Positions 1-64,000 of a stretch of DNA of 64,000 nucleotides are shown one piece after another. The translations under genes and the position numbers were made by a program. Position 1 is the stretch's first letter. Every line of letters begins with the position of its first letter. Source of the DNA: Gemmatimonadota bacterium (lineage in GTDB: Bacteria > Gemmatimonadota > Gemmatimonadetes > Gemmatimonadales > GWC2-71-9); the NCBI GenBank assembly GCA_003222135.1, contig QHUM01000038.1, forward strand, positions 34,038 to 98,037, read 5' to 3'. The notes beneath the pieces are model-generated. The model was given only the letters and a program-made list of their open reading frames with translations. It was not told the origin of the DNA and made no database searches.

Positions 1-460
1 GTCGTTCCGGCGGCTCGACATCTGGCGCCTCTCGGACGTGGTGCTCGGGCTCACGCTGGCGGGCTACGCGCTCCACCGGCTGGGGCACACGCCATCGCTC
101 GCCCAACTTGCGGCGTTCGCCTTGGCGCTTGCGTCTGCGGCGGTCGTCGTGTACGCCCTCTGGGTCGCGCTGATGAGTCTGGCGTTCTGGTTCGTGTCGG
201 TCGAGAACCTGTCGGTGCTATTCGACGCGGTGTACGAAGGCGCCCGCTACCCGGTGTCGGCCTACCCCGAGGCGTTGCGATTCCTGTTCGTCTACCTGAT
301 TCCGATCGCCTGGACCACGACGATCCCCGCGTCGGCCCTGACCGGGCGGCTGCGGCCCGAGATCGGGCTCGCCGCCGCCCTCGTCGCCGGCACGGCGCTC
401 GCGCTCTCGCGCCTCGTGTGGCGAGCGGCGCTGAAGCGCTACACCGGCGCGAGCGGGTGA
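1..460 (+). CDS. ABC-2 type transporter permease, C-terminal part (gene starts upstream of window)
   Basis: The frame of ORF 38..460 is open to the left edge. Hydrophobic multi-TM C-terminus (YPVSAYPEALRFLFVYLIPIAW) resembles ABC-2/DUF990 permeases. High GC3. Confidence 0.45.
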   Translation, partial: SFRRLDIWRLSDVVLGLTLAGYALHRLGHTPSLAQLAAFALALASAAVVVYALWVALMSLAFWFVSVENLSVLFDAVYEGARYPVSAYPEALRFLFVYLIPIAWTTTIPASALTGRLRPEIGLAAALVAGTALALSRLVWRAALKRYTGASG

Positions 461-470
461 CCCTGCGGTC

Positions 471-1370
471 TTAGGACCGCGTCACGGTGAATTGCCCGCA
501 GGCCGTGAACGCGATCGTCACGTTCGACGTGGCGCCGTTGCGCGTGACCGTGCTCTTGATCGTGCCGGCGTCGAACTTGGGCCGCGCGCTGCAGCTCGCG
601 TTGTAATGCAGCACGGGGTCGGTCGAGACGGTCAGCGAGTACGAGTTCGTACCGTGCGTCCACGTCGATGTGCCGTCGATGCTCAGTTTACCGCTCGGCA
701 AGGGCGCGTCCGGCTGGATCGAACCCGCCGCGTCCGCCGTGAACGTGCTGTTCCACGTGCGGTCGTGGCTTGCCGTGCTGCCGTCGGGGAAGGTGTAGGT
801 GCTCTTGAAGTCCTTCTCGATCTGCGAGATCACCGACGCGTCGCGATCGGTCTCGCGCGTGCCGTTCACCACGAGCGAACGGACCTTGCCGTCGCGCACG
901 TGCACCCAGGTGAGATCGGTGAATACGGTCTTCACCGAGCGGTCCGCCACCGCCGGGGTGGGGTCGACGATGTCGATCGTACCGCGGACGGTGTCGGCCT
1001 CGGTCCCCGCCGCGAACCCGCAGCCGGTGAACGCGATGCGCACCGAGTCGGGCACCCGGTCCCCGTCCGCATTCGCCGGCGACGCTGGGCTGCGGGTGGG
1101 CATGCAGAAGTCACCGGACCCGAATGGGGTGATCGGCGCACCCAGCCCGGGCAGGAACATCCCGCTCGACAGGGTCGCGCCGTCGAGCTCGTTCTGGGCA
1201 TCGGCGGCGACGGCCTCTCCCATCATATTGGCCTCGGGGAGGCTCAGGGCTGGATTGGTGGATCCGCTAGACAGTGGCGCGGTGCTCTCGTGGGTGCAGG
1301 CGGCGACCGCGGCGAGCGCGGCGACCGCCACGCCGGCAATAAGCCGGCGGGGACAGCGAAAGGGCGGCAT
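471..1370 (-). CDS. secreted lipoprotein, unknown function
   Basis: Within ORF 471..1469, the internal ATG at 1370 gives a lipobox signal peptide, MPPFRCPRRLIAGVAVAALAAVAAC. The mature part is Ser/Thr/Asp-rich. No family recognised. Confidence 0.6.
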   Translation of the reverse strand: MPPFRCPRRLIAGVAVAALAAVAACTHESTAPLSSGSTNPALSLPEANMMGEAVAADAQNELDGATLSSGMFLPGLGAPITPFGSGDFCMPTRSPASPANADGDRVPDSVRIAFTGCGFAAGTEADTVRGTIDIVDPTPAVADRSVKTVFTDLTWVHVRDGKVRSLVVNGTRETDRDASVISQIEKDFKSTYTFPDGSTASHDRTWNSTFTADAAGSIQPDAPLPSGKLSIDGTSTWTHGTNSYSLTVSTDPVLHYNASCSARPKFDAGTIKSTVTRNGATSNVTIAFTACGQFTVTRS

Positions 1371-1481
1371 GACAGGTCCTCCTGAGCGGTCTGTAGCGGG
1401 TGGCGTCCTACTATTGAAGAGTGTGGACGGTACCCAGGCGGTAACGTTAAGGTCCGCTGCAAGGCGCAAAATGAGACGCCG

Positions 1482-2492
1482 TCAGCCGAGGATCTGATCG
1501 ATGGTCTGGAGCTCGGCGGCGTCGAACCGGCGGGTCCCGAGCGCTGCCACCGCGTCGTCGATGTGGCCAGACCGGCTGGCGCCGATCAGCGCCGACGTCA
1601 CCTCGGGGTGACGCAGCACCCAGGCCAACGCCATCTGGGCCAGCGTCTGCCCGCGGGCGCGAGCAAGTTCGTTCAGGCGGCGAACCTTCGCCAAGACGTC
1701 CTCCGTCACCTCGTCGCGCTTGAGGAAGCCGTGCGGCTTGGCCGCGCGAGAATCCGCGGGAATGCCCGAGAGATAACGGTCGGTGAGCAGGCCCTGCGCC
1801 AGCGGCGAGAACACGATGCACCCGATCCCCTGCTCACGCAGTGCGGCGAGCAGGCCCTGCTCGATCCAGCGGTTGAACAGGCTGTACTTGGGCTGATGGA
1901 TAAGGCACGGGGTCCCCAGGGCACGCAGGATCCCCGCGGCCTCGCGGGTCTGCTCCGGTGTGTAGGACGAGATCCCGGCGTACAGGGCCCGGCCGCTGCG
2001 CACGGCCTGATCGAGCGCGCCCAGGCTCTCTGCGAGCGGCGTCCGCGGGTCGGGGCGGTGATGATAGAAGATGTCGACGTACTCGAGCCCCATACGGCGC
2101 AGGCTCTGGTCGAGGCTCGCGAGCAGGTACTTGCGGGAGCCCCATTCGCCGTACGGCCCCGGCCACATGAGATATCCGGCCTTCGTCGAAATGATCAGCT
2201 CGTCGCGATACCGCGCTAGATCGCGCCGCAGGATCCGGCCGAACGTCGTTTCCGCCGACCCGGGCGGGGGACCGTAGTTATTCGCCAGATCGAAGTGAGT
2301 GATCCCCAGATCGAACGCGCGCAGCACCATGGCGCGCGAATTACTGAACCGATCGACGCCGCCGAAGTTGTGCCACAGCCCGAGCGAGATGGCGGGGAGA
2401 TCGACGCCGCTCTTCCCGCAGCGCTGGTAGGCAATCGTATCGTATCGGGTCTCGGCTGGGTGATAGGGCATAATGGGACGCATAAGCTGCAT
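1482..2492 (-). CDS. yghZ: aldo/keto reductase, YghZ/Gpr-like (L-glyceraldehyde-3-phosphate reductase family)
   Basis: Near full-length collinear similarity to E. coli YghZ as I remember it (CGKSG..LPAISLGLWHNFG, GITHFDLANNYGPPPGSAE, ELIISTKAGY..WPGPYG..GSRKYLLASLDQSLRRMGLEYVDIFYHHR). Start chosen at ATG 2492; ATG 2483 or 2471 are also possible. Confidence 0.85.
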   Translation of the reverse strand: MQLMRPIMPYHPAETRYDTIAYQRCGKSGVDLPAISLGLWHNFGGVDRFSNSRAMVLRAFDLGITHFDLANNYGPPPGSAETTFGRILRRDLARYRDELIISTKAGYLMWPGPYGEWGSRKYLLASLDQSLRRMGLEYVDIFYHHRPDPRTPLAESLGALDQAVRSGRALYAGISSYTPEQTREAAGILRALGTPCLIHQPKYSLFNRWIEQGLLAALREQGIGCIVFSPLAQGLLTDRYLSGIPADSRAAKPHGFLKRDEVTEDVLAKVRRLNELARARGQTLAQMALAWVLRHPEVTSALIGASRSGHIDDAVAALGTRRFDAAELQTIDQILG

Positions 2493-2551
2493 CCTGCATT
2501 GCACTCTCCGCCAGGACGGATAGGTTAGCGGTCGCTCCGAACCGGGTCCCC

Positions 2552-4801
2552 GTGCCAACCGTCTTCCGAACAGTGTGCGTCGCCGTCGTCGTCGCGGGGA
2601 CGTCCCCCGCCGCCCGTTCGACGGCGCAAACAGCGCCCCGCACGGGTGACTGGCCCGCGTACGGTCACGACGCCGGCGGCACGCGCTACTCTCCGCTCGC
2701 CGAGCTCACGCCTCGCAACGTCGCGCAGCTGCGGATCGCCTGGGTGTACCGCACCGGGGACTACCTGCGCGACCGGGGTCGGTTTGAGGCGGCCCCGCTC
2801 GTGCTCGACGGAATGCTCTACGTCTCGACCCCCCTGGGGCGCGTGATCGCGCTCGACCCGGCGCGAGGAACCGAGCGGTGGCGCTACGACGCGCGCGTCT
2901 CGCTCGAGGGAGACTACGGCGACTTCGCAAACCGCGGCGTGGCAACGTGGCTCGATGAGACCCGCGCGCAGGCCCTGCCTTGCCGCCGCCGGATCTTCCT
3001 CGCCACGGTCGATGCCCGTCTCATCGCGCTCGATAGCCGCATAGGCCGGCCGTGCGCTGACTTCGGCACCGGAGGGGAGGTGGACCTGACGGGCGGGTTG
3101 CGTCACGCGCCGGCCTACCACTGGGAGTACGGGGTCACCTCCCCGCCGGCCGTGGCTGCCGGCCTCGTGATCGTCGGGTCGGCGGTGAGTGACAATCAAC
3201 GGGTGGACGCGCCGGAGGGGGTGGTGCGCGCCTTCGACGCCCGCACCGGCCGGTTGCGCTGGAGCTGGGACCCAGTCCCGGCCCCGTCCACCGCCGGCGC
3301 CGCCAATGCCTGGTCGGTCCTCGCCGCCGACCCGGCGCGCGACCTCGTCTTCGTTCCCACGGGCAGCGCCAGCCCGGACTTTTACGGCGGCCAGCGCCCC
3401 GGCGCCAACGCCCACGCCAACTCCGTGGTCGCGCTGCGCGCATCCACCGGACGTCTGGTGTGGGCCTTCCAGGTCGTGCATCACGACCTGTGGGACTACG
3501 ACGTGCCGGCTCAGCCGGTGTTGTTCACGCTGCGGCACGGCGGCTCCTCAGTCCCTGCGGTCGCGGTCGCGACGAAGATGGGTCACCTGTTCATTCTGGA
3601 TCGCCGTACGGGAGCACCCCTGTTTCCCATCGAGGAGCGCCCCGTGCCGGCGAGCGACGTGCCGGGGGAGGCGGCGTGGCCGACCCAGCCGTTTCCGGTG
3701 CCGGCGCTCCGGCTCGCGCCCGAGAGCCTCGCGGCCGCGGACGCGTTCGGCACGACGCCTGACGCCCGGCGACAGTGTCGCGACCGCATCGCGGCGCTAC
3801 GCTACGACGGGGTGTTCACGCCGCCGTCGCTCCGCGGAACCATCATCTTCCCCGGGGACATCGGCGGCATGAACTGGTCGGGCGTCGCGGTCGACGAGCG
3901 GCGCGGCGTACTGATCGCGCCCAGTAACCGGCTCGCCATGGCCGTCACGCTGATCCCGCGTGACTCGGTCATGGCGGCGCGCCACGCGCACCCGCACAGC
4001 GAGATTAGCGCCCAGCGCGGAACGCCCTTTGGGATGATGCGCGACGTGCTGTTCGACTCCGCCGGGGTGCCGTGCAACCCGCCGCCGTGGGGGACGCTGG
4101 CGGCGGTGGACCTCGCCGCTGCGCGCGTGACGTGGGAAGTGCCGCTCGGTACGGTACCGGGCGTCGCGGCGGGCTCGATCAATCTCGGCGGTGCGATGAT
4201 CACCGGGGGCGGGCTGGTGTTCATCGCCGGCACGGTCGATCAGCGCCTCCGGGCGTTCGACGAAGTGACTGGACGGGAGCTGTGGAGCGCCGGCCTCCCC
4301 GCGGGCGCGCAGGCACTGCCGGTCACCTACCTCGCAGGTGGGCGCCAGTACGTCGCCGTCGCCGCGGGCGGCCACGACCGGCTGCACACGACGATGGGCG
4401 ATTACGTGGTGGCGTTCACCCTGCCGGGCGCGGGTGCACCCGTTCCCGACACGATCGCGGCTCCGGTCGAGGGTGCGTACGCGGGCGAGATCCGGGTGGG
4501 CGGCGCCGCAATCGGCCTGGATCTGACGATCGGGGCGACGGCCGACTCGCTTACCGGGCTCGTCGGCCGGATCGACTCGATCCGGGTCACCGGGCCCGTC
4601 ACGGTGCGACGCGCGGGACGGAGCGTGACGATCCGGGTACCGTTCGACTATGCCGCGAAGCGCTGCGCCGGGACGATCGCAGCGACCGGCGAGCAGTGGA
4701 ACGGCGCCCGTCTGCTGGAGGGGGACGTGGAAGTGAGCGGCTCGTGCGGGGGCGGTCCGCCCGAGCACGGGACGTTCGCGCTGTGGCGGCGGGCCCAATG
4801 A
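2552..4801 (+). CDS. PQQ-dependent (quinoprotein) dehydrogenase family protein with about 120-aa C-terminal extension
   Basis: GTG start and signal-like N-terminus. Quinoprotein glucose/quinate dehydrogenase signature blocks (DWPAYGHDAGGTRYSPL, PLVLDGMLYVSTP, NAWSVLAADP, HHDLWDYD, GGMNWSG, PPWGTL). The C-terminal 120 aa has no family I recognise. Confidence 0.8.
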   Translation: MPTVFRTVCVAVVVAGTSPAARSTAQTAPRTGDWPAYGHDAGGTRYSPLAELTPRNVAQLRIAWVYRTGDYLRDRGRFEAAPLVLDGMLYVSTPLGRVIALDPARGTERWRYDARVSLEGDYGDFANRGVATWLDETRAQALPCRRRIFLATVDARLIALDSRIGRPCADFGTGGEVDLTGGLRHAPAYHWEYGVTSPPAVAAGLVIVGSAVSDNQRVDAPEGVVRAFDARTGRLRWSWDPVPAPSTAGAANAWSVLAADPARDLVFVPTGSASPDFYGGQRPGANAHANSVVALRASTGRLVWAFQVVHHDLWDYDVPAQPVLFTLRHGGSSVPAVAVATKMGHLFILDRRTGAPLFPIEERPVPASDVPGEAAWPTQPFPVPALRLAPESLAAADAFGTTPDARRQCRDRIAALRYDGVFTPPSLRGTIIFPGDIGGMNWSGVAVDERRGVLIAPSNRLAMAVTLIPRDSVMAARHAHPHSEISAQRGTPFGMMRDVLFDSAGVPCNPPPWGTLAAVDLAAARVTWEVPLGTVPGVAAGSINLGGAMITGGGLVFIAGTVDQRLRAFDEVTGRELWSAGLPAGAQALPVTYLAGGRQYVAVAAGGHDRLHTTMGDYVVAFTLPGAGAPVPDTIAAPVEGAYAGEIRVGGAAIGLDLTIGATADSLTGLVGRIDSIRVTGPVTVRRAGRSVTIRVPFDYAAKRCAGTIAATGEQWNGARLLEGDVEVSGSCGGGPPEHGTFALWRRAQ

Positions 4802-4854
4802 ACGACGCCGGGGCCGCGCGCGTAGCCTACAAGGCTCCCCATGGAGGTTTCCCC

Positions 4855-6888
4855 TTGACTGCGACTCCTCGTTTGCTCGCCGCCCTAGTCGCCTGCCTCG
4901 CGCCGGCGCCGCTCGTGGCCCAGGGCATCCACCCCGGCTTGGACCCCGCGAACCGCGACACGACGTGCGCTCCGTGCCAGGACTTCTACCGCTACGCGAA
5001 CGGCGGCTGGCTGGCGCGCACCACCCTGGCCCCCGAGTACGCGAGCTACGGCAGCTTCACGGAGCTGGTGGAGCGCAACAACGAGACGCTGCACCGCATC
5101 GTCGACCGGCTCGCCGCCGCCGCGCCCGCGACTCCGCAGACCACCGACGGCAAGCTCGGCGCCTTCTACGCATCGTGCATGGACTCGAGCGCCGTGGAGC
5201 AGGCGGGCACCGGACCATTGCAGGAAGAGCTGCGCCGCATCGGGGGCGTGGCGTCGACCGGCGACGTGGTGCGCACAGTCGCGCGGCTGCACGGGAGCGG
5301 CCGGGAGGCGCTCTTCAACCTCGGCGGCGCGCCGGACTTCAAGAACAGCGTCATGACGATCGCGTCTACGTCGCAAGGGGGGCTCGGTCTCCCCGACCGC
5401 GACTACTACCTGCGCTCCGACTCGACCGCGACGGCGCTGCGCGGCGCGTACCTGCACTACCTGTCGGCCACGCTGCAGTTGCTGGGCGATCGACCCGCCG
5501 CGGCCGACTCCACCGCCGCGCGCGTCGTGGCGCTCGAAACGGCGCTCGCCCGCGCGTCCCTCACCCGGGTCGAGCGGCGCGATCCGAATGCCAACTACCA
5601 CAAGCTGTCCCTGGCTGCCGCCGACTCCCTCACGCCCCACGTCGCGTGGGCCGCGTTCCTGCGCGACGCCGGCGCCCCCAAGACCGACGCGATCAACGTG
5701 GGCCAGCCCCGTTTCTTCCGCGCGGTGGACAGCCTGCTCGTGGCGCTGCCGCTCGCCAACTGGCGCGACTATCTGCGGTGGCACCTGGTGCGCCAGTCGG
5801 CCCAGTGGCTCTCCAGTCCGTTCGTGAACGAGAGCTTTCGTTTCCAGAGCGCCCTCACCGGCGTGAAGGAGCAGCAGCCGCGCTGGAAGCGCTGCCTCCA
5901 GACGGCCAACTTCCTGATGGGCGACGCCATCGGCCAGGCGTACGTGCAGGAGACGTTCACGCCCGACGCGCGCCGCCGCGCCCTCGACATGGTCGAGAAC
6001 CTGATCGCCGCCCTGGACGACCGGTTGCACACGCTCGAGTGGATGAGCGACGCGACCCGCGCCCAGGCGCTCGGCAAGCTGCACGCGTTCGGCAAGAAGA
6101 TCGGCTACCCTGACAAATGGCGGGACTATTCCAAGCTGAGCGTCGACCGCGGACCGTTCATCGGCAACGTGCTCCGCGCCCAGGCGTTCGCCACCCACCG
6201 CAACCTGGAGCGCATCGGCAAGCCCGTAGAGCGGGACGAGTGGCGCATGACGGCGCCCACGGTCAACGCCTCCTACAACCCGTCGCTCAACGACATCACG
6301 TTCCCCGCCGGCATCCTCCAGCCCCCCTTCTTCGACGCGACGGCCGACGACGCCGTGAACTACGGGGGCATGGGCGCCGTGATCGGCCACGAGATGACGC
6401 ACGGGTTCGACGACCAGGGCCGTCAGTTCGACGCCGCGGGCAACCTGCGTGACTGGTGGACCCCCGACGACGCCGAGCGTTTCAAGACACGCGCGGGGCT
6501 CGTGGCGAAGCAGTTCGATTCATACACAGTGGTGGACAGCGTGACCCATGTGAACGGGCGGCTCACGCTGGGCGAGGACATCGCAGACCTGGGCGGTCTC
6601 AAGGTCGCCTACGCCGCGTTCCAGCGCGCGCTCGCGCGGGGCGCGCGACCACACGACATCGACGGGCTTTCGCCGGAGCAGCGGTTCTTCCTCGCCTGGG
6701 CGCAGATCTGGCGATCCAAGGCGACCGACCAGTACCTGCGCAACCAGGTGACCGTCGACCCCCATGCACCCGCCCGGTGGCGCGTCATGGGGCCGCTGTC
6801 GAACCTGCCCGAGTTCGCTCGAGCGTTCCACTGCCAGGAGGGAACTGCGATGGTGCGGCCCGACAGCCTGCGGGCGCAGATCTGGTAG
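4855..6888 (+). CDS. M13 family zinc metallopeptidase (PepO / endothelin-converting-enzyme-like), secreted
   Basis: HEXXH zinc motif (VIGHEMTHGFDDQG), downstream GEDIADLGG, and C-terminal VRPDSLRAQIW typical of M13. TTG 4855 is preceded by GGAGG (4843..4847) and gives signal peptide MTATPRLLAALVACLAPAPLVAQ. Alternative ATG 4798 overlaps the upstream stop (ATGA). Confidence 0.85.
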   Translation: MTATPRLLAALVACLAPAPLVAQGIHPGLDPANRDTTCAPCQDFYRYANGGWLARTTLAPEYASYGSFTELVERNNETLHRIVDRLAAAAPATPQTTDGKLGAFYASCMDSSAVEQAGTGPLQEELRRIGGVASTGDVVRTVARLHGSGREALFNLGGAPDFKNSVMTIASTSQGGLGLPDRDYYLRSDSTATALRGAYLHYLSATLQLLGDRPAAADSTAARVVALETALARASLTRVERRDPNANYHKLSLAAADSLTPHVAWAAFLRDAGAPKTDAINVGQPRFFRAVDSLLVALPLANWRDYLRWHLVRQSAQWLSSPFVNESFRFQSALTGVKEQQPRWKRCLQTANFLMGDAIGQAYVQETFTPDARRRALDMVENLIAALDDRLHTLEWMSDATRAQALGKLHAFGKKIGYPDKWRDYSKLSVDRGPFIGNVLRAQAFATHRNLERIGKPVERDEWRMTAPTVNASYNPSLNDITFPAGILQPPFFDATADDAVNYGGMGAVIGHEMTHGFDDQGRQFDAAGNLRDWWTPDDAERFKTRAGLVAKQFDSYTVVDSVTHVNGRLTLGEDIADLGGLKVAYAAFQRALARGARPHDIDGLSPEQRFFLAWAQIWRSKATDQYLRNQVTVDPHAPARWRVMGPLSNLPEFARAFHCQEGTAMVRPDSLRAQIW

Positions 6889-6894
6889 CCGCCG

Positions 6895-7689
6895 TCAGGC
6901 GGCGGCCGGAGTCCCGGGATGCGCGGAGCCGCTCGTGGTCTCGATCCGGTTCGATCCGCGCCGCTTCGCGTCGTACAGCGCGGCGTCCGCCAGCGCGTAC
7001 AGTTGATCCTGACTGGTAGCGTCGAAGGGCGCCGTGGCGATCCCCCCGCTCACGGTCACCTCGAGGAACCGCCCGCACACCGGCTGGGTCTCGAACCACG
7101 ACTCGACGTCGGCGCGGAACCGTTCCGCCACGGTGCGCGCCTCCGCCTGCTGGGTGTCCGACAGGATGATCGCGAATTCGTCGCCGCCCAGCCGGCACGG
7201 CACGTCCGCACCGCGCAGGTGCTTGCGGATCAGCTCGCCGAACGCCAGCAGCACCTTGTCCCCAACCCGGTGTCCGTACTCGTCATTGATCTCCTTGAAC
7301 TCATCCAGATCGAGCAGCAGCAACGACACCGGGTTGCCGTAGCGCTGGCAGCGCTGCAGCTCCCGCCTCAGCTCGTGCTCGAAATAGCCGCGATCGTACA
7401 GACCGGTCAGGGCGTCGGAGATGGCACGGCGCTCGATCGCGTCGAGGGCCGCGGTTTCGATGATGGTCGCGTCGACGTGCTGCGGCTGAATGTTGATGAG
7501 GTAATCGAGCAACGCGACACGCCGCCCCACGTCGCGGCCCAGCCGTCGCAGCAGCTCGCGGCGGTGGCGTGATACCTCGCGCCACAGCCGCTCCGCCTCG
7601 GCCTCGGGGACCTGGAGGTGCGCGATCTGTTGCAGCCGCGCGGCGTAGGAGTTGGCAGGCGCCATCCCTTGGCGACTGGGCGTAGCCAT
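6895..7689 (-). CDS. GGDEF-domain diguanylate cyclase
   Basis: DALTGLYDRGYF, LLLLDLDEFKEINDEYGH.VGD and RLGGDEFAIIL (GGDEF active site). Short coiled N-terminus. ATG 7689 chosen; ATG 7782 possible. Confidence 0.8.
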   Translation of the reverse strand: MATPSRQGMAPANSYAARLQQIAHLQVPEAEAERLWREVSRHRRELLRRLGRDVGRRVALLDYLINIQPQHVDATIIETAALDAIERRAISDALTGLYDRGYFEHELRRELQRCQRYGNPVSLLLLDLDEFKEINDEYGHRVGDKVLLAFGELIRKHLRGADVPCRLGGDEFAIILSDTQQAEARTVAERFRADVESWFETQPVCGRFLEVTVSGGIATAPFDATSQDQLYALADAALYDAKRRGSNRIETTSGSAHPGTPAAA

Positions 7690-7909
7690 GCTGACGGTCC
7701 CCCCTCTGGGAGCCCCCACGGTTGGGGGCTCGGGCGCCTGGATTTGCACAGAGCGTACCCGCGACGCCTGCTGTTCTAACATATTTCGTGGGAAGCGGTT
7801 AGGTGATAGAATTAGGGCGCTCCAAAGTGACTGGCGGGCCCCATTCGTGTGCGAATCGGGACGCGACGCCCCGAAATGGGGCGTGTCCCACCTGACACCG
7901 GAGGAATTC

Positions 7910-9727
7910 ATGCTTCGTGTCGTCGTCCTGATCGCCGGCCTGCTCCCGGCCGCTCTCCCCCTGCCCGTCGGCGCACAACAGGCCGCCGACACGGCGTACG
8001 CCAAGAGCGAGGCCAACATCCCTATGCGCGATGGCGTCAAGCTGCGGGTCGTCATCCTCGCGCCGCACGCCGCCAGGCCGCTCCCGATTCTGTTGCAGCG
8101 CACGCCCTACAACGCCAACGGCGCGATCGGCTTCGCGCGCCGTGCCAAGGAGCTCGGCCTGGACGGTTACATCATCGTCTTCGGCGACATCCGCGGTCGC
8201 TTCCGCTCGGAGGGCCGGTTCGACATGAATCGGCCGCCGCGCGCGGGCACGCCGGGGATCGACGAGAGCACCGACGCGTACGATACGATCGACTGGCTCG
8301 TGAAGAACGTGCCGAACAACAATGGTAAGGTCGGCACGTTCGGCGTCTCGTACCCTGGGTGGCTCACGGCGGTCACGGGCATAGGCCCGCACCCCGCCCT
8401 CAAGGCGATCTCACCCCAGGCGCCGATGGGCGACACCTGGATGGGCGACGACTTCTTTCACCAGGGGGCGTTCCGGCTGAGCTACGGCACCGAGTACACC
8501 TGGAGCATGGAATCGTCATCCGACGAAAGCGAAGAGCCGTCCCCATCCCGCTACGACCTGTACGAGTGGTATCGGTCGTTTCCGACCCTGGACGCGCTCG
8601 CCCGGACCGTCCGCGCCGACCGGTGGCCGAGCTGGCACCGGTTCTCGGAGCACCCGGCGTACGACTCGGTGTGGCAGGCCCGCGCGCTGCCGCGCTACAT
8701 GGGCCATGCGACCGTGCCGACGCTCGTGGTGGGCGGGTGGTGGGACCAGGAGGATGAGTACGGTCCGCTCGCCCATTACGCCGCGCTCGAGCGCAGCGAC
8801 ACCGCGCGGCTCGCGCATCTGGTGATGGGTCCGTGGTATCACGGGCAATGGTCCGGCGATTCCGGCACGGCGCTGGGCAATGTCCGCTTCGGCCGTGCGA
8901 CCGGTGTCGAGTACCGGGAGCTCCAGTCCCGCTGGTTCGGCTACTGGCTCAAGGGCGAAGGAGACGGGCGGTTCCCCGCAGCGTGGTTATTCGACGCCGG
9001 CACCGACAGCTGGCGCACGTTCGACACGTGGCCCCCGGCGAACGCCGTACGCCGCCGGCTGTACTTGCGCGCCGACGGCGCGCTGTCATTCGACCCGCCG
9101 ACCGCGGCGGACGCGAGCGACCAGTTCACCTCCGATCCGGCGCATCCCGTGCCCTACCGCCCGCGACCGGTCGAGCTCACCTATTCGCGCACTTCACGCT
9201 GGCGGCGCTGGGAAACGGAGGATCAGCGCTTCGTGGACGGGCGGCCGGACGTGCTCACCTGGCAGACACCGCCGCTCACCGAAGACGTGACCGTCGCAGG
9301 CGATGTCGTCGCGCACCTCTACGCCTCGACCACAGGCAGTGATGCCGACTGGGTGGCGAAGCTCATCGACGTCTATCCCGATACCGTGCCGGGCCGACCG
9401 GAGATGCAGGGCTACGAACTGATGGTGACGGGAGACATCATGCGCGGCCGGTACCGCAAGAGTTGGGAGCGGCCGGAGGGGATCCCGGCGAACGCGATCC
9501 AGCCGTTCACGGTGGACCTGCACCAGCAGGCGTACACGTTCCTGAAGGGCCACCGCATCATGGTGCAGGTGCAGAGCACCTGGTTCCCGCTGTACGACCG
9601 TAATCCGCAGAGCTTCGTGCCCAACATCTTTCGGGCGCGCGCGGAGGACTACAAGGCCCGCGTGCATCGGGTGTACCGCACGACCCAGTATCCGTCGAAC
9701 GTCGAGATCGAGGCGCTTCCCCGCTAA
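7910..9727 (+). CDS. CocE/NonD family hydrolase (S15 X-Pro dipeptidyl-peptidase-like), secreted
   Basis: GGAGGA RBS before ATG 7910. Signal peptide MLRVVVLIAGLLPAALPLPVGAQQ. Nucleophile block GTFGVSYPGW. C-terminal jelly-roll block (RIMVQVQSTWFPLYDRNPQ). Confidence 0.8.
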   Translation: MLRVVVLIAGLLPAALPLPVGAQQAADTAYAKSEANIPMRDGVKLRVVILAPHAARPLPILLQRTPYNANGAIGFARRAKELGLDGYIIVFGDIRGRFRSEGRFDMNRPPRAGTPGIDESTDAYDTIDWLVKNVPNNNGKVGTFGVSYPGWLTAVTGIGPHPALKAISPQAPMGDTWMGDDFFHQGAFRLSYGTEYTWSMESSSDESEEPSPSRYDLYEWYRSFPTLDALARTVRADRWPSWHRFSEHPAYDSVWQARALPRYMGHATVPTLVVGGWWDQEDEYGPLAHYAALERSDTARLAHLVMGPWYHGQWSGDSGTALGNVRFGRATGVEYRELQSRWFGYWLKGEGDGRFPAAWLFDAGTDSWRTFDTWPPANAVRRRLYLRADGALSFDPPTAADASDQFTSDPAHPVPYRPRPVELTYSRTSRWRRWETEDQRFVDGRPDVLTWQTPPLTEDVTVAGDVVAHLYASTTGSDADWVAKLIDVYPDTVPGRPEMQGYELMVTGDIMRGRYRKSWERPEGIPANAIQPFTVDLHQQAYTFLKGHRIMVQVQSTWFPLYDRNPQSFVPNIFRARAEDYKARVHRVYRTTQYPSNVEIEALPR

Positions 9728-9843
9728 CACGCCTCCTGACGGAGCCCTGACAGTCCCGCCGCAACCTTCCCCGGGATTCGAACGTCTTACGTTCACACGC
9801 TCCCGCGCCATGCCGTCCGCCCATCGAGCCCCGGAGGCCGGTT

Positions 9844-10521
9844 ATGGTTCCCACACTGATCGAGTCCGCACGTAGAACCGACAAGCAGCGCGTCCTGGGC
9901 ACCGCAGTAGTCTCGCTCACGATTCACGCCGGCGTGATCGCCGGCGCCGTGTTCGCTACGCTGCAGGTCAAAGGGACCGACCACACCGTCAAGGTCGACA
10001 CCACGATGGTGCTGCTCGCGCCGCAACAGCGGCCCAAGGTGCCCGAGCAGCAACCCGCGCAGCTGGATGTGCCGCTCAAGGGGTTCCAAGTCGTCGTCGT
10101 GCCGCCGGAGATTCCCGCCGACATCCCCCCGGTGGAGCTGCATGAGCATTTCGATCCAAAGGACTATTCTGGCGCGGGTGTCGAGGGTGGCCGCGCGCAG
10201 AGCGTCGCGCCCGACGACAACCGGGTCTATCTCGAGACGGTGGTGGAGCAACGGCCCGAGTTGCTCTCGGGCCCCCCGCCCTACCCCGAGCTGCTACGAG
10301 GGGCAGGCGTCCGCGGCCGCGTGGTGCTCCAGGCGGTCGTGGACACGACGGGCCGACTCGAGCCCAACTCCATCAAGATCGTCCAGAGCCCCCACGCCGG
10401 GTTCGGCCCGCCCATCCGGCAATGGGCGGCGACCGCGCTGTTCAGTCCGGCCCGGTTGCAGGGTCGAGCGGTCCGCGTGCTCGTCCGCCTGCCACTCGAC
10501 TACGCCGTGTCTCAGAACTGA
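9844..10521 (+). CDS. energy transducer TonB family protein
   Basis: N-terminal anchor helix (VVSLTIHAGVIAGAVFATL), Pro-rich spacer, and C-terminal TonB fold block (PPYPELLRGAGVRGRVVLQAVVDTTGR...P...GF..........F.PA...GR.V). Confidence 0.7.
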   Translation: MVPTLIESARRTDKQRVLGTAVVSLTIHAGVIAGAVFATLQVKGTDHTVKVDTTMVLLAPQQRPKVPEQQPAQLDVPLKGFQVVVVPPEIPADIPPVELHEHFDPKDYSGAGVEGGRAQSVAPDDNRVYLETVVEQRPELLSGPPPYPELLRGAGVRGRVVLQAVVDTTGRLEPNSIKIVQSPHAGFGPPIRQWAATALFSPARLQGRAVRVLVRLPLDYAVSQN

Positions 10522-10569
10522 ACGGCTCGTGGCGGACACGCTATGTCGCGGCAGTGACACACTAAAACC

Positions 10570-10598
10570 TTGACCCGCCCGCCCGCGAACCGTAGCTT
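10570..10598 (+). promoter_or_regulatory. candidate sigma70-type promoter (TTGACC-N17-TAGCTT) for the 10637 gene
   Basis: TTGACC at 10570..10575, 17-nt spacer, TAGCTT at 10593..10598, about 40 nt upstream of the GGAGG RBS and ATG 10637. Pattern match only. Confidence 0.3.
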
Positions 10599-10636
10599 CG
10601 CCGCGACAAGCACTCGCAACGATCGCGTGGAGGTGC

Positions 10637-10984
10637 ATGATGGCTACGAACGTCAAGGAGTTTTTGGAGAGCTACGCCTTATACGAAACGTTCGACCCCC
10701 ACACGCTGGCTTGGTGGAAGAGCGATTGGCCCGAGGCAGTGAACGTCCCCTGCCGCTCGTGCGGTGACACGCGGTCTCACAGACTCTGGCCGACCAAGGT
10801 GGCGGGGTTCACCCTCGACTCCGGCGTGTACATGATCCACGGAACGTGCGAGCAGTGCGGCAACAACGGTGTGATGTTCTGGGTCGAGTACAACCAGCGG
10901 GAGGGCTGGATGCGCAAGGCCGGGCAGTTGCCCGCCGCCGGAGGTGCAGCGCGGCGCGTGCTCGAGCCGGCTGTTTCCCAGTAG
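10637..10984 (+). CDS. hypothetical protein with CxxC...CxxC zinc-ribbon-like motif
   Basis: RBS TGGAGG 10628..10633. Paired Cys motifs CRSCGD and CEQCGN. High GC3. Followed by an intrinsic terminator. No family recognised. Confidence 0.5.
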   Translation: MMATNVKEFLESYALYETFDPHTLAWWKSDWPEAVNVPCRSCGDTRSHRLWPTKVAGFTLDSGVYMIHGTCEQCGNNGVMFWVEYNQREGWMRKAGQLPAAGGAARRVLEPAVSQ

Positions 10985-11015
10985 CCCCGAGTCCGTTGGC
11001 CGCAAAGGCCTGCGT

Positions 11016-11057
11016 GAAGCCCGGCACCGCTGCCCGCGCTGCCGGGCTTCGCATTTT
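11016..11057 (+). terminator. rho-independent terminator candidate
   Basis: 11-bp perfect stem GAAGCCCGGCA / TGCCGGGCTTC (11016..11026 pairs with 11040..11050), followed by GCATTTTG (T-run 11054..11057), 32 nt after the 10984 stop. Confidence 0.55.
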
Positions 11058-11237
11058 GCGGTAGTCGCGCGACCATGTGGCGTGGCAGCCGCAACGCAAC
11101 ACCCTACCCTCTCGTCCGATGGTGTCGGGCCACGCCAGCATGTCCTCGGTCGGCAACGAGTTACCCTCAGACCCCGCGCGCCTCGCCCGGGTTTTGCCCC
11201 ACGAACTCACCGCTGGACCGGCAGCAAAGGGGGGAAC

Positions 11238-11957
11238 ATGATAGCCGATCTGGGTGAGTGGCTGGGCCTCGGGCCCTATTGTTGGGAAGCAACGCCGTTC
11301 TTCTTGGCCGGCGTCACCACGTGTCTGGGAGTCATCGGCACAGCATTTTCGGAGCGCGTGATTTCACAGCGGTGGATTCGTTACCGCATCGACCTGGCCG
11401 ACGACCTGCCCGACTCGCCCGATGTCCACCTCACGCCCGTGACCGACGACATCATTCGCGCGCTGCGCGGGCACCCCGATCACGCCGAGCACCAGCTAAG
11501 GTCGGGGTTCAGGTTCTGGGATCGCGGCCTCAGACGAGCGTACGTCTGGATGGACCGGGAGCAGCCGCTGTGCATTCAGTGGCTGCTGACCGGCGCGGAC
11601 CGGGCACGGGTTCGCACCCTGGACGAGTGGGCGGGGATGTATCCCCCACTGGTCTCCCACGTCGGCCAGGTCGAGAACCTGTTCGCGTTCTCGACTGCGC
11701 GGAGGCGAGGGGTCGCCACCCAATTCGAGTACGCGCTGTATGACGAGGCGCGGCGGGCGGGCCTGCGAGAGCTCGTCACCCATATTCACGAGGCCAACGC
11801 CGCGGCGCGGGGCTGGGCGGAGCGGACGGGGTGGCACCCGTTCGGCACCATCACTCGCTTCCAGCTGGACGTCCGGGGACTGCGGGCCTACGCCGTCTAC
11901 CTGCACTCGAGCGACGATCGCGGAGGGCTCAGGCTCCACCACACACGCCCGGTCTGA
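11238..11957 (+). CDS. GNAT-family N-acetyltransferase-like protein (paralog A of 60520..61179)
   Basis: RBS AAAGGGGGGA before ATG 11238. Block ENLFAFSTARRRGVATQFEYALYDEARRAGL resembles the GNAT acetyl-CoA motif A (R/Q-x-x-G-x-A/G). By-eye identity to the 60520..61179 product is roughly 55 percent. The upstream part of ORF 10944.. is rejected as an extension. Confidence 0.65.
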   Translation: MIADLGEWLGLGPYCWEATPFFLAGVTTCLGVIGTAFSERVISQRWIRYRIDLADDLPDSPDVHLTPVTDDIIRALRGHPDHAEHQLRSGFRFWDRGLRRAYVWMDREQPLCIQWLLTGADRARVRTLDEWAGMYPPLVSHVGQVENLFAFSTARRRGVATQFEYALYDEARRAGLRELVTHIHEANAAARGWAERTGWHPFGTITRFQLDVRGLRAYAVYLHSSDDRGGLRLHHTRPV

Positions 11958-12027
11958 CCAACCCGGCCGAGGGTTCCGCGGCGTACCTGGGGCGGTATGT
12001 TCGACCCGTCCACCCCCGGGAGCGCCC

Positions 12028-13137
12028 ATGGCCACGTGGCACCGACTCGGTACGCGCGAAGAGCTGCTCGCGCGCGTCCCCTACTCCCTCAAGCTCGAGC
12101 GGCATCAGATCGCGGTGTTCCTCCACGAAGACCGCTTCTCTGTCATCTCCAACATCTGCAATCACCGGGGCGGACCGCTATGCGAGGGCCGGGTGCGCGG
12201 GGAATTCGTGATGTGTCCCTGGCACGGGTGGGAGTACAGCGTCGTCACCGGGAAAGGGCCCGCGGGTTACGATGAAGAGCAGGTGCCGTCGTTCGCGGTC
12301 GAGGAGCGCGCGGACGGAGTGTACGTCCAGACCCCGCCCGTGATGCCGCGCAGGCTGGTCCAGCACAAGCCGTCCCACCTCCTCGACGCGCACGCCAAGC
12401 CCGTCGGGGCGCCGCCCCGGGTGCTCGGCATCTCCACGACCGGAATGGACCAGGGCAACCCGCGCTTCTCCACATCGGATGCGCTGCTCGATCACGCCAT
12501 GGACATGGCGCGCGAGCTCGTAGCCGACACCCAGCTGATCAGGCTGCGTGACCTCAAGTTCCAGCACTGCGAGGGGAACTACTCCAAGGCCTCGCACGCG
12601 TGCACCTGGCCCTGCGCCATCACCGAGCGCGATCCCGAGGATCAGCTGACAGCCGTGTACGAGGGCCTGGTGCACTGGGCAGACGTGGTCGTCATCGCCA
12701 CGCCGATCCGTTGGGGCAACGCCTCGTCGCTCTACTACAAGATGGCCGAGCGGCTGAACTGCGTGCAGAACCAGATCACCATCCACAACAACATGCTCAT
12801 CAAGAACAAGGTGGCCGCCCTCATCATCACCGGCGGGCAGGACAACATTCAGGCCGTGGCCGGCAACATGCTCACGTTCTGGTCCGAGCTGGGCTTCGTG
12901 TTTCCACAGTTCCCGTTCATCGCGCACTCGCGCGGCTGGGACGCCGAAGACATGCAGAACAACGTGCGCCAGGTGCAGGCGAGCGACGCGTTGCGCGAGG
13001 CGGCGCGCGAGCTGCTGGGCCGCGCCGTGGACTTCTGGAAGGTCCTGGATCAGAATCGCGCCATGATGGACAAGCCGATGGAGCGCGCCGGGCGCAAAGC
13101 GAATCCTCTGGTGAATCCGGAGGAAGCGATCGTATGA
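12028..13137 (+). CDS. Rieske [2Fe-2S] domain fused to flavodoxin-like NAD(P)H-dependent FMN reductase / iron-sulfur flavoprotein domain
   Basis: Rieske ligand motifs CNHRGGPL and CPWHGWEY in the first 110 aa. The C-terminal 250 aa shows flavodoxin-like reductase blocks (VLGISTTG, ADVVVIATPIRWGNASSLYYKM, AALIITGGQDN). Confidence 0.75.
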   Translation: MATWHRLGTREELLARVPYSLKLERHQIAVFLHEDRFSVISNICNHRGGPLCEGRVRGEFVMCPWHGWEYSVVTGKGPAGYDEEQVPSFAVEERADGVYVQTPPVMPRRLVQHKPSHLLDAHAKPVGAPPRVLGISTTGMDQGNPRFSTSDALLDHAMDMARELVADTQLIRLRDLKFQHCEGNYSKASHACTWPCAITERDPEDQLTAVYEGLVHWADVVVIATPIRWGNASSLYYKMAERLNCVQNQITIHNNMLIKNKVAALIITGGQDNIQAVAGNMLTFWSELGFVFPQFPFIAHSRGWDAEDMQNNVRQVQASDALREAARELLGRAVDFWKVLDQNRAMMDKPMERAGRKANPLVNPEEAIV

Positions 13138-13571
13138 GCCGCCGCCTGGAGATCGCGCAGGCGTACGAGAAGGCCCTGTTTGCCGGCGATCGCGCCGCCG
13201 TCGGCAAACTGTTTCACAACGACATCGCATACTGGGTGGCCGGAGCGCCGCCGCTCGGCGGCGAATGGAAGGGTCGGGAGCTGGTGCTCGACGCCCTGTG
13301 GAACCGCGAGCCGGGTCTGGGCGCCGCCGACTGGGGCTCCCAGGACGTGTGGCGCGACTGGTATGACGCGGACGACCGTGTGATCGTAGAGATCCGCGAG
13401 CGTTCCTGGCTCAAGAGCGCCCCGCAGGACATCATGGATCAGCGCACCTGCTGCGTGATCCGGTTCCGCGGGGACCGGATCAGTGAGATACGGGACTACA
13501 CTGACAGTCACATCTACGAGGAGTTTCTGAAGCGGCACCGGGCGGGGCTGCCGAAGTTCGCAACGACGTAA
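13134..13571 (+). CDS. SnoaL-like / NTF2-fold (ketosteroid-isomerase-like) protein
   Basis: ATG 13134 overlaps the upstream stop (ATGA). About 145 aa with an NTF2-like pattern (AQAYEKALFAGDRAAVGKLFHNDIAYWV ... IRFRGDRISEIRDYTD). Confidence 0.65.
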   Translation: MSRRLEIAQAYEKALFAGDRAAVGKLFHNDIAYWVAGAPPLGGEWKGRELVLDALWNREPGLGAADWGSQDVWRDWYDADDRVIVEIRERSWLKSAPQDIMDQRTCCVIRFRGDRISEIRDYTDSHIYEEFLKRHRAGLPKFATT

Positions 13572-13591
13572 GCGCTCCGTGACTGCGTTTT

Positions 13592-13686
13592 CCCATCCTA
13601 AAGGATGGGCTCGGCGCAACACAACCCTAAAGGGTGACGCGTGTGCTTCAGCACAGTGCCGTGCCGAGCCCACGCTTCAGCGTGGG
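13592..13686. terminator. pair of short perfect hairpins in a convergent intergenic region (possible bidirectional terminators)
   Basis: CCCATCC-TAAA-GGATGGG (13592..13609) and CCCACGC-TTCA-GCGTGGG (13669..13686), between the + gene ending at 13571 and the - gene ending at 13707. No clear U-tracts. Confidence 0.35.
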
Positions 13687-13706
13687 AATCGATCGGCAGC
13701 GATGCT

Positions 13707-14930
13707 CTAGAACCGGTCCAGCACCCGGTCCCGGCGGCGCGCCAGCCAGTAGAGCGGCACGCCCAGCAGCAGCGTCGCTCCCGCGGCCACCCACGCATCT
13801 CCAATGCCGCGTGCCCGGGCGAGCCAGCCCCAGCCTGTCTGCCCCGCCACCCCACCCAAATTGGCGAAGAACGAATCGAGCGAGATGATGGTGGCCCGCT
13901 GGGCCGACGGGATGTGCGCATTCAGGTATCCCTGCTTCACCGGCAGCATGACGCCGAGCGCGATTCCGTACACCAGATACAGGGCCACCACAACGTAAAA
14001 GTTGCGTAGCAACCCGCACAGCACGATGGCGATCGCCTGTACGACGACGGATGCAATCAGCAGCGCGGTGCGCGTCCGCAGCACGCGCGCGAGGGGTGTC
14101 ACGAGGACATTGCCGGCGATCAGTGTCAGCGAGGTGAGGGCGGCGATCGCGCCCGCCACCCACACCGCTTCGTGGCCGAGCAGATCCAGGAAATACCGCT
14201 GCCAGCTGTAGAACCCGAAGATCATGAAGCTCACCGACACGAGCGAGCCCAGCATCACCGGCCGCACTACGGGATGGTGTAAGCCGTTGCGCATCCCTTC
14301 GACGAACACGCGGCGCATCTCGGCGGGCACGCGGTCCAGGGAGAGCGCGCGCCGGGTGAACCCGGGCTCCGGCATCGCGCGCCAGGCGAGCACGAACAAC
14401 GGTACGACGATGGCGGCGCGGACCAGATACGGCAGGGCCAGATCGACCTGGCCCAGCAGACCCCCGCCGAGCGTGCCGGCCAGCATCGCCGCCCCGAACG
14501 CCATCTGACCGCGTGCGAAGACCGGCTCGAGCGGCTCGGTGTAGCCCGTCGCCTTGAGCGCGTCCACCAGCCAGGCGTCGACCGCCCCCGTGTAGAACGT
14601 GTAGCCGAGCCCGAGCAGCACCGACACCCACGCGAACGGCCAGAACCCCCAGCCGAACCGTGCGATCGCCACGTACAGGAGCGTGGTGCCGAACAGGGTG
14701 GCGAGGCACAAGAGCAGTGACACGCGCCGGCCGAGCGTGTCCGCCACCACGCCGGTGGGGACCTCGAACAGCACGTTCCCCAGCGTGAACGCCGCGTTCG
14801 TCATCATCACCTGGAAGATGTCGAGGCCGGCGTGGAGCTTGAACAGCGTGTCGATACCCCAGATGAGGGACATCGCCAGGTTGAACAGCCCCGTGATGAG
14901 GAGATACGTGCGAATGATACGCGCGCTCAC
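13707..14930 (-). CDS. MFS transporter
   Basis: 12-TM-like profile and the MFS loop motif VADTLGRRVSLLL. GTG 14930 overlaps the upstream gene stop (GTGA); the track start at 14951 is also possible. Confidence 0.8.
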   Translation of the reverse strand: MSARIIRTYLLITGLFNLAMSLIWGIDTLFKLHAGLDIFQVMMTNAAFTLGNVLFEVPTGVVADTLGRRVSLLLCLATLFGTTLLYVAIARFGWGFWPFAWVSVLLGLGYTFYTGAVDAWLVDALKATGYTEPLEPVFARGQMAFGAAMLAGTLGGGLLGQVDLALPYLVRAAIVVPLFVLAWRAMPEPGFTRRALSLDRVPAEMRRVFVEGMRNGLHHPVVRPVMLGSLVSVSFMIFGFYSWQRYFLDLLGHEAVWVAGAIAALTSLTLIAGNVLVTPLARVLRTRTALLIASVVVQAIAIVLCGLLRNFYVVVALYLVYGIALGVMLPVKQGYLNAHIPSAQRATIISLDSFFANLGGVAGQTGWGWLARARGIGDAWVAAGATLLLGVPLYWLARRRDRVLDRF

Positions 14931-15802
14931 GGCACATGTGCCTCGAGCCACTCGTGCGCGATCGTCCGGATGTCGCGGTGCTCCACGTCCGCGGCCGCGT
15001 TGAGACGGCGCATCTCGTCGTCGGAAATCTTGCCTCCCAGCTCCTCCAGGGCGCGCGCGAGCCCCGCATAGCGCTCCAGCGTCCCGGCCCGCACCACCGG
15101 CGCCGCTTCGTAGGGCGGGAAGTAGTGCCTGTCGTCCTCGAGCACGGCCAGGTGCAGCGCCGCGATCTGTCCGTCGGTGGAGTTTCCGGCGATCACGTCC
15201 ACCTTGCGGTCGGCCAGGGCGCGGTAGGTGAGGCCCAGGTCCATCGCCGTCGGCGGCGCGGCGAAGTGGAGTCCGTAGACCCGGGACAGCCCCGCGAAGC
15301 CGTCGGCGCGCTCGAGGAACTCGTAGCCGAAGCCCGCGTGCCAGCGTGGCGCCACCCGGCTCAGGTCCGACATGACCTTCAGCCCGTAGCGCTCAGCGTC
15401 GGCGGCGCGCACCAGGATCGCGAATGTGTTGTCGAACCCGAACGCCGTGAGCCAGCGCAGCCCGAACTGCCGGCTGTACTCGCTCGCGACCTGGCGGAAC
15501 ACACTGTCGCGCTCGACGACGGGCGGGTGCTTGAGCACGGCCGTGAACGCGGTGCCCGAGTACTCGACGTACAGATCGATCTGCCCCGCCAGGATCGCTT
15601 GGTGACACACGAACGTCCCACCCAAGTGCAGCCGGCGCTCCACCGGGACGTGCAGCCGGCGCTCGATCTGTTGCGCCACGATTTCGGCCAGGAGATCGGA
15701 TTCGGTGAAGTTTTTCGCGCCGACGATGATCCGGTCGTGCCGCCCACAGGCGCCGAGCAACAACGCCAGGGTGAGGAGCACCCGACCGCCTATCGCTGCC
15801 AT
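14927..15802 (-). CDS. glycine betaine/choline-type ABC transporter substrate-binding lipoprotein (OpuAC/OsmF-like)
   Basis: Lipobox LLLGAC. Resembles the OpuAC family (KNFTESDLLAEI, DLYVEYSGTA, NTFAILV, MDLGLTYRALADRKVDVIAGNSTDGQI). Confidence 0.8.
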   Translation of the reverse strand: MAAIGGRVLLTLALLLGACGRHDRIIVGAKNFTESDLLAEIVAQQIERRLHVPVERRLHLGGTFVCHQAILAGQIDLYVEYSGTAFTAVLKHPPVVERDSVFRQVASEYSRQFGLRWLTAFGFDNTFAILVRAADAERYGLKVMSDLSRVAPRWHAGFGYEFLERADGFAGLSRVYGLHFAAPPTAMDLGLTYRALADRKVDVIAGNSTDGQIAALHLAVLEDDRHYFPPYEAAPVVRAGTLERYAGLARALEELGGKISDDEMRRLNAAADVEHRDIRTIAHEWLEAHVP

Positions 15803-16416
15803 GCCAGCCTCCGCTGGGCGATCCCCAGCACCGCGTCCGCCGCCAGGGCGAGCAGCGCGGCGGGCAACGCCCCCGCCATGATCAGCGTATCATCCACAGT
15901 CGCCACCCCGCGAAAGATGTAGACACCGAGCCCGCCTGCCCCGATCGCCGCGCCGATCGTCGCCACGCCTACGCTCACCACCGTCGCGACGCGGATGCCG
16001 GCGAGGATCACGCCGGCGGCGAGCGGCAGCTCGACCAGCCGCAACAGCTCGCCGTCTGTCATGCCCATCCCCCGGCCCGCCTCGCGCACCGCCGGGTCCA
16101 CGCCCGCGATCCCCGTATACGTGTTGCGGATGATCGGCAGCAGCGCGTACAGAATCAGCGCCGTGATCGCCGTCCACGCTCCGATGCCGAAGAACGGGAT
16201 CAGAAATCCGAGGAGCGCGAGACTGGGAATCGTCTGGAACACGTTGGCGAGGCCGAGCACCGGCGCCCGCCATGCCGGGCGGCGCGTGAGCGCGATGCCG
16301 AGCGGGACGCCGACGACGATCGCCGCGCCGGTCGAGACCACGACCAGGTAGACGTGCTGCCAGGTCAGTGCCAGCAGCTCGACCGAGTTGCGGGAGTAGA
16401 AGGACAGGAGGCTCAT
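15790..16416 (-). CDS. ABC transporter permease (osmoprotectant/betaine type)
   Basis: BPD_transp_1-type permease with EAA-like loop (REAGRGMGMTDGELLRLVELPLA). Overlaps the SBP gene by 13 nt. Confidence 0.8.
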   Translation of the reverse strand: MSLLSFYSRNSVELLALTWQHVYLVVVSTGAAIVVGVPLGIALTRRPAWRAPVLGLANVFQTIPSLALLGFLIPFFGIGAWTAITALILYALLPIIRNTYTGIAGVDPAVREAGRGMGMTDGELLRLVELPLAAGVILAGIRVATVVSVGVATIGAAIGAGGLGVYIFRGVATVDDTLIMAGALPAALLALAADAVLGIAQRRLAWQR

Positions 16417-16442
16417 CGTTTTTCGGCTAACCCCGGGCCGCC

Positions 16443-17222
16443 CTAAAAGGACTTCCTCGGGCCCTGCGGGCCCTCAGTCGCCGGCCCGGGGTCAACCGCA
16501 CTCATGAACGCCACGGCCTCCGGCTGGGTCGACCCCCGAAACTCTTCCGGCGTCCCCAGGAACAGGAGGCGCCCCTCGTGCATCAGCCCGATCCGGGTAC
16601 CGAGCAGCAAACCCTCGCGCACGTCGTGCGTCACGAACACCATGCCCTTGCCCAGCCTGCCCTCGAGGCCGCGAAACTCGCGCTGCAGCTCGACGCGCGT
16701 GATGGGGTCGAGCGCGCCGAACGGCTCATCGAGCAACAGCAGCGGCGGATCGGCGGCGAGCGCACGGGCCACGCCGACGCGCTGGCGTTGCCCTCCCGAC
16801 AACTGATGCGGGTAGCGGCTCAGGAATGCGGCGGGGTCGAGGCCCACGAGGGCGAGGAGCTCCCGCACCCGGGCGGCGATCCGGTCGGCCGGCCACCGCT
16901 CCAGCCGCGGCACGAGCCCGATGTTCTGCGCCACGGTGAAGTGGGGAAACAGCCCGACCTCCTGGATCACGTAGCCGATGCGCCGCCGCAGGCGCGTCGG
17001 CTCGAGGGCGGCCGTGGGCTCACCCGCCACCAGCACTTCCCCGGCGGTCGGCTCGAGCAAGCGGTTGATGAGCTTCAGGGTGGTCGTCTTGCCGGACCCG
17101 CTGCGCCCCAGCAAAACGAGGGTCTCGCCAGGACCCACGGTAAAGGATACGTTCTGCACCAGAGTGCGGCCGTCGCCGGGCAGCGCGTAGGCCAGCCCCC
17201 GCACATCGACGGCGGCGGTCAC
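16443..17222 (-). CDS. ABC transporter ATP-binding protein (osmoprotectant/betaine type, no CBS domains)
   Basis: Walker A GRSGSGKTT, signature LSGGQRQRVGVARAL, Walker B LLLLDEP, H-loop FVTHD. GTG start overlaps the upstream stop (GTGA at 17219..17222). Confidence 0.85.
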   Translation of the reverse strand: MTAAVDVRGLAYALPGDGRTLVQNVSFTVGPGETLVLLGRSGSGKTTTLKLINRLLEPTAGEVLVAGEPTAALEPTRLRRRIGYVIQEVGLFPHFTVAQNIGLVPRLERWPADRIAARVRELLALVGLDPAAFLSRYPHQLSGGQRQRVGVARALAADPPLLLLDEPFGALDPITRVELQREFRGLEGRLGKGMVFVTHDVREGLLLGTRIGLMHEGRLLFLGTPEEFRGSTQPEAVAFMSAVDPGPATEGPQGPRKSF

Positions 17223-18157
17223 GCGGGGCCCGCGAGGACCATCAAGAAGCGGGCATCGTCGCTCGTGCCGCGCCAGCGTACCGCGAGGCCGGCGTCGGTC
17301 AGAATGCGAACGAACGTGTCGGCGTCGTACTTGTAAGAATGATTCAGGTCGAGACGCTCTCCGGCGGGGAGCGCCATTGTCTCGCCGCCCAGCCCGGCTC
17401 GTACCTCGCGGGTCGCGCGGAAGTGCTTGGCGAGCGGGTGCAGGCCAGGGAGCCGTGCGTCCACCCGGTCTTCGAACACGAGCTCGCCGTCCTGCTCGGT
17501 GATGCCGACAGCCACGAGCGGCGCCCAGGCGAAGCGGCGGTTGAGCGGATTGTCGTACCCGGCCACGGTGTGCTGGGCAGCGTAAATCTCGCCGTCCACG
17601 ATGAGCAAGTCGTGCGGCCGCAGCAGCGCGCGCAGCTGGCGCGCGGCGGCGAGCGGGTCGAAGGCACCAAGCGTGTTGCCGAGCAGGAGGACGAGTCGCG
17701 GCGGCGTTGCGGGGTCCGGGGCGAGGGCCGCCAGGTGGTCAGAGCGCGTGAAATCGGCCTTGATCCCCTGGGCCGGCAGGCCCGCCCCCATCGCTCCCTG
17801 GCACGCTAACTCGAGCAGGGCCAGGCTCGTATCGACCGGAACGTAGGAGACGTGAACTCCGTGGCGGCTCAGCGCGTTAAGCAAAAGTAGGTCTTTGTCC
17901 CCCTGTCCTGAGCCCAGGCTCACGACCTCGAGAGAGCCGGGCTGGACGAAGCCGGCGAGCCGGTCGGCGGATTGAACAATCAGAGAGCGCGAGCGGACGT
18001 AGTTGCGGTAGGCGCCGTCTGAGCAGAGGGCGAGCCAGGCGCGCACGGAGAGTGGGAACCAGTAGAAGAACTTCTCGTCGAAGCGGCGTGCCTGAAAGGC
18101 CGCGACGAATTCGTCGGCGAGAGCGTTCTCGGTCAGCAGGGATTGGATCGCGATCAT
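17219..18157 (-). CDS. EgtD-like SAM-dependent methyltransferase (histidine N-alpha-methyltransferase / Methyltransf_33 family)
   Basis: Collinear with my recollection of mycobacterial EgtD: KFFYW, VSLGSGQGDKDLLLLNAL (EgtD LGSGTSEKTRMLL), YVPVDTS (FIPFDVD), RLVLLLGNTLGAF (VVFLGSTIGN), GYDNPLNRRF, C-terminal YKYDADTFVRILTDAGL. Substrate not predictable. Confidence 0.6.
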   Translation of the reverse strand: MIAIQSLLTENALADEFVAAFQARRFDEKFFYWFPLSVRAWLALCSDGAYRNYVRSRSLIVQSADRLAGFVQPGSLEVVSLGSGQGDKDLLLLNALSRHGVHVSYVPVDTSLALLELACQGAMGAGLPAQGIKADFTRSDHLAALAPDPATPPRLVLLLGNTLGAFDPLAAARQLRALLRPHDLLIVDGEIYAAQHTVAGYDNPLNRRFAWAPLVAVGITEQDGELVFEDRVDARLPGLHPLAKHFRATREVRAGLGGETMALPAGERLDLNHSYKYDADTFVRILTDAGLAVRWRGTSDDARFLMVLAGPA

Positions 18158-18173
18158 AGCTCAGAGTTATCGG

Positions 18174-18203
18174 TTGACGGGTGTGACGGCAACCCGTTAT
18201 GGT
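18174..18203 (+). promoter_or_regulatory. candidate sigma70-type promoter for the peptide/MNIO operon (TTGACG-N18-TATGGT)
   Basis: TTGACG at 18174..18179 and TATGGT at 18198..18203, in the 92-nt divergent intergenic region. A small inverted repeat, ACGGGT (18177..18182) / ACCCGT (18192..18197), overlaps the spacer. Pattern match only. Confidence 0.3.
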
Positions 18204-18249
18204 AGTCGAACCTGCCGTCGTTCTCTTTTCCCAAGCAGGGAGGAAACCA

Positions 18250-18342
18250 ATGCAGATCGTCGAAACCGCAGAACTGGTGCCCAGCTGTCATCGTCCCGAG
18301 ATCGTCGAGACGAGCGAGCTGGAGCCCACCTGCCACTCCTAA
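18250..18342 (+). CDS. 30-aa tandem-repeat Cys-His peptide, candidate RiPP precursor (MQIVETAELVPSCHRPEIVETSELEPTCHS)
   Basis: Hand-translated; below the ORF-track length cutoff. SD GGGAGGA at 18238..18244 lies 5 nt before ATG 18250. TAA stop at 18340..18342. GC3 is 24/30. There are two 14-15-aa repeats, each ending P-[ST]-C-H. Directly upstream of the AKR, DUF692 and partner genes. Confidence 0.55.
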   Translation: MQIVETAELVPSCHRPEIVETSELEPTCHS

Positions 18343-18356
18343 GGGAGATCGGCTGG

Positions 18357-19475
18357 ATGTGCGAAGGGGCCCGGACCGATGTCGGGCCCCTTTCGCGTTT
18401 CCTGGGCGTCGCAGCGCGCCTGGGGTTCGGGGGGTGGGCGGTGGGCGGGACCGGCTGGGGGGCGGCGGGAGAGGACAGCGAGCGCGCCGCCGCGATCCGG
18501 CACGCGGTCGAGCGCGGGGTCACCTTCTTCGATACGGCACCCACGTACGGCGGAGGCGAGTCCGAGCGGCTGTTGGGTCGCGTGCTCAAGGCCGATCGGG
18601 AGCGCGTCGCGATCGCCACGAAGGTCGGCCCGCGCGACGATCCGCGCGCCTCGCTCGAAGACTCGCTGCGCCGCCTGAACACCGACTACGTCGACCTCGT
18701 CCAGCTGCACGAGACTCTGGACCGCTGGGAGTGGCAGCTCGAAAAGCTCCATGCCCTGCAGCTCGCCGGGAAAGCACTCGCCGTGGGGCTGTGCAACGCC
18801 ACGCACCGGCAGCTCGAGCGGGCGCTTACCCTCGCGCCGCTCGCGACCTATCAGGCCCCGTACAACCTGTTCGACCGGGACGTCGAGGAGCGAACGCTAC
18901 CGCTGTGCCGCGATCGCCGCCTCGCCTTCCTTGCCTACCGACCACTCGCGGCCGGTCTGCTCGGGGGCAAGTACGCGGCGCCGCCGCAGTTCGCCGAGGG
19001 CGACCACCGCCGCCAGATCTACTGGTTCAAGGGGAAGGAGTTCGAGCGGCGCCGCGCCGTGATCGACCGGCTGCGACCCATTGCGCAGGGTCAAGAGATA
19101 TCGCTCATCGCGCTGGCGCTGGGTTGGCTGCGCTCGCAGCCGGGCGTGAGCATCGTCCTGGTCGGAGCCAGGAACGGCGCGCAGGTGGACGAGACCTTCG
19201 TCCCCGACCCCCGACCCCTGACCCCCGAGGTGTGCCGTGCGATCGACGCCATCGTCGCCGACGTCTTCCGCCCCGCACGCTCCACGCCGCAGCTCGGCGA
19301 CGCCGCCCGGACGTGGGGCGAGCGGGAGCGGTTCATCGCTGCGCGGCTCGACGGGACCACGCGCTACGAGGCAATCGCGGCCGAGTGGACGGACACGGGC
19401 GACAAGCCGATGATCGCGGCCCAGGTGAAGGTGTTCGTGGACCAGCTCGTCGAACAGGGACTTGCTGAGGTCTGA
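18357..19475 (+). CDS. aldo/keto reductase with about 65-aa C-terminal PqqD/RRE-like extension
   Basis: GGGAG RBS before ATG 18357. AKR blocks (GVTFFDTAPTYGGGESERLLG, RERVAIATKVG, YVDLVQLHE, LAYRPLAAGLL, SIVLVGARN). The tail (ERFIAARLDGTTRYEAIAAEW...AAQVKVFVDQLVEQGL) resembles the helical half of PqqD-like peptide-binding domains. The upstream part of ORF 18174.. is rejected. Confidence 0.8.
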   Translation: MCEGARTDVGPLSRFLGVAARLGFGGWAVGGTGWGAAGEDSERAAAIRHAVERGVTFFDTAPTYGGGESERLLGRVLKADRERVAIATKVGPRDDPRASLEDSLRRLNTDYVDLVQLHETLDRWEWQLEKLHALQLAGKALAVGLCNATHRQLERALTLAPLATYQAPYNLFDRDVEERTLPLCRDRRLAFLAYRPLAAGLLGGKYAAPPQFAEGDHRRQIYWFKGKEFERRRAVIDRLRPIAQGQEISLIALALGWLRSQPGVSIVLVGARNGAQVDETFVPDPRPLTPEVCRAIDAIVADVFRPARSTPQLGDAARTWGERERFIAARLDGTTRYEAIAAEWTDTGDKPMIAAQVKVFVDQLVEQGLAEV

Positions 19476-19481
19476 GGTCTG

Positions 19482-20270
19482 ATGTCTGGCATCTCGGTTG
19501 GCACCTTTTACAATCCGCACCTCGGAGCGGAGCTCGCGCAGGCCGACGGCATCGACCATCTCGCAATGGCGGACCCGCCGGCGCCGCACGACCCCCACTG
19601 GCCCGCGATCAAGCAGCGCTATACCCTGCTGCTGCACGACTACCTGGGCCAGCTGTCGGAGCCGCTCGACGAGCGCTCCATCGCCCGCGCCCGTTCGCTC
19701 GCCGAGCTGTACCGCACGCCGTGGGTGGCCGAGCATTTCCAGTGCCTCCACACCGAGGACGGCCGCTACAATCTCAATTACGTCTTCCCGCCGCTCTACA
19801 CCGAGGAATTCCTGCAGCGCTTCGTCACCAATGCCAAAGCGCTGCAGGTGCGGCTCGACCAGCCGCTCGTGATGGAGAACATCCCCGGATTCTTCGACGT
19901 CAAGGCGAGCCAGCTGCCCGAGCCGGTGTGGCTGCGGCGCTTCTTCGAGGCGACCGGAGCCGGCTTTCTGCTCGACCTGCCGCACGTCTGGCTCGAGGCG
20001 CACTACCGCGCGGTGAAGCCCGCGGTGTGGCTGGCGGAGTTCCCCCTGGAGCGCGTCGTCGAGCTGCACGTGGCGGGCGTGGTTCAAGACGACGACCTGC
20101 AGGGGCCGTGGATCGCGCCCGCCGCCCCCTCGGACGAGATGCTCGACTTCCTGGCGCTCGCGGTGAGCCGTTGCCCGCGCGCGCAGGCGGTGACGTTCGA
20201 CGCGTTCTCGCCGTCACTCACGCTCGAGGTGCTGCTCTCGAGCGTCGAGCGGATCCGCGCGGCCTTGTGA
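19482..20270 (+). CDS. DUF692 family protein (MbnB/TglH/BufB-like multinuclear non-heme iron oxidase, MNIO)
   Basis: GAGG RBS 5 nt before ATG 19482. Family blocks are collinear with DUF692 proteins as I remember them: WVAEHFQC (FFSEHLSY), VFPPLYTEE (LLPMPFTEE), LVMENIPGFF (ISLENTSYY), FLLDLPHVWLEA (IHLDVNNIYVNA), VVELHVAG (YIHIAGH). Confidence 0.75.
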   Translation: MSGISVGTFYNPHLGAELAQADGIDHLAMADPPAPHDPHWPAIKQRYTLLLHDYLGQLSEPLDERSIARARSLAELYRTPWVAEHFQCLHTEDGRYNLNYVFPPLYTEEFLQRFVTNAKALQVRLDQPLVMENIPGFFDVKASQLPEPVWLRRFFEATGAGFLLDLPHVWLEAHYRAVKPAVWLAEFPLERVVELHVAGVVQDDDLQGPWIAPAAPSDEMLDFLALAVSRCPRAQAVTFDAFSPSLTLEVLLSSVERIRAAL

Positions 20271-21043
20271 GCGACCGCGAGATACAGGATTCCGTCATCC
20301 GGGCGCTCGCGGACGCGCCCTATCGCGCGTCCCCCGCGTGGCGCGGTCTGGCACTCGCCGATCCGACGCGCCTCGAGCGGTTCGCGCGGTTCCTCGCGCG
20401 CCACTTCTATCACGAGCGGCTCGTCCACTTTTTCAAGTACTCGCGTGCCCTGGCGAGGGTCACGGGCCGGCACCCCGAGGCGGTGCTCCAGGGCGGCGGC
20501 TTCGATGCGCTGCTCCCCAAGGCGGTGCTGGGCAGCCGCGACACGGCGCGCGGCGTGGCGGCGCTCGCCGTGCACCACGTCCACAGCGCGAGCGCCTCGC
20601 GTGCGATCCCCTATCTCAGCGACCTGCTCGAGTACGAGCAGGCCATGATGATCGTGGAGGCAGGCCCCCGAGTGTGGCGGGACGACGGCGCAGAACAAGG
20701 AGCCGGGAGCGGGGAGCGGTCCCTTCCGGAGACCGTTCAAGGAACGGTGCTCTTGGATCTCGCCTACGACCTGCCCGCCGTGCTTCCCAAGCTGCTGCAG
20801 CCGTGGACCGAGGTGCCCCCAGCGTCGCCGCGGCGTGTAAAGCTGCTCGTGGCGCGCTCTGCGCATGGCCGCGTCACGGTGGCCCGCGCCGATGCGGCGG
20901 TCGCGAGCGTGGTGGAACTCGCCGACGGGCGGAAGACGCTGCCCGAGCTGGCGCGTGAGGCCGGCTTGCGGACGGCCGACCTGGAGGCGACACTGGCCGG
21001 GCTCGCCGACCTGGGCGCCGTACGGTTCGGGACCGGAAGCTGA
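20267..21043 (+). CDS. MNIO partner protein candidate (DUF2063-like N-domain, PqqD/RRE-like winged-helix C-terminus)
   Basis: GTG 20267 overlaps the DUF692 stop (GTGA). Block IPYLSDLLEYEQAMM resembles the DUF2063 motif PYLADVARLEWA. The C-terminus VVELADGRKTLPELAREAGLRTADLEATLAGLADLG is PqqD-like. Confidence 0.5.
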   Translation: MSDREIQDSVIRALADAPYRASPAWRGLALADPTRLERFARFLARHFYHERLVHFFKYSRALARVTGRHPEAVLQGGGFDALLPKAVLGSRDTARGVAALAVHHVHSASASRAIPYLSDLLEYEQAMMIVEAGPRVWRDDGAEQGAGSGERSLPETVQGTVLLDLAYDLPAVLPKLLQPWTEVPPASPRRVKLLVARSAHGRVTVARADAAVASVVELADGRKTLPELAREAGLRTADLEATLAGLADLGAVRFGTGS

Positions 21044-21057
21044 CGGGAGGTCATCAC

Positions 21058-23265
21058 ATGGCTCGCGCGCTTTCTCGCAGGACGTTCCTCCAGGCCGGTG
21101 CCGCCGTCGGAGGTGGCTTGCTGCTGGGCTTCACGCTACCCGCCCGCGGGCGCGGGCGGGGGCGCGCCGACCGATTTGCCCCCAATGCCTTCATCCGGAT
21201 CGATCGCGACGGCCGGGTGACGTTGATCATGCACAAGGTCGAGATGGGCCAGGGGACGTACACGTCCATGCCGATGCTGCTCGCCGAGGAGCTCGAGGTG
21301 GACTTGGCCCAGGTGCGGCTCGAGCACGCGCCGCCCGACGACGCGCTGTACGCCGAACCGCTGTTCGGTGTCCAGGAAACCGGCGGCTCGACGTCGGTGC
21401 GCGGCAACTTCGAGCCGCTGCGCCGCGCCGGCGCCGCCGCGCGTACGTTGCTGGTGGCCGCCGCGGCGCAAACGTGGCAGGTCGCGGCGACGTCGTGCCG
21501 CGCGGAGCGGGGCGAGGTGATCCATGGGCCCACGGGACGCCGGCTCGGCTACGGCGCGCTCGTGGACAAAGCGGCGACCTTGCCGGTGCCGCCCACCCCG
21601 CCGCTCAAGGACCCCAAGGACTGGACGCTCATCGGCACGCCCGCCAAACGCCTCGACAGCCCCGACAAGGTCAACGGCACCGCGCTGTTCGGGATCGACG
21701 TGCGGCTCCCCGGCATGAAGGTGGCGACGCTGGCAGCGTGTCCCGTGTTCGGTGGCAAGCTGGCGAGCGTCGACGACGCGAAGGCCCGGGCGGTCCCCGG
21801 CGTGCAGCAGGTGGTGCGGCTCGACGACGCCGTGGCCGTGGTCGCCGACCACATGTGGGCGGCGAAGCAGGGCCTCGCGGCGCTCGCCATCCGGTGGGAC
21901 GAGGGCCCGAACGCCCGGCTCGACACCGCCGATATCGTGCAGCAGCTCGCGGCGGCGTCACAGCGGTCGGGAGTGGTCGCGCGCAACGCGGGCGACGCCG
22001 CCCGAGCCATGGCGGGGGCCGCCCGGAAGGTGGAAGCGATCTACGAGCAGCCGTTCCTGGCGCACGCCACGATGGAGCCGGTCAACTGCACGGTCCACGT
22101 CCGGCCGGACGGCTGCGACATCTGGGTGGGGACCCAGGTGCCGACGTTCACGCGCACCGCCGCCGCGCAGCTGACGGGTCTGCCACGCGACCGCGTCCAG
22201 GTGCACAACCATCTCCTGGGCGGCGGATTCGGCCGGCGGCTCGAGGTGGACTTCGTCCGCCGGGCGGTGCGAATCGCGATGCAGGTCACGGGCCCGGTGA
22301 AAGTGGTGTGGACCCGCGAGGAAGACATCCAGCAGGACATGTACCGGCCGTACTACTACGACCGCATCGCCGCCGGCCTGGACGAGCGCGGCCGGCCGGT
22401 CGCCTGGACCCATCGCGTCACCGGCTCGTCGATCATGGCGCGGGTGACGCGCGAACTGTTCCCCAAGACGCTACGCGTCATGCGGGCGGCCGGGCTGCAC
22501 CAGCTCGTCGCGATGGTCAAGGGTCTCGACGTGGACGCGGTGGAAGGCGCGGCGGAGCCGCCGTATACCCTGCCCAACATCCGCGTCGAATACGTGCGTC
22601 AGGAGCCGCCCGGGATCGCGACCGCGTTCTGGCGCGGCGTGGGGCCGACGCACAACATCTTCGTGGTCGAGAGCTTCATCGACGAGCTCGCCGCAGCGAC
22701 GCGACAGGACCCGTTCCAGTACCGCCGCGCGCTGCTCGACCAGGCGCCGCGCGCGAAGGCGGTGCTCGAGCTCGCCGCGCTCCAGGCCGGCTGGGGGCGC
22801 CCGCTCGCGCCGGGAAGCGGGCGCGGGATCTCGCTGCTACACGCCTTTGGGAGCTACCTCGCTCAGGTCGCCGAGGTGTCGGTTTCCAAGCAAGGGGAGG
22901 TCCGGGTCGCGCGGGTCGTCTGCGCGGTGGATTGCGGCATCGTCGTCAACCCCGACACCGTCAAGGCGCAGATCGAGAGCGGGGTCATCTTCGGGATCTC
23001 GGCCGTCTTGTGGGGCGAGATCACCTTCAAGGATGGCCGCGTCGAGCAGCACAATTTCAACGATTACCGGGTGCTGCGCATCAACCAGGCCCCGGTGATC
23101 GAAGTCCATCTCGTGAAGAGCACGGAGGCGCCGGGGGGAATCGGCGAGCCGGGAACGTCGGCCGTGATGCCGGCGGTCGCCAACGCCATCTTCGCGGCGA
23201 CCGGCAAGCGAATCCGCAAACTGCCGGTGAAGGACCAGTTGCGAGAGCCGGCGCCGACTCCCTAG
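21058..23265 (+). CDS. molybdopterin-binding oxidoreductase large subunit (xanthine dehydrogenase family, IorB / membrane-bound aldehyde dehydrogenase-like) with Tat signal
   Basis: GGGAGG RBS. Twin-arginine signal [20 protein letters not shown]. IorB-type blocks ([76 protein letters not shown]). Confidence 0.85.
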
Positions 23266-24098
23266 ATCTGGGTCTCCGCGGTCGCCAAGGCCGGTGCGGC
23301 GCCGCCGTCCGTTGCGCTCTGACCGATGGTCAACCAGTCGGTGCGCATCCTGTCCCACTCCTGGATCGACAGGCCGTGCCCCTCGAAGAACGAGCGGATG
23401 CGCGCGGCGTTCATCCCCACGATCTCCTCGAGCACCGGTACGAGCACGCTGAGCGCGTCGTCACCGATGATGGTGCGGCGCGCGATCTGGGCGACGAGCT
23501 TCGCGTCGGACGCGGCGATGGTGAAGCCGTCCCGGCGGTTGACGTGTAGCATCACATGGATGTCGGAGCTGCCGTCCCCCACATAGACGATCCGGTCGGA
23601 GCCCACCTGCAGCGCCGCCTGCAGCTCGTCCAGCACGGCCACCTTACCGAACCCGGCGGCGACACGCACGATCGAGCGGATCTCCCCGGACGTGGCGTCG
23701 TAATCGAACCGCGTCCCATAGATGTGGTCGGGCGGGACGATGCCTTCCAAAGCCGACTGAATCACTTCTTCGGGGGCCGCCGAGATCACGTAGAACGCGA
23801 ACCGGTAGCCCTCGATCCCGTCCTGCAGCAGGCGGACGAGGAGCGGAATGTTCTGCTTCAGCCGGATACGCTTCCCGGCCTCTATCAGGTGCTCCCGGCG
23901 CACGGCGCGATAGTCCGGATCGTGCCGCAACAGGTACGCGAGCTCGCCCCCTTGCTGGATGAGGTTGGTACGCGACAATCCGGCGACCTTCTCACGAAAC
24001 CCCGGGATGCCCACGATTTCGGAGAGGATGATCCCCGAATCGTTGAAGCTCAGCGTCTGGTCGAAATCGCTCGCCAGCAGATATTCCTTCGCCATCAT
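23262..24098 (-). CDS. HAD-superfamily hydrolase (subfamily IB, phosphoserine-phosphatase-like)
   Basis: Motif I DFDQT, motif [10 protein letters not shown]. Start at MMAKE (24098) preceded by GAGGAGA. Shares a palindromic CTAG convergent stop with the upstream + gene. Confidence 0.7.
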
Positions 24099-24134
24099 CT
24101 TGGTTGTCTCCTCACTCGGACCCCACACACGACG

Positions 24135-24170
24135 ACGCCCCCACGCTTCTACACCGGAGCGTGGGGGCGT
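24135..24170. other. strong GC hairpin (12-15 bp stem) in the 5' region of the HAD gene
   Basis: ACGCCCCCACGC (24135..24146) pairs perfectly with GCGTGGGGGCGT (24159..24170), extendable by 3 bp into the loop. Lies 37 nt upstream of the HAD start on the minus strand and 264 nt downstream of the kinase stop. No U-tract. Confidence 0.4.
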
Positions 24171-24433
24171 TCGCAGCGACGCTGCGGACTGCCGGTCCTG
24201 CTACATCATCCCACGTAATCGAACAGGCAGTGCGCACACGGCGCACTCGCTCTTGTTCGAGCGCGCCTGATTGCACTGTTGCGAGTGGAGCGTGTGCGTC
24301 ATGGGCCCAGGATACCTAGTGCGAGGACGCGCGTCAACCGCCGATCGAGCCGCAGAGCCAATACGAAACACGCTTGTTACGAATTCGGTTCCCTGCGGCG
24401 CGCGGTGAGCACGAAGGGTGACCCCGGTCACCA

Positions 24434-25630
24434 CTATCTTGGCGAGGACTCGAGCAGCAGCCGTACGCGCCCCAGCAGCTCGCTCGCCGTCCAGGGCTTC
24501 GTGACGAACGCGACCGCAGCATCGAGGCCGACGGTTTTGCGGTAGTTCGGTGCGGGAAAGCCGCTCATGAACAGCACCTTGATGGTCGCCGACTCTCGCC
24601 GGATGGATTCGTACAGCTGGAAGCCGCTGAGCTTTGGCATGATCACGTCGGTGAGCACGAGGTGCAGCTCGGCGCGGTGCGCGCGATACGTCGCGAGTCC
24701 TTGCTCGCCATTCATCGCCGCGAGCACGCGGTAGCCGACTTTCTCGAGCAGTCCCTGCGCCACCGAGCGCATGGTGGGGTCGTCCTCCACCAGCAAGATC
24801 GCTTCGCTGCCCCCCGGCAGGTTCTCTTCGGCGGCCTCGAGCGGCATTCGCCGATAGACAGCGGGAAAGTACACCTTCGCCGTCGTCCCCTGACCGGTTT
24901 CGCTGTACAGGTGCACGAACCCTTTGTGTTGCTTGACGAGGCCGTACACCATGGCCATGCCGAGGCCGGTGCCGACCCCCAACGCCTTGGTCGTGAAGAA
25001 CGGCTCGAACACGCGCGCCAGCGTCGCGGCGTTCATTCCCGTGCCGGTGTCGCTGACCGCGACGCTGACGTACGAGCCGGGCTCGATCCACGCGTGCAGC
25101 GGACGGTCTGCCGCGCCGAGGCGCGCCCGCCGGACCTCGACGTGCAGCGTGCCTCCCTTCGGCATGGCGTCTCGCGCGTTGGTGACGAGGTTCATCAGGA
25201 TCTGTCGCACTTCCGCCGGATCGGCTTCGACGACGCCGCCTACGTCGTCCGCTTCGAACTGGATCTCGATGTTGCCCGGAAGGTCGCGGCGCAGCGTGTC
25301 CAGGATCTCCCGTACGTATTCGGTGAGGCTGAGCGGCTGCAGGTCCAGCGCCTTGTGACGGCTGAAGCCGAGGAGCTTGTGGGCCAGCTCCGCGCCGCGC
25401 TGAGCCGTTTCCTTCAGATCGTCGAGGTCACGGTTCGGGGGCGACGACTGGGTGAGCGCGGCGGCCCGCGTCAGAATGGCGCCGAGGAGCTCGCTGAATT
25501 GCTGGGCAATCGCCCCCGTCAGGCGGCCGATCGTCTCCATCTTCTCGGCCTGCAGCAGGGCCCGCTCGCGCGCGCGCTCCCCCCCGACGTCCTCGGCCGC
25601 CATCGCACCCCCTCGAGAGCTTGGAGCCAT
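24434..25630 (-). CDS. hybrid sensor kinase-like protein (DHp + HATPase_c + C-terminal receiver) with degenerate H-box
   Basis: N-box LMNLVTNARDAM, G1 VSDTGTGM, G2 GTGLGMAMV, receiver ILLVEDD...LVLTDVIMPKLSG. At the H-box position the sequence is GAIAQQFSELL, not the AHDFNNLL type. No sensory domain. Confidence 0.75.
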   Translation of the reverse strand: MAPSSRGGAMAAEDVGGERARERALLQAEKMETIGRLTGAIAQQFSELLGAILTRAAALTQSSPPNRDLDDLKETAQRGAELAHKLLGFSRHKALDLQPLSLTEYVREILDTLRRDLPGNIEIQFEADDVGGVVEADPAEVRQILMNLVTNARDAMPKGGTLHVEVRRARLGAADRPLHAWIEPGSYVSVAVSDTGTGMNAATLARVFEPFFTTKALGVGTGLGMAMVYGLVKQHKGFVHLYSETGQGTTAKVYFPAVYRRMPLEAAEENLPGGSEAILLVEDDPTMRSVAQGLLEKVGYRVLAAMNGEQGLATYRAHRAELHLVLTDVIMPKLSGFQLYESIRRESATIKVLFMSGFPAPNYRKTVGLDAAVAFVTKPWTASELLGRVRLLLESSPR

Positions 25631-25735
25631 ATAGCCCGGGCCCCGGGAGGCGTCAAGCGTGGGCCCCACCCGATCCGCGCGCGCGCGCGCGCCACTTGTT
25701 ATGTTGGGTACCTCCTGTGCGCGAGGCGTCTCCCG

Positions 25736-26392
25736 ATGAGTAAGCAGCATCGCCCCTTTCCGCTGACAGGGAGCCCGCTCGTCGCCGCGCTCCTGGTCCT
25801 CTTCATCTTGGCCGGGATCGCCTGCGGGTCACACCGCGTGCTTCTCCCCCCGCGGCTCAATCTGTCGCCGTACGGACAGATCGGACTCGTCACCTTCACA
25901 GCCGAGAATGCGAAGGGCTCGCTGCACGAGTTTGCCACGCAACGGTTCTCGGAGTACGTGCTGGCCGCCCAGACCGGCATCGAGGTGCTGGAGCTCGGCG
26001 CAGCCGACTCGGTGCTGCGACGCACCCACGCCTCGGAGCTTGGTCCTCGGGCGGCGCAGGCGCTCGGAGGGGAGGGCGGCGTTCCGGTCGTGTTCTTCGG
26101 CCACCTCAAGGTTTCTAACGTGAAGCCGAGCGGTAGCCTCGCCGGCCTGAGTCTGCCACGCGTGGAGGCTACGGTCTCGGCGGAGCTCTCGGTGGAGCTG
26201 CTGTCCACCAAGTCCGGCGGCACGCTGTGGCGCTCCAGCGCCGTCGCGAGCGAGAAGGTCGGCGGCCTCGCCCTGGTCGGCGGCGAGCCGGTCTTCTCCG
26301 CCAAGGACCCCAACAGCGCCTACGGGCAGCTCGTCAATCGCCTGGTTTACGCGGTCACCTACGACATGCGCTCGACGTGGGTGAAGCAATAG
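25736..26392 (+). CDS. lipoprotein, unknown function
   Basis: ATG 25736. Lipobox signal LVLFILAGIAC. The upstream 358 codons of ORF 24662.. are antisense to the kinase and rejected. Confidence 0.6.
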   Translation: MSKQHRPFPLTGSPLVAALLVLFILAGIACGSHRVLLPPRLNLSPYGQIGLVTFTAENAKGSLHEFATQRFSEYVLAAQTGIEVLELGAADSVLRRTHASELGPRAAQALGGEGGVPVVFFGHLKVSNVKPSGSLAGLSLPRVEATVSAELSVELLSTKSGGTLWRSSAVASEKVGGLALVGGEPVFSAKDPNSAYGQLVNRLVYAVTYDMRSTWVKQ

Positions 26393-26614
26393 GGGGCCGA
26401 TGAGGAGGACGCGACTTCGGGTTTGACGAGGAAGCTCTTCAGCTCGCTGGCGCGACCTTCGCCGTCCACCTCCGCGTCGGCCCTTCGAGTCGATACCACA
26501 GCCGAATGAGGCTGGCCCGCGGATTGGGTCGGACCTGAAGCATCACGGCCCCGCTCTATCGCGCGAGCGCAGCCGTACCGTATCATCTGTTGCAGTCAGC
26601 CACCGGGACGAGGT

Positions 26615-27103
26615 ATGACGGGCAAGACCGCGGAGAAACTCCGTTCCCTGCTCAAGACCTACGACGAGCGCTCGGCGGCGAGACCGCCGACGGACGTCCG
26701 CACCGCGCCCGACGAAGGGGAGCGACGCAGACGGGCGTGTGGCGACCGTCTCCAGAACGTGGTGCGACCGGTGTTGCAGGGTTTCCTGACGGAGCTCAAG
26801 AGCGCGGGGCACGAGGGATCCATCGAAGACCGGACCGACACAGCCGACGCGTACCCGAGTGTGGGGCTGATGTTCACGCCGCGCGCCGCGGGCGGCGTCG
26901 CCCTCGCCTCGACCCTCGCGTTCCGCTACGATCCGCGGCGCGGCATTGCGGTGGCGCGAGACATCAAACCGTCCGCCACCAAGGGACGGGTGGTCACCAC
27001 CAGCACCGACCGCATCGGAACGATGCGGGTGGAGGCCGTGACGCCCGAGTGGGTGGAGACCAAGACGTTGAGCTTCATCGAAGCGGTGTTGAAGGTGAAC
27101 TGA
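26615..27103 (+). CDS. hypothetical protein
   Basis: 162-aa ORF with high GC3 and a non-repetitive, globular-looking sequence. No family recognised. Confidence 0.45.
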   Translation: MTGKTAEKLRSLLKTYDERSAARPPTDVRTAPDEGERRRRACGDRLQNVVRPVLQGFLTELKSAGHEGSIEDRTDTADAYPSVGLMFTPRAAGGVALASTLAFRYDPRRGIAVARDIKPSATKGRVVTTSTDRIGTMRVEAVTPEWVETKTLSFIEAVLKVN

Positions 27104-27121
27104 CTGCGGATTGGGGAGTCC

Positions 27122-27430
27122 ATGGCCCGCGAACGCAAGAATCGCCGCGAGAAGCCCGATCGACGCAGTGGCGCCGAGCGCCGGGCCAAACAGGTGCCGG
27201 TCGAGGTCGAGCGACGGAAGAAGCGCGACCGCCGCACCGGCCTCACGCGGCGCCTCGAATTGCAAACCGCCGGCGACCAGATCCAGGCGGCGCTCGATCT
27301 GTTGACCCGCGCTCTCGACCACGGGGTGCTGTTCGACGAAGATCGCTGGCTGCTCGAGACAGCAATCACCCGGTTACGGTCGGCGCTGGAGCCGCTGGGC
27401 CCGGAGGCGACCGGGGTCGGGCAAGCCTAG
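27122..27430 (+). CDS. hypothetical basic protein with duplicated DRR[ST]G motif
   Basis: GGGGAG RBS. The N-terminus contains RREKPDRRSGAERR and RRKKRDRRTGLTRR. Helical C-terminus. Shares a CTAG convergent stop with the receiver gene. Confidence 0.4.
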   Translation: MARERKNRREKPDRRSGAERRAKQVPVEVERRKKRDRRTGLTRRLELQTAGDQIQAALDLLTRALDHGVLFDEDRWLLETAITRLRSALEPLGPEATGVGQA

Positions 27431-27879
27431 GTCGTCCGCTCGGCGCCGCGACTCGGACGGTCCCGCCGCTCGTCGCCCCCGCCTGTCGCGGCGACGCGTG
27501 CGTCGCGCATGACATCCCCAACCTGACGCCACAGCAGGTCCAGCGTGATGGGCTTCAACAAGAAGCGCTCGGACTCCAACAAGTGCGACATGCTCCGTGG
27601 CTCTGGGAACGGTTCGGAGGCGATGATTACGAAGCGGCCCCGCAGCTCGGCGCGCAGCGCGACCGCCTGCCGCCAGAGCCATAATCCCCCGCGCTCCGGC
27701 ATGTTCAAGTCGGTGATGACCACGTCGAACGGCTGCTTCCGCAGAGCGTCCAACGCATCGACGCCGCTGACCGCGGTCGTCACGCTGCAGCCGCGGCGCG
27801 TCAGAGAGCGCGCGATGGCTTCGCGCATCGCCGCGTTGTCATCGACCATCAACACGGAGTAATTCGTAGACCCGAGCAT
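27427..27879 (-). CDS. single-domain response regulator (receiver only)
   Basis: VLMVDDN, phospho-acceptor context DVVITDLNMPERGG, and LLKP near the end of the receiver fold. Confidence 0.75.
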   Translation of the reverse strand: MLGSTNYSVLMVDDNAAMREAIARSLTRRGCSVTTAVSGVDALDALRKQPFDVVITDLNMPERGGLWLWRQAVALRAELRGRFVIIASEPFPEPRSMSHLLESERFLLKPITLDLLWRQVGDVMRDARVAATGGGDERRDRPSRGAERTT

Positions 27880-28216
27880 ACGTTACAGGCTGAGTCACCT
27901 GCAGTGTCGCGCGTACGTCATGCGGTTTCAAGTGTCGCAGCGACGCAGCAGCTCGAACGACCCGCTCCCCCGTAGAGTCCGCCCACTCGGCCCGTCGCTC
28001 AGGCCTTTGTGAGCCCGGAGATATGTGCGGCATATGCGCAACGAGCGCGGCTAGCACGCAGCATTTCTCCAGAAGCCAGGTCCAGGCTGTCGTTGCGCCG
28101 CGTCGCTTTGCGTCACGCTAGCGTTGCGACATGAAAGGCATGAGGGATGCCTGCATCACCCCGGAGCTCCTTCACAGGGTGCGGCAAACGCGATGCTCGG
28201 GAGAGGGGGACGATCC

Positions 28217-29182
28217 ATGGCAAGGCACTGGACGGGCTACACTATTGTCGCCGGGGCTGCGCTGGTTGTGGCGTGCGAGCAGGCCGCCGCGCCTGCGCCC
28301 AATGGCGCCGCGCCGCGTGGAGGACCTCAAACGGAGCTCGTTCAGACGGCGATCGATCTCGTACAGCAGCTCCTCCTGAAGTTCGAACCCGTTTCTGACG
28401 GGACGCTGACGCTGGAAGACCCTCCTCCGTTCGGCAATACGATCCACGTCGTCGACCGTGATAACAAGGACGCGTGGAAGATCGACGTCTCGTCCACCGG
28501 TATGGTCACGTTTGAGAATGACAACATGACGTGCGACCCATCTGAAGTGCCACTGCCGCCGGGCGCCGTGCACCTAACCCTGACCCAGACGCAGGACAAC
28601 CAACACGTACGCCTGCGCTCGACCCGCTATCACCGCACGTACCTGCGCGATCTCACGAGGCTGGAGTACCACACGTGCGACGAGGCGAATAACGGACAGC
28701 AGTTGCCGTTCATCCTCCTCGACATCGACTGGGACGGTGACAACGCGATTGACGACCTGATCTTCTTCGAGCCCGCCTACCAGAACGCGGTCGAAGGCGG
28801 CGCCTGTGGCGTTGGCAGCCACCAGGACGTGCAGACGGAGCACAAGTGGCAGTTCTGGGACGCTCTACGAGTCGACGGCGGAACGTTCAACGCGTGCTAC
28901 TGGGCGGTGAGCAGCTCCCTCGTCAGCGGCGGCACCGAAACTATAGGCTGCGGCCCGGGCGAGTTCGTCTGCTCGCTGTCGGACTACATTGGGCAACATC
29001 CCAACGCGGCGATCGTCAACGTCGACGGAAGCCACGGCGGGGTGCAAATCGCGCACGGGGACGCGTCGACGGGCGACACGTTCGACGGCTGGGTGGACGC
29101 CTTCACGATCGGCAAGGACATCAATGGCTCGAACGGCCAGACGAACAACAGTACAGTCACGTACGACTTCCAGACGCCGTAG
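28217..29182 (+). CDS. secreted lipoprotein, unknown function
   Basis: ATG 28217 gives MARHWTGYTIVAGAALVVAC (lipobox). No family recognised. Confidence 0.55.
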   Translation: MARHWTGYTIVAGAALVVACEQAAAPAPNGAAPRGGPQTELVQTAIDLVQQLLLKFEPVSDGTLTLEDPPPFGNTIHVVDRDNKDAWKIDVSSTGMVTFENDNMTCDPSEVPLPPGAVHLTLTQTQDNQHVRLRSTRYHRTYLRDLTRLEYHTCDEANNGQQLPFILLDIDWDGDNAIDDLIFFEPAYQNAVEGGACGVGSHQDVQTEHKWQFWDALRVDGGTFNACYWAVSSSLVSGGTETIGCGPGEFVCSLSDYIGQHPNAAIVNVDGSHGGVQIAHGDASTGDTFDGWVDAFTIGKDINGSNGQTNNSTVTYDFQTP

Positions 29183-29226
29183 TGCTTGAGCTGCGGGACC
29201 AGAGGAACCCTCAAAGGAGACCAAGC

Positions 29227-30123
29227 ATGAAATCGCATTGGGTAACCATCCTCTCCGGAGCTGCACTGCTCGTGGGTTGCGATCGCGCTCGGGAGCGGGC
29301 AATGCCGACGGCCCCACCACTGGCCGGCGGTCCACGAATGAGCGCTCTGGACGTCAGCCTGGATCCTCCGTGCGTACCGGCCTTTGTCGCCGGGGTGTGG
29401 ACCTTGTTCGCCGACTGTACCACGTACACCACCATCTTCATCCCCGACGGCAATACGCTGGATGGAAACGGGCACACCATCACGGCGCTGGACCCACCAG
29501 GCGGATTTCAGGGCCCGGTGTTAAGAAACGCGCCGGGCGGGACCGTGGCGAACGTAATCAACTTGGGGCTCACCGCCTCGTTAGCCGGCACCTTTGGTTG
29601 CATGGGTGGAGACAACCGTTTGCGCGGCATCCTGTTCGATGGAGCGTCAGGGAACGTCACGAACAACGCTGTCATCACAATCAAGCGAGGGCTAAGCAGC
29701 GGCTGCCAGGAGGGCAACGGTATCGAGATTCGCAATTTTGACGGAACGGGCACGAAAACGGTGTTGATCGAACACAACGTGGTGCGTGACTACCAAAAGA
29801 ACGGGATCACGGCCAATGGCGACGTGGCAGCCACCATCACCAGCAACATGATCCAAGGCGCTGGGCGGGTTGACTATATCGCCCAGAACGGCATCCAGTT
29901 CGGCGTTGGGGCCACGGGACAGGTCAGCGGCAACAGTATTACGGACAACTTCTATACCGGGTGCTCGCACCAGGACGCCGCCAAGACCGGTTGTATCCCG
30001 TTCGTCGCCGCGGGTCTGCTGCTCTTCGACATTGATCCCAACTCGATTCGGCGCTCGAGCAACACCTTCATTAATGACCAGTTCAACGTGCTGCTGGTGA
30101 CGCACCAGTCCCTCGACTCGTAG
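29227..30123 (+). CDS. lipoprotein with right-handed parallel beta-helix (PbH1) repeats
   Basis: AAAGGAGA RBS. Lipobox LSGAALLVGC. Repeating beta-helix rungs (GILFDGASGNVTNNAV, GNGIEIRNF, HNVVRDYQKNGITANG, QNGIQFGVGATGQVSGNSITDN). Confidence 0.6.
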   Translation: MKSHWVTILSGAALLVGCDRARERAMPTAPPLAGGPRMSALDVSLDPPCVPAFVAGVWTLFADCTTYTTIFIPDGNTLDGNGHTITALDPPGGFQGPVLRNAPGGTVANVINLGLTASLAGTFGCMGGDNRLRGILFDGASGNVTNNAVITIKRGLSSGCQEGNGIEIRNFDGTGTKTVLIEHNVVRDYQKNGITANGDVAATITSNMIQGAGRVDYIAQNGIQFGVGATGQVSGNSITDNFYTGCSHQDAAKTGCIPFVAAGLLLFDIDPNSIRRSSNTFINDQFNVLLVTHQSLDS

Positions 30124-30155
30124 ACCTCGTCCCGCCGCCCATCCCGACGCGAGAG

Positions 30156-30190
30156 GGGCCAGCCCCAATTTCGGGCTGGCCCTTTCGCGT
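30156..30190 (+). terminator. rho-independent terminator candidate
   Basis: 10-bp perfect stem GGGCCAGCCC / GGGCTGGCCC (30156..30165 pairs with 30173..30182), 7-nt loop, then TTTCGCGTTCGTT. Lies between convergent genes. Confidence 0.65.
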
Positions 30191-30258
30191 TCGTTCGGTT
30201 CGACACTTGTTGATGGGCAGGATCGGGTGTGGGACGCGGCTGACGAATCCCGCCCCCC

Positions 30259-30831
30259 TCACTGCACCATCCCAAATCGCTTGTTCTGAGCAGTCATCTT
30301 GAGGAAGTATCCCAACCGCTGCTCGAATGCCGCGCGCCGGTGCCGCGCGGCAACTATCCAGCCGATGCGGATCCGCTTGTAGGATTCCGGAAACCGCTGA
30401 AAGTGCTTCCAGGTGGTCGGATCCCGCTCGAGGCGCCGGCGGATGTCGGGGGGCAGCACCCACTCCGGCTGCCGCCTGGTGTCTGTCCGCCGGTCGAACA
30501 CGTGCTTGATCCGTTCGAGACCGGCCTTGGTCATCCGCCGGGCGGCGATCAAGCGGCGCACGCGCTCGCGGTTCATCGCGGAGAGCCGACTGGTGGGCCG
30601 GCGTGGGGAGAAGCGCTGGGCATAGCGGTCGCCATCGATCGGTTTCAAGATGCTGTCGATCCAGCCGTAGCACAGCGCCTCCTCCACCGCGTCGTTGTAC
30701 GGGATGCGCGGCTTGCCGCTGTGCTTCTTGTAATAGACCAGCCAGATCTCGGGCGCCGTCTCGTGGTGGTGCGCGAGCCACGCCCGCCACTCGCGGCGAT
30801 TCTTTGCGTAAAACGTCTTGCCAAGCTTCAC
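30259..30831 (-). CDS. YdeI/OmpD-associated family protein
   Basis: RREWRAWLAHHHETAPEIWLVYYKK...PRIPYNDAVEEALCYGWID is typical of the YdeI-like family. GTG 30831 overlaps the stop of the upstream small gene (GTGA). Confidence 0.7.
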   Translation of the reverse strand: MKLGKTFYAKNRREWRAWLAHHHETAPEIWLVYYKKHSGKPRIPYNDAVEEALCYGWIDSILKPIDGDRYAQRFSPRRPTSRLSAMNRERVRRLIAARRMTKAGLERIKHVFDRRTDTRRQPEWVLPPDIRRRLERDPTTWKHFQRFPESYKRIRIGWIVAARHRRAAFEQRLGYFLKMTAQNKRFGMVQ

Positions 30832-31016
30832 TCCGCGGGCGTATCTCCCTTCTTGTCGTTCTTCTTGAAGAACCAGAAGGCGAACAGCACGAGCCCGATC
30901 ACGAGGGCGACCTTGACCGCCAGGAATAACAGGGGAATGAAGAAAAACGAGCCGAGCTTCCAGAGTGCGAAGCCGGCGAGGCCGACGGCGGCGAGCTGTA
31001 GGATCGGCTTGAACAT
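30828..31016 (-). CDS. small (62 aa) two-TM membrane protein
   Basis: MFKPILQLAAVGLAGFALWKLGSFFFIPLLFLAVKVALVIGLVLFAFWFF followed by a KKNDKKGD tail. Translationally coupled to the YdeI-like gene. Confidence 0.5.
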   Translation of the reverse strand: MFKPILQLAAVGLAGFALWKLGSFFFIPLLFLAVKVALVIGLVLFAFWFFKKNDKKGDTPAE

Positions 31017-31151
31017 GGGCGGCGCTCCCGAATAGTGAGGGTTGGCCTCCCTCTACGGAAGCCGGGCCCCACAAGTTCCGGACACGCTCGGCCGCAACCT
31101 TCCACGGCCGCTACGCGTCAAACTACACAGCCTCCCACACACGGGTGCCCT

Positions 31152-33866
31152 GTGAGAACGCTCGTCCGTCTGGCGGCGCTCGGCGCCGCCACGCTCGTTC
31201 CCGGTCTCACCGCCGCACAAAGCATCCATCCCACTCCCTCGCCCGACGTGAGGGCCGTCCGGCTCGAGGGGGAGATCCGGCTCGACGGCCGGCTGGACGA
31301 GGCCGTGTGGCACACGGCGCCGGCCGCCACCGATTTCCGGCAGGCGCAACCACACGAAGGCCAACCCGCGACGCAGCGAACCGAGGTGCGGTTCGCGTTC
31401 GACGACGCCGCGCTGTACGTGGGTGCGCGGATGTTCGACGATCACGGCGCGGCCGGCGTGCAGACTCGACTGGTCCGCCGGGACGGCTCCGCCAACTCGG
31501 ACTACGTCGAAGTGATCTTTGACAGCTATCACGACCACATCGGCCGGCTGTTCTTCACGGTGAATCCCTCCGGCGTGCGCAGCGACGCCAACGGCCTGGG
31601 CGGCGGCTCGGACGATTCCTGGGACCCGGTGTGGGAGGTCAAGACGGCGATCGATTCGCTCGGCTGGACCGCCGAGATGCGGATCCCGTTCTCGCAGCTG
31701 CGCTATCCGGCGACCGCCGATGAGCAGACGTGGGGCCTGCAGATCTGGCGCCAGGAGAACCGGCTGAACGAGCTGTCGCAGTGGTCCTTCTGGGGCCTCA
31801 CCGAAACGGGCGGTCCGCCGCGCTTCGGGCATTTGCACGGGCTCGTGATCCGGCGCGCCCCAGGCCGGGCCGAAATCCTGCCCTACATGGTGGGGCGCTC
31901 GGCTAACGTACCGGTGAGCGACCCGCGCGACCCGTTTCAAAAGGCCCACACCTGGGATGGACGCGGCGGCGTGGACGCGCGCGTGCTGCTGACCTCCAAC
32001 CTCACGCTCAACGCCACGGTGAACCCCGACTTCGGGCAGGTGGAGGTAGACCCGGCCGTGGTCAACCTGTCCGCGTTCGAGACCTTCTTCGAGGAGCGGC
32101 GGCCCTTCTTCGTCGAGGGCGCGGGCTACTTCGGGTTCGGCGGCCTGAACTGCTACTTCTGCTCGAACGTCTCGAGCCTCGGCATGTTCTACACGCGCCG
32201 CATCGGCCGCCCGCCGCAGGCGCCGGACAACGTGGACACCGCCGGGGGCGTGTACGCCGACCAGCCGCACAACACCACGATTCTCGGTGCGGCGAAGCTC
32301 ACCGGGCGCACGCCCACGGGGTGGTCGATCGGCGCGCTCGATGCGGTCACCCGGCGTGAGCGCGCGGCGTTCCGCCGGAGCGACGGCTCAGGCGGCGACG
32401 TCACGGTGGAGCCATTCACGAACTACTTCGTGGCCCGCGTGGCGAAGGACCTGCGTGGCGGCGCCACCGTATTGCGGGCCATGGGCACCTCGGTGGTGCG
32501 CGAGCTCGATGACCCGTTCCTGGCCGACCGCTTGAGCCGGCACGCCGAATCGGTCGGGCTCGGAACCGAGATGTGGTTCGGCAAGCGGGAGTACCACCTC
32601 ATGGCCCAGGTTGCGGGCACGCAGGTGTCGGGCGACACCGCAGCGACGCTGCGACTGCAGACGGCGAGCGCGCGCTACTTCCAGCGCCCCGATCGGGGGA
32701 ACGGGTCGAACGGGGTGCTGAGCGATGCGTATGACCCCGCGCTCACGGCGCTGCGCGGCGTGGGCGCCTATGCGCGGTTCGCCCGGGAGTCCGGGCACCT
32801 GTTGTGGGAATTGTCCACCAACCTGCGCACTCCGGGATTCGAGAACAACGACATCTCGTTCCTCAACCGGGCCGACTACTGGTGGATGAGCGGGAATATT
32901 TTTCCCCAGTGGACCAAGCCTACCCGCTGGTACCGCCAGCTGTTGTTCATCGCCGGCGGCCAGCAGCAGTACAACTTCGACGGCGATCTGACCGACCGGC
33001 AGGTGCAGCTGTTCGGCTACATCCAGCCGCACAACTACTGGGACATCAACGCATTCTGGATCCACCGGCCGAGCGTGCTCGACGACCGCCTGAGCCGCGG
33101 CGGGCCGGTACTGCGCCGGCCCGGGGCCGACTTCTGGGCCACGAACGCCTCCACCGATTCCCGCAAGAACGTGGTGCTGAGCGGGTCCGCGCAGCTGGGC
33201 TGCAACCGCGACGGCGACTGCAGTCCCTCGGGGAGTCTCTCGGTGCAGCTGCGACCCGCCTCCAACCTGTCCCTCTCGCTCGGGCCCTCCGTGAGTCACG
33301 ATGAGAACGGCTCCCAGTACGTGACCACGGTGTCCGACCCTACGGCAACGGCGTTCTACGGCAACCGCTACGTGTTCGCCGACCTGGTGCAGAACACGCT
33401 CGCGATGAACACGCGCTTCAACATCACGTTCTCGCCTAACCTGACCCTGGAGCTGTTCGTGCAACCCCTGATCGCGAGCGGAGCCTACTCGCGTTACAAG
33501 GAGTTTGCCGCCCCGCGCGGGCTGCGCCGCCTGGTGTACGGCGTGGACGTGGGGACCGACTCGCTCAAGCCCGGAAACTCGGCGCTCGGGGTCCGCGATT
33601 CGACTTTCATCGACCCGGACGGGAGCGGCCCCGCGGCGCGGTTCGCGATCGAAGACCCGAGCTTCACCCTGCGCTCGCTGCGCGGCAACGCGGTGCTGCG
33701 CTGGGAGTACCGCCCCGGCTCGACGCTCTACCTGGTGTGGACCCGGAGCGGCGCCTCCTCACTCACGCGGGGCGCGATCGATTTCAGCGACGATGCGCGT
33801 GCGCTGTTCCGCGGACCATCCGAGAACATCTTCCTCGTCAAGGTCAACTACTGGCTCGGCCTGTGA
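31152..33866 (+). CDS. DUF5916 / CBM9-like domain protein, secreted or outer-membrane (paralog of 42346..44904)
   Basis: GTG 31152 gives signal peptide VRTLVRLAALGAATLVPGLTAAQ. Blocks DGRLDEAVWHTAP, FDSYHD, VNPSGV, SLGWTAEMRIPFSQLRY, NPDFGQVEVDPAVVNLSAFETFFEERRPFF. C-terminal beta-barrel-like end VKVNYWL. Confidence 0.75.
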   Translation: MRTLVRLAALGAATLVPGLTAAQSIHPTPSPDVRAVRLEGEIRLDGRLDEAVWHTAPAATDFRQAQPHEGQPATQRTEVRFAFDDAALYVGARMFDDHGAAGVQTRLVRRDGSANSDYVEVIFDSYHDHIGRLFFTVNPSGVRSDANGLGGGSDDSWDPVWEVKTAIDSLGWTAEMRIPFSQLRYPATADEQTWGLQIWRQENRLNELSQWSFWGLTETGGPPRFGHLHGLVIRRAPGRAEILPYMVGRSANVPVSDPRDPFQKAHTWDGRGGVDARVLLTSNLTLNATVNPDFGQVEVDPAVVNLSAFETFFEERRPFFVEGAGYFGFGGLNCYFCSNVSSLGMFYTRRIGRPPQAPDNVDTAGGVYADQPHNTTILGAAKLTGRTPTGWSIGALDAVTRRERAAFRRSDGSGGDVTVEPFTNYFVARVAKDLRGGATVLRAMGTSVVRELDDPFLADRLSRHAESVGLGTEMWFGKREYHLMAQVAGTQVSGDTAATLRLQTASARYFQRPDRGNGSNGVLSDAYDPALTALRGVGAYARFARESGHLLWELSTNLRTPGFENNDISFLNRADYWWMSGNIFPQWTKPTRWYRQLLFIAGGQQQYNFDGDLTDRQVQLFGYIQPHNYWDINAFWIHRPSVLDDRLSRGGPVLRRPGADFWATNASTDSRKNVVLSGSAQLGCNRDGDCSPSGSLSVQLRPASNLSLSLGPSVSHDENGSQYVTTVSDPTATAFYGNRYVFADLVQNTLAMNTRFNITFSPNLTLELFVQPLIASGAYSRYKEFAAPRGLRRLVYGVDVGTDSLKPGNSALGVRDSTFIDPDGSGPAARFAIEDPSFTLRSLRGNAVLRWEYRPGSTLYLVWTRSGASSLTRGAIDFSDDARALFRGPSENIFLVKVNYWLGL

Positions 33867-34105
33867 GACCTCCCCTCGAGACCTTGCGGGCAGCGGTCCT
33901 GCACGCATATTGCAACTTAACTCAGATGCTGTGATCCTCGGGGTGCGATGTCGTGCGGCTCGCCCATACCCCGGGGGGAGCGAATCGCGAAACCGGCTGA
34001 GTGGGACACCCACTTGGCCGGTTCTGCTTTTTTGGGCTCCGGCCACTGCTCGTGCGGTCTGGATCGGTCGACCAGGGACTCTGACCGGTCAGAGAGGCAG
34101 CCGGA

Positions 34106-37100
34106 ATGTCCCGGCGCCACGTATTGTTTCGCGCCGCGGCAGCGATCCTGCTCGCCGGCGGCGTGTTCACCAAGTGCCGCGAATCCCAGGCACCACAACA
34201 GTCCGCAACCGCGCCGCCGCCGCTCCAAGCGAGCGCGACGCTGGCGCCCTCGGTCACCCTCGTCGGGGCCGGAACCGTGGCCTCGTGCAGCTCCACTGGC
34301 GACGAAGCCACCGCGGCCATCCTCGACACGATCCCCGGCACCGTGTTCACCGTCGGTGACAACGTCTACCCCAGTGGGTCGCTCGCGAACTACCAGGGCT
34401 GTTACAACTCGAGCTGGGGGCGGCACAGCGCGCGCACGCGCCCCGCGCTCGGCAACCACGAATACGACACGAGCCCGACCGCCGGGGACTACTTCACCTA
34501 CTTCGGGGCCACGGCGGGCGATGCGACCAAGGGCTACTACAGCTACGATCTCGGCGCGTGGCACATCGTGGCGCTCAACAGCGTCGCCTCGACCGGTGCC
34601 GGCTCGCCCCAGGAGCAATGGCTCAGGGCCGACCTCGCCGCCCATCCGCAGCACTGTACCCTCGCTTACTGGCACTACCCACGGTTCAGCTCCGGCAGCA
34701 CCCACGGCAGCATGCCGCAGACGCAGCCGCTGTGGCAGGCGCTGTACGACGCCGGCGCGGACATCGTGCTCTCGGGGCACGAGCACAACTACGAGCGGTT
34801 CGCGCCGCAGACGCCCGGCGGCGCCCTCGACCAGACCCGCGGAATTCGCGAGTTCGTGGTCGGCACGGGCGGCGGCGCGGCTGCCTACGCGTTCGGCACA
34901 CCGATCGCCAACAGCGAGGCGCGCATCACCGGCGTGAACGGCGTGCTGCGGCTCACTCTGGGAGACGGGACGTACGCCTGGCAGTTCATCCCCGTGGCAG
35001 GCAAGACGGCCACGGATGCCGGGAGCGGCACATGCCACAACTCGACGGCACCACTCCCGCCGCCACCGCCCCCACCGCCCCCTCCGACGCCATCCGTGAA
35101 CGGCGGTCCCGATCTCACGACCCATCCGGGTGACGCGCTCCAGCTCGCAGTCGGGTTCAGCGACGCCGGAGCGAACGCTGCCCCATGGGCGTACACGATC
35201 ACCTGGGGCGACGGCAGCTCGAGCAATGGGACCGTCTCGAGCGCCACGACACCGATCACGGCCTCGCACGTCTACTCAGGCCTCGGCCTGGACAGCGTGC
35301 GCGTCACGGTCACGAACAACCTGGCGAGGTCCGGCGCGGATTCGCTCGCGGTGCAGGTCATCGCGCTCGGCGGCGTGGTGCTGGTCGGCGCCGGCGATAT
35401 AGCGGACTGCACGCGCAACGGCGACTCCTTGACCGCAAACCTGCTCGACACGATCCCCGGCACCGTGTTCTTGGCGGGCGACAACGCCTATCCCGGCGGG
35501 TCGAGCACTGATTACGCCAACTGCTACGACCCAACCTGGGGCCGGCACAAGGCGCGCACCCGGCCGGTCCCCGGCAACCACGAGTACAGCACGGCCGGGG
35601 CCGCCGGCTATTTCGGCTACTTCGGTGCGACCGCGGGCGATCCGGCGAAGGGCTACTACAGCTACGACCTGGGCGACTGGCACATCGTCGCCCTTAACAG
35701 CAACGTCGCGAAGTCCGCGGGCTCGCCTCAGGAGCAGTGGCTGCGCGCCGATCTCGCCGCGAGCACGAAGCGTTGCACGCTCGCCTATATGCATCACCCG
35801 CTCTTCAGCTCAGGCACCCTGGCCGACGCCACGACGCAGCCGCTGTGGCAGGCGCTGTACGATGCCGGCGCGGAGCTCGTGCTCGCCGGCCACGATCACA
35901 ACTATCAGCGCTTCAGGCCGCAAACCCCGACCGGCGTGGCCGATCCGATCACCGGTATCCGCGAATTCATCGCAGGGATGGGCGGTGCGGGCACCTTCAC
36001 CCTGGGCGCGCCCCTGGCGAACACCGAGGTGCAGAACGACCAGACTTATGGCGTCCTGAAGTTGACGCTGTACGCCACGGGCTACGACTGGAAGTTCATC
36101 CCCGTCGCCGGCAAGACGTTCACGGATGCGGGGAGCGGCATATGCCATGACGCCATCGGCGCCGTGAATCACCTACCCACCGCGGCCGCCGGGGGACCGT
36201 ACTCCGGCAGCGAGGGCGCCGCCGCGAGCTTCGACGCCAGTGGTTCGTCAGATCCGGACGGCGACGCGCTGAGCTATGCCTGGGATTTCGGCGACGGGAG
36301 CACGGGCACCGGGGTCAAGCCGAGCCACAGCTACGCCGACAACGGCACCTACACGGTCGCGCTCACCGTCACCGACGCGCGCGGGGCAACGAGCGCGCCG
36401 ACCACGACCACGGCGACCATCGCGAACGTCCCCCCCGCGGTGAACGCCGGCGCCAATCAGACCATCACTCTGGGCGGCAGCTTCACGCTCACCGCCGGTT
36501 TCGGCGATCAAGGCGTGAACGATACGCCCTGGGCGTACGCGATCGATTGGGGCGACGGCTCGCCCCAGACGACCGGTAGCACGACCAGCCAGTCGAATCC
36601 GATCACGGCCTCGCACACCTACGCTGCGGCGGGCACGAACACGGTACGTATCAGCGTGACGGACAAGGATGGCGCCGCGGGCTCGGGGCAGGTCACAGCG
36701 ACCGTCACGGCGACCGTGAATCACCCGCCGGTAGCTGGACCGGCAGGGCCCTACTCCGGCAGCGAGGGCACGGCCGTCGCCTTCGACGGCGGCGGCTCCA
36801 CGGACCCGGACGGAGACGCGCTCACGTACAGCTGGAGCTTCGGCGACGGCAGCAGCGGTACCGGCATCAAGCCGAGCCACGCGTATGCCGACAATGGCAC
36901 CTACGGCGTGACGCTCACCGTCACCGACGGGCGCGGGGCGCCGAGCGGTCCGGTCACGACCACCGCGACCATCGCGAACGCCGGGCCCACGGTGAACGCC
37001 GGAGTCAATCAAACGGCCACTGCGGGCAGCGCCTTCGCGCTCAGCACCAACTTCAGCGATCCCGGAGTGAAAGACGCGCCCTGGTCGTATTCGATCGATT

Positions 37101-38080
37101 GGGGCGACGGCTCGCCCGCGACCACCGGCAGCGTCACGAGCCAGTCCAACCCCATCGGCGCGGCGCACACGTATGCCGCCGCGGGCACGAACGTGCTGCG
37201 CGCCACGGTGACCGACAAGGACGGCGCGGCCGGTGCAGGCAGCAAGGTCGTGACGGTCTCGAGCGTCCCCGCGGCCGTCACGCTGGTGGGCGCTGGCAAC
37301 ATCGCGCGCTGTGACCGTACGGGTGACGAAGCCACGGCGGCTCTGTTGGACGCGATCCCCGGCACCGTGTTCACGCTGGGCGACAACGCCCGCCTCTACG
37401 GGACACCGGCGAATTACACGAGCTGCTACGATCCCAGCTGGGGCCGCCACAAGTCCCGCACCCGCCCGTCGCTCGGCAATCACGAGTACGACTCCAGCGC
37501 GACCGCCGTAGGTCACTTCAACTATTTCGGGGCGGCCGCCGGGCCCCCGGGGCTGGGCTACTACAGCTACGACCTCGGGGCCTGGCACATCATCGTGTTG
37601 AACAGCAGCAACCCCTTTGTCGCCACCGCCGCAGGCTCGCCACAGGAGCTGTGGCTCAAGGCCGATCTCGCGGCGACGGCGAAGCGGTGCGTGCTCGCGA
37701 TGTGGCACAATCCGCGGTTCTACTCGACCACGTCGGCTGCGTTTTATCCCACGACGTCCGTCAAGCCGTTCTGGGACGATCTCTACGCCGCCCGAGCCGA
37801 GCTGATCATCAACGCGCACATGCGCGACTACGAGCGCTTTGCCCCTCAGACGCCAGGCGGCGTGGCGGACCCCGTGAACGGGATCCGCGAGATTATCGTG
37901 GGCACGGGCGGGGAGGGCTTCGACTTGCCGAACACGCTCATCATCCCGAACAGCGAAGCGCAGATCAGCTACGTGTCCGGCGTGCTGCAGCTCACGCTGG
38001 CCGACGGCTCCTACTCGTGGCAGTTCATCCCCGTGGCAGGCCAGACTGCCACCGACTCAGGGAGCGGTACATGTCACTGA
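34106..38080 (+). CDS. 1324-aa secreted lipoprotein-like protein: three purple-acid-phosphatase-like metallophosphoesterase domains separated by PKD-like domains
   Basis: Signal and Cys (AAAILLAGGVFTKC). Three repeats of about 260 aa (nt 34253..35038, 35375..36148, 37277..38077), each with GDNxY, GNHEY, WH.P and GH.HNY.R-type motifs and ending FIPVAG.T.TD.GSG.CH. Poly-Pro linker. Five PKD-like modules (WDFGDGS...SH.YADNGTY / IDWGDGSP...SHTYAAAGTN). Confidence 0.85.
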   Translation: MSRRHVLFRAAAAILLAGGVFTKCRESQAPQQSATAPPPLQASATLAPSVTLVGAGTVASCSSTGDEATAAILDTIPGTVFTVGDNVYPSGSLANYQGCYNSSWGRHSARTRPALGNHEYDTSPTAGDYFTYFGATAGDATKGYYSYDLGAWHIVALNSVASTGAGSPQEQWLRADLAAHPQHCTLAYWHYPRFSSGSTHGSMPQTQPLWQALYDAGADIVLSGHEHNYERFAPQTPGGALDQTRGIREFVVGTGGGAAAYAFGTPIANSEARITGVNGVLRLTLGDGTYAWQFIPVAGKTATDAGSGTCHNSTAPLPPPPPPPPPPTPSVNGGPDLTTHPGDALQLAVGFSDAGANAAPWAYTITWGDGSSSNGTVSSATTPITASHVYSGLGLDSVRVTVTNNLARSGADSLAVQVIALGGVVLVGAGDIADCTRNGDSLTANLLDTIPGTVFLAGDNAYPGGSSTDYANCYDPTWGRHKARTRPVPGNHEYSTAGAAGYFGYFGATAGDPAKGYYSYDLGDWHIVALNSNVAKSAGSPQEQWLRADLAASTKRCTLAYMHHPLFSSGTLADATTQPLWQALYDAGAELVLAGHDHNYQRFRPQTPTGVADPITGIREFIAGMGGAGTFTLGAPLANTEVQNDQTYGVLKLTLYATGYDWKFIPVAGKTFTDAGSGICHDAIGAVNHLPTAAAGGPYSGSEGAAASFDASGSSDPDGDALSYAWDFGDGSTGTGVKPSHSYADNGTYTVALTVTDARGATSAPTTTTATIANVPPAVNAGANQTITLGGSFTLTAGFGDQGVNDTPWAYAIDWGDGSPQTTGSTTSQSNPITASHTYAAAGTNTVRISVTDKDGAAGSGQVTATVTATVNHPPVAGPAGPYSGSEGTAVAFDGGGSTDPDGDALTYSWSFGDGSSGTGIKPSHAYADNGTYGVTLTVTDGRGAPSGPVTTTATIANAGPTVNAGVNQTATAGSAFALSTNFSDPGVKDAPWSYSIDWGDGSPATTGSVTSQSNPIGAAHTYAAAGTNVLRATVTDKDGAAGAGSKVVTVSSVPAAVTLVGAGNIARCDRTGDEATAALLDAIPGTVFTLGDNARLYGTPANYTSCYDPSWGRHKSRTRPSLGNHEYDSSATAVGHFNYFGAAAGPPGLGYYSYDLGAWHIIVLNSSNPFVATAAGSPQELWLKADLAATAKRCVLAMWHNPRFYSTTSAAFYPTTSVKPFWDDLYAARAELIINAHMRDYERFAPQTPGGVADPVNGIREIIVGTGGEGFDLPNTLIIPNSEAQISYVSGVLQLTLADGSYSWQFIPVAGQTATDSGSGTCH
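36164..37267 (+). repeat. in-frame tandem duplication, 2 x 552 nt (two-PKD-module unit) inside the 34106..38080 gene
   Basis: Unit 1 starts GTGAATCACCTACCC at 36164. Unit 2 starts GTGAATCACCCGCCG at 36716. The protein units (184 aa each) are collinear and highly similar (NH.P.A...GPYSGSEG....FD..GS.DPDGDAL.Y.W.FGDGS.GTG.KPSH.YADNGTY). Confidence 0.8.
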
Positions 38081-38095
38081 GATGAGTGACCGTAC

Positions 38096-38614
38096 CTAGC
38101 CTTCGCGGTACGCGCCCAGCAGGCGCCGCAGCAGCACCAGTTGCCCCACGTGATACGCGGTGTGGTCGGCGAGGAGCAGCGCTTCGCGCAGCACGGTTTG
38201 CCCCGTGCCGTGCGGAATGCGGGCGAACAGGTCGGTCGTGGCGTCGCTCACGAGCCGCTCCATCGCCCGGCGGTCCCGCTCCACCTGCGCGACGCTCTTG
38301 TCCCAGGCGGTGTCATCGGGCGGCGCGTCGCTGGACGGCCAGTAGCCCGCCGGCCATTCCGGGGACACGTGCTGCGCGCTGTTCGTGAACTCGACGATAT
38401 CCCACTGCGTGATCCGGATGTGCTCGAGCAGGCGCCAGGGAGTGAACGGCTGTCCCGCCGGCTTCGTCCCCCGGAGTGCAATCGGCCAGTCGGCGATCGC
38501 GTCCTTGAACACGAGGTGGGCGTGCCCGCCGCGCAACAGCTCGTGCACGTGATCTCGCAGCGCACGGTGGGGATCCGCTTGTTTCCGTTTCCGGGGACGC
38601 GGCTTGGCGGCCAT
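38096..38614 (-). CDS. DinB-family (four-helix-bundle metalloenzyme-like) protein
   Basis: ATG 38614 (MAAKPRPRKRK...). C-terminal LLLADHTAYHVGQLVLLRRLLG is typical of the DinB/YfiT fold. Confidence 0.65.
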   Translation of the reverse strand: MAAKPRPRKRKQADPHRALRDHVHELLRGGHAHLVFKDAIADWPIALRGTKPAGQPFTPWRLLEHIRITQWDIVEFTNSAQHVSPEWPAGYWPSSDAPPDDTAWDKSVAQVERDRRAMERLVSDATTDLFARIPHGTGQTVLREALLLADHTAYHVGQLVLLRRLLGAYREG

Positions 38615-38754
38615 GTGGAACTCCGGGAGCGATGTCGGGAGACGGAGTCTAGCACGCGGCCGAACCAGGAGCGAGGGAGCGCGGCTTCCCACCGAGCCGC
38701 ACGGCGCTATACTGTCTGGCCCTGAGCACCCGATCCATGTAGCCGTGCCGGAGA

Positions 38755-40563
38755 GTGAGACCGGTGATCGAGCGCCTGCGCGCGCGTAACGAGTGGAAGT
38801 TCGCGGGCGTCCTGCCCCAGGCCGACCGCGTCCTGGCGGCTGCGTGGTGGACGCTCCTCGTGCTGCGCGGCTTGCTGCCCGCACTGTTCGCCATCGCCAT
38901 GGGGCGCCTCGTGGGAGCGGTCCAGCAGGGCGACCACCTGACAGCGTCGCTGGGGTTGGTCGGCGTCGTGTTCGTCCTGCTGCAGGTCCTCTCGCCGATT
39001 CACCACGCCGTCGGCGCCAATCTCGGGAGCCGCACCGCGGCGTGGCTGTACGACCGCCTCACCACCGCCTGCGTCGGCCCGCCCGGCATGGGCCACCTCG
39101 AGAACCCCGCGCTCACGAGCGACCTCACGATGGCCCGGGATTTCGATCTCGGCATCACCGGCCCGCCGCTGTTCGTCTCGATGGACTTCATCGCCGCCGG
39201 GCTGGTGGAGCTGGTGGGCGGTCTGGCCTCGGCGGTGGTGCTCGCCGCCTACGCGTGGTGGGCCCCGCTCGCGCTCGCCGGTGCGTGGCTGGCCACGCAC
39301 TGGCTGCTGCGTGAGAGCGCCGTGTGGCGCGACCGTGAGACGGCGCAGGTGCGCGAGGCGCAGCGCCACGCGGACTACGCGTACCGGCTCGCGGTGGATC
39401 CCGCGCCCGCCAAGGAAGTGCGGCTGTTCGGGCTGGCCGATTGGGTGATCGAGGAGTTCCGGTCGCGCCGCCGCCGCCTGTTCGAGCTCCGCTGGCAAGC
39501 GACGCGCCTGCGCGAGCGTCCGGTGATCTGGAGCCTGCTCCTCGTGCTCGCCGCAAATGTGGTGGTGTTCTGGTCCCTCGCCGCCGCCGCGACCAGCGGC
39601 CAGCTCGGGCTCGACCGGCTCGTGACGTTCGCAAGCGCCGCGGTGAGCACGAGCATGATCGCGTTCGGCGGCCTGTCGTGGGCGCTCGACGGTGCCGCGG
39701 CGCCCGCCGCCGCGGTGTTGCGTCTCCAAGAATCCATGGCCTCGGCGGGCGCGCTGGTGCGGGGCGAGCGACCGGCCGCGGGGATGCCCGCGCGCGAGAT
39801 CCGCTTCCGCCACGTCACGTTCGGCTACCCCACCTCGGGCGAGCCGGTGCTCGCGGGTTTCGATCTGGCGATTCCGGCTGGCTCGTCGCTCGCCATCGTC
39901 GGGCAGAACGGCGCCGGCAAGACGACCATCGCGAAGCTTTTGTGCCGGCTGTACGACCCCCAGGACGGCGCTATCGAAGTAGACGGCGTGGACCTCCGCG
40001 CCCTGGAATTGGATGCGTGGCGGTCACGCCTGACCGCTGTGTTCCAGGACTTCGTCCGCTTCGAGCTGTCGCTGCGTGACAACGTCGCTCCGGCAGGCGC
40101 TCCGGACGACGTGATCGAGCAGGCCCTCACGGAGGCCGGTGCCGCCGGCCTCGCCGGTCTCGACACCGTGCTCGCCCGCGGCTACCCCGGCGGGACGGAC
40201 CTGTCGGGCGGCCAGTGGCAACGGATCGCGCTGGCGCGGGCGCTGTGCGCCGTGCGGCTCGGCGCCGGGCTGGTGCTGCTCGACGAGCCGACGGCCCAGC
40301 TCGACGTGCGCGGTGAGGCCGAGATCTTCGACCGCATCCTCGCCGCTACGCGGCACGCCACGACGATCCTCATCTCCCACCGCTTCTCGACGGTGCGCCA
40401 CGCCGATCGCATCTGCGTGCTGGAGCACGGCAAAGTGGTCGAGCTCGGCACACACGAAGAGCTGATCGCAGCGGGGGGCCGCTATCGCACGATGTTCGAG
40501 CTGCAGGCGTCGCGGTTCGGCGACGACGGCGAGCCGGGAGCGAGCCTCGATGTCCTCGACTGA
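38755..40563 (+). CDS. ABC exporter, fused permease/ATPase subunit 1
   Basis: Six-TM N-domain. Walker A GQNGAGKTT, signature LSGGQWQRIALARAL, Walker B LVLLDEPTA, H-loop LISHR. Confidence 0.85.
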   Translation: MRPVIERLRARNEWKFAGVLPQADRVLAAAWWTLLVLRGLLPALFAIAMGRLVGAVQQGDHLTASLGLVGVVFVLLQVLSPIHHAVGANLGSRTAAWLYDRLTTACVGPPGMGHLENPALTSDLTMARDFDLGITGPPLFVSMDFIAAGLVELVGGLASAVVLAAYAWWAPLALAGAWLATHWLLRESAVWRDRETAQVREAQRHADYAYRLAVDPAPAKEVRLFGLADWVIEEFRSRRRRLFELRWQATRLRERPVIWSLLLVLAANVVVFWSLAAAATSGQLGLDRLVTFASAAVSTSMIAFGGLSWALDGAAAPAAAVLRLQESMASAGALVRGERPAAGMPAREIRFRHVTFGYPTSGEPVLAGFDLAIPAGSSLAIVGQNGAGKTTIAKLLCRLYDPQDGAIEVDGVDLRALELDAWRSRLTAVFQDFVRFELSLRDNVAPAGAPDDVIEQALTEAGAAGLAGLDTVLARGYPGGTDLSGGQWQRIALARALCAVRLGAGLVLLDEPTAQLDVRGEAEIFDRILAATRHATTILISHRFSTVRHADRICVLEHGKVVELGTHEELIAAGGRYRTMFELQASRFGDDGEPGASLDVLD

Positions 40564-42334
40564 CGACCTGCCTCCCGCCCTGCCCGCCATGTGGCGCGCG
40601 CTCAAGCGCGGCTACGAAGCGGCGCCGTTGCTCTTGACCGTGTCACTCGGCCTGGCGCTCGCCGCCGCGCTGCCGGACGCGCTGCTGGCGCTGTGGTTCA
40701 AGCTGCTGGCCGACGGCGTGCTCGGCGGCAGGCGTGGGCTGGTGACGACCGCCGCCGTGGGGCTGGGCGTATCGGCGGCTGCCACGTGGTTCCTGCGGGT
40801 GATCAGCGAGCGCACCCAGCGGCGGTTCCGCGACCAGGTGACCATCGCCCTCGAATCCCACGTGGCCTGGCTGCAGGCGTCGGTGGCGACGATCGAGCAC
40901 CACGAGCGCCCCGTTTATCTCGATCGCCTCGCGATGCTGCGCAACCAGATCTTCGTGCTCGACCACATGTACATGTCGCTGTTCACGACCTGCGGCTGGA
41001 TCCTGCGACTCGGCGTGACGGTCGCGCTGCTGGTGTCGATCCACCCGGCACTGGCGTTGCTGGCGGCCTTTGCACTGCCGACGGTGCTGACGTCGACCTG
41101 GCGGCCGGGGGTCGAGCGGGCGGCGGAGGAGCGGGGGGCGTCGGCCAATCGCCTGGCGCGGCACCTGTTCGAGGTCGCCACGACCGCGCCGCCCGGCAAG
41201 GAGGTGCGGGTGACGCGCATCGGCGGTCGCCTCGTGGCACAGCGCCGCGCCGCATGGGAGCGCTGGTACGGGCCCGTGGCCCGCGCCCGCGGGCGCAGCG
41301 CCGTGTGGCACGCCCTCGCGTGGGCGGTGTTCGGCGCGGCGTACGTGGGAGCCGTCGTGTTCGTGGCGTCGGTGCTCGCGGCACCGCCCGGCGAGGTGCT
41401 GCTGGTGCTCGCGGCGGGCTCACGCCTCTCGGCGTACATCGGCGGTACCGTGGGCGAGATCGGATTCCTGCGTGGCATCTGGCTCGAGGGCTCCAAACGC
41501 CTGGCCTGGCTGGAGGACTACGCGGCTGCACAGTCGCGCGGCGCCGACCTCCCGGCTCCCGAGCGACTGGGCGATGGTATCCACTTCGAGCACGTGTCCT
41601 TCGCCTACCCGGGCACGGAGCGGCTGGCGCTCGATGACGTGAACCTCCGTCTCACGCCCGGCTCGGTGGTCGCCATTGTGGGGGAGAACGGCGCCGGCAA
41701 GACGACGCTCGTGAAGCTCTTGTGCCGGTTGTATCAGCCGACCAAAGGGCGCATCCTCGTCGACGGGGTGGACCTGGCGCGCATGCCACCCGCCACGTGG
41801 CGGTCGCGCCTCTCGGGTGCGTTTCAGGACTTTTTCCGGTTCGAGTTCCGGGTACGTCACACCGTGGGCGTAGGCGACCTGCCACGCCTCGACGACCGGC
41901 CTGCCGTGGCGTCCGCGGTCGAGCGCGCCGGCGCCAGCGACGTCGTGCGGCACCTCGTGGCGGGGCTCGAGACGCAGCTCGGCCCCACCTGGCCCGAGGG
42001 GGTGGAGCTCAGCTTCGGGCAATGGCAGAAGCTCGCGCTCGCGCGCGGATTCATGCGCGAGCGCCCGCTCGTGCTCGTGCTGGACGAGCCGACCGCGGCG
42101 CTCGACGCCGAGACCGAGCACGCGCTGTTCGAGCGTTATGCGGCGGCGGTCCGCGGATCCGACGACCGCATCACGATCCTCGTGTCCCACCGGTTCAGCA
42201 CGGTGCGCATGGCGGACTTCATCGTGGTGCTGCGCGGCTCGTGCCTGATCGAGTCGGGTACGCACGAGGCGCTCATGACGAAGGGCGGGCATTACGCCGA
42301 GCTGTACCGCATTCAGGCCGCGGCGTACCGCTGA
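40550..42334 (+). CDS. ABC exporter, fused permease/ATPase subunit 2
   Basis: Overlaps subunit 1 by 14 nt. Walker A GENGAGKTT, degenerate signature LSFGQWQKLALARGF, Walker B LVLVLDEPTA, H-loop VSHR. Heterodimer arrangement. Confidence 0.85.
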   Translation: MSSTDDLPPALPAMWRALKRGYEAAPLLLTVSLGLALAAALPDALLALWFKLLADGVLGGRRGLVTTAAVGLGVSAAATWFLRVISERTQRRFRDQVTIALESHVAWLQASVATIEHHERPVYLDRLAMLRNQIFVLDHMYMSLFTTCGWILRLGVTVALLVSIHPALALLAAFALPTVLTSTWRPGVERAAEERGASANRLARHLFEVATTAPPGKEVRVTRIGGRLVAQRRAAWERWYGPVARARGRSAVWHALAWAVFGAAYVGAVVFVASVLAAPPGEVLLVLAAGSRLSAYIGGTVGEIGFLRGIWLEGSKRLAWLEDYAAAQSRGADLPAPERLGDGIHFEHVSFAYPGTERLALDDVNLRLTPGSVVAIVGENGAGKTTLVKLLCRLYQPTKGRILVDGVDLARMPPATWRSRLSGAFQDFFRFEFRVRHTVGVGDLPRLDDRPAVASAVERAGASDVVRHLVAGLETQLGPTWPEGVELSFGQWQKLALARGFMRERPLVLVLDEPTAALDAETEHALFERYAAAVRGSDDRITILVSHRFSTVRMADFIVVLRGSCLIESGTHEALMTKGGHYAELYRIQAAAYR

Positions 42335-42345
42335 GGCTCCGTTGC

Positions 42346-44904
42346 CTAACGGTTGAGCCAGTACGACAGCTTCACCAGGAAGCTGTTGTCGGGCCGGAGG
42401 GTGAACAGATCGCCGATGTCGCCGCCGAAGCCGCGCGTGCCCGCGACACCCGTGGCCCCCTGGCGCCCCTGACTCCACACCACGAACAGCGTCGAGCCGG
42501 GCCGGTACTCCCAGCGGAACACGACATTCGAGCGGAACTGCTTGAAGTTGAATCCTCCGGGATTGTTGGTGACGGCGGTGTCCGCATAGGCCCGATAGCG
42601 GCTCGCGAAGTCCGCCGCGCGCGGTGTCGTCGACAGCTCGCGCACGTTGCCGTAGGTCCCCTTCGAGACGAACGGCTGCGCGTACACCTGCAACGATGTG
42701 GTCGCGGTGAAGGGGTAGGTGAACCGGACGGTCACGGCGAATTGTTTCTGCTCCAGGTGCGCGAACAGATAATGAGTTACCTGACTCGTGTCCGTGGTGG
42801 GACCAAGTGGTTGCACCTCGTTCGTCGTCCGCGTGTAGCTGGGGATGAGCGCCGCCGTGAAGCGCGACGCCACCTTGAAGTCCACTTCCGGACTCAGATT
42901 GATGCTGCGGGACCGCCCGCGGTCGCCCCGCCAGTAGTTGACCCAGAAGTACGGCACGATCGCTTTGCGATCGTCGCCGATCAGACCGGCCCACGGCGCG
43001 AGATACGGATCCTGCCGGACGGCGGGGCCGCCGCGGGAGCAAGAGTAGCAGTACGTCTCGCCCAGCTGCCCCAACGTGCCGCCCGTATGGAACGACCAAG
43101 TGTTGCGGAACGTGATGTGCGTGTTGGTATTGAACGCCCGCTCTTCGGGGAGGCCCGCGGTCGTCCAGTATTGCCACCAGTTGAAATTCCACTGAAACCG
43201 CTGGTACAGGGCGCGCTGGTGGCGATCGAAGTATCCGATCCAGGTGCTCCAGGACTGCTGATCCGCGCGCTGCAGGTAGCCCAGGTCGTTGATCTCGAAG
43301 CCGGCGGAGCGTCGCTGGTAGCTGGTCTGGCCCAGGAGATGCGCGCCACCCACCTTGCTGATCTGCAGCTCCTCGGCATCACCTGCGAGAGACGTGCGCG
43401 TCGTGTCGAATGGGAGCCCCGCGTCGGGCCGCTGGTAGTAGTGGACCGCGTCGCGTTGCGTGGCAGCGATGGCCGGGGCGCTGCCGGCCACCCCGCTCCG
43501 GTCGAGCGAGCCCGCAATCTCGTACACGCCGCCGGTAAAGCGGTGGCGGAAGTCCAGCGCGCCCGCGTACGCGCTGTGGCGGAGGTACGATGCCGTGAAG
43601 AGGTCGTTGTCGCGGTTCACAGCGGTGACGATGCCGCCGATGCTGCTCTCGCCGCCGCGCAGGTCCTGGCGCAGCCGCACGACGCCGTAGTTGGTGGTCG
43701 GCTCGATGGTCGCGCCGCCCGCGCCCGTCACGTGCGTCGTGACGGCGTCGAGGGCACCGATCGTCAGCCCGCCTGGCAGGCGCCCGGTGAGCTTGCCCGC
43801 GCCGAGAATCCTCGTGAAGGCCGGCGACGTGGTGTCCGAGTAGATGCCCGCCAGCTCGGGCGCTCGGCCGATGCGCCGGCTGTAGACCAGCCCTTCGCTG
43901 CTGCAGTTCACGTCGTTGCAGTTGACGTCGAACTGGAACAGGCCGCGTCCGGCGACGAAGAACGGGCGGCGCTCGCTGAAGAACGTCTCGAAGGCGGTGA
44001 GGTTCAACACCCCGGGGTCGGCCTCCACCTGCCCGAAGTCGGGGTTCAGCGTGGCGTCGAGCGTGAAGTTGGACGTGACGCGGTACTTCACGTCCCCACC
44101 GATCGTGACGTCCTGGGAGCGGCCGATCCCCGTCGCGGTGAACTGAGACACATTCTTGGTTACGAGGTAGGGGGCGGCCTCGACCCGGCGCGGCGCCACG
44201 AGGTCGTCCAGCCCGCTGATCTCACCCAATTGCGACACGAACCCCGCCCGCGACTGGCGGAACAGCGGCCAGCTCACGCGCTGGGAGTAGCGATACAGGT
44301 CCCGGTCGACTGTGAAGCCGAAGGTGTGGGTGCGTTCCCGCCCGTACCGCAGCTGCGACAGCGGGATGCGGAATTCGGCGGTCCACCCCAGGGAATCGAC
44401 GCGGGTCGCGACGTCCCACACAGCGTCCCAGGCGAAGTCTTCGTTGCCGTCGTTGTAGATCTGCGCGTCCAGCTTCACGCCCGAGGGGTTGACGCCGAAC
44501 TCGTACCCAGTGCGGCGGTCGTGATACGAGTCGAGGAACAGCCAGATCATGTCGGAGGGGGTGAAATAGTCGCGCCGGGCGAGCACGGTGATGATGCTGT
44601 CGGGGTGCGGATCGAAGGCGCGGACGAACACGTACAGGTTGGCCGCGTCGTAGGCGATTTTCGCTTCGGTCGGGAGCTTGGGCGGTCCCCCCTCGCTGGG
44701 CCGCCATTCCTGAAATCCGGTGATGGGCGGTGCCTCGCGCCATACGGCGTCGTCGTCGCGCCCGTCAATGGCGGGTGGCTGGGCGGCGCGGGTGGCGGCG
44801 ACGCTGGTGGGCGGGTGCCGGTCGGGGGCGGGGCGCGGCGGTCCAGGATCGGCATCCTGACTGGCGAGCGTGACGGCGGCGAGGAGCGGCAAGCCCGGAA
44901 GCAT
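42346..44904 (-). CDS. DUF5916 / CBM9-like domain protein (paralog of 31152..33866)
   Basis: Same block set as the 31152 gene (DGRDDDAVWREAP, LDSYHDRRTGYEFGVNPSGV, SLGWTAEFRIPLSQLRY, NPDFGQVEADPGVLNLTAFETFFSERRPFF, C-terminal VKLSYWLNR). Confidence 0.75.
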   Translation of the reverse strand: MLPGLPLLAAVTLASQDADPGPPRPAPDRHPPTSVAATRAAQPPAIDGRDDDAVWREAPPITGFQEWRPSEGGPPKLPTEAKIAYDAANLYVFVRAFDPHPDSIITVLARRDYFTPSDMIWLFLDSYHDRRTGYEFGVNPSGVKLDAQIYNDGNEDFAWDAVWDVATRVDSLGWTAEFRIPLSQLRYGRERTHTFGFTVDRDLYRYSQRVSWPLFRQSRAGFVSQLGEISGLDDLVAPRRVEAAPYLVTKNVSQFTATGIGRSQDVTIGGDVKYRVTSNFTLDATLNPDFGQVEADPGVLNLTAFETFFSERRPFFVAGRGLFQFDVNCNDVNCSSEGLVYSRRIGRAPELAGIYSDTTSPAFTRILGAGKLTGRLPGGLTIGALDAVTTHVTGAGGATIEPTTNYGVVRLRQDLRGGESSIGGIVTAVNRDNDLFTASYLRHSAYAGALDFRHRFTGGVYEIAGSLDRSGVAGSAPAIAATQRDAVHYYQRPDAGLPFDTTRTSLAGDAEELQISKVGGAHLLGQTSYQRRSAGFEINDLGYLQRADQQSWSTWIGYFDRHQRALYQRFQWNFNWWQYWTTAGLPEERAFNTNTHITFRNTWSFHTGGTLGQLGETYCYSCSRGGPAVRQDPYLAPWAGLIGDDRKAIVPYFWVNYWRGDRGRSRSINLSPEVDFKVASRFTAALIPSYTRTTNEVQPLGPTTDTSQVTHYLFAHLEQKQFAVTVRFTYPFTATTSLQVYAQPFVSKGTYGNVRELSTTPRAADFASRYRAYADTAVTNNPGGFNFKQFRSNVVFRWEYRPGSTLFVVWSQGRQGATGVAGTRGFGGDIGDLFTLRPDNSFLVKLSYWLNR

Positions 44905-44994
44905 GAGGAGCCTGGTCGGAGGTTACCCGGTTAGACGACGAGACCGCGGAAAAGGTTGTTTCAAGAGTCGGCGGCGGAGGTCTAGATTCCGGGC

Positions 44995-47913
44995 ATGGAG
45001 TTCGACCCCCTCCCCCAGCAGCGTCTCGCCATTGAAGCGCCCCTCGGGCCCGTCCTGGTGGTCGCCGGACCGGGCGCGGGGAAGACGTTCTGCCTCATTT
45101 CCCGCATCCATCACCTCATTGCCACGGTGGGCATCGCGCCCGAGCGCATCTGCGCGGTCACGTTCACGAACCGGGCGGCCGAAGAAATTGCGCATCGGCT
45201 GAAGCACGCGCTGCGGGACCGCGCGGAGGGCATCACGCGGGGCACGATCCACGCGTTATGCCTGGCCCTGCTGCGCGAGCACACCGAGGCGGCGGGCCTG
45301 CGCAAGGGGTTCGGGGTAGCCGACGAGCAGTACCAGAAGGTCATCCTGGGCCGGCTGCACGTACCGCTCGAGCAGCGGGGCTCCCTGCTGAACCGGTTCG
45401 GCCGGCACCGGGTCCAGGCGTACGAGTTGACGGCCGACGACGCGCGGCTGTATCGCGAATACAGCGCCTGGCTGGCGCATCGCAACATGCTGGACTTCGA
45501 CGACCTCGTCACGAAGGCCGAGGAGCTGGTGCGCACGCGCGGCGACGTCGCCGACGCCATCGCGGCGCGCTGGGACTATCTGCTCGTGGACGAGTTCCAG
45601 GACGTGAACGCGGTCCAGTACGACCTCTTGAAGCGCCTGGCGGCGCCGCACGGCAACTTCTTCGCGGTCGGCGATGACGAGCAGTCGATCTTCACCTGGA
45701 CGGGGGCGGACCCGTACGTCCTCGTGCGGTTCGGTCGCGATTACGGGATCGAGCGGCCGATCGTGCTGGACAAGAACTGCCGCTGCTCCCGCCAGATCTT
45801 CGAGACCGCCCGGCGCGTACTCGCGCACAATCCCCAGCTGTTCGAGAAGCAGCTCAGCGCGGAGCAGGAGTCGCCGCACGAGGTGACTGCGTTCGCGTTC
45901 CGAGACGAAGCAGAAGAGGTGTCATGGCTGCTGGACGATCTCCGGGGCGACTGCGCCGCGTCAGGCTTGGGATGGGGCGACTACGCCATTCTCTACCGCC
46001 GGCACAAAATCGGCGAGTACGTCGAAGGGCGGCTCGTCCGCGCGGGGATTCCCTGCCGGCTGGCGCGCGGCCGCTCGCTGGTCGAGGACGACGTCATCAA
46101 ATACGTGATCGCCGCGCTGTGGATCGTGCGCGACCCGAGCGACCCGGTGGCCCTCGAGGCGTTCGCGCGGTGTGTGCTGTCGGCGCACTTCCTCCAGGAA
46201 GTCGAGGCGGCGATCGGCAGGTCAGGTGATTTCCTCGCCGCGGTACGGGCGCTCGCCCGGCGCCGGCCGGCGCAGCACCCGGACACGAAGAAGCTGTGGC
46301 GGCTGGTCTATCAGGTGGAGAACCTCCGCGCCCTGACCCGGTCGCACCGCGGCTTGGTGCCGCTGGTCGATGAGATCCTGTCGCAGAGCGTCGGGCCGTA
46401 TCGGAACGCCTTGGAGGAGCGGCACGACGAGCTCACCGATCCGGCTGAACATCCTGAAGCCGCACGGCTCGCTCAACGGCTCGAGCAGGCGATCGCGGGC
46501 GGGCGCGGTATCGCGATCGCGTCGCAGGGCGGCCTAGAGATCGCCTTACGGGGAATGCTCATCGCCGCTGGCGTCCGCCAGGTGCCATCAACGAGCTCGG
46601 GGTTCGCCCACCCGGACGAGGTCATAACGGCGGAGGATGGCGGCGAGCATGGGTTGGCCCTCACGCTCTTCAAGGCGCTGCAGCTCCTGCACGCCGAGCA
46701 GCTCGACGTCGCGCTCGAGCGCTACGTCACGTTCGACTTGGAAACCACAGACAAGGATGTGGAGGTGTGCGGGGTCGTGGAGGTTGGCGCGGTGCGGGTG
46801 GTACAGGGAGAGATCGTGGAACGGTTTCACACGCTGGTCCAGCCGTACCGGCCGATCACGCCCGGGGCGAGCGCGGTCCACGGCTACACGGATGGCGACG
46901 TGCGAGATGCGCGCTCGTTTGCCGAGGTGTGGCCCGAGTTGCGAGCCTTCGTCGGCGACGACATCCTCATCGCCCACAACGGCCAGCAGTTCGACATTCC
47001 CGTGCTGCGCCGGCTCGCGGCCGGACGGGACGGCGTGGACAGCCTCGTGTTCTACGACACGCTGCCGCTGGTTCGCTCGTTGTCACGCGACAGCGCCAAG
47101 CTGGAGGACCTGGCACTGCGCTACGGCATCGACCGCGGGCGCGCGCATCATGCCCTGGACGACGCGGTCACGCTGGCGCGGGTGTATCGCGAGCTCGAGC
47201 GGCAGCGGGGAATTCGGGCGCGCAAGGCGGTGCTCGTCAACCTGCTCGACTACTTGGGACTTGCTCTGGCGTTGGAACAGAGAGCAGGGAGCCATACAGG
47301 ACACGGCAGGGAGCGGGACATGTTGTTCAAGCTCGCGAAGTTCTACACGCTGGGCCGATACAGCGATGCGCTGGCGTTCTACGAGATGGAGCGCGCGCGC
47401 AGCGGTGCGGCCGGGGCGCCGTCTGTCGACGAGGTGATCCGCCGGCTCGGCGGGCACGCGCTCATGACGCGCCTCCGGGCCGCCCCCGACCCGGCGCAGC
47501 GGTATCCCGCCGCCGTGGCCCGCCTGCGGGCCCTGATCGATGGTGACACGTCCGGGACGCTGGCGGACGGCATCGACCGGCTGCTCGAGCGCGTGGCCCT
47601 GTCGACGTCGGACGGCGTCGAGGTCGCGCCCGATCGCGTCAACCTCCTCACGCTGCATTCGACCAAGGGCTTGGAGTTCTCGCGCGTGTACATCCTGGGC
47701 GTGGAGGATTACCAAATCCCCGGCTATCGCGAATCGACGGAGCAGCGGCAGGCCGAGATCCAGGAGGCGCGGCGGCTCCTATATGTGGGAATGACGCGGG
47801 CGCGGGAGCGGCTGGTGCTGACGCGGGTCGAGCGGCGGTTCGGAATGGACGCGGGCGGGAGCGGCTTCCTCGAGGAGATGGGTTTGGAAGTACAGGGGGT
47901 GGGCGCGGGGTGA
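44995..47913 (+). CDS. UvrD/Rep/PcrA-family helicase with an internal DnaQ-like (DEDDh) 3'-5' exonuclease domain
   Basis: Helicase motifs: Walker A VVAGPGAGKTF, TFTNRAA, LLVDEFQDVN, VGDDEQSIFTW, and C-terminal LTLHSTKGLEFSRVYILG and LLYVGMTRARERL. Exonuclease motifs at nt 46723..47200: ExoI FDLETTD, ExoII LIAHNGQQFDIPVL, ExoIII HHALDDAVTLARVY. Confidence 0.85.
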   Translation: MEFDPLPQQRLAIEAPLGPVLVVAGPGAGKTFCLISRIHHLIATVGIAPERICAVTFTNRAAEEIAHRLKHALRDRAEGITRGTIHALCLALLREHTEAAGLRKGFGVADEQYQKVILGRLHVPLEQRGSLLNRFGRHRVQAYELTADDARLYREYSAWLAHRNMLDFDDLVTKAEELVRTRGDVADAIAARWDYLLVDEFQDVNAVQYDLLKRLAAPHGNFFAVGDDEQSIFTWTGADPYVLVRFGRDYGIERPIVLDKNCRCSRQIFETARRVLAHNPQLFEKQLSAEQESPHEVTAFAFRDEAEEVSWLLDDLRGDCAASGLGWGDYAILYRRHKIGEYVEGRLVRAGIPCRLARGRSLVEDDVIKYVIAALWIVRDPSDPVALEAFARCVLSAHFLQEVEAAIGRSGDFLAAVRALARRRPAQHPDTKKLWRLVYQVENLRALTRSHRGLVPLVDEILSQSVGPYRNALEERHDELTDPAEHPEAARLAQRLEQAIAGGRGIAIASQGGLEIALRGMLIAAGVRQVPSTSSGFAHPDEVITAEDGGEHGLALTLFKALQLLHAEQLDVALERYVTFDLETTDKDVEVCGVVEVGAVRVVQGEIVERFHTLVQPYRPITPGASAVHGYTDGDVRDARSFAEVWPELRAFVGDDILIAHNGQQFDIPVLRRLAAGRDGVDSLVFYDTLPLVRSLSRDSAKLEDLALRYGIDRGRAHHALDDAVTLARVYRELERQRGIRARKAVLVNLLDYLGLALALEQRAGSHTGHGRERDMLFKLAKFYTLGRYSDALAFYEMERARSGAAGAPSVDEVIRRLGGHALMTRLRAAPDPAQRYPAAVARLRALIDGDTSGTLADGIDRLLERVALSTSDGVEVAPDRVNLLTLHSTKGLEFSRVYILGVEDYQIPGYRESTEQRQAEIQEARRLLYVGMTRARERLVLTRVERRFGMDAGGSGFLEEMGLEVQGVGAG

Positions 47914-47952
47914 GGGCCGGTGGAGTGCCGTGCTGGCCATGCGTGAGACGAG

Positions 47953-47970
47953 TATGAGAAGCTTCTCATA
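47953..47970. promoter_or_regulatory. perfect 18-bp AT-rich palindrome TATGAGAAGCTTCTCATA (candidate operator or hairpin)
   Basis: Self-complementary over all 18 nt. Lies 40 nt after the helicase stop and 91 nt before the lactonase start. Unusually AT-rich for this window. Confidence 0.3.
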
Positions 47971-48060
47971 ACGGTCGGCGGGTGCATCCGCTGTGGCGGA
48001 CCCGAGCGTTACTTCCCGAGAACGACGATCTCATCCACAACTCTCGGGAGGTTTCGCTCC

Positions 48061-49197
48061 ATGCCGAAGCACCTCGCTTTCCTCGCATTCGCCGCCGCGG
48101 CGCTCGCCGCGTGCGAGCCGAACCGCAACCTCACGGGCCCCGCCGCGTCATTGCTGGCGGCGCGCGACGCCAACGTCTCGGCCGATCTCTCGGGGCCGGG
48201 CGCGGTGTACACGCTCACCAACCAGGTCGCGGGCAATGCGGTCGCCGTCTTCAATCGGGCGGCTGACGGCACCCTCACCGCGGCCACCACCGTCGCGACG
48301 GGCGGAACGGGCACCGGAACCGGGCTGGGCTCGCAGGGCGCCGTCGCGCTGAGCGCGGACGGGCGCTGGCTGTTCGCCGTCAACGCCGGCTCAAACGACG
48401 TCTCCGTGTTCGATGTGGGCCCGGCGGGGCTGGCACTCGCCAGCCGCGCCGCGTCGGGCGGCACGCTGCCCATCAGCCTGACCGTGCACGGCAACGTGCT
48501 GTACGTGCTGAACGCGGGCGGAGACGGCAACATCTCGGGCTTCACGGTGGGATCGAGCGGCGCGCTCACGCCGATCGCGGGCGCTACACTCACCCTCTCG
48601 GGCTCGAACGTCGGACCCGCCGAGGTGCAGTTCAGCCCCGACGGCAACCGGCTCGTCGTCACCGAGAAGACCACCAATCGGCTCGACGTGTACGCCGTGG
48701 ACGCCAACGGCGTGGCGAGTGGGCGTACCACCACTGCCTCAGCCGGCGGCACGCCATTCGGCTTCGCCTTCGGCCACCGCCACGAGCTGTTCGTATCCGA
48801 AGCCACGGGCTCGGCCTCGTCCTACGTGCTGGACGCGAGCGGCAACGTCACGCTGGTGAGCGGCGCCGTATCCACGCACCGCGGCGCGCCCTGCTGGGCC
48901 GTCGTCACTGCGGACGGGCGCTTCGGCTTCACCGGCAACGGCGCCGGGTCGGTGTCGGCCTTCGCCATGGCGCCGGACGGCGCGATCAGCCTGATGGATG
49001 CCGATGGTGGCACCGCCGTCATCGGCGCCGGCGTGAACGACATCGCGCTGAGTAACAACAGCCGCTACCTGTACGTGCTGCAGGTCGGCGGTGCCCAGGC
49101 GATCCACGCGTTCCGGATTCAGGCGGACGGGCACCTCACAGCGCTCGGCCCGATCGCCGGACTACCGGCGGGCACGCGGGGACTCGCGGCGTTCTAA
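48061..49197 (+). CDS. lactonase-type 7-bladed beta-propeller lipoprotein
   Basis: Lipobox AAALAAC. Repeated propeller pattern (VYTLTNQVAGNAVAVF, SADGRWLFAVNAGSNDVSVF, LYVLNAGGDGNISGF, SPDGNRLVVTEKTTNRLDVY, SRYLYVL). Confidence 0.7.
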   Translation: MPKHLAFLAFAAAALAACEPNRNLTGPAASLLAARDANVSADLSGPGAVYTLTNQVAGNAVAVFNRAADGTLTAATTVATGGTGTGTGLGSQGAVALSADGRWLFAVNAGSNDVSVFDVGPAGLALASRAASGGTLPISLTVHGNVLYVLNAGGDGNISGFTVGSSGALTPIAGATLTLSGSNVGPAEVQFSPDGNRLVVTEKTTNRLDVYAVDANGVASGRTTTASAGGTPFGFAFGHRHELFVSEATGSASSYVLDASGNVTLVSGAVSTHRGAPCWAVVTADGRFGFTGNGAGSVSAFAMAPDGAISLMDADGGTAVIGAGVNDIALSNNSRYLYVLQVGGAQAIHAFRIQADGHLTALGPIAGLPAGTRGLAAF

Positions 49198-49218
49198 CTG
49201 GCGCCGCTTCTCGGGTGG

Positions 49219-49305
49219 GTTAACCCCGGGGCACCGCCCCGGGGTCAGCCGCCCATGAGTGGCTACTAGGCGCGGCTGACCCCGGGCGCAAGCCCGGGGT
49301 TGAAC
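49219..49305. repeat. long composite inverted repeat (15-bp perfect inner stem plus 12-bp outer stem) between convergent genes; likely bidirectional terminator or REP-like element
   Basis: Inner stem: 49238..49252 CCCGGGGTCAGCCGC pairs with 49272..49286 GCGGCTGACCCCGGG. Outer stem: 49219..49231 GTTAACCCCGGGG pairs with 49293..49305 CCCGGGGTTGAAC with one bulge. Confidence 0.5.
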
Positions 49306-49318
49306 CCAAACCCCATTC

Positions 49319-50731
49319 CTACGTCGCTCCCACTCCCGGCAACCACAGCGTAAACGTACTCCCCGCCCCCGGCGTGCTCTCGACCGTGATGTGGCCGCCT
49401 TGCAGCTCGGCCAACAGTCGCGCGATCGCGAGGCCGAGCCCGCTCCCCCCCAGGTCCCGGCTGCGCGACTGATCGACGCGGAAGAAGCGGTCGAAGATCC
49501 GCCCCAGGTGCTCGGGCGCGATGCCCGGCCCCGTGTCGCGCACGCTCACGCCCACCATAATGCCGTTGGTCGCGAGCGCGAACGTGATCCTGCCGTTCGG
49601 GGTATAGCGCACGGCGTTGGAGGCGAGGTTCAGCAGGATGTGGCGCGTACGATCGGCGTCGCCCAGCGCCCAGCGCGGCGGCGACGGCGTCGCGGACACC
49701 GCGAGATCTCTCCCGAGCGCCATCGCTTCCGTGATCTCCCGCACGTCGTCCACTACCGCGGTGATCTCGAAGGGCGCGTGCGCCAGCGCCAGCTGCCGGT
49801 TCTCGCCGCGGGCGATGAGCAGCAGCTCTTCCACCAGCTTGGCCGTCCGGTCGAGGACGCGCTCCATCGCCCCCAGCGCGTCGCGCGTCTCCGCCTCGGT
49901 GCGCCCCTCCGCCGCCGCCCACTGGACCTGCGCCCGCAAATGCGTGAGCGGCGTGCGCAGCTCGTGACTCGCGTCCGCCGTGAACGCCTCGAGCGCCCGG
50001 TGCGCCCGATCCACCCGTTCGAGCATGCGGTTGACGCTGTCCGCCAGCTCCGTGACTTCCGCCTGGCCCGTCGGGCTGGTGAGGCACCTGCCGAGCTCCG
50101 CCGGGCCGATGGCCCGCGTTTCGGCGGCGACGCGCTCCAGCGGGCGCAGCGCGCCGGCCACTGCCTGACGGGCGCCACGCCCGACGGCCAACCCGGCGGC
50201 GGGAAGCAGCAGCGCCGCCGCAGCCGCGAGCGCACCCAGCGCGAGGACGTACGATTCCCGGCTCGCCACCACATAGATGTCGAACGCTCCCGCCGCGCGG
50301 TGCAGCACGCTGTAGCGCCAGCGCGCCCGCTGGGCGATCGCGGTGAGCAGCGCCCGGCGCACGTCCTCCGGCGAGGCGCTCACCGGCAGGCCCTCGAGCC
50401 GCCGGGCGGGCATGTCGGGTGACACGTAGTAGACGTCCTGCTTCCCGCCGGCGCCGGTGGTCGTGCGCGTGATCACTACCTGGCCACCCATCGCGACGAG
50501 CTGGTCCGCGAGCGCCGACGGCATGACCCCCCCGGGCTCGCTGGTCGAGTCGCGGTAGGCGCCGAGCAGCGACTGGGTGAGATCGGCCGAGTGCTCGAGC
50601 GAGCGCCGCAGCGCCATTTCCGCGGCCACGGCGAAGACCGCCACCACGAGCAGCGCGTATCCCGCGAGCCCGGTCCAGGCCACCCGCGTGAACCGCCGCG
50701 TGAGCACCGTGCCGAGCCGGCGCTCGCTCAC
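49319..50731 (-). CDS. two-component sensor histidine kinase (TM-HAMP-HisKA-HATPase_c)
   Basis: H-box [15 protein letters not shown]-box [13 protein letters not shown]1 VRDTGPGI, G2 [12 protein letters not shown] 50731 overlaps the regulator stop (GTGA). Confidence 0.85.
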
Positions 50732-51414
50732 GGCGCGCTCCCTTCCTTGTCGAGCCGATACCCGACGCCTCGGACGGTACGGATCGGCGCCGTCCGGCCC
50801 CCGAAGCTCAGCTTCTTGCGGAGGTAGTTGACGTACACGTCCACCACGTTGGTCTCGGGATCGAACTGGTAGTTCCACACCGCTTCGGCGATTCGGGAGC
50901 GGGACACCGAGCGCCCGGCGTTGCGCATCAGGAACTCGAGCAGCACGAACTCGCGCGGGCTCAGATCCACCACCCGCTCATCCTGCGTGACCCGGCGGGT
51001 GAGCGGGTCGAGCACCAGATCGCCCACCGTGAGAGTGGCGTCCTGGTGCCGCAGCTCGGCGCGGCGAATCAGCGCGTGGACCCGCGCGAGCAGCTCCGGC
51101 AGGTCGAACGGCTTGGTGAGGTAGTCGTCCGCGCCGCCTTCCAACCCCTTCACCCGTGCCTCGAGCTCGTCGCGGGCGGTGAGCAGCAGGACCGGCGTGA
51201 ACACGCCTCGCGCCCTGAGCTCAGACACCACACTGAAGCCGTCCCGCCCCGGGAGCATGACATCAAGCACGATGCAGCCGAACGCGCCGCCCAATGCCCG
51301 CTCGAGGGCGCGGTCGCCGGTGTCGGCTTCGGTGACGCCGTAGCCCTCCTCGCGGAAGGCCTTGCTCAGGAAGCGCCGCAGCTCACGGTCGTCCTCGACG
51401 AGGAGAATCTGCAC
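50728..51414 (-). CDS. OmpR/PhoB-family response regulator
   Basis: Receiver ([28 protein letters not shown]) plus winged-helix output ([33 protein letters not shown]). Confidence 0.9.
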
Positions 51415-51424
51415 GCAGGCAAAC

Positions 51425-52522
51425 CTACGACGGGGCGCGGCGCAGCTCCACCGGCAGCTCGAGAAAGTCGCCGAACGCCTGCGCGGCCACGACGACCGCC
51501 TGCTTCTCGGACGCGCGCAGATCGGCGCGCACGCGCAATTCGACGACGACGGCCGTCTTCGTCAGGGTCCGTTTCCACCCGCCGACCAGTTGACCGTCGA
51601 CGACGATGACGTGAGGTGTCAGGGCATCGCGGCCCATTACGATGTCCGTCGAATTCAGCCGTTTCCCGATGGCGCTGCGATTCTTGAAACCGATGAAGTA
51701 CTCATCGTAGTTGGGCAGCAGATGGGCCGTGCGTGATCGCTTGCGCGGCGATCGCGCCGACCGGGCGAGCCAATACGTCTCGTCACCGATGACCTCGCGC
51801 TCCAGCCGGCGCCCGGCGATCTCCACGCCCCGACGCACGTCGGCGAGCGTCAAGCCCGACCACCAGGCGAAATCCTGCGCCGTGGCCGGTCCGCGGGTCG
51901 CAAAGTATCTCCCGGTCAACTCGAGCAGTGCGGCGTCGCGATCGAGCGGCGCGGCGGGGGGCACGCGCTCCTCGAGCAGCGCGTACGTGGCCTGCTTGCC
52001 CCGCCGCGCCCCGCTGCACACCAGCCCTTCGAGCTCGGCGCGCATCAGCACATGGCCGAGGCGCTGGGATCCCGTCACGTCGACCCGGCCCCGGCGCAAC
52101 ACGTGGGCGAGCTCCGCCCGCGTCAGCTGCCGGCCATCGCGTAACGCACGGGTGAGCGCGGCATGGCTCCGCCGAAACACTGCGGCGTCGAGCCCCAGCT
52201 GCCGGTCGTAGTGCGCCATGGCCGCTTTTACCCGGGGGGCGGTCAGCGCCAGCATCCAGCGAATGTCGGCCGGCGTGACGAAGTGCCAAGTGGGACGGAG
52301 CACATGCGTGCGGACGATCGAGCCGTCGCTCAAGGCCTGCTCGACCACCGCATCGACGGCTCCGCGGGCCCGCATCCCGACGGCCCACTTCGCCCCGGCG
52401 TAGTCCTGCGCCTGAACCGCGCCGAGCCGGCGCACGACCTCGCCCGGCTGGGTGAGGATGGGTGTCAGGAGCTGTTGATGGGCGAGTCGCCAACGTGCAA
52501 TGTCGATATCCCGGCGAGTCAC
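51425..52522 (-). CDS. winged-helix DNA-binding protein of the YcaQ/AlkZ (DUF1006, HTH_42) DNA glycosylase family
   Basis: Family-like N-terminus ([27 protein letters not shown] with a Q-x-Q motif) and C-terminus ([13 protein letters not shown]). GTG 52522 overlaps the upstream stop (GTGA). Confidence 0.65.
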
Positions 52523-53085
52523 GGAGCCGCGTTCCGGATCACCGATTCCAGATCCTCGGGGGCTCGCTTGCGGCATTCCTGCTTTAAATCCTTCACGTCC
52601 GCTGCGAGAAACGTTCCCAGAAAGGAATCCGCAGTGACCTCGAACGCCGGGAGTTCCTTCTTGGCAGAGGTGTTGGAATACAAGGCAATCACCGCGCGGG
52701 CGTCGAACCGGTAGAAGGAGTACGTCGGGTAACGACCGAACAGCCAGACGTGAGCGGGTTTGCGGAAGTCGCGCGCGAGACGGCCGAAATAGCGGTAGGC
52801 ATCCGCGACCAGCGCCGGGATCAGGGGACCGTCTTCGAAATGCTTGCCCAGAGAAAACATGAGCTCGTGGTCCGCGAGATCGGGGAGAAACACCTCGAGC
52901 GTGGTGCCTGCTCGGCCGAGGAACGCTTTGATGGCGGCGTCGTGGTTCTCGCGCCAGCGGCGCGAATGAATGAAGTAGAGAGCCATCGTGGTCGCAGACC
53001 CGATGAGATCGTCAAACCGTTGCACGAATCCGGCGAACGGAGCTACCTGGACGATGCCGAAAGGGAGTTCCGGGGTGGCGGTCAT
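52519..53085 (-). CDS. hypothetical protein (translationally coupled to the YcaQ/AlkZ-like gene)
   Basis: 188-aa ORF from ATG 53085 (MTATPELPFG...). High GC3. No family recognised. Confidence 0.45.
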   Translation of the reverse strand: MTATPELPFGIVQVAPFAGFVQRFDDLIGSATTMALYFIHSRRWRENHDAAIKAFLGRAGTTLEVFLPDLADHELMFSLGKHFEDGPLIPALVADAYRYFGRLARDFRKPAHVWLFGRYPTYSFYRFDARAVIALYSNTSAKKELPAFEVTADSFLGTFLAADVKDLKQECRKRAPEDLESVIRNAAP

Positions 53086-53212
53086 CGGCTCGATGCTACC
53101 CCGGAGGAGACGGAGGAGCAAGAACTCTCTGGGGCGTGTGAGGTGCATGAGAAAGCTCTAAGAATGTCCCCGCACGCTTCCCACGCCCGGCTCGCTCCTC
53201 TAGCTTCCGCCC

Positions 53213-54247
53213 ATGAATCTGCTGCTCGTTGTCGCCATCGCCACCACCGCGCCGCTCGACACGGCGACCTTCGCCGGCGGCTGCTTCTGGTCGATGGAGC
53301 GCGCCTTCGACCAGGTCGATGGCGTCGTATCCGTCACCGTGGGCTACACGGGGGGCCATACACCGCGCCCGTCGTACGAGCAGGTGTCCACCGGTCAGAC
53401 GGGACACCTCGAGTCGGTGCAGGTGGTGTACGATCCCCGAAAGATCGGGTACGAGCGGCTGGTGGACGCGTTCTGGCACGACATCGATCCGACCCAGGCC
53501 GACGGCCAGTTCTGCGACCACGGCGATGAGTACCGCACGGCGATCTTCTACCGCGACACGGCGCAGCACCGCGTGGCCGCCGCCTCACGGCGGGCGCTGG
53601 ACCGGCGCTTCGGACAAGGGATCACCACACAGCTCGTGCGGGCGACGCCATTCTACCCGGCGGAAGCGTATCACCAACACTATTACCGTAAGAATCCGAT
53701 CAGGTACGGGATGTATCGCGTGGCGTGCGGCCGCGACCGGCGCCTGGCGGAGGTGTGGGGCGCTGCGGGGCCGCAGGCGGAGGGAAATACCACTATGCGC
53801 GACACGAAGCCGAGCGACGCCGAGCTGCGGCAGTCGCTGACCCCGTTGCAGTACCAAGTGACCCAGCACGAGGCAACGGAGCGGCCGTTCCACAACGAGT
53901 ACTGGGACAACCACCGCGCCGGCATCTACGTGGACGTCGTCTCGGGAGAACCGCTGTTCAGCTCGCTCGACAAGTTCGAGTCGGGCACCGGGTGGCCGAG
54001 CTTCACGAAGCCGCTCGAGGACGCGAACGTCCACCAGAAGACCGACCGGTCGCTCTTCATGGTGCGGACCGAGGTTCGGTCGGCCCATGCCGATTCGCAC
54101 CTGGGGCACCTGTTCGACGATGGCCCGGCGCCGACGGGGTCGCGCTACTGCATCAACTCCGCCGCGTTGCGCTTCATTCCGGTCGAGCGCCTGCAGGCCG
54201 AAGGCTACGAGCGGTACTTGCCGCTGTTCCAGACCACGCGGCGCTGA
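53213..54247 (+). CDS. msrAB: bifunctional methionine sulfoxide reductase MsrA/MsrB fusion, with N-terminal signal-like segment
   Basis: MsrA active site [13 protein letters not shown] and GYTGG. MsrB blocks WPSF and [13 protein letters not shown]. Hydrophobic N-terminus [13 protein letters not shown]. Confidence 0.9.
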
Positions 54248-54254
54248 TCCCGGT

Positions 54255-54758
54255 TCAGCGATTCGGAGCGCCGGCACGGTGGGCGGGGAGGCGCTGCCGG
54301 ATGGCGCCGAGATGGTACGCCGTGTGCGTGATGGCCCCGATCGCCACGCCCAGCGCGTCCTCATCCCACACGGCGTGCGTTTCCACCGCAACGAGCAGGC
54401 GCTCGTACTCATCGCGCAGCCGAGCCCGTAAGGCGGCCCATGCGGCGTCGTCGACCGCGGACACGGTCCAGCTGCGACTGCGGTCGCGCGAGGTCGACTC
54501 CCCGCGCAGTCCCCGGATCGACAGCGCGACGCTCGAGGTCAGGTGGTGGACGTGGCCGGCGATCGTGGTGTGGCCGGGTCCCCCCTTATGGGAAGCGTCG
54601 GCGGCGCTCAACCCACTGATCGTGCCGAAGACTCCGGTCCCCGGGGATGTGTCGGTGAAGTAGGTCCAGGGACCAGGCGGTCCATCGAAGGCCTCCCGGA
54701 GCATTTGCGTCAACAAACTCACCGTGACGGCGGGCGGCGTTCCTGTCATACCCATCAT
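54255..54758 (-). CDS. DinB-family protein
   Basis: GAGGAGG RBS. His-containing helices (IAGHVHHL, AITHTAYHLGAIRQ) typical of the DinB fold. Confidence 0.6.
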   Translation of the reverse strand: MMGMTGTPPAVTVSLLTQMLREAFDGPPGPWTYFTDTSPGTGVFGTISGLSAADASHKGGPGHTTIAGHVHHLTSSVALSIRGLRGESTSRDRSRSWTVSAVDDAAWAALRARLRDEYERLLVAVETHAVWDEDALGVAIGAITHTAYHLGAIRQRLPAHRAGAPNR

Positions 54759-54776
54759 CCTCCTCGTTCGGCCCGC

Positions 54777-54940
54777 CTACACCTGTGCGAAACCGCCGTC
54801 CACGAACAATTCCGTTCCCGTGATGTAGCTGGTGTCGTCGGAGGCGAGAAATACCACAGCGTTCGCGACCCTGCCGAGGAGAGGATACTGCGCCACACCG
54901 GCGTTCGCAAACACGATATACTCCTGACGCCCACTGACTC
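54777..54940 (-). pseudogene. remnant of a short-chain dehydrogenase/reductase (SDR) gene
   Basis: Hand translation of the minus strand gives ...[48 protein letters not shown] then TAG (54777..54779). This is a canonical SDR C-terminus joined almost directly to an NNAG-like block. There is no Rossmann N-terminus, no Ser-Tyr-Lys catalytic region and no convincing start. It is wedged between two intact genes. Confidence 0.55.
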
Positions 54941-55315
54941 CTAGGGTCCGCCCTCTGCCAACAGCTCGCGCAGCGCGGCGAGCAGCATGCTGGGTGGGAA
55001 CGGCTTCCGCAGCGTGCGCGACGCGCCGAACGCCGCCGCGGCGTCGAGTAAGTCGAGTCTCAGACTGCTCCCCCCGGACATGGCGATGATCTTCGCTCCA
55101 GGAGCCTCGGCCCGCATTGCTCGGATGACTTCCAGCCCGTCCCGCTCGGGCATGAAGAGGTCGACGACCACCAAGTCGGCGCCCTGCTCGCGGTGCAGCC
55201 GCAGGCCAGCGTCCCCATCGGCTGCTTCGATGACCTCGTAGCCGGCTGACTCGAGCGCCACCCGTATCGCGCCCCGCAGCAGCGCATCATCATCGATCAC
55301 GAGGATTCGCGCCAT
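54941..55315 (-). CDS. single-domain response regulator
   Basis: [36 protein letters not shown]. Starts 7 nt after the upstream kinase stop. Confidence 0.8.
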
Positions 55316-55322
55316 CGCGGCG

Positions 55323-57428
55323 CTACGCGTCCAGGGCGTCCCGCACTCGGCGCGCCAGCGACTCGGGTGTGAAGGGCTTCTGGAGATACGCGACTCCGGC
55401 TTCGAGGATGCCGTGATGGACCACGGCGCTGTCCCCATAGCCCGACACATACAGGACCTTCATGTCGGGTCGGAGCTGCGCCAACTGCTCGGCGAGCTGC
55501 CGCCCGCTGAGCCCGGGCATGACGACATCCGTCAGCAGCAGATGGATCGGACCGTGATGCTTGGCCGCGAGCCGCAGGGCGGTGTCGCCGTTCGGCGCCT
55601 CCAGGACCGCGTAGCCATAGCGCTCGAGCACCTGCCGGGTCACCATGCGGACCGACGCCGCGTCCTCCACGACCAGCACGGTCTCCGTGCCGCGGCCCGG
55701 CTCCGCCGTCGCCGTCCGAGCGACCGCGGGCTCGACCGGCTCGTCTACACGCGGCAGGTACACCTTGAAGCTCGTTCCCCGCCCCGGCTCGGAATACACC
55801 CAGATGAAGCCGCCGGCCTGCTTCACGATCCCGTAGACTGTGGCGAGGCCCAAGCCCGTTCCCTTGCCGCGCTCCTTGGTCGTGAAGAACGGCTCGAAGA
55901 TGCGGGCCTTGGTTTGCTCGTCCATGCCGATTCCCGTATCGGACATGGCCAACATGACGTAGTGGCCCGGCCGGGCGGGCGCATGACTGCGCACGTAGAC
56001 CTCGTCCATCTCCACATTGGCCGCCTCGATGGTCAGGCGACCTCCCGTCGGCATCGCATCGCGGGCGTTGACCGCGAGGTTGATGATGATCTGCTCGAGC
56101 TGGACGGGGTCCGCCTTCACCGCTCCCAGATCGGGCGCCAGGGCAGTGGTGAGCTGAACGTCTTCTCCGATCAGCCGTCGCAGCAGCTTTTCGGTGCCGG
56201 TGACGATGGCCTTCAAATCCAGGACTTTGGGCTCGAGTACCTGCTGGCGGCTGAATGCGAGCAGCTGGCGTGTGAGGGCGGCCGCGCCCTCCGCGGCTTT
56301 GCGAATCTCGCCGACATCGTCCCGCTTGGGATCGTCCAAGGCGAGATCTTCGAGCAACAAGTCGCTGTAGCTGGTGATCACAGTCAGGAGGTTGTTGAAG
56401 TCGTGCGCGACGCCTCCCGCCAGGCGGCCGACCGCCTCCATTTTCTGCCCTTGGCGCAGCCGCTCTTCCGACTGCCGCAGCGCCTCCTCGGCGCGTTTCC
56501 GCTCGATCCCGACCGCCACGGCGCTCGCGACCGACGCCAACGCCTTGGGCACGAACTCGGAGAGGGCGTGGCGGGCGAACATCGCCATGACGCCGAGGAC
56601 GCGGTCGTGCACCACCAGGGGGTAGCCGGCGAACGCCACGAGCCCCTCGCGCCGGGCCCATTCCTGGTCGTGGATTTGCGGATCGCCCATGACCTGGTTG
56701 GTGAGATGGGGACGGCGGTCCCGAGCGATCGCGCCGATCTTGTATTGTCCCAGGGGCACGCGGCTGTGCGCGCCGTCGATGTGCGTGTACATGCCGGCGC
56801 TCGCCTGCAGCTCGAGGATCCCGCTCGCGTCGTCGAGGGTCCAGACGCGGGCGAACGCCACGTCCAGGTGGCGCACCAGTGCCTCGGCGCACAGCTGCAG
56901 CATCGCGCGCAGGTCCGTGCTCTGCGTCAGGGCGGCCCCGACGTCGGAGGTCAGCTCCGCCAGACGTGCCCGCTCGAGCAGGGCGATCTGCGCCCGGCGG
57001 CGCTCGCGGCGCACCTCCGCGTCGCGCAGCTCCCGCTCGATGGCGGGGATCAGGCGCCGGAGGTTGCCTTTGGTGAGGAAGTCCTGCGCGCCCGCTTTCA
57101 TCGCCTCGACCGCGACGTCTTCGCCGATCGTGCCCGAGACGAAGATGAAGGGCGTATCGAGATCGCGCGCGCGTAACAGGGCGAGGGCCGCCGGCCCGCT
57201 GAACGCCGGCATGCTGTAGTCGCCGATCACGAGATCCCACGCCTGGCGATCGAGCGCCGCCTGCATGGCGCCGTGGTTGTCCACCCGCTCGTACGCGGGG
57301 TCGAAGCCCGCGCGCTGCAGCTCCAGGAGCAGCAGCCGGGCGTCGTCCTCGGAGTCCTCCGCGATCAAAACCCGCAGCGGGACCCGCACCGACTGGCTCC
57401 GATCTGAGTGCGCCACTGCTGGACACAT
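55323..57428 (-). CDS. hybrid sensor histidine kinase: receiver - GAF - HisKA - HATPase_c - receiver
   Basis: N-terminal receiver ([23 protein letters not shown]). GAF-like region (FARVWTLD...[17 protein letters not shown]). Intact H-box [12 protein letters not shown]-box [12 protein letters not shown]1 MSDTGIGM, G2 [10 protein letters not shown]-terminal receiver ([20 protein letters not shown]). Confidence 0.85.
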
Positions 57429-57570
57429 GCCCGCACGAGCGGCGTCAGTCCAATACTTCTTTGTTGGGGGAGGTAGCGCTCCGAGCGATAGCTCCAGTCC
57501 CCGAGAGGGCCGCCGCGGACCGGTTGACGCCGGCGCCGGCGAAGGCCCTATTATATCAGACTAGACGTTC

Positions 57571-58176
57571 TTGAACTGGGGGCCCGTGCCACGGATCAAG
57601 GCGTTCCAGCCGGCGGAAGCCCTCGACCACGCCATGGAGCTGTTCTGGCGTGACGGGTACGCTGCGACCCGGCTCGACCAGCTGGTCCGCCGCACCGGTG
57701 CCAGCCGCTACGGATTGTACGCCACGTTCGGCGGCAAGCGCGATCTGTTTCTCGCCAGCCTCGAGCGCTATTCGCAGGCGGTCATGGACCCCATGCTGGG
57801 GCCGCTCCAGGATGCCCGGGCGTCCACGCGCGAGATCCGCGCGTTCTTCGATCGAGTGCTCGGGCTGATTCGCCGCCCCGGCGCCGGGCGGGGCTGCTTC
57901 ATCTGCAATGCGGCGTTCGAGCGCGGTGCCATCGATCCCCTAACGGGGCGGCTCGTGCGGCGCCACTTCGATCGGGTCCACCGGCTGCTGGCGCGGGCGC
58001 TCGCGAACGGGCGCCGCGACGGGAGCCTGCCACACGACCTCGCCGTGCCGGCCTGCGCGGACCACCTGCTTGGCGTGGCGGCCGGAGCGTTTCTGCTGGC
58101 GCGCTCCGGGATGGCGATCGGCTTCATCCGGCGGTTCGTCGGTATGGCCCTACGGGGATTGAAGGGACTGAGCTGA
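57571..58176 (+). CDS. TetR/AcrR-family transcriptional regulator
   Basis: HTH block AMELFWRDGYAATRLDQLVRRTGASRYGLYATFGGKRDLF. TTG 57571 or GTG 57586 start. An AT-rich stretch lies upstream. Confidence 0.8.
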   Translation: MNWGPVPRIKAFQPAEALDHAMELFWRDGYAATRLDQLVRRTGASRYGLYATFGGKRDLFLASLERYSQAVMDPMLGPLQDARASTREIRAFFDRVLGLIRRPGAGRGCFICNAAFERGAIDPLTGRLVRRHFDRVHRLLARALANGRRDGSLPHDLAVPACADHLLGVAAGAFLLARSGMAIGFIRRFVGMALRGLKGLS

Positions 58177-59084
58177 TGGAATTGCGTCACCTGAGATACT
58201 TCGTCGCGGTCGCCGAGGAAGGCAGCTTCCTCCGGGCAGCCGGTCGGCTGCGGGTGGCGCAGCCGGCGCTCTCGAAGCAAATCCGCGACCTGGAGCGGGA
58301 AGTCGGCGTCAAGCTGTTCGAGCGGCTGCCGCGTGGGACCCGGCTGACCCGGGCCGGCGAGCAGTTCCTCGGTGACGCGCGCGCTGCGCTGGAGAGCGCG
58401 GCGCGCGCCACGGCGACCGCCCGGCGGGCCGACTCGGGAACGGGGCTCAGGTTCGCCCACAGCGATCTGTACGTGTACACGCCGGTCGTGCTCAAGGTGC
58501 TGGCGGCGTTCCGCCAAGCGTCGCCCGACACGCCGGTACGGGTGCTGCGCGTGAACGAGGTCGACCAGCACGCCGCACTCCGAGAGCACCGCATCGACGT
58601 GGCGGTGAGCTTCGTGGCCACCTGGCCCGTCCCCGGGCTCGCGGCCTTGCAGCTCGCCGACTGTGCCATCACCGGGGTATTGCTGCCGGCCACCCATCCG
58701 CTCGCGGCCGAGCGGCGGGTTCGCCTGCAAGATCTGTCCGATCTGCTTTGGTTGCACCCTTCGCAGCGCACGCGTCCCGAGCTGTACCGCGCGTTGCGGA
58801 CGGCGCTCGAGACGCGCGGGCTCGTTCCCGCCCGCCACCGCGGGCGCCGCGGCGACATCGCGTCCAACGTGGCGATCGCGGCGGGAGACGCCTGGGCGCT
58901 CGCGAACCCTGTGGTGGCCGCCGTGTACGCCGATGCGGAGGGATCGATCGTGCACCGGCCGTTCGTCGATGCCCCGATCCCCATGTGGTTTGTGCTCATC
59001 TGGCGCGGTGACTCTCCCTCGCCGCTGGTCGAGAGGCTGGTGCAGGCCGCGCGCGGCACGGTTGCGTCGGCCCGGGCCAGCTAG
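58176..59084 (+). CDS. LysR-family transcriptional regulator
   Basis: MELRHLRYFVAVAEEGSFLRAAGRLRVAQPALSKQIRDLE. The ATG overlaps the TetR stop (TGATG). Confidence 0.85.
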   Translation: MELRHLRYFVAVAEEGSFLRAAGRLRVAQPALSKQIRDLEREVGVKLFERLPRGTRLTRAGEQFLGDARAALESAARATATARRADSGTGLRFAHSDLYVYTPVVLKVLAAFRQASPDTPVRVLRVNEVDQHAALREHRIDVAVSFVATWPVPGLAALQLADCAITGVLLPATHPLAAERRVRLQDLSDLLWLHPSQRTRPELYRALRTALETRGLVPARHRGRRGDIASNVAIAAGDAWALANPVVAAVYADAEGSIVHRPFVDAPIPMWFVLIWRGDSPSPLVERLVQAARGTVASARAS

Positions 59085-59159
59085 CGCTCCATCTGCAAGT
59101 ATCGCTGCCGGCGAGCCCCTCCCTTAAGATTATTCGGCACGGTGCGGGAGGAGAGGGAG

Positions 59160-59483
59160 ATGTTCGGCGTCGAAATACCGGCGTGGGCGATCGGGGTGGG
59201 CTTCATCATCATCGCTGGCTCCCTCGGTGGAGCCGTGAAACGGTTACTCTCCGGCGAGGGTGGACTCCCCCGACCCCGTGGGAAAGTCTCCCGGCGCGAC
59301 CTGGGACAGATGGTTGGTGATCTGGAGGGCCGACGCGGCGACCTCGACGAGCTACGGGGCAGGCTCGGCGAGCTCGAGGACGTGCAGAGAAGGCTCGGCG
59401 ACCTGGAAGAACGCGTGGACTTTGCGGAACGACTGCTCGCCAAGCAGCGCGACGGCGAGCGGTTGGCCCCACCAAAGAGCTGA
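59160..59483 (+). CDS. small membrane-anchored coiled-coil protein
   Basis: GGGAGGAGAGGGAG directly before ATG 59160. One TM helix (IPAWAIGVGFIIIAGSLGGAV), then repeated GDL/GEL-E..R heptad-like units (GDLEGRRGDLDELRGRLGELEDVQRRLGDLEERVDFAERLL). Confidence 0.5.
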   Translation: MFGVEIPAWAIGVGFIIIAGSLGGAVKRLLSGEGGLPRPRGKVSRRDLGQMVGDLEGRRGDLDELRGRLGELEDVQRRLGDLEERVDFAERLLAKQRDGERLAPPKS

Positions 59484-59506
59484 GCGGCTGCGGCGCGCCG
59501 TCGCCC

Positions 59507-60523
59507 TCAGACCGACAGCGAATTCCGCCGCACCCGTCCGTCGCGAGAAAACCATCGCGTGCCGCCGTTCTTGTAGGCGAGCAGCGTGTAGCCGTTCGGC
59601 TCGTACCACAGCTCGATCAAGCGGTACTTCTGGCGCAGCTCGAGGCGCTCGTACGTTGCGGTGAGCTCGGCGCTCGGCAGGTGTCGCGCCGGCTCGGTTC
59701 GCGTCAGCAGCGGAGGCCCGAGGGCGGTGTCGAACAGGTACCCGCGCGACCCACACGTGAGCCCGTAGGCCATGACCTCCCACGGCCCAGACGGTCGCAT
59801 GAAGTCGAGAATGCTGTTCATGTCGAACAGCGTCTCCTGCGCGTTCAGGTAGCTGTCCACGATGAGGGCGTCGCGGGAGCGCACGTCGTCGGCGTTGCGA
59901 TGCCACCCGAACTCGAGCGCGTCGAATCCCAGCGCCTTCGCCAGCGCGATGCCCGCCCCGAAGCGGTCGCCCCCGTTCGCCCCGGCGAGCAGGAGGGAGA
60001 GAATCTCCTTGCGGCGCATGCGCTCACGGGCACCGCGCTCGCCGTAGAGGTAGAGGAACAGCACGCCGTCGGGGGCGAGGTGGCGGGCGAGCTGCCGCAG
60101 GCCGAGCGCGGGGTCCGCCAGGTGGTGCAGCACACCCATGCACAGCACCACGTCGAAACGGCCGAGATCGGTGGCGCCGTCCAGCAGGTCGTACTGCCGG
60201 AACTCCACGTTGCCGACACCGGCCGCGTGCGCGGTGGCGCGCGCGATCTCGAGCGGTGGCGCGCACACGTCGACGGCCACGAATTGGGTCTCCGGGAAGC
60301 GCTGGGCCGCCGTGATCAGCCGGTGACCTGTTCCGGTCCCCACATCTAGCACGCGCTTGCCGCGGAACTCGTAGGGCGTCTCCCGCGAAAACAGCAACAA
60401 CAGGTTGGCGAGCTCCGTGAGACGCTGCTCCCCGGTATCCTGGGATGGATAGGGGAAGCGGGCGTACATCTCACGCACGCGCCGCGCGGCCGCGTCCGCG
60501 TCCGCAACGCCGCTCTCGCTCAC
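59507..60523 (-). CDS. class I SAM-dependent methyltransferase
   Basis: Motif I VLDVGTGTG, post-I FVAVDV, motif II/III DVVLCMGVLHHL and PDGVLFL. GTG start overlaps the upstream GNAT stop (GTGA). Confidence 0.75.
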   Translation of the reverse strand: MSESGVADADAAARRVREMYARFPYPSQDTGEQRLTELANLLLLFSRETPYEFRGKRVLDVGTGTGHRLITAAQRFPETQFVAVDVCAPPLEIARATAHAAGVGNVEFRQYDLLDGATDLGRFDVVLCMGVLHHLADPALGLRQLARHLAPDGVLFLYLYGERGARERMRRKEILSLLLAGANGGDRFGAGIALAKALGFDALEFGWHRNADDVRSRDALIVDSYLNAQETLFDMNSILDFMRPSGPWEVMAYGLTCGSRGYLFDTALGPPLLTRTEPARHLPSAELTATYERLELRQKYRLIELWYEPNGYTLLAYKNGGTRWFSRDGRVRRNSLSV

Positions 60524-61179
60524 GGGACAAGGGCCGGCTGCGCGGGCTCGGCGCCCGTATGCTGGGGATCACCCACGTGCACGAAGATCGCGTGGGCCCG
60601 TAGCCCGGGCAGGTCGAAGCCATATCGCAGCACGGTGCCATAGCGGCGCCAACCGGTGCGCTCCGCCCACGCATGGGCGGCGCCGTTGGCCTCGTGGATG
60701 TGAGTCAGGAGCCGGCCCAGACCCAGGCGCCAGGCCTCAGCGTACAGCGCGTACTCGAACCGCGTCGCGATGCCTTTACCCCGCGCCGTCGAAAACGCGT
60801 ACAGGTTCTCCACGCGGCCCACGCCGGCCGGCAGCGGCTCATACATGGCCGCCCACTCGCGCAGCGCGCCCAGCCGCGGGTTATCCGCGATGCTGAGGAG
60901 CCATTGGATGCATAGCGGCCCCTGGTCGCCCATCCACACGTAGCCCGTCCCCAAGCCGAGCTCCCAGAACTTGAAGCCCGACTTGAGCTGGTTGGCGTCG
61001 TGATCGGGGTGGCGTCGCAAGAGGTCGATGATCTCAGGCGTGACGAGCTGCAGGCGCACAGCGGGCTCAGCGGGCGGCCCGGGGGGCAGATCGATCCGAT
61101 AGCGAATCCAGTGCTCCAGGTGGATTCGAGCTGGAAATACCTTATGGGTCAAGCTGATACAGCCAGCAGCGACTCCCAT
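60520..61179 (-). CDS. GNAT-family N-acetyltransferase-like protein (paralog B of 11238..11957)
   Basis: ATG 61179 (MGVAAGCISL...). Blocks shared with paralog A: WIRYRIDL, RHPDH..NQLKSGFKFW, YVWM....PLCIQWLL, VENLYAFSTARGKGIATRFEYALY, LLTHIHEAN.AA..WAERTGW. Confidence 0.65.
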   Translation of the reverse strand: MGVAAGCISLTHKVFPARIHLEHWIRYRIDLPPGPPAEPAVRLQLVTPEIIDLLRRHPDHDANQLKSGFKFWELGLGTGYVWMGDQGPLCIQWLLSIADNPRLGALREWAAMYEPLPAGVGRVENLYAFSTARGKGIATRFEYALYAEAWRLGLGRLLTHIHEANGAAHAWAERTGWRRYGTVLRYGFDLPGLRAHAIFVHVGDPQHTGAEPAQPALVP

Positions 61180-61391
61180 ATGCGCCTCCCTGCAACCGAC
61201 GTGTCGACGACGGGCGACGCTGCGTGGCAGCTGCAAGCCGCGTGCACGCCACAGGGCGGCAGGGATTGGCGAGGCAAGGTCTTGGCGCGAGGCAACATGA
61301 GCATGTCGCAACGCGAGAAGGTGGCGCCCGGCGCTGCTCATGTGGCGATCACGCAACGGCGCCGGGGCAGCGGAATGGTTACATCATGATA

Positions 61392-62453
61392 CTAGAACGA
61401 CAGCCACCACTCGCCTTCCAGCCGCGACAGAAAGGCGTCACCACGCTGGATCGCGGCGAGCACATCCGGCCGAGGCGAGTGCACCAGCACCCACGGCGCG
61501 GCGCGGATGACCGCGCCATCGCGCTCCGCCAGGATGGGGACGAGCTGGGGCTCGAGGCGGCCGGCGAGCGCGGTGAGCCCGCGATGCCAAGCGTCGTGGA
61601 ACATTGCATGCGCCACGGCGCCGTAGCGGCCCTTGGCGGCTACGACCTGCACCACCTGCCCCACCCCACCACGATTCGCATAGTAAAGGTACCAGCCCAC
61701 CAGCCCGCTTTCCGAGTCCCGCAGGGCAGCGCCCCGCAGCTCGCCCAGCGCCCGTTTGGCGGCGAGCTGGTCGAGCAGCCACGCCAGCGAGGTCGCGTCG
61801 TACTCGGGCCGCAGCGCCACGCCGTGCAACAGCTCGGGGAGGTGTGCGGCCATGGTCTCGGGCGTCAGAGGGTCCGGCCGCAGCCCGTCGCGGTGCAGCC
61901 ACGCGGGCGCGAACGCGTCAACGGCCCACGACAAGGGCCGTAGCCCCAGCGCCAGCGCGCGCGCCCCCACCGTCTCGCCGAGCAGGGTCCCGTAGTACCG
62001 GAGCGCGCGGAGCGGCTGCGTCCACGAGAGACTGGGCACCAGCGCGACGTCGCCGCCCAATCCTTCCCAGAGCCGCCGCGACGGGTCGTTGGCGAGGTCG
62101 GCGAAGCAGAGGTCCTGGCCGCCCGCGAGCAGCGCTTTGATCAGCTCGATGGCCGCGACCCCGCGGTGCTCGGGATCGGTCATGAGCTGCGTGCTCACGG
62201 CCACGCGCAGCGGCTCGCCTTGGAAGGTGGCGCGACGCGGCACGACGCCCAGAAACCCGATGGGCCGGCCGCTCGGATCCACGTAGACGAGCGACGGCAG
62301 CGCCTCGTCGCGCCACGGGTTGCGGAAGAAGACGTGCTCGAAATAGTCCGCCAGCGCCGCGGCCGCGGGCCGCTCACTGCGGCTGAACGACTTGCGCCGC
62401 AGCGCGACAACGTCGGGGATGTCGTCGGGGCGGAACGGCCGGATCGTCGCCAT
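61392..62453 (-). CDS. 353-aa GNAT-like acyltransferase with C-terminal extension domain
   Basis: ATG 62453. GNAT-like N-terminus (IRPFRPDDIPDVVALRRKSF, PIGFLGVVPR, HRGVAAIELIKALL). The C-terminal 200 aa is unassigned. The upstream part of ORF 61392..62966 is rejected as a shadow extension. Confidence 0.55.
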   Translation of the reverse strand: MATIRPFRPDDIPDVVALRRKSFSRSERPAAAALADYFEHVFFRNPWRDEALPSLVYVDPSGRPIGFLGVVPRRATFQGEPLRVAVSTQLMTDPEHRGVAAIELIKALLAGGQDLCFADLANDPSRRLWEGLGGDVALVPSLSWTQPLRALRYYGTLLGETVGARALALGLRPLSWAVDAFAPAWLHRDGLRPDPLTPETMAAHLPELLHGVALRPEYDATSLAWLLDQLAAKRALGELRGAALRDSESGLVGWYLYYANRGGVGQVVQVVAAKGRYGAVAHAMFHDAWHRGLTALAGRLEPQLVPILAERDGAVIRAAPWVLVHSPRPDVLAAIQRGDAFLSRLEGEWWLSF

Positions 62454-62461
62454 CCCGCGGG

Positions 62462-62734
62462 TCAGTCCGCCGCCGCGCCCTCGGCGCGGCGGCGCAGGCG
62501 CGCGGCCACGAACGTCGCGATGGCGGCGAGCGAGCGCAGCTGGTCGAGCTCGAGCCGCTCGATGTCCACGCGTACGCCAAAGTGCTTCTCGAGCTGCAGC
62601 AGGAGCTCGACCAACCCCACTGAATCGAGCCGCCCCGTCGCCAGGAGGTCGGTCTCCCGCGACGGTACGATCACGTGCAGCTCGTCCGCGAACAGCGCGG
62701 CGAGCTCGGTCTCGAGGGACGCGCCCACGCTCAT
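62462..62734 (-). CDS. stand-alone acyl/peptidyl carrier protein
   Basis: 90 aa from ATG 62734. Phosphopantetheine attachment context GRLDSVGLVELLLQLE. The ATG overlaps the adenylation gene stop (ATGA). Confidence 0.75.
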   Translation of the reverse strand: MSVGASLETELAALFADELHVIVPSRETDLLATGRLDSVGLVELLLQLEKHFGVRVDIERLELDQLRSLAAIATFVAARLRRRAEGAAAD

Positions 62735-64000
62735 ACCGCCGCCTCGACGCCCTCGGCCGCGAACAGCTCCTGCAGGGGCCGGCGGTCGATCTTGCCGTTG
62801 GACGTCGTGGGGAGCGCGTCGAACATGCGCCAGCGCGACGGCACCATGTAGGGCGGCAGCACGGCGGCGAGCGCCGCGCGCAGCGTCGCCGGCGTGACCG
62901 TCGCGGGGTCGGCCGGCACGTAGGCGCAGCAGATGGCGGTGCCGTCGAAGTCGCGGCTCTGCACACCCACCACGGCGCACTCGCGCAAAGTGCCGAGGGC
63001 GTGCAGGGCGGCCTCGATTTCGCCCAACTCGACGCGGTAGCCGCGTGTCTTTACTTGGAAATCGGCGCGCCCGAGGTAGCGAATCAATCCGTCCGTGCCG
63101 AGCGTCGCCAAGTCGCCCGTGCGATAGATGCGGTCCGCCGGGCCGGCGCTGCCGGGATATGGGAGGAAGGCACCGCGTGTCTTGTCGGCGTCGCGCCAAT
63201 ACCCCGGAGAGAGGCCCGCGCCGCGGATGTAGAGGTCACCCACCTCGCCCAGCGGGACCGGCCGCAGCGCGTCGTCCAGCACGAGCAGCTCCTCACCGGC
63301 ACAGGCGCGGCCGATCGGGATCACTTCGTCCTCGCTCGCGGGACACGCGGGCAGCGTGTAGTAACTGCTTGCGATCGTGGCCTCCGTGGGGCCATAGAGA
63401 TTCGTGAAGGTGACGTGCGGCAGGCGTCGCATCCAGTAGATAAGCGAAGGGGTCGGCAGCACCTCACCACACCACAGGACGCGGCGCAGCGAGGGAAAGT
63501 CGCCGGATCTGACCACGGCGAACTTCGCCATGTAATTCAGCACCGACGGCACCGAAAACCATTGCGTCAGCTCGGCGACCCGAATCAGCTCCGCCACCTT
63601 GTGCGGCAGCAGCGACAGCTCGGGCGGCACGAGGTGTAGCTCGGCTCCCGCCGCAAAGGTCCCGAAGATGTCGAAGGTCGACAGGTCGAAGTGTAGCGGG
63701 GGGTGGCCGGAGATGCGGTCGGTGGCCGCGGTCCCGAAATAGCCCACGGCCCACTCGATGAAATGGCGCACGTTATCGTGCGTGATCACGACGCCCTTGG
63801 GTGTGCCCGTGGATCCGGAGGTGAAGAGGATGTGCGCCGGGTCCCCGGGGCGGTTCGTGCCGGAAAGTAGATCACTCGACGCGCGCGCGACGTCGTCCCA
63901 CGTGAACGACGGAGGCACGCGCGCCGGTGGTGCGCCGTCCCCGAGCCAGCCGACGGCGTGCGTCGCGGCGAACGCGGGCACCGCGAACAGGGCATCCAGC
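62731..64000 (-). CDS. adenylate-forming enzyme (amino acid adenylation / DltA-like), 5' end beyond window
   Basis: Core motifs LFTSGSTGTPKGV (A3), NLYGPTEATI (A5), YRTGDLA (A7), GRADFQVKTRGYRVELGEIE (A8) and NGKIDR (A10). Only about 50 aa precede A3, so the N-terminal 100 aa or more must lie past position 64000. Confidence 0.85.
   Translation of the reverse strand, partial: LDALFAVPAFAATHAVGWLGDGAPPARVPPSFTWDDVARASSDLLSGTNRPGDPAHILFTSGSTGTPKGVVITHDNVRHFIEWAVGYFGTAATDRISGHPPLHFDLSTFDIFGTFAAGAELHLVPPELSLLPHKVAELIRVAELTQWFSVPSVLNYMAKFAVVRSGDFPSLRRVLWCGEVLPTPSLIYWMRRLPHVTFTNLYGPTEATIASSYYTLPACPASEDEVIPIGRACAGEELLVLDDALRPVPLGEVGDLYIRGAGLSPGYWRDADKTRGAFLPYPGSAGPADRIYRTGDLATLGTDGLIRYLGRADFQVKTRGYRVELGEIEAALHALGTLRECAVVGVQSRDFDGTAICCAYVPADPATVTPATLRAALAAVLPPYMVPSRWRMFDALPTTSNGKIDRRPLQELFAAEGVEAAV

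Follow-up and report, generated by a model that had tools for sequence, protein, structure and literature searches.

In the 3-thiaglutamate pathway, the multinuclear non-heme iron oxidase (MNIO, formerly DUF692) TglH and its partner TglI use a peptide scaffold to make a small molecule, with Cys added to the C-terminus of that scaffold by a tRNA-dependent enzyme. Other described MNIO systems are ApyHI (aminopyruvatide) and the bufferin-type BufB/HvfB. Metallophore loci (methanobactin, Mbn; staphylopine/pseudopaline, Cnt) combine biosynthesis genes with an MFS- or EamA-type exporter and a binding-protein importer; the uptake of methanobactin relies on a different, peptide-type binding protein. 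SBP-dependent type I ABC systems are importers, and among those for quaternary amines the ATPases OpuA, OpuC and ProV carry a CBS tail.

Here we describe a locus that can be compared with all of these systems. It lies in a window of 64,000 nt (the whole stretch of DNA that was analysed), and consists of a five-gene operon on the minus strand and a peptide operon that diverges from it:

13707..14930 (alternative start GTG 14951), minus strand: MFS transporter (MFS_1, 72 bits)
14927..15802, minus strand: OpuAC-type substrate-binding lipoprotein, 291 aa (OpuAC PF04069, 198 bits)
15790..16416, minus strand: ABC importer permease, 208 aa (BPD_transp_1, 72 bits)
16443..17222, minus strand: ABC transporter ATPase, 259 aa, nucleotide-binding domain only (ABC_tran, 129 bits)
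17219..18157, minus strand: EgtD-fold SAM-dependent methyltransferase (MT), 312 aa, distinct PF10017 subfamily (PF10017 Methyltransf_33, 81.9 bits)
18163..18200, no strand: conserved core of the 92-nt control region, with an inverted repeat and back-to-back -35-like boxes, overlapping
18250..18342, plus strand: 30-aa precursor peptide MQIVETAELVPSCHRPEIVETSELEPTCHS, two tandem units, each ending P(S/T)CH
18357..19475, plus strand: aldo-keto reductase (AKR; PF00248, 193.6 bits)
19482..20270, plus strand: MNIO (DUF692) oxidase, 262 aa (PF05114, 91.5 bits)
20267..21043, plus strand: MNIO partner, 258 aa, TglI/DUF2063-like with a C-terminal winged-helix-like end (AF2 model and fold match)

Soil Gemmatimonadota and two or more other phyla have the five-gene operon as the conserved partner of the peptide operon. 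This pairing points to an undescribed pathway in which Cys-His repeats are probably turned into a methylated small molecule; no description of such a cluster type was found in the searchable literature. We propose that both operons form one gene cluster, and that the peptide would give rise to a small N-methylated amino acid that is exported and then retrieved, a reading whose chances we judge to be evenly balanced.

Two divergent operons and their control region

All five minus-strand ORFs of the preliminary description were recovered with their coordinates and order (MT, ABC ATPase, permease, OpuAC-type lipoprotein, MFS pump); their Pfam families match, and NCBIfam profiles and structures agree with the gene identities proposed there. 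The ORFs are strongly coding (GC3 0.84–0.91). The junctions are also borne out: the ATPase GTG start overlaps the MT stop (GTGA at 17219-17222), ATPase and permease genes are 26 nt apart (16417-16442), permease and binding-protein genes overlap by 13 nt (15790-15802), and the binding-protein and MFS genes share a GTGA (14927-14930), given an MFS start at GTG 14930 (with GTG 14951, which opens the longest ORF, the overlap would be 25 nt). A consensus scan found no promoter-like sites within the five genes, and the one terminator-like hairpin within them is at chance level (two found versus 2.5 expected). The five genes form one operon. On the plus strand, the GTG start of the partner gene overlaps the MNIO stop.

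The divergent intergenic region has the length of 92 nt (18158-18249) given earlier for a shared promoter region. Its 38-nt core shows conservation of at least 90% across the 66 distinct intergenic regions aligned, and contains the inverted repeat ACGGGT-N9-ACCCGT (18177-18182/18192-18197). A sigma-70-like site on the plus strand, TTGACG-18-TATGGT (18174-18203), is the single one across 13400-18400 (0.2 expected by chance); on the minus strand TTGCCG-17-TAACTC, which ends 6 nt short of the ATG of MT, is a weak candidate promoter. We counted this conserved, shared control region in favor of the two divergent operons being one cluster. No metal-responsive regulator or operator was identified at the cluster.

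Conservation of the cluster across genomes

The arrangement recurs in ∼80 species-level genomes, far beyond chance. In Gemmatimonadota (counting loci with enough flank), the MT gene adjoins the precursor and MNIO genes in 63 out of 63 loci and the partner gene in 48 out of 48; all three ABC genes are found in 61 out of 62 loci and the MFS gene in 48 out of 49. The AKR gene is present in 60 out of 63 Gemmatimonadota loci and in all three Actinomycetota loci. The Actinomycetota loci contain peptide, AKR, MNIO, partner and MT genes only, amid housekeeping genes and without a transporter, and the three Nitrospirota loci contain MT, ABC, peptide, MNIO and partner genes but no AKR gene, which leaves peptide, MNIO, partner and MT as the universal set. 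In an unassigned metagenome lineage, the MT subfamily is found beside an MNIO and a 4-repeat precursor. Co-occurrence of EgtD-like and DUF692 genes, which had been suggested as a check, is thus seen in Gemmatimonadota, Actinomycetota, Nitrospirota and this lineage; the functional link to the peptide operon, first offered as speculation, is now supported by synteny, and its chemistry is what we infer below. Three loci with MT relatives of 52–53% identity (L083, L087 and L088) have no MNIO nearby, which we counted against our proposal.

Could the MT, ABC and MFS genes be an ordinary osmoprotectant or betaine operon that adjoins the peptide operon only by shared Gemmatimonadales ancestry? Most loci do come from this one order, and ATPase, permease and binding protein all carry family names of betaine/choline uptake systems. 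But the Actinomycetota loci retain MT next to peptide, MNIO and partner in the absence of the transporter, and the Nitrospirota loci retain both alongside MT. Furthermore, the ABC genes move within the cluster without leaving it (in L025 and L034 they are on the opposite side of the peptide operon), and the outer flanks differ between loci; we counted both observations for cluster membership. The ATPase lacks the CBS tail of OpuA/OpuC/ProV ATPases, and all 52 orthologues of the binding protein have lost one cage aromatic. Synteny largely refutes the osmoprotectant reading, and we consider it highly improbable.

Precursor peptide and modifying enzymes

Homologous small ORFs are found in 82 out of 89 loci. 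The precursor is a tandem repeat of (I/V)VExxELxP(T/S)CH in 2, 3 or 4 copies, and ELxP(T/S)CH is invariant while the repeat number varies, which fits one product per repeat. Among 62 distinct DNA versions, variable sites fall at codon positions 1/2/3 in numbers of 14/10/27. No precursor ends in His, which means that freeing this residue would take a cut on either side; both this and the absence of a protease from the conserved core were counted against a small amino-acid product.

By NCBIfam, the MNIO comes closest to ApyH (103 bits, cut-off 400) and, second, BufB (84 bits), and its nearest PDB sequence is TglH (E 1e-9); all scores against these maturase models lie well under the curated cut-offs (400, 310 and 200 bits). 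The partner has no match in a Pfam search and a weak one to ApyI (E 6e-4); the best PDB fold for its AF2 model (pLDDT 89) is TglI (8hi7_A, E 3.6e-6, TM 0.57), and the DUF2063 protein NGO1945 (3dee) is also among the best folds. Sequence similarity to TglHI is weak. The AKR has AKR11-type enzymes as PDB relatives, and its C-terminal tail (∼55 aa) is conserved across phyla. That MNIO and partner are nearest to ApyHI/TglHI was counted for a small amino-acid product. As in the 3-thiaglutamate pathway, the precursor lacks a signal peptide and is probably modified at Cys; here, however, Cys is not added to a C-terminus but is internal, genetically encoded and followed by His, two to four times, and no TglB, TglF or TglG homologues were seen. 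ApyHI/BufB/HvfB systems differ in precursor type and in the AKR, MT and transporter genes.

Most characterised Cys-acting MNIOs make metal-binding heterocycles (PMC12452194), and the product here may stay a peptide: each Cys would become a thiooxazole or oxazolone/thioamide that would bind copper or another metal together with the neighbouring His, as bufferins and methanobactins do; MT would methylate the peptide (e.g. its N-terminus), the MFS pump would export it and the ABC system would re-import the metal complex. Cys-His pairs are natural metal ligands, and BufB as second-best model, the DUF2063 likeness of the partner and a core without a protease are all consistent with this. The precursors, unlike those of bufferins, have no signal peptide, and a variable repeat number fits a product made per repeat; further evidence on both sides comes from the MT and the transporters.

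Methyltransferase, transporters and proposed pathway

EgtD (M. smegmatis, M. tuberculosis; PDB 4pio, 4uy6, 7scf) is the only close PDB fold for MT: the top Foldseek matches of its AF2 model (pLDDT 96.1) are all EgtD (TM 0.80–0.85), and hhalign aligns it with M. smegmatis EgtD over 278 columns (98% probability). MT has the GxGxG SAM motif of EgtD and ∼20% identity to it, and is a full-length two-domain EgtD-fold enzyme. The collinearity with EgtD noted earlier therefore stands, but MT is not an EgtD orthologue (63.9 bits against TIGR03438 egtD, cut-off 290.9; Asn166 and Glu282 replaced), so histidine trimethylation cannot be assumed. Based on alignments and spacing rather than coordinates (this applies to the binding protein too), MT keeps the residues aligned to EgtD Y39, Y56, Y206, S284 and G161. 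Among these are the carboxylate binders Tyr56, Tyr206 and Ser284 (PMC8593015), which are Y50, Y201 and S274 in MT. N166, E282, F47 and S162 are replaced by Ala165, Asn272, Trp41 and Asn161; across the MT family the Asn166 position is Ala or another small residue and the Glu282 position is Asn or Ser, and an invariant Lys is aligned with Met252 (MAFFT alignment). Asn166 holds the alpha-amine in EgtD, so the methyl acceptor might not be an alpha-amine. There are no egtB, egtC, egtE or ovoA-like genes within the window, and the MT gene, unlike egtD, lies within a cluster for a ribosomal peptide; a betaine product and ergothioneine-like chemistry of any kind are readings that we infer. MT has no extra peptide-binding domain, which, together with the retained binders of a free carboxylate, we counted for a small amino-acid product and against a peptide one.

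The binding protein has strong full-length similarity to subcluster F-III proteins (PDB relatives: OpuBC-derived sensors, OpuCC, EgtUC and AfProX; E 1e-55 to 1e-40), and these similarities place the transporter among the quaternary-amine importers of the OpuB/OpuC/AfProX/EgtU class, in line with the earlier assignment. The protein has a lipobox (Cys19 invariant in 52 out of 52 orthologues) and invariant pocket positions K30, N31, F32, Y81, T84, F123, N125, F127, E161, R165, N207 (Asp in Nitrospirae) and Y231. Of the features described for EgtUC and AfProX (PMC9732360), it keeps the Lys/Thr/Arg carboxylate triad and three out of four cage aromatics, and shares Asn125 with F-III proteins; we counted the triad and the three aromatics for a small amino-acid product. 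With Asn or Asp in place of the remaining aromatic, the ligand might be something other than a fully quaternary amine. In contrast to F-III importers, binding protein and permease are not fused here (the former is a lipoprotein of its own), and the ATPase is devoid of CBS domains; its best NCBIfam model, the proV/betaine-family TIGR01186, is matched over profile positions 7–217 of 363 only. The best models for the permease are choline and ProW permeases; it is a single gene and presumably forms a homodimer. The MFS transporter (a weak MFS_3 match, with low-score likeness to Tet(40)/TetA(P)-type efflux pumps) is probably an exporter, and its pairing with an ABC importer was counted for export and retrieval of the product. 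Metallophore systems also pair an exporter with a binding-protein importer, which speaks for a metal-binding peptide, but this is an analogy only and no TonB-dependent receptor is adjacent here. Against it, the binding protein is of the small-ligand betaine class, with the carboxylate triad and compact pocket of that class, and differs from the methanobactin importer type. We consider a peptide product unlikely.

For the small N-methylated amino acid that we favor, the predicted scheme, including every chemical step, the small product size and the direction of MFS transport, is as follows. The ribosome would make the short repeat peptide; MNIO and its TglI-like partner would bind every repeat and modify the Cys beside its His by oxidation; AKR, where present, would reduce a carbonyl formed en route; unlinked or accessory hydrolases would free one small modified amino acid per repeat; MT would N-methylate it, possibly to a betaine; the MFS pump (plus an EamA pump in relatives) would export the product; and the lipoprotein-dependent ABC importer would retrieve it, or its metal-bound or oxidised form.

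A specific version of this scheme leads to a thiohistidine betaine: MNIO would join the Cys sulfur to the adjacent His imidazole, the Cys remnant would be eliminated, proteolysis would free 2- or 5-thiohistidine, and MT would trimethylate it to ergothioneine or an isomer. The invariance of Cys-His in every repeat, the EgtD fold of MT and the importer class, which is that of the ergothioneine importer EgtUV, are consistent with such a product; Asn or Ser in place of Glu282, with the invariant Lys, might suit a thiolate side chain, and AKR could reduce a keto group if the Cys remnant leaves as dehydroalanine. However, we know of no MNIO that forms a C-S bond to imidazole, Asn166 is lost, and no experiment hints at such a product. 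Ergothioneine-specific features of EgtUC (PMC9732360) are also absent: EgtU-invariant Gly244 is Phe, Phe293 is Tyr (i.e. there is no Tyr-to-Phe switch) and Tyr419, the third cage aromatic, is Asn (Asp in Nitrospirae). This version is doubtful, and we give it a small probability.

More distant MT relatives have DAO-family amine oxidases as neighbours, and one carries a fused ATP-grasp ligase; such small-molecule contexts were counted for a small amino-acid product.

Gene order and conservation of the divergent operons

The five minus-strand ORFs, headed by an EgtD-fold methyltransferase (MT), lie at the coordinates first proposed for them, and their third-position G+C (0.84–0.91, in a window of ∼69% G+C) marks them as strongly coding. 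Their junctions are also as given in the preliminary description: a GTGA overlap at 17219–17222, a 26-nt gap between the ATPase and permease genes, a 13-nt overlap at 15790–15802 and a second GTGA overlap at 14927–14930. The last of these presupposes GTG 14930 as the MFS start codon; a GTG upstream, at 14951, is likewise open. A divergent spacer of 92 nt (18158–18249) separates this operon from the peptide operon, again as described.

Genes of the two divergent operons (minus-strand genes assigned with Pfam and NCBIfam)
13707–14930, minus: MFS transporter, resembling efflux pumps
14927–15802, minus: OpuAC-type binding protein
15790–16416, minus: permease, single BPD_transp_1 gene
16443–17222, minus: betaine-family ABC ATPase, nucleotide-binding domain only
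17219–18157, minus: methyltransferase (MT), PF10017 (EgtD/EasF-type)
18250–18342, plus: precursor peptide of 30 aa, MQIVETAELVPSCHRPEIVETSELEPTCHS
18357–19475, plus: aldo-keto reductase (AKR)
19482–20270, plus: multinuclear non-heme iron oxidase (MNIO, DUF692), PF05114 at 91.5 bits
20267–21043, plus: MNIO partner protein of 258 aa, GTG start overlapping the MNIO stop

Two plus-strand genes are convergent with the MFS gene: a Rieske-plus-FMN-reductase fusion (11740–13137), also found in 37 related loci, and a SnoaL_2 gene (13134–13571). A SnoaL2-family gene is present in the ergothioneine-importer operon of S. pneumoniae (PMC9732360), which may be a coincidence.

Close relatives of MT (71–93% identity) are abundant in Gemmatimonadota metagenomes, and in three independent contexts the same divergent operon pair is found with differing outer flanks. 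When one genome was scanned for each GTDB species, MT relatives turned up in at least 228 species-level genomes, and the cluster type is common in uncultured soil Gemmatimonadota; we examined the best 80 loci, identifying neighbour genes by tblastn with the proteins of the window. The suggested link between the MT operon and the DUF692/MNIO peptide operon holds across genomes, with an MNIO gene beside MT in at least three phyla.

Neighbours of MT by lineage (Gemmatimonadota counts are of loci with enough flank)
Gemmatimonadota: MNIO 63/63; partner 48/48; AKR 60/63; all three ABC genes 61/62; MFS 48/49
Actinomycetota (3 loci, MT 55–60% identical): only peptide, AKR, MNIO, partner and MT; transporter absent
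Nitrospirota (3 loci): MT, ATPase, permease, binding protein, peptide, MNIO and partner; AKR and MFS absent
Unassigned metagenome lineage (MT 52% identical): four-repeat precursor, AKR, MNIO, partner and MT, then a cutinase-like hydrolase

The Actinomycetota clusters are flanked by guaA, IMP dehydrogenase, succinate dehydrogenase and isocitrate dehydrogenase genes. The ABC genes of L025 and L034, both from Gemmatimonadota, have been relocated beyond the peptide operon, yet are still within the cluster, and in these two loci the MFS gene directly follows MT. The link between MT and the ABC importer is seen in Gemmatimonadota, Nitrospirota and Armatimonadota (L083). Across these neighbourhoods MT is therefore the hub of the cluster.

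More distant relatives differ in context. No MNIO gene lies within the available flanks of the 52–53% identical relatives in Armatimonadota, KSB1 and Planctomycetota, and at 50% identity or less other contexts are found: two genes beside DAO-family oxidases, one ATP-grasp fusion and one gene beside an M29-like gene. In this group of contexts (L096 and L099), the 740-aa fusion protein (P0144, L096 190–2412) consists of an ATP-grasp ligase domain and an MT belonging to this subfamily (44% identity), and a DAO-family oxidase gene comes next; another relative, P0126, likewise has a DAO neighbour, and no MNIO gene is present in these contexts. Distant MT relatives traced by exact-sequence look-up are mostly on short contigs. 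Of the searches begun from the precursor or the MNIO enzyme, one with a 60-aa precursor found one protein and one with MNIO listed relatives of at least 80% identity; in metagenome contigs, the seven matches to a degenerate two-repeat DNA pattern were all due to chance, none being a true precursor.

The methyltransferase and the importer

The first gene had been described as EgtD-like, and this stands for its family and two-domain fold. MT scores 81.9 bits against PF10017 (Methyltransf_33; gathering threshold 23), and hhalign of the subfamily against Mycobacterium smegmatis EgtD (a sequence identical to PDB 4uy5) gives 98% probability over 278 columns. Its AF2 model (pLDDT 96.1, pTM 0.93) has EgtD structures as all of its top 15 Foldseek PDB matches (TM 0.79–0.85), the next being generic methyltransferases (TM ≤0.53). 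MT reaches only 63.9 bits against the L-histidine N-alpha-methyltransferase equivalog TIGR03438 (cut-off 290.9). The likeness does not extend to the histidine site, where the residues at Asn166 and Glu282 are replaced. In EgtD the carboxylate is held by Tyr56, Tyr206 and Ser284, the alpha-amine by Asn166, and the imidazole is contacted by Glu282 and a Thr213-bound water (PMC8593015).

EgtD residues and their equivalents in MT (A2, the alignment of the MT subfamily)
Tyr39: Y32, kept
Tyr56: Y50, kept, invariant in A2
Tyr206: Y201, kept, invariant in A2
Ser284: S274, kept, invariant in A2
Gly161: G160, kept
Asn166: Ala165, replaced; small residues throughout the subfamily
Ser162: Asn161, replaced; Asn invariant
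Phe47: Trp41, replaced
Glu282: Asn272, replaced; Ser, Asn or Gly throughout the subfamily

The position of EgtD Met252 is uncertain: MAFFT places an invariant Lys244 there and hhalign a gap, and the order of strands in the AF2 model speaks for MAFFT. Asn166 is retained in PF10017 proteins further removed from MT, which makes its loss a feature of the MT subfamily alone. We infer from these residues that the substrate of MT would have a free alpha-carboxylate and a side chain other than a plain imidazole, with its amine held differently. A search of the 64-kb window for egtB-, egtC- and egtE-like genes (FGE-sulfatase/DinB_2 and other egt-like genes) found none. The canonical ergothioneine pathway was rejected on three grounds: the low score against the EgtD equivalog, the missing Asn166 and Glu282, and a window lacking an egtB-like gene.

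The transporter is of the quaternary-amine class, as first described, with an OpuAC-fold binding protein, a BPD_transp_1 permease and a betaine-family ATPase in one operon. The binding protein, a close relative of OpuBC, OpuCC, AfProX and EgtUC, has a lipobox Cys that is invariant in 52/52 orthologues. Its pocket was mapped onto the published description of EgtUC (PMC9732360) by motif and spacing, not by structure; all mapped positions are invariant in the 52 orthologues, save for an Asp at Asn207 in Nitrospirae.

EgtUC pocket residues (PMC9732360) and their equivalents in the binding protein
Carboxylate triad: Lys242, Thr296, Arg379; here Lys30, Thr84, Arg165
Contact to imidazole N-epsilon-2: Glu375; here Glu161
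Base of cage: Asn339; here Asn125
Cage aromatics, kept: Phe293, Tyr341, Tyr443; here Tyr81, Phe127, Tyr231
Cage aromatic, lost: Tyr419; here Asn207 (Asp in Nitrospirae)
EgtU-invariant Gly: Gly244; here Phe32
Phe293/Tyr337 switch: Phe293, Tyr337; here Tyr81, Phe123, switch absent

By this mapping the four-aromatic trimethylammonium cage is incomplete, with Asn or Asp at the Tyr419 position in 52/52 orthologues. The residues kept, together with the one altered, point to a pocket of the carboxylate-bearing-betaine type with one altered wall. The ergothioneine importer EgtUV has an invariant Gly244 and a Tyr-to-Phe switch, whereas the binding protein has neither; it is not an EgtU orthologue.

A CBS tail on the ATPase is typical of osmoregulated Opu and ProU systems. 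Unlike the OpuA, OpuC and ProU ATPases, the window ATPase (259 aa) lacks this tail: it has no CBS match in Pfam and matches the proV model at positions 7–217 of 363 only. A plain osmoprotectant operon was rejected on this ground and on that of the cross-phylum synteny. ABC systems that depend on a binding protein are importers, and the MFS protein is probably an exporter, as is an EamA-type protein whose gene adjoins the MFS gene in relatives (and is absent from the window); the operon would thus couple export to re-uptake.

The peptide operon and the divergent control region

The peptide operon has the make-up of an MNIO-type RiPP cluster: a PF05114 enzyme, an adjoining partner and a small Cys-containing precursor (two Cys in the window). 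The 258-aa protein has no Pfam match, and its sequence is the same as that of PYP17902.1, a protein of a Gemmatimonadetes metagenome-assembled genome; in the PDB its AF2 model (pLDDT 89) is closest in fold to TglI, as found in the TglHI holoenzyme, and to a DUF2063 protein, which identify it as an MNIO partner. The MNIO enzyme itself stands apart from the characterised families. Its nearest NCBIfam models are ApyH (103 bits, cut-off 400) and BufB (84, cut-off 310), both far under their cut-offs, followed by HvfB (50, cut-off 360) and ChrH (16, cut-off 600), and its nearest PDB entry is TglH (E 1e-9; MbnB, E 0.28); neither an equivalog score nor close identity places it with any of these six.

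A small ORF homologous to the precursor is found in 82 of 89 loci; in most of the other seven the upstream flank is missing or MT is distant. Every precursor is built of tandem units of ∼13–16 residues, (I/V)VExxELxP(T/S/G)CH. Gemmatimonadota and Nitrospirota have two of these units, Actinomycetota three or four, and L097 four. When 62 distinct DNA versions of this 30-codon ORF are compared, codon positions 1, 2 and 3 have 14, 10 and 27 variable sites, and synonymous changes occur in the codons for Pro, Cys and His, so that the ORF is taken to be translated and under purifying selection. The variable copy number and invariant ELxP(T/S)CH suggest a separate recognition element and modified site in every repeat.

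AKR retains an intact Asp-Tyr-Lys-His tetrad (by inspection) and is dispensable, being missing from Nitrospirota and three Gemmatimonadota loci. Its C-terminal tail of ∼55 aa (19300–19475, residues about 318–372), with the pattern WGERERF..RLDG....E.IAA.WTD....PM.AAQVKVF.DQL.E.GL, is conserved from Gemmatimonadota to Actinomycetota and has no BLASTP similarity to the C-terminus of the partner; one might guess that it recognizes the peptide.

A gene resembling the large subunit of molybdopterin-binding oxidoreductases (MoCoBD_1/2, TAT signal; 21058–23265, +) starts 15 nt past the partner gene; no adjoining gene for a small Fe-S subunit was seen. It is shared only with the two closest relatives (L009 and L011) and may be a recent addition to the operon. 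Several relatives (L001, L002, L005, L071, L020 and L023) have accessory genes that are absent from the window: a 400-aa LssY_C protein gene between MNIO and partner (18 loci), a MetX-like alpha/beta hydrolase gene (PRK06489) between AKR and MNIO, and, downstream, DinB_2/MST, DUF4760, ArsC-family and beta-lactamase-family genes.

Among 66 distinct spacers, the core at 18163–18200 (plus strand AGAGTTATCGGTTGACGGGTGTGACGGCAACCCGTTAT) is at least 90% conserved and contains the inverted repeat ACGGGT-N9-ACCCGT, for which no known regulator was matched. In this core is the sole sigma-70-like site of 13400–18400, TTGACG-18-TATGGT, facing the peptide operon. The consensus scan found no minus-strand promoter for the MT operon; TTGCCG-17-TAACTC, ending 6 nt short of the MT start codon and not called by the scan, is a weak candidate that would give a leaderless or near-leaderless transcript. 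No Shine-Dalgarno-like sequence is present at the MT gene (18155–18169, minus strand). In the window and its relatives a conserved TAAnTC element ends 6–9 nt before the MT start codon, a position that again suggests such a transcript. With the divergent −35 boxes overlapping around one conserved palindrome, joint regulation of both operons is plausible.

Proposed route and possible products

The best-supported reading is a seven-step route from peptide to small methylated amino acid. The peptide would be synthesized, the Cys adjoining His modified by MNIO and its partner, and the product optionally reduced by AKR; a small amino acid would then be released, N-methylated by MT, exported via the MFS protein and taken up again via the ABC importer. 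The main argument for a small product combines three points: MT and the binding protein, two unrelated proteins, each keep carboxylate-binding residues suiting a free amino acid; the precursor has a per-repeat design; and the enzyme pair is like TglHI or ApyHI. The main argument against it is a conserved core without a protease. Hydrolases occur only as variable accessory genes (MetX-like alpha/beta hydrolase, LssY_C, beta-lactamase-family, cutinase-like, and S15 or M28 peptidases). One of them, encoding an S15-family X-Pro dipeptidyl peptidase that could trim each repeat at the Pro directly before (T/S)CH, is found a few kb from the cluster in the window (7652–9727, +) and in L005 (17734–19548), without being conserved across loci.

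The main competing reading has a peptide metallophore like the bufferins or methanobactins as the product, which an exporter and a binding-protein importer would fit as gene content alone, as a system for export and re-import; against it stand the carboxylate residues that favour a small product. A thiol or metal-binding compound would be relevant to the way in which an abundant, poorly known soil phylum deals with redox or metals. It is unlikely that the clusters of these several phyla make a ribosomal thiohistidine betaine resembling ergothioneine or ovothiol, with MNIO moving the Cys sulfur to the adjoining His of each repeat, followed by excision, trimethylation by a diverged EgtD, export and recapture by the betaine-type importer: the known determinants for ergothioneine are missing from the binding protein, and the proposal has no direct support. 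If true, it would be a third, peptide-templated thiohistidine route and a new MNIO reaction. Were the product the small methylated amino acid that we favour, the peptide-scaffold logic of 3-thiaglutamate and PQQ would reach betaines, the EgtD family would gain a new substrate class and the OpuC/EgtU transporter family a new specificity.

All parts of the cluster come from known families (PF10017, OpuAC-type importer, MFS, MNIO, TglI/DUF2063-like partner and AKR), and none reaches the curated threshold of a characterised orthologue group. The trio of tandem Cys-His repeat precursor, EgtD-fold methyltransferase and betaine-class importer is unusual. In the searchable full-text literature we found no description of this cluster type, no combination of MNIO or DUF692 with EgtD, PF10017, ergothioneine or aldo-keto reductase, and none of the MNIO term with Gemmatimonadota; a 2025 survey of MNIO clusters mentions neither methyltransferases, betaine and aldo-keto reductases nor Gemmatimonadota. 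MNIO enzymes are a fast-expanding source of new peptide chemistry, and this kind of MNIO peptide cluster is widespread in uncultured soil bacteria.

Elsewhere in the window, a second AKR gene (1482–2558, −), unrelated in position to the cluster, adjoins a PQQ-dependent dehydrogenase gene (2552–4801, +). Two large paralogous CBM9-plus-DUF5916 proteins (31035–33866, +, and 42346–44904, −) enclose a 1324-aa PKD/metallophosphatase protein and an ABC exporter-type gene pair (38755–42334), and in a 972-aa protein (44995–47913, +) an RNase_T-family exonuclease domain is inserted into a UvrD-type helicase.

Follow-up and report, generated by a model that had tools for sequence, protein, structure and literature searches.

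A conserved, uncharacterised gene cluster, probably of the MNIO-type RiPP kind, centred on a leaderless Cys-His repeat peptide

The window, a 64,000-nt stretch of DNA from a Gemmatimonadota bacterium, carries a 93-nt ORF followed on the same strand by genes for an aldo/keto reductase (AKR), a DUF692 (MNIO) oxidase and an MNIO partner protein (Table 1). The peptide and AKR genes are 14 nt apart, the AKR and MNIO genes are 6 nt apart, and the MNIO and partner genes overlap by 4 nt; these spacings, the small ORF and its ribosome-binding site are as the original prediction gave them. An EgtD/EasF-like SAM methyltransferase gene lies divergently to this operon and forms one operon with transport genes. 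The original prediction confined the pathway to the peptide, AKR, MNIO and partner genes. Its peptide/MNIO/partner core holds, but the AKR proved to be accessory, and the methyltransferase and linked transporters had been missed; the cluster unit should be extended leftwards to take in the methyltransferase gene.

Table 1. Positions of the cluster genes and associated signals in the window
Feature	Coordinates	Strand	Remark
Precursor peptide gene, 30 aa	18250..18342	+	Two 12-residue units
Shine-Dalgarno GGGAGGA	18238..18244	+	5-nt spacer, then ATG
Intergenic block between methyltransferase and peptide genes	18163..18203	.	Conserved; promoter-like sequence and candidate operator
AKR with C-terminal winged-helix tail	18357..19475	+	PF00248
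AKR tail, ~70 residues	~19269..19472	+	Winged-helix model
MNIO (DUF692) oxidase	19482..20270	+	PF05114
MNIO partner protein	20267..21043	+	Fold match to TglI/NGO1945
EgtD/EasF-like SAM methyltransferase	17219..18157	-	PF10017; divergent to peptide operon
Transport genes, one operon with methyltransferase	13707..17222	-	Pfam, NCBIfam, PDB matches
ProV-type ATPase	16443..17222	-	Pfam/NCBIfam/PDB matches
Permease	15790..16416	-	Pfam/NCBIfam/PDB matches
OpuAC-type binding protein	14927..15802	-	Pfam/NCBIfam/PDB matches
MFS pump	13707..14951	-	Pfam/NCBIfam/PDB matches

The block between the divergent genes is at least 80% conserved among 61 Gemmatimonadales loci, and this conservation is absent in loci of other phyla. 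It contains a promoter-like sequence, TTGACG-18-TATGGT, and an imperfect palindrome, GGTTGACG-N7-CGGCAACC, which, judged from its sequence, is a candidate operator; the promoter scan returned 2 sites against 0.2 expected. The GGAGG upstream of the peptide ORF is kept in orthologues and its flanks diverge. Rfam elements are absent.

The product of the small ORF, MQIVETAELVPSCHRPEIVETSELEPTCHS, has no leader and is built of two 12-residue units, IVETAELVPSCH and IVETSELEPTCH. The unit follows the consensus [IVL][VIL][ED]-x-x-E-L-x-P-[TS]-C-H and occurs in 2, 3 or 4 copies per peptide; its Pro, Cys and His are invariant (56/56 distinct units), and each peptide terminates at a His or one residue beyond it. 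The 30-aa ORF is a real gene under purifying selection: the 61 two-repeat orthologues comprise 51 distinct DNA sequences and only 25 distinct proteins, with 13, 8 and 25 variable sites at the three codon positions and a dN/dS of 0.19. GC at codon positions 1, 2 and 3 (0.63, 0.43 and 0.80) is that of typical coding sequence in the source genome, as had been claimed for the third position. The two units of the window are identical at 9 of 12 residues but at only 26 of 36 bases, and the repeat is thus maintained at the protein level. The ORF had been described as hidden; independent gene calls for it exist in NCBI, JGI and ENA, and its exact sequence occurs on 314 public contigs, annotated as "hypothetical protein". 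The peptide had also been judged unlike known precursor classes, and indeed it matches no NCBIfam or Pfam family; it has no Sec signal peptide, DUF2282 or EGKCG motif and starts directly with an acidic repeat unit.

Of 80 related species-level loci, 73 encode the peptide; these are all the loci that retain the DNA upstream, the remaining 7 being truncated by a contig end. The clusters, every one of them from metagenome-assembled genomes, are distributed over three soil bacterial phyla (Gemmatimonadota, Actinomycetota and Terriglobales). The ORF is in every case followed directly by the MNIO gene or by an AKR-MNIO pair. The neighbourhood check suggested at the outset, whether orthologous MNIO genes are preceded by a conserved peptide with P-[ST]-C-H repeats, was passed across the three phyla with variable repeat number. 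The AKR gene is found in 66 of the 73 loci and is absent in 7. The methyltransferase gene adjoins the peptide gene in 71, the other 2 ending at a contig end, and is retained even in loci without the AKR; the Terriglobales methyltransferases show 39–42% identity. Transport gene synteny is conserved across Gemmatimonadales, with agreement among independent gene calls, and the ABC genes of two loci (L015 and L027) are relocated but still within the locus; the transport genes are absent in Actinomycetota and Terriglobales loci. The cluster has neither a conserved protease nor a conserved C-S lyase. A TonB receptor adjoins the cluster in only one related locus (L080).

The DUF692/MNIO assignment was confirmed by a match to PF05114 (E = 6.7e-26; 91.5 bits, cutoff 25) and by matches to the solved structures of TglH (8hci, E = 1e-9), the sequence-closest solved MNIO, and 3bww (E = 1e-8). 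Five of the six Fe1/Fe2 ligands could be aligned: H52, H85, E132, D165 and H196 correspond to His71, His107, Glu151, Asp184 and His216 of TglH and are invariant in 10 orthologues. The equivalent of the sixth, TglH Glu258, falls outside the alignment, the invariant D240 being a candidate. The third-iron D-x-H motif is absent, in that TglH Asp229 and His231 align with invariant P209 and I211 in GPWIAP; likewise, Asn187, a third-iron ligand of TglH, aligns with invariant H168. Because the D-x-H motif is also missing in PesH and PflD, which are active Asp-hydroxylating MNIOs, its absence does not exclude MNIO membership. The enzyme scores far under the cutoffs of every curated MNIO subfamily. The top NCBIfam model is ApyH, aligned over its full length (102.9 bits vs a cutoff of 400), BufB (83.9 vs 310) and HvfB (50.1 vs 360) score less, and the curated MbnB and MbnC models gave no match.

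The partner had been called DUF2063-like. No PF09836 (DUF2063) match was found for it, but its identity as a partner is supported by its predicted fold. The AF2 model (pLDDT 80.5, pTM 0.75) comprises an N-terminal helical domain and a C-terminal winged helix (three strands, then three helices), and its top three Foldseek hits in the PDB are TglI (8hi7_A and 8hci_A; prob 1.00) and NGO1945 (3dee; prob 0.99). On the basis of this model, we identify the protein as an MNIO partner of the MbnC/TglI/DUF2063 kind. Sequence matches were weak, both to ApyI in NCBIfam (E = 6e-4; 19.2 bits vs a cutoff of 200) and to PF22106 (NGO1945_C), the latter found in 12 of 20 partner orthologues (best E = 6.9e-5).

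The AKR assignment was likewise upheld (PF00248, E = 5e-57), and the catalytic tetrad D59/Y64/K89/H118 is intact and conserved across about 60 AKR orthologues. The C-terminal tail is also conserved and is modelled as a winged helix (pLDDT 84). The PqqD Pfam match that had been expected was not significant (AKR tail vs PF05402: E = 0.089; 13.6 bits vs a cutoff of 23.4), and a Foldseek search of the PDB with the tail returned nothing at E <= 1e-3. The weak fold matches, to PqqD (3g2b, TM 0.57/0.49) and TbiB1 (5v1u, TM 0.54/0.50), were among generic winged helices, and hhalign of the AKR tail against the partner tail gave a probability of 43% and E = 2.5e-4. With no significant RRE match and no peptide-binding data, the tail may plausibly function as an RRE, but this is unproven. 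The AKR is an accessory enzyme, and its tailoring role is inferred.

The methyltransferase belongs to PF10017 (E = 5.5e-23), with structures of the histidine N-alpha-trimethyltransferase EgtD as its closest solved relatives (E = 1e-7), and in alignment it keeps invariant equivalents of both carboxylate-binding residues of EgtD, Tyr206 and Ser284. However, it scores 63.9 bits against the EgtD equivalog cutoff of 290.9 (TIGR03438), and Asn166 is replaced by Ala/Gly, Glu282 by Asn/Ser and Thr213 by Asn; it therefore cannot be counted as a true EgtD. By sequence it can be placed only in the wider PF10017 family, with its substrate unassigned. The OpuAC-type binding protein matches OpuBC, OpuCC and ProX, as well as the ergothioneine binder EgtUC (E = 1e-43), and is nearer to choline/betaine binders than to EgtUC.

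In the papers and curated families consulted we found no description of this cluster, and none of those papers connects an MNIO to either an AKR or an EgtD-like protein; within that scope, the claim that the pathway is undescribed stands. The aminopyruvatide system (ApyA, with the MNIO ApyH and its partner ApyI) resembles it in having the best-scoring curated MNIO model and a weakly matching partner, a small precursor without a signal peptide and a non-DUF2063 partner type. Unlike ApyH, which oxidises a C-terminal Asp, the enzyme here is associated with a repeated, invariant P-[ST]-C-H; moreover, the ApyH and ApyI scores are far under the equivalog cutoffs, and an AKR and an EgtD-like methyltransferase take the place of a P450 or B12-radical SAM enzyme. 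The TglHI system (3-thiaglutamate/pearlin) offers the closest solved MNIO and partner fold, with aligned Fe1/Fe2 ligands, and acts on a Cys on a peptide. In contrast to that system, no peptide aminoacyl-tRNA ligase is among the neighbouring genes identified here, the Cys is encoded in the peptide gene and is mostly internal, D229/H231 (Fe3 ligands) are not conserved, and the partner is only 12% identical to TglI. Methanobactins also arise from an MNIO and partner acting on Cys of a small ribosomal peptide, and the original prediction likened the two Cys here to the two metal-binding units of methanobactin. The parallel extends to the MNIO, the partner and the peptide Cys, but MbnA is divided into leader and core, and since the MNIO here lacks the third-iron motif, methanobactin-like chemistry is less certain than had been implied.

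Captophorins (bufferins, oxazolins, fontiphorin and bulbicupramide) carry short repeated Cys cassettes that are processed unit by unit by an MNIO and its partner (PMC13097082, PMC12538549). They share with the present peptides a variable number of Cys cassettes, and their products bind copper. Their precursors have Sec signal peptides and EGKCG or DUF2282 motifs, and they have DUF2063 (PME1) partners and often DoxX; the present cluster lacks the signal peptide and PF09836, its 12-residue unit pairs the Cys with a neighbouring His, and it has different tailoring genes.

We consider it probable that this conserved locus is an MNIO-type RiPP gene cluster not yet characterised, and we propose a mechanism in which the role of the peptide as substrate is inferred. 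The 30-aa gene would give a leaderless precursor made solely of 12-residue units, in which the acidic/hydrophobic front half (phi-phi-E-x-x-E-L) is probably the unit's own recognition sequence and modification probably takes place at the invariant P-[ST]-C-H end. The complex of the MNIO and its TglI/NGO1945-type partner would bind each unit, and the di-iron site would oxidise it with O2, most likely at the invariant Cys. This would probably give a thioamide or a sulfur heterocycle beside the invariant His and create an N,S metal-binding site, of which each peptide would carry two to four. The EgtD-like methyltransferase would add methyl groups, and the NAD(P)H-dependent AKR, where present, would reduce a carbonyl arising from the oxidation, its winged-helix tail perhaps docking it on the peptide. 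In Gemmatimonadales, the MFS pump and the betaine-type ABC importer would probably move the product. Several points count against this mechanism: no experiment connects the peptide with the enzymes, a betaine-type binding protein is odd as an importer of a 30-residue peptide, there is neither a conserved protease nor a significant RRE match of the AKR tail, the third-iron motif is missing, the nearest curated family, ApyH, targets Asp instead of Cys, and every known member is from a metagenome-assembled genome.

An unlikely but still credible alternative is that the MNIO does not modify Cys but carries out a two-electron hydroxylation or related oxidation of another invariant residue (for example the His beta-carbon, Glu/Asp or Pro), with the AKR interconverting alcohol and carbonyl and Cys-His functioning natively as a metal or redox site or being acted on by another enzyme. 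The Fe3 motif is absent as in the hydroxylating PesH and PflD, AKRs suit alcohol/carbonyl chemistry, and because the closest curated relative, ApyH, works on Asp, the target could be a residue other than Cys. That relationship is distant, however, in view of the ApyH score, and Cys, which is invariant in every distinct unit, is the target of most known MNIO reactions (PMC12257519). Furthermore, according to a 2026 preprint, thiooxazole formation requires only a mixed-valent diiron cofactor, and on that evidence loss of Fe3 does not exclude Cys chemistry. Oxidation at Cys remains our preferred reading of the MNIO step.

Cys and His are the substrate pair of the iron enzymes EgtB and OvoA. The peptide might be a multi-copy, pearlin-like scaffold for a small molecule, in which each Cys-His is oxidatively joined or sulfur is transferred to the imidazole, and the His product is released, methylated to a betaine by the EgtD-like enzyme and imported through the betaine-type ABC transporter. 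A thiohistidine resembling ergothioneine or ovothiol would then be made by a ribosomal route. The invariant Cys-His, the ever-present EgtD-family enzyme with its Tyr206/Ser284 equivalents, the EgtUC match of the linked binding protein, the peptide termini and a partner fold nearest to TglI, from a scaffold-peptide pathway, all fit. We nevertheless regard this route as doubtful: the cluster conserves no protease or C-S lyase for it, the methyltransferase has lost the alpha-amine ligand (Asn166) and the imidazole ligand (Glu282) and scores far below EgtD, the ABC genes are missing from two of the groups, and the binding protein is nearer to choline/betaine binders. In addition, C-S bond formation to imidazole is, to our knowledge, established for no MNIO.

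It is improbable that the cluster is merely an ordinary member of a described class, captophorin (bufferin-oxazolin) or methanobactin, that has diverged by sequence drift. The repeated short Cys units do resemble EGKCG cassettes, and PF22106 is weakly matched by some partners, but the BufB and HvfB scores are far too low, the hallmarks of that class (PF09836, Sec signal peptide, DUF2282 or EGKCG motif) are lacking, and the accessory genes are different. The MNIO landscape paper, moreover, ties signal-peptide-free precursors to a different partner type. The notion that the small ORF is no substrate, but arose by chance, or encodes a leader peptide with a regulatory function or a metal-binding peptide that stays unmodified, while the MNIO target lies elsewhere, can draw on its mere 30 aa and the lack of direct evidence for modification, but is very hard to sustain against its dN/dS, codon-position bias, conserved Shine-Dalgarno site, fixed position upstream of MNIO or AKR-MNIO, conservation across three phyla with varying copy number, lack of an Rfam element and protein-level conservation of the 12-residue unit, which is not expected of an attenuator peptide.

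We therefore return to the RiPP reading. Although only genomic association and selection have been demonstrated, the 30-aa peptide very probably serves as the precursor of a natural product of the modified-peptide kind that has not been described before and that, as a hypothesis, would bind metal.

The small ORF at the head of this cluster (see the table) is a gene. It had been proposed as a hidden peptide gene followed by those of an aldo/keto reductase (AKR), a multinuclear non-heme iron oxidase (MNIO, DUF692) and a partner protein, and re-reading of the sequence confirmed the coordinates, the Shine-Dalgarno sequence and the spacing of all four genes. GC at codon positions 1, 2 and 3 of the peptide ORF is 0.63, 0.43 and 0.80, respectively, which is typical of coding sequence in a genome with 69% GC. 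The ORF is easy to miss because it sits in another frame within a longer mechanical ORF (18174..19475). An alternative start at 18199, giving a 47-aa product, was rejected because the in-frame upstream sequence is unconserved and the Shine-Dalgarno sequence serves the ATG at 18250. Between the two units of the peptide in the window, 9 of 12 residues are identical, against only 26 of 36 bases, and the differences fall at synonymous sites, indicating that the repeat is kept at the protein level. In public gene calls the peptide is unnamed rather than unseen: it is already annotated as a 'hypothetical protein', with 314 contigs carrying exactly the peptide sequence of the window and 847 a close variant.

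Coordinates and strands of the cluster and its flanking elements in the window
Feature	Position	Strand	Remarks
Transport operon, methyltransferase-led	13707..17222	-	ProV-type ATPase, permease, OpuAC-type binding protein, MFS pump; Gemmatimonadales
EgtD/EasF-family SAM methyltransferase	17219..18157	-	PF10017; divergent from peptide gene
Conserved intergenic block, ~40 nt	18163..18203		between methyltransferase and peptide genes; kept in 61 Gemmatimonadales loci
Promoter-like TTGACG-18-TATGGT	18174..18203		promoter scan
Shine-Dalgarno GGGAGGA	18238..18244	+	5 nt ahead of ATG
Precursor peptide ORF, 93 nt	18250..18342	+	encodes MQIVETAELVPSCHRPEIVETSELEPTCHS
AKR	18357..19475	+	gap of 14 nt after peptide ORF
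MNIO (DUF692)	19482..20270	+	PF05114; gap of 6 nt after AKR gene
Partner protein	20267..21043	+	4-nt overlap with MNIO gene

Relatives of the MNIO were sought in one genome per species, which yielded 80 loci from Gemmatimonadales, Gemmatimonadaceae, Actinomycetota and Terriglobales, all in metagenome-assembled genomes, with MNIO identity from 93% down to 59%; ORFs in these GC-rich loci were chosen by tblastn and GC3. The predicted conservation of a repeat peptide upstream of orthologous MNIO genes was found in 73 of the 80, and in the other seven the contig stops 0.2 to 1.7 kb ahead of the MNIO gene. Among 61 two-repeat orthologues, 51 distinct DNA sequences encode only 25 proteins, the variable sites at codon positions 1, 2 and 3 number 13, 8 and 25, and dN/dS is 0.19 (Nei-Gojobori). 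The upstream GGAGG is fixed in orthologues, and the flanks diverge.

The peptide consists of repeats only, and their number varies by lineage: Gemmatimonadales peptides (30 aa) have two units, those of Terriglobales (46 aa) and some Actinomycetota (39 aa) have three, and those of Gemmatimonadaceae and one actinomycete (about 57 to 65 aa) have four. The consensus of 56 distinct units is [IVL][VIL][ED]-x-x-E-L-x-P-[TS]-C-H, in which Pro, Cys and His are unchanged in every unit (56/56). Because the first unit begins at Met or no more than five residues from it, the peptide is leaderless; it ends exactly at His in Terriglobales and one residue beyond it in the other lineages. No family in Pfam or NCBIfam matched the peptide variants, and searching among 1.84 billion representative proteins returned 29 clusters, each bearing two to four copies of the 12-residue P-[TS]-C-H unit.

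The DUF692 assignment of the putative oxidase was borne out (PF05114, E = 6.7e-26), and its nearest solved relatives are TglH and a Haemophilus somnus DUF692 protein. In TglH, Fe1 and Fe2 are coordinated by His71, His107, Glu151, Asp184, His216 and Glu258, and Fe3 by Asp184, Asn187, Asp229 and His231 (PMC10880893). H52, H85, E132, D165 and H196 of the MNIO align with the first five Fe1/Fe2 ligands and are invariant among orthologues. Asp229 and His231 of TglH align with Pro209 and Ile211 inside an invariant GPWIAP, so that the customary third-iron motif is lacking, as has also been reported for the Asp-hydroxylating MNIOs PesH and PflD. Among the curated NCBIfam equivalog models, ApyH scored best (103 bits; cutoff, 400), followed by BufB (84; 310) and HvfB (50; 360). 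Judged by these scores, the MNIO belongs to none of the curated subfamilies.

The product of the third gene after the peptide had been expected to match DUF2063; PF09836 was not significant, no significant Pfam domain was found in it, and none is assigned in public databases either. Its match to ApyI is weak (E = 6e-4), as are those of 12 of 20 orthologues to the C-terminal domain of NGO1945. A fold search was needed to identify the protein, since comparison of its sequence profile with the PDB gave only winged-helix regulators, at the C-terminus. In the AlphaFold2 model (pLDDT 80.5, pTM 0.75), the N-terminal domain is helical, and a disordered linker leads to three strands and then three helices. 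The three top PDB fold matches of the model comprise two TglI structures and NGO1945, the prototype of DUF2063, and on the basis of this model we identify the protein as an MNIO partner.

The AKR keeps the catalytic Asp-Tyr-Lys-His tetrad across orthologues and bears an extra conserved tail of ~70 residues, which the original prediction had likened to a RiPP recognition element (RRE). Modelled with an alignment, the tail forms a confident winged-helix-like bundle (pLDDT 84), with fold matches that include PqqD and the lasso-peptide RRE TbiB1 (TM about 0.5 to 0.57). None of these matches is significant, however, and the expected PqqD family match failed on both proteins, PF05402 reaching only E = 0.089 on the AKR tail and no significance on the partner. 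The two tails match each other in a profile comparison (E = 2.5e-4). It is plausible, although not demonstrated, that the AKR tail acts as an RRE; no AKR carrying an RRE was found reported in the literature. With 66 of the 73 loci encoding it, the AKR is accessory; it is absent from two Gemmatimonadales loci and all four Terriglobales loci, and a remnant is present in one Gemmatimonadaceae locus.

The methyltransferase, which the original prediction did not include, is found in the cluster more consistently than the AKR. It adjoins the peptide gene in 71 of 73 loci, the remaining two being cut at the contig end, and shows 60% identity in Actinomycetota and 39 to 42% in Terriglobales, whose loci are without the AKR. 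The conserved core hence comprises the divergent methyltransferase, the peptide, the MNIO and the partner. With a score of 64 bits against the EgtD model (cutoff, 291), the methyltransferase is not a true EgtD. Alignment to EgtD structures revealed invariant equivalents of the carboxylate-binding Tyr206 and Ser284, replacement of the alpha-amine ligand Asn166 by Ala or Gly, and replacement of the imidazole ligand Glu282 by Asn or Ser. Synteny of the transport operon is maintained across Gemmatimonadales; in two related loci (L015 and L027) the ABC genes are relocated, yet still within the locus, which argues for functional linkage. The nearest solved relatives of the OpuAC-type binding protein bind choline, betaine or carnitine, and it matches the ergothioneine binder EgtUC with E = 1e-43. 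In two Gemmatimonadaceae loci (L073 and L075), an extra gene of ~190 aa (e.g., L075 3724..4308, minus strand), apparently encoding a membrane protein, lies between the methyltransferase and peptide genes.

An imperfect palindrome, GGTTGACG-N7-CGGCAACC, lies in and around the spacer of the promoter-like site and is a possible regulator binding site. Conservation of this operator-like intergenic block was looked for in other phyla and was not found outside Gemmatimonadales. An Rfam search of 17000..22000 gave no match.

The molybdopterin oxidoreductase gene (21058..23265) was rejected as a cluster member, since it adjoins the cluster only in the closest relatives. In relatives with ~90% identity (L081 11803..13010), it is separated from the partner gene by genes for a 153-aa protein and a [2Fe-2S] small subunit. 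The window is without these 1.2 kb (site, 21041..21058), leaving the gene of the TAT-signal MoCo subunit 14 nt after the partner gene without its iron-sulfur subunit. Further downstream are genes for a HAD-IB phosphatase (23262..24128) and a hybrid histidine kinase/response regulator (24434..25750), both on the minus strand; the pair is also present in close relatives, and no link to the cluster has been shown.

Other loci carry inserted genes. A 402-aa LssY_C protein (PF14067, E = 2.6e-40) is encoded between the MNIO and partner genes in L017 (6783..7988) and about 25 similar Gemmatimonadales loci. An alpha/beta hydrolase (PF00561) with an N-terminal signal-like sequence and a serine aminopeptidase S33 match is encoded between the AKR and MNIO genes in a further subgroup, represented by L054 (4926..5984) and L049 (about 4920..5990), and is possibly a processing enzyme. 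In L014, a 232-aa unannotated protein with a hydrophobic N-terminus is encoded after the MNIO gene instead of the hydrolase insert. In the Terriglobales locus L080, a TonB-dependent receptor gene (2310..4532) adjoins the methyltransferase gene, and a Fe/Mn superoxide dismutase gene (7829..8428) follows the partner gene; this arrangement is lacking in L077, the only other Terriglobales locus for which upstream genes were inspected.

That the peptide is the substrate, processed unit by unit, is inferred without modification data from its position, its conservation and the fact that MNIOs are known to depend on such partner proteins. Processing of this kind has been shown for the EGKCG cassettes of captophorins (PMC13097082, PMC12538549). 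The front half of each unit would be the recognition element, and P-[ST]-C-H would be the modified site. Cys is inferred to be the most likely target, since it is the substrate in most MNIO reactions (PMC12257519). The product may then be a thio-heterocycle or thioamide beside His, and hence a metal-binding site. Our confidence in this Cys chemistry is only moderate, because the third-iron motif is missing, ApyH, the closest curated relative, acts on Asp, and the AKR suggests a carbonyl intermediate. We know of no Cys-modifying pathway in which such an intermediate is reduced.

A less likely explanation, which we consider improbable, is that the Cys-His pair is the substrate unit and the peptide a multi-copy ribosomal scaffold for a thiohistidine- or betaine-type compound resembling ergothioneine or ovothiol. 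The Cys sulfur would be bonded to the adjacent His imidazole, or transferred to it, by the di-iron MNIO, the EgtD-like enzyme would methylate the His-derived product, and Gemmatimonadales would recycle the compound via the betaine-type ABC importer. The invariance of the Cys-His pair, the ever-present EgtD-like enzyme and the importer are in line with such a route, but the cluster has no conserved protease or lyase, and the EgtD residues altered in the methyltransferase also speak against it. If true, both the MNIO reaction and the origin of such redox and metal-binding metabolites, in uncultured bacteria that abound in soil, would be new.

The system is an MNIO with a TglI/NGO1945-type partner, and membership tests place it in none of the ApyHI, BufBC/HvfBC, MbnBC and TglHI systems. 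Its description as new stood up to a search of the literature on MNIOs with AKR, EgtD, thiohistidine or these phyla: the cluster was not found described, nor was an MNIO linked with an AKR or an EgtD-like enzyme. The MNIO landscape paper lists many precursor groups, none resembling the P-[TS]-C-H repeat peptide; Gemmatimonadota and Acidobacteriota are unmentioned in its main text, and its genome table consists of RefSeq (GCF) assemblies, where lineages known only from metagenome-assembled genomes readily escape, so that the cluster was easy to miss. Within MNIO-type RiPP pathways, the novelty lies in the precursor class and the tailoring set.

The product and function of the cluster remain for experiment, and the cluster lends itself to direct testing, since co-expression in E. 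coli involves only three or four small genes. Several features define the family well: the substrate motif is clear, the precursor has no leader and consists purely of self-contained repeat units, and there are two tailoring enzymes, the EgtD-like methyltransferase and the AKR, which bears a winged-helix domain of its own. The range of unusual peptide chemistry attributed to MNIOs is growing fast, and, to our knowledge, every newly studied MNIO precursor class has so far led to a new reaction or a new metallophore; new chemistry is likely here as well. In nature the cluster is common: just three of its peptide variants are found on >1,400 soil metagenome contigs, and all loci found are from uncultured Gemmatimonadota, Actinomycetota and Terriglobales.

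Follow-up and report, generated by a model that had tools for sequence, protein, structure and literature searches.

The 30-codon open reading frame (ORF) found in the window (the whole stretch of 64,000 nucleotides analysed here, from a Gemmatimonadota bacterium) raises the question of whether so short a frame encodes a peptide and, if it does, what this peptide is for. The first-pass annotation had described the ORF as an internal duplication in which two units follow Met1, and this description was borne out (Table 1): nine of 14 residues are identical between the units at an offset of 15 residues, and in 100,000 shuffles that preserved the composition of the peptide nine identities were reached at no offset. 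When the units were compared codon by codon, four positions had identical codons (I, V, L and P), five differed synonymously (GAA/GAG, ACC/ACG, GAA/GAG, TGT/TGC and CAT/CAC) and five were replacements (Q/E, A/S, V/E, S/T and R/S). These classes are the ones proposed earlier, except that the A/S pair (GCA/AGC), counted there as a two-base change, differs at three bases. The pN/pS ratio between the units was 0.33 in the frame of the ORF versus 1.45 and 1.0 in the shifted frames, which, with 14 codons only, is weak evidence when taken alone. The acidic character ascribed to the peptide was also evident, with six D/E residues versus one K/R. The G+C content of the window is 69%.

Table 1. Features of the locus, in coordinates of the window.
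Feature	Position	Strand	Details
Candidate precursor peptide gene, MQIVETAELVPSCHRPEIVETSELEPTCHS, 30 aa	18250..18342	+	ATG 18250, TAA 18340-18342
Unit 1, QIVETAELVPSCHRP	18253..18297	+	Cys13 at 18286-18288, His14 at 18289-18291
Unit 2, EIVETSELEPTCHS	18298..18339	+	Cys28 at 18331-18333, His29 at 18334-18336
Shine-Dalgarno sequence GGAGG	18239..18243	+	6 nt 5' of ATG 18250
Promoter-like region (TTGACG, 18 nt, TATGGT)	18174..18219	+	promoter scan: 1 site versus 0.0 expected
Aldo-keto reductase (AKR), 372 aa	18357..19475	+	Aldo_ket_red 5e-57; 14 nt after peptide stop
Predicted winged-helix/PqqD-like C-terminal domain of the AKR, ~70 aa	roughly 19254-19472	+	
MNIO (DUF692), 262 aa	19482..20270	+	PF05114, 91.5 bits versus gathering score 25
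MNIO partner protein, 258 aa	20267..21043	+	start overlaps the MNIO stop codon
EgtD-like SAM methyltransferase (Methyltransf_33)	17219..18157	-	PF10017, E 5.5e-23; divergent from the shared 92-nt intergenic region
Genes downstream of the methyltransferase, same strand	13707..17222	-	betaine-type ABC transporter and MFS transporter; Pfam, synteny
ABC ATPase	16443-17222	-	Pfam
ABC permease	15790-16416	-	Pfam
OpuAC binding protein	14927-15802	-	Pfam
MFS transporter	13707-14951	-	Pfam

A scan in which each species was represented by a single genome, with the neighbouring enzyme as query, gave 80 homologous loci, in which the identity of this enzyme ranged from 93% to 59%. The small ORF was present at the same place in 73 of these species-level loci, in Gemmatimonadota, Actinomycetota and Acidobacteriota. 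Six of the seven loci without it end at a contig edge before the expected position. In the seventh (L056) the MNIO and partner genes are kept and the peptide gene is absent from the 1.7 kb of contig 5' of the MNIO gene, because this locus has been rearranged. In nearly every orthologous locus GGAGG stands 5-10 nt 5' of the ATG (in L086 the sequence is AAGGAGA), and the region 5' of the ATG lacks protein-level conservation and often contains a stop codon. A 47-aa ORF starting from ATG 18199, which is called in some databases, was rejected because its N-terminal extension is unconserved and the Shine-Dalgarno sequence precedes ATG 18250. On 314 public contigs the identical 30-aa sequence is already annotated as a gene, under the name "hypothetical protein".

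For the 30-codon ORF, 51 distinct DNA versions were compared. Their variable columns were distributed as 13/9/26 over the three codon positions, and pN/pS amounted to 0.23 in the frame of the ORF, whereas the two other forward frames gave 1.43 and 2.66. The frame-specific selection on a translated peptide, which had been proposed from the two units of a single sequence, was thus recovered from the alignment of homologous loci. The same alignment placed stop codons in 15 of the 51 versions of the competing Arg-rich frame. This "Arg-rich ORF 18174.." is only the frame of the downstream AKR, open upstream of the real start ATG 18357. One antisense frame also had a low pN/pS; it is the wobble-aligned mirror frame and is interrupted by stops in 50 of the 51 versions. 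By these comparisons the 30-codon ORF is a strongly conserved protein-coding gene under purifying selection, and we regard its translation as practically certain.

The repeat unit can be treated as a family in its own right, with the consensus [IV][IV]E[TAS]xE[LV]xP[TS]CH. Numbered from the Cys as position 0, Pro(-2), Cys(0) and His(+1) were found in all 82 distinct units, Glu(-8) in 79, Glu(-5) in 74 and Thr/Ser at -1 in 79 of them, and the residues at -10, -9 and -4 are almost always aliphatic. The residues that follow the His of a unit are variable (RP, nothing, SNF etc.), and the repeat peptides terminate at His or one residue beyond. Units recur with a period of 12-16 residues in two to four copies among relatives: two in Gemmatimonadales, three in Actinomycetota (L074, L076) and Acidobacteriota (L083-L086), and four in Gemmatimonadaceae (L078-L082) and in one actinomycetotal locus (L071). 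Since unit 1 starts at residue 2, there is no N-terminal leader. The peptide belongs to no Pfam or NCBIfam family. When 1.84 billion representative proteins were searched with HMMER, the peptide matched 29 clusters only, and all 20 of the 20 matches retrieved belonged to the same CH-repeat family, which marks the motif as specific and sets it apart from common low-complexity patterns. The earlier suggestion of a repeat-type, multi-core precursor gains support from this variation in unit number and from the MNIO and partner genes that adjoin the ORF.

The peptide gene is the first cistron of a run in which it is followed by the genes for the AKR, the MNIO and the partner, separated in that order by a 14-nt gap, a 6-nt gap and a 4-nt overlap. 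The promoter-like region overlaps repeats (TGACGG occurs twice, and the inverted pair GACGGCA/TGCCGTC flanks the -10 box), and the block TTGACGG...GGCAACCCG...TA(T/G)G(G/A)T is conserved in Gemmatimonadales loci. According to tblastn across the 80 loci, the methyltransferase, the peptide, the MNIO and the partner co-occur in Gemmatimonadota, Actinomycetota and Acidobacteriota, and their linkage holds from 93% to 59% MNIO identity. The AKR is mostly present. It is absent from the Acidobacteriota loci and deleted in L048, where the MNIO retains the first residues of the AKR, and in L014; in lineages that have lost it the peptide gene lies directly before the MNIO gene. The linkage to the ABC and MFS transporter genes is limited to Gemmatimonadota and is missing in the Actinomycetota and Acidobacteriota loci. 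Other neighbours identified in Pfam scans are lineage-specific: LssY_C, an alpha/beta-hydrolase, a beta-propeller protein, SOD, MacAB-type efflux genes, peptidase M28, a Crp-family regulator, Oxidored_molyb and a TonB-dependent receptor, the last of which adjoins one acidobacterial locus. No shared protease, C-S lyase or PLP enzyme was found in any inspected version of the locus.

The MNIO has H52, H85, E132, D165 and H196 invariant in its family and identical in TglH (8HCI) and 3BWW; we take these residues to be the iron ligands. Its best NCBIfam matches were ApyH (103 bits versus a cut-off of 400) and BufB (84 versus 310), and against the HvfB model it scored 50 bits versus a cut-off of 360. 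As judged from these scores, it is distant from every named subfamily, ApyH and BufB included. The closest solved structure by sequence was TglH (E 2e-13), and no MbnB structure was among its PDB matches at E <= 0.01. The partner gene follows the MNIO gene wherever the sequence of a locus continues. Ten of 12 partner orthologues matched the NCBIfam model of ApyI (best E 3.6e-7) and three of 12 the HvfC RRE model, all below the curated cut-offs; the partner encoded in the window reached 19 bits against ApyI versus a cut-off of 200. This protein had no Pfam family at E <= 0.01, DUF2063 and MbnC included, and no match when its sequence was compared with the PDB, and the precomputed Pfam annotations of its homologues held none except one HTH_IclR match (P0197). 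The AF2 model of the partner, with a mean pLDDT of only 60.6, has a helical N-domain and a C-terminus of strand-strand-helix-helix-helix order, which is an RRE-like topology. Foldseek with this low-confidence model returned nothing significant, TglI being the only full-length match and a non-significant one. The partner fits the "PME-type 2" class of Antoine et al.

The AKR carries the D-Y-K-H tetrad and an additional C-terminal domain, which in L056 persists as a separate ORF. PqqD (PF05402) was the top Pfam match of this domain in three of five orthologues, below threshold (E 6e-4 to 0.024). Its AF2 model (pLDDT 93.6) aligned in Foldseek with winged-helix and lasso-peptide B1 RRE proteins at a TM of ~0.5, which was not significant (E > 1), and hhalign against the C-terminal domain of the partner gave E 0.0033 at a probability of 9.6%. 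A profile of the domain found nothing relevant among PDB sequences. These models are suggestive of an RRE-type winged helix as the extra domain of the AKR.

The profile of the methyltransferase matched EgtD structures with an E of 2.7e-15, and the SAM motif is retained in the protein, as are the counterparts of EgtD Y39, F47, Y56, Y206 and S284. The equivalents of Y206 and S284 (Y201 and S274) are invariant in the methyltransferase family; in EgtD, Tyr206 and Ser284 are presumably the contacts to the carboxylate. In the profile alignment to EgtD structures, N166 is replaced by A/G and E282 by N/S/P, two positions that we take to contact the imidazole and the alpha-amine of the substrate. Against the EgtD equivalog the enzyme scored 63.9 bits versus a cut-off of 290.9, and it was far below the EasF cut-off too. 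A true EgtD within an ergothioneine operon was rejected on this score, on the two differing substrate-contact positions and on the absence of EgtB/C/E. The fungal RiPP N-methyltransferases UstM and PhomM might be EgtD-like. The OpuAC-type binding protein is closest to the structures of OpuBC, OpuCC and EgtUC, proteins which bind quaternary amines.

The ORF as a whole is best explained as a leaderless tandem-repeat RiPP precursor whose units are probably modified by the MNIO and its partner; that the peptide is a substrate of this enzyme pair appears very likely. The locus would work like an MNIO RiPP pathway, given the presence of an MNIO, of its metal-site positions and of a co-conserved Cys precursor. 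We propose that the hydrophobic-acidic stretch IVETxEL would act as a beta-strand-like recognition segment, one per unit, which the putative winged-helix (RRE-type) domain of the partner would hold, and that the di/tri-iron site of the MNIO would receive the Pro-(Thr/Ser)-Cys-His end. With the Cys thiolate bound to it, the MNIO would draw on O2 to oxidise this position, each unit being treated independently of the others; on this proposal, the copy number could drift from two to four because the units are processed separately. The product may be a thio-heterocycle or thioamide derived from the Cys, which would form a metal-binding or redox-active site together with the neighbouring His. For the remaining genes we infer that the AKR, recruited by means of its own putative winged-helix domain, would reduce a peptide carbonyl, that the transfer of one or more methyl groups would fall to the EgtD-like methyltransferase and that, in Gemmatimonadota, the MFS exporter and the binding-protein-dependent ABC importer would handle the product.

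Published MNIOs mostly act, together with such partners, on a Cys of a small adjacent precursor (PMC12452194, PMC13097082); the thiolate of the substrate Cys is bound at a ferric ion and that residue is oxidised. By analogy with this behaviour we lean towards the Cys itself as the modified residue, and a Cys-derived heterocycle or thioamide as a metal site is offered more tentatively. However, ApyH of Burkholderia modifies a C-terminal Asp, and its conserved Cys is essential but unmodified (PMC11117315), so the Cys may not be the residue that is changed. The short unit (about 10 residues from recognition to Cys), the missing leader and the missing dedicated protease are also atypical for RRE-guided RiPPs. 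Moreover, the ligands of an OpuAC-type protein would be expected to be small quaternary amines and not a 30-mer, which counts against the precursor explanation.

Several alternatives were weighed. One is that the Cys only anchors the peptide to the iron and that the oxidation falls on the neighbouring invariant His or Thr/Ser, as in ApyA. Its plausibility comes from ApyH, the nearest relative and best-scoring model of the MNIO, since ApyHI requires a conserved Cys although the residue it modifies is a different one. The His at +1 is also as invariant as the Cys, and an EgtD-like methyltransferase, whose family acts on histidine and aromatic amino acids, belongs to the conserved core. On the other hand, the match to ApyH is weak, most characterised MNIOs oxidise the Cys itself and the equivalents of EgtD E282 and N166 are not kept, and we consider oxidation away from the Cys rather unlikely. 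It is also conceivable that the peptide is a disposable scaffold, comparable to pearlins, mycofactocin and PQQ, from which housekeeping peptidases would cut the oxidised units to yield an N-methylated Cys/His betaine taken up by the ABC transporter. An EgtD-family gene that heads a run with an OpuAC/EgtUC-like binding protein, a permease, an ATPase and an MFS transporter would suit such a route, as would the invariant Tyr206 and Ser284 equivalents, the linker residues left unconserved after the His, and the multi-copy cores, which are typical of scaffolds giving several product molecules. However, every inspected version of the locus lacks a conserved protease, C-S lyase or PLP enzyme, the Actinomycetota and Acidobacteriota loci are without the transporter, and the methyltransferase has an equivalog score of 64 versus 291 with N166 and E282 not conserved, which makes a disposable scaffold improbable. 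A more specific form of it, to which we give a distinctly low probability, is a scaffold for a small sulfur-histidine metabolite: the MNIO would join or rearrange Cys and His, peptidases would release the fragment, the EgtD-like enzyme would convert it to a betaine, and the OpuAC/EgtUC-type ABC and MFS transporters would cycle this betaine. If true, soil Gemmatimonadota would use a peptide template to make a thiol-histidine compound resembling ergothioneine or ovothiol.

Two further alternatives dispense with modification altogether. The peptide might be translated and left unmodified, either as an acidic Cys/His micropeptide that binds metal or as a regulatory leader peptide for the operon, as its place as first cistron, 14 nt before the next gene, and the presence of Cys and His, the classic metal ligands, would allow. 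This is very unlikely, since conservation spans the whole unit and not regulatory codons, and attenuator structures are lacking: the stretch from the ORF to the AKR gene contained no terminator or antiterminator, and a permissive Rfam search of 17900-18700 matched no RNA element. The ORF is also linked to a peptide-modifying enzyme family and to putative peptide-binding domains of partner proteins, and its linkage to the MNIO outlasts the loss of the AKR. Finally, the ORF is very short and lies in DNA of 69% G+C, where spurious ORFs abound, so that a chance open frame or a non-coding repeat at the DNA level might be suspected. Against this stand the frame-specific purifying selection, the conserved Shine-Dalgarno sequence and start, the occurrence in three phyla with variable unit numbers, and the stops that interrupt all competing frames except one; the probability of a non-coding repeat is, in our estimate, close to nil.

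Among known systems, the aminopyruvatides (ApyA/ApyH/ApyI/ApyS) resemble the present locus in that ApyH and ApyI are the best library matches of the MNIO and of the partner, which is likewise of the non-DUF2063 "PME-type 2". Both precursors lack a signal peptide and have a conserved Cys (essential in ApyA), and both pathways include a methyltransferase. However, the ApyH and ApyI scores are far below the equivalog cut-offs, and ApyA consists of a single core with a leader, whereas the peptides described here are leaderless with two to four tandem cores. They have no C-terminal Asp (they end in CH or in CH plus one residue), and their neighbourhoods have no P450 or B12-rSAM. ApyS resembles MppJ and is not of the EgtD type (PMC11117315).

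The 5-thiooxazole copper-binding peptides known as captophorins, bufferins and oxazolin (FonA, HvfA, BufA) likewise combine an MNIO and a partner with Cys in repeated motifs (PMC13097082, PMC11626156), and EGKCG repeats offer the nearest parallel to a precursor with many identical sites. BufB was the second-best match of the MNIO, and the products of captophorins and bufferins bind metal. In contrast, the locus lacks a Sec signal peptide, a partner of PME-type 1 (DUF2063) and DoxX. The precursor has no DUF2282, EGKCG, Lys-Cys or Cys-Lys motif and is built instead of units of 12-16 residues with P-(T/S)-C-H, and the BufB and HvfB scores fall far short of those models (84 versus 310 and 50 versus 360 bits). 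The tailoring genes are an EgtD-like methyltransferase and an AKR, and the hosts are Gemmatimonadota, Acidobacteriota and Actinomycetota, whereas bufferins and captophorins are found mostly in Pseudomonadota. An assignment to bufferins or captophorins was rejected on the wrong partner type, the missing signal peptide and the different motif.

Methanobactins (MbnA/MbnB/MbnC) share with the locus a small Cys precursor next to an MNIO/partner pair and a logic of export and reuptake, to which the TonB-dependent receptor beside one acidobacterial CH-repeat locus may be compared. They differ in that the locus has another precursor and shows no MbnB- or MbnC-type match, no leader/core split and no aminotransferase. 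To pearlins (TglA/TglHI) the locus is related through TglH as the closest structure, TglI as a non-significant match of the partner and a chemistry centred on Cys. However, the Cys is internal and repeated here, whereas in pearlins it is appended at the C-terminus, and no tRNA-dependent (PEARL) amino-acid-adding enzyme or dedicated protease was found within ~6-8 kb in the inspected loci. The methyltransferase has the PF10017 fold family and the SAM motif in common with EgtD, the ergothioneine histidine N-alpha-trimethyltransferase, but no EgtB/C/E or EanB lies nearby and its gene always occurs together with those for a peptide, an MNIO and a partner.

The main text of the 2025 MNIO landscape paper names no Gemmatimonadota, Acidobacteriota, methyltransferases or aldo-keto reductases, and its supplementary files hold no Methyltransf_33, PF10017 or Aldo_ket_red entry. 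A CH-repeat precursor family is mentioned neither there nor in the 2026 captophorin survey, which gives other motifs. The full-text literature, in which few subscription-journal papers were covered, contained neither an MNIO combined with an EgtD-like enzyme nor a Cys-His repeat precursor. Since we could not find them described, the CH-repeat peptides appear to be an undescribed family of probably modified peptides of soil bacteria.

MNIOs are a fast-growing source of unprecedented peptide chemistry, which includes oxazolone-thioamides, 5-thiooxazoles, carbon excision, C-terminal keto acids and nitriles. The locus would define an MNIO clade with a leaderless precursor, tandem cores and an invariant Cys-His dyad, together with an EgtD-type methyltransferase and an AKR with a putative winged-helix domain, candidate tailoring enzymes that were met in none of the MNIO literature searched. 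With a peptide of 30 aa, an enzyme of 262 aa and a partner of 258 aa, the minimal gene set would be easy to reconstitute heterologously, and the natural variation from two to four units offers a ready-made test of how an MNIO handles multiple sites without a leader. The CH-repeat family is common in soil metagenomes and spans three rarely cultured phyla.

Some public gene calls place the start of the peptide ORF at ATG 18199, which gives a 47-aa product (window 18199-18342), as in P0391, the representative of a public protein cluster. However, the resulting 17-residue extension is without conservation and the ribosome-binding site falls inside it, and therefore these calls are probably mis-started. 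Within the peptide gene, the synonymous codon choice differs between the two units and is kept across species. The rare TGT-CAT-CGT of unit 1 (window 18286-18294) was found in 44-50 of 51 distinct sequences, and the TGC-CAC of unit 2 (window 18331-18336) in 48-49 of the 51; the genome has 69% G+C. The unit-specific codons may be the trace of an old duplication or, alternatively, may reflect selection for DNA sequences that differ between the repeats.

The control region common to the divergent genes contains a promoter-like site, TTGACG-18-TATGGT, overlapped by short repeats. TGACGG is present twice (18175 and 18184), GACGGCA (18185-18191) and its inverted partner TGCCGTC (18213-18219) flank the -10 box, and ACGGGT/ACCCGT represents a further short repeat overlapping the site. 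Moreover, the TTGACGG...GGCAACCCG block is kept across the Gemmatimonadales loci. This pattern suggests an operator for a regulator.

The OpuAC-type binding protein, encoded on the minus strand, has a lipoprotein-like signal at its N-terminus (MAAIGGRVLLTLALLLGACG). In sequence, the ergothioneine-binding EgtUC is about as close to it as are the choline/carnitine binders OpuBC/OpuCC, a closeness that does not fix the ligand. Downstream of the operon, the MoCoBD gene starts 15 nt past the end of the partner gene (21043), whereas in the otherwise syntenic related loci L001-L006 a 153-aa ORF and a Fer2 small subunit separate the two. As judged from this comparison, a segment of about 1 kb that includes the ferredoxin-like subunit seems to have been lost from the window's strain.

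In some lineages (L023, L063) additional genes are found inside the operon, and the S33-like hydrolase of the L063 group could be a processing enzyme. In the distant loci, the adjoining genes are of metal or redox flavour; none of those observed in L086, L083 and L079 is kept across the peptide-MNIO family.

Coordinates of features in the window and, in their own numbering, in related loci
Locus	Feature	Coordinates	Placement
Window	promoter-like site with overlapping repeats	18174-18219	divergent control region
Window	OpuAC-type binding protein (-)	14927-15802	
Window	AKR C-terminal domain	19254-19472	
Window	MoCoBD molybdopterin-binding oxidoreductase subunit, TAT signal	21058-23265	after partner gene
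L001	153-aa ORF and Fer2 small subunit	10804-12026	between partner and MoCoBD genes
L023	LssY_C-domain protein	6783-7991	between MNIO and partner
L063 group	alpha/beta-hydrolase (S33-like), signal peptide	4842-5987 (L063)	between AKR and MNIO
L063 group	Vgb-lyase-like beta-propeller	6792-7739 (L063)	between MNIO and partner
L056	stand-alone 95-aa ORF	1411-1698	directly 5' of MNIO gene
L048	AKR deletion; MNIO with AKR N-terminal residues	5956-6780	
L086	TonB-dependent receptor; Fe/Mn superoxide dismutase	2310-4535; 7829-8431	
L083	MacAB-type efflux genes, TonB C-terminal protein	7226-10527	
L079	Oxidored_molyb protein	7824-8537	

The C-terminal domain of the AKR (about 70 residues) has a confidently predicted fold of winged-helix/PqqD-like appearance. 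It survives as a stand-alone ORF in L056, a rearranged locus from which the methyltransferase, the peptide and the catalytic domain of the AKR are all gone. In addition, we observed a clean deletion of the AKR in two Gemmatimonadales lineages, L048 and L014; in L048 the N-terminus of the MNIO now consists of the AKR N-terminal residues (MHEGARTDVGPLSR...). Thus, the AKR is dispensable for the core system.
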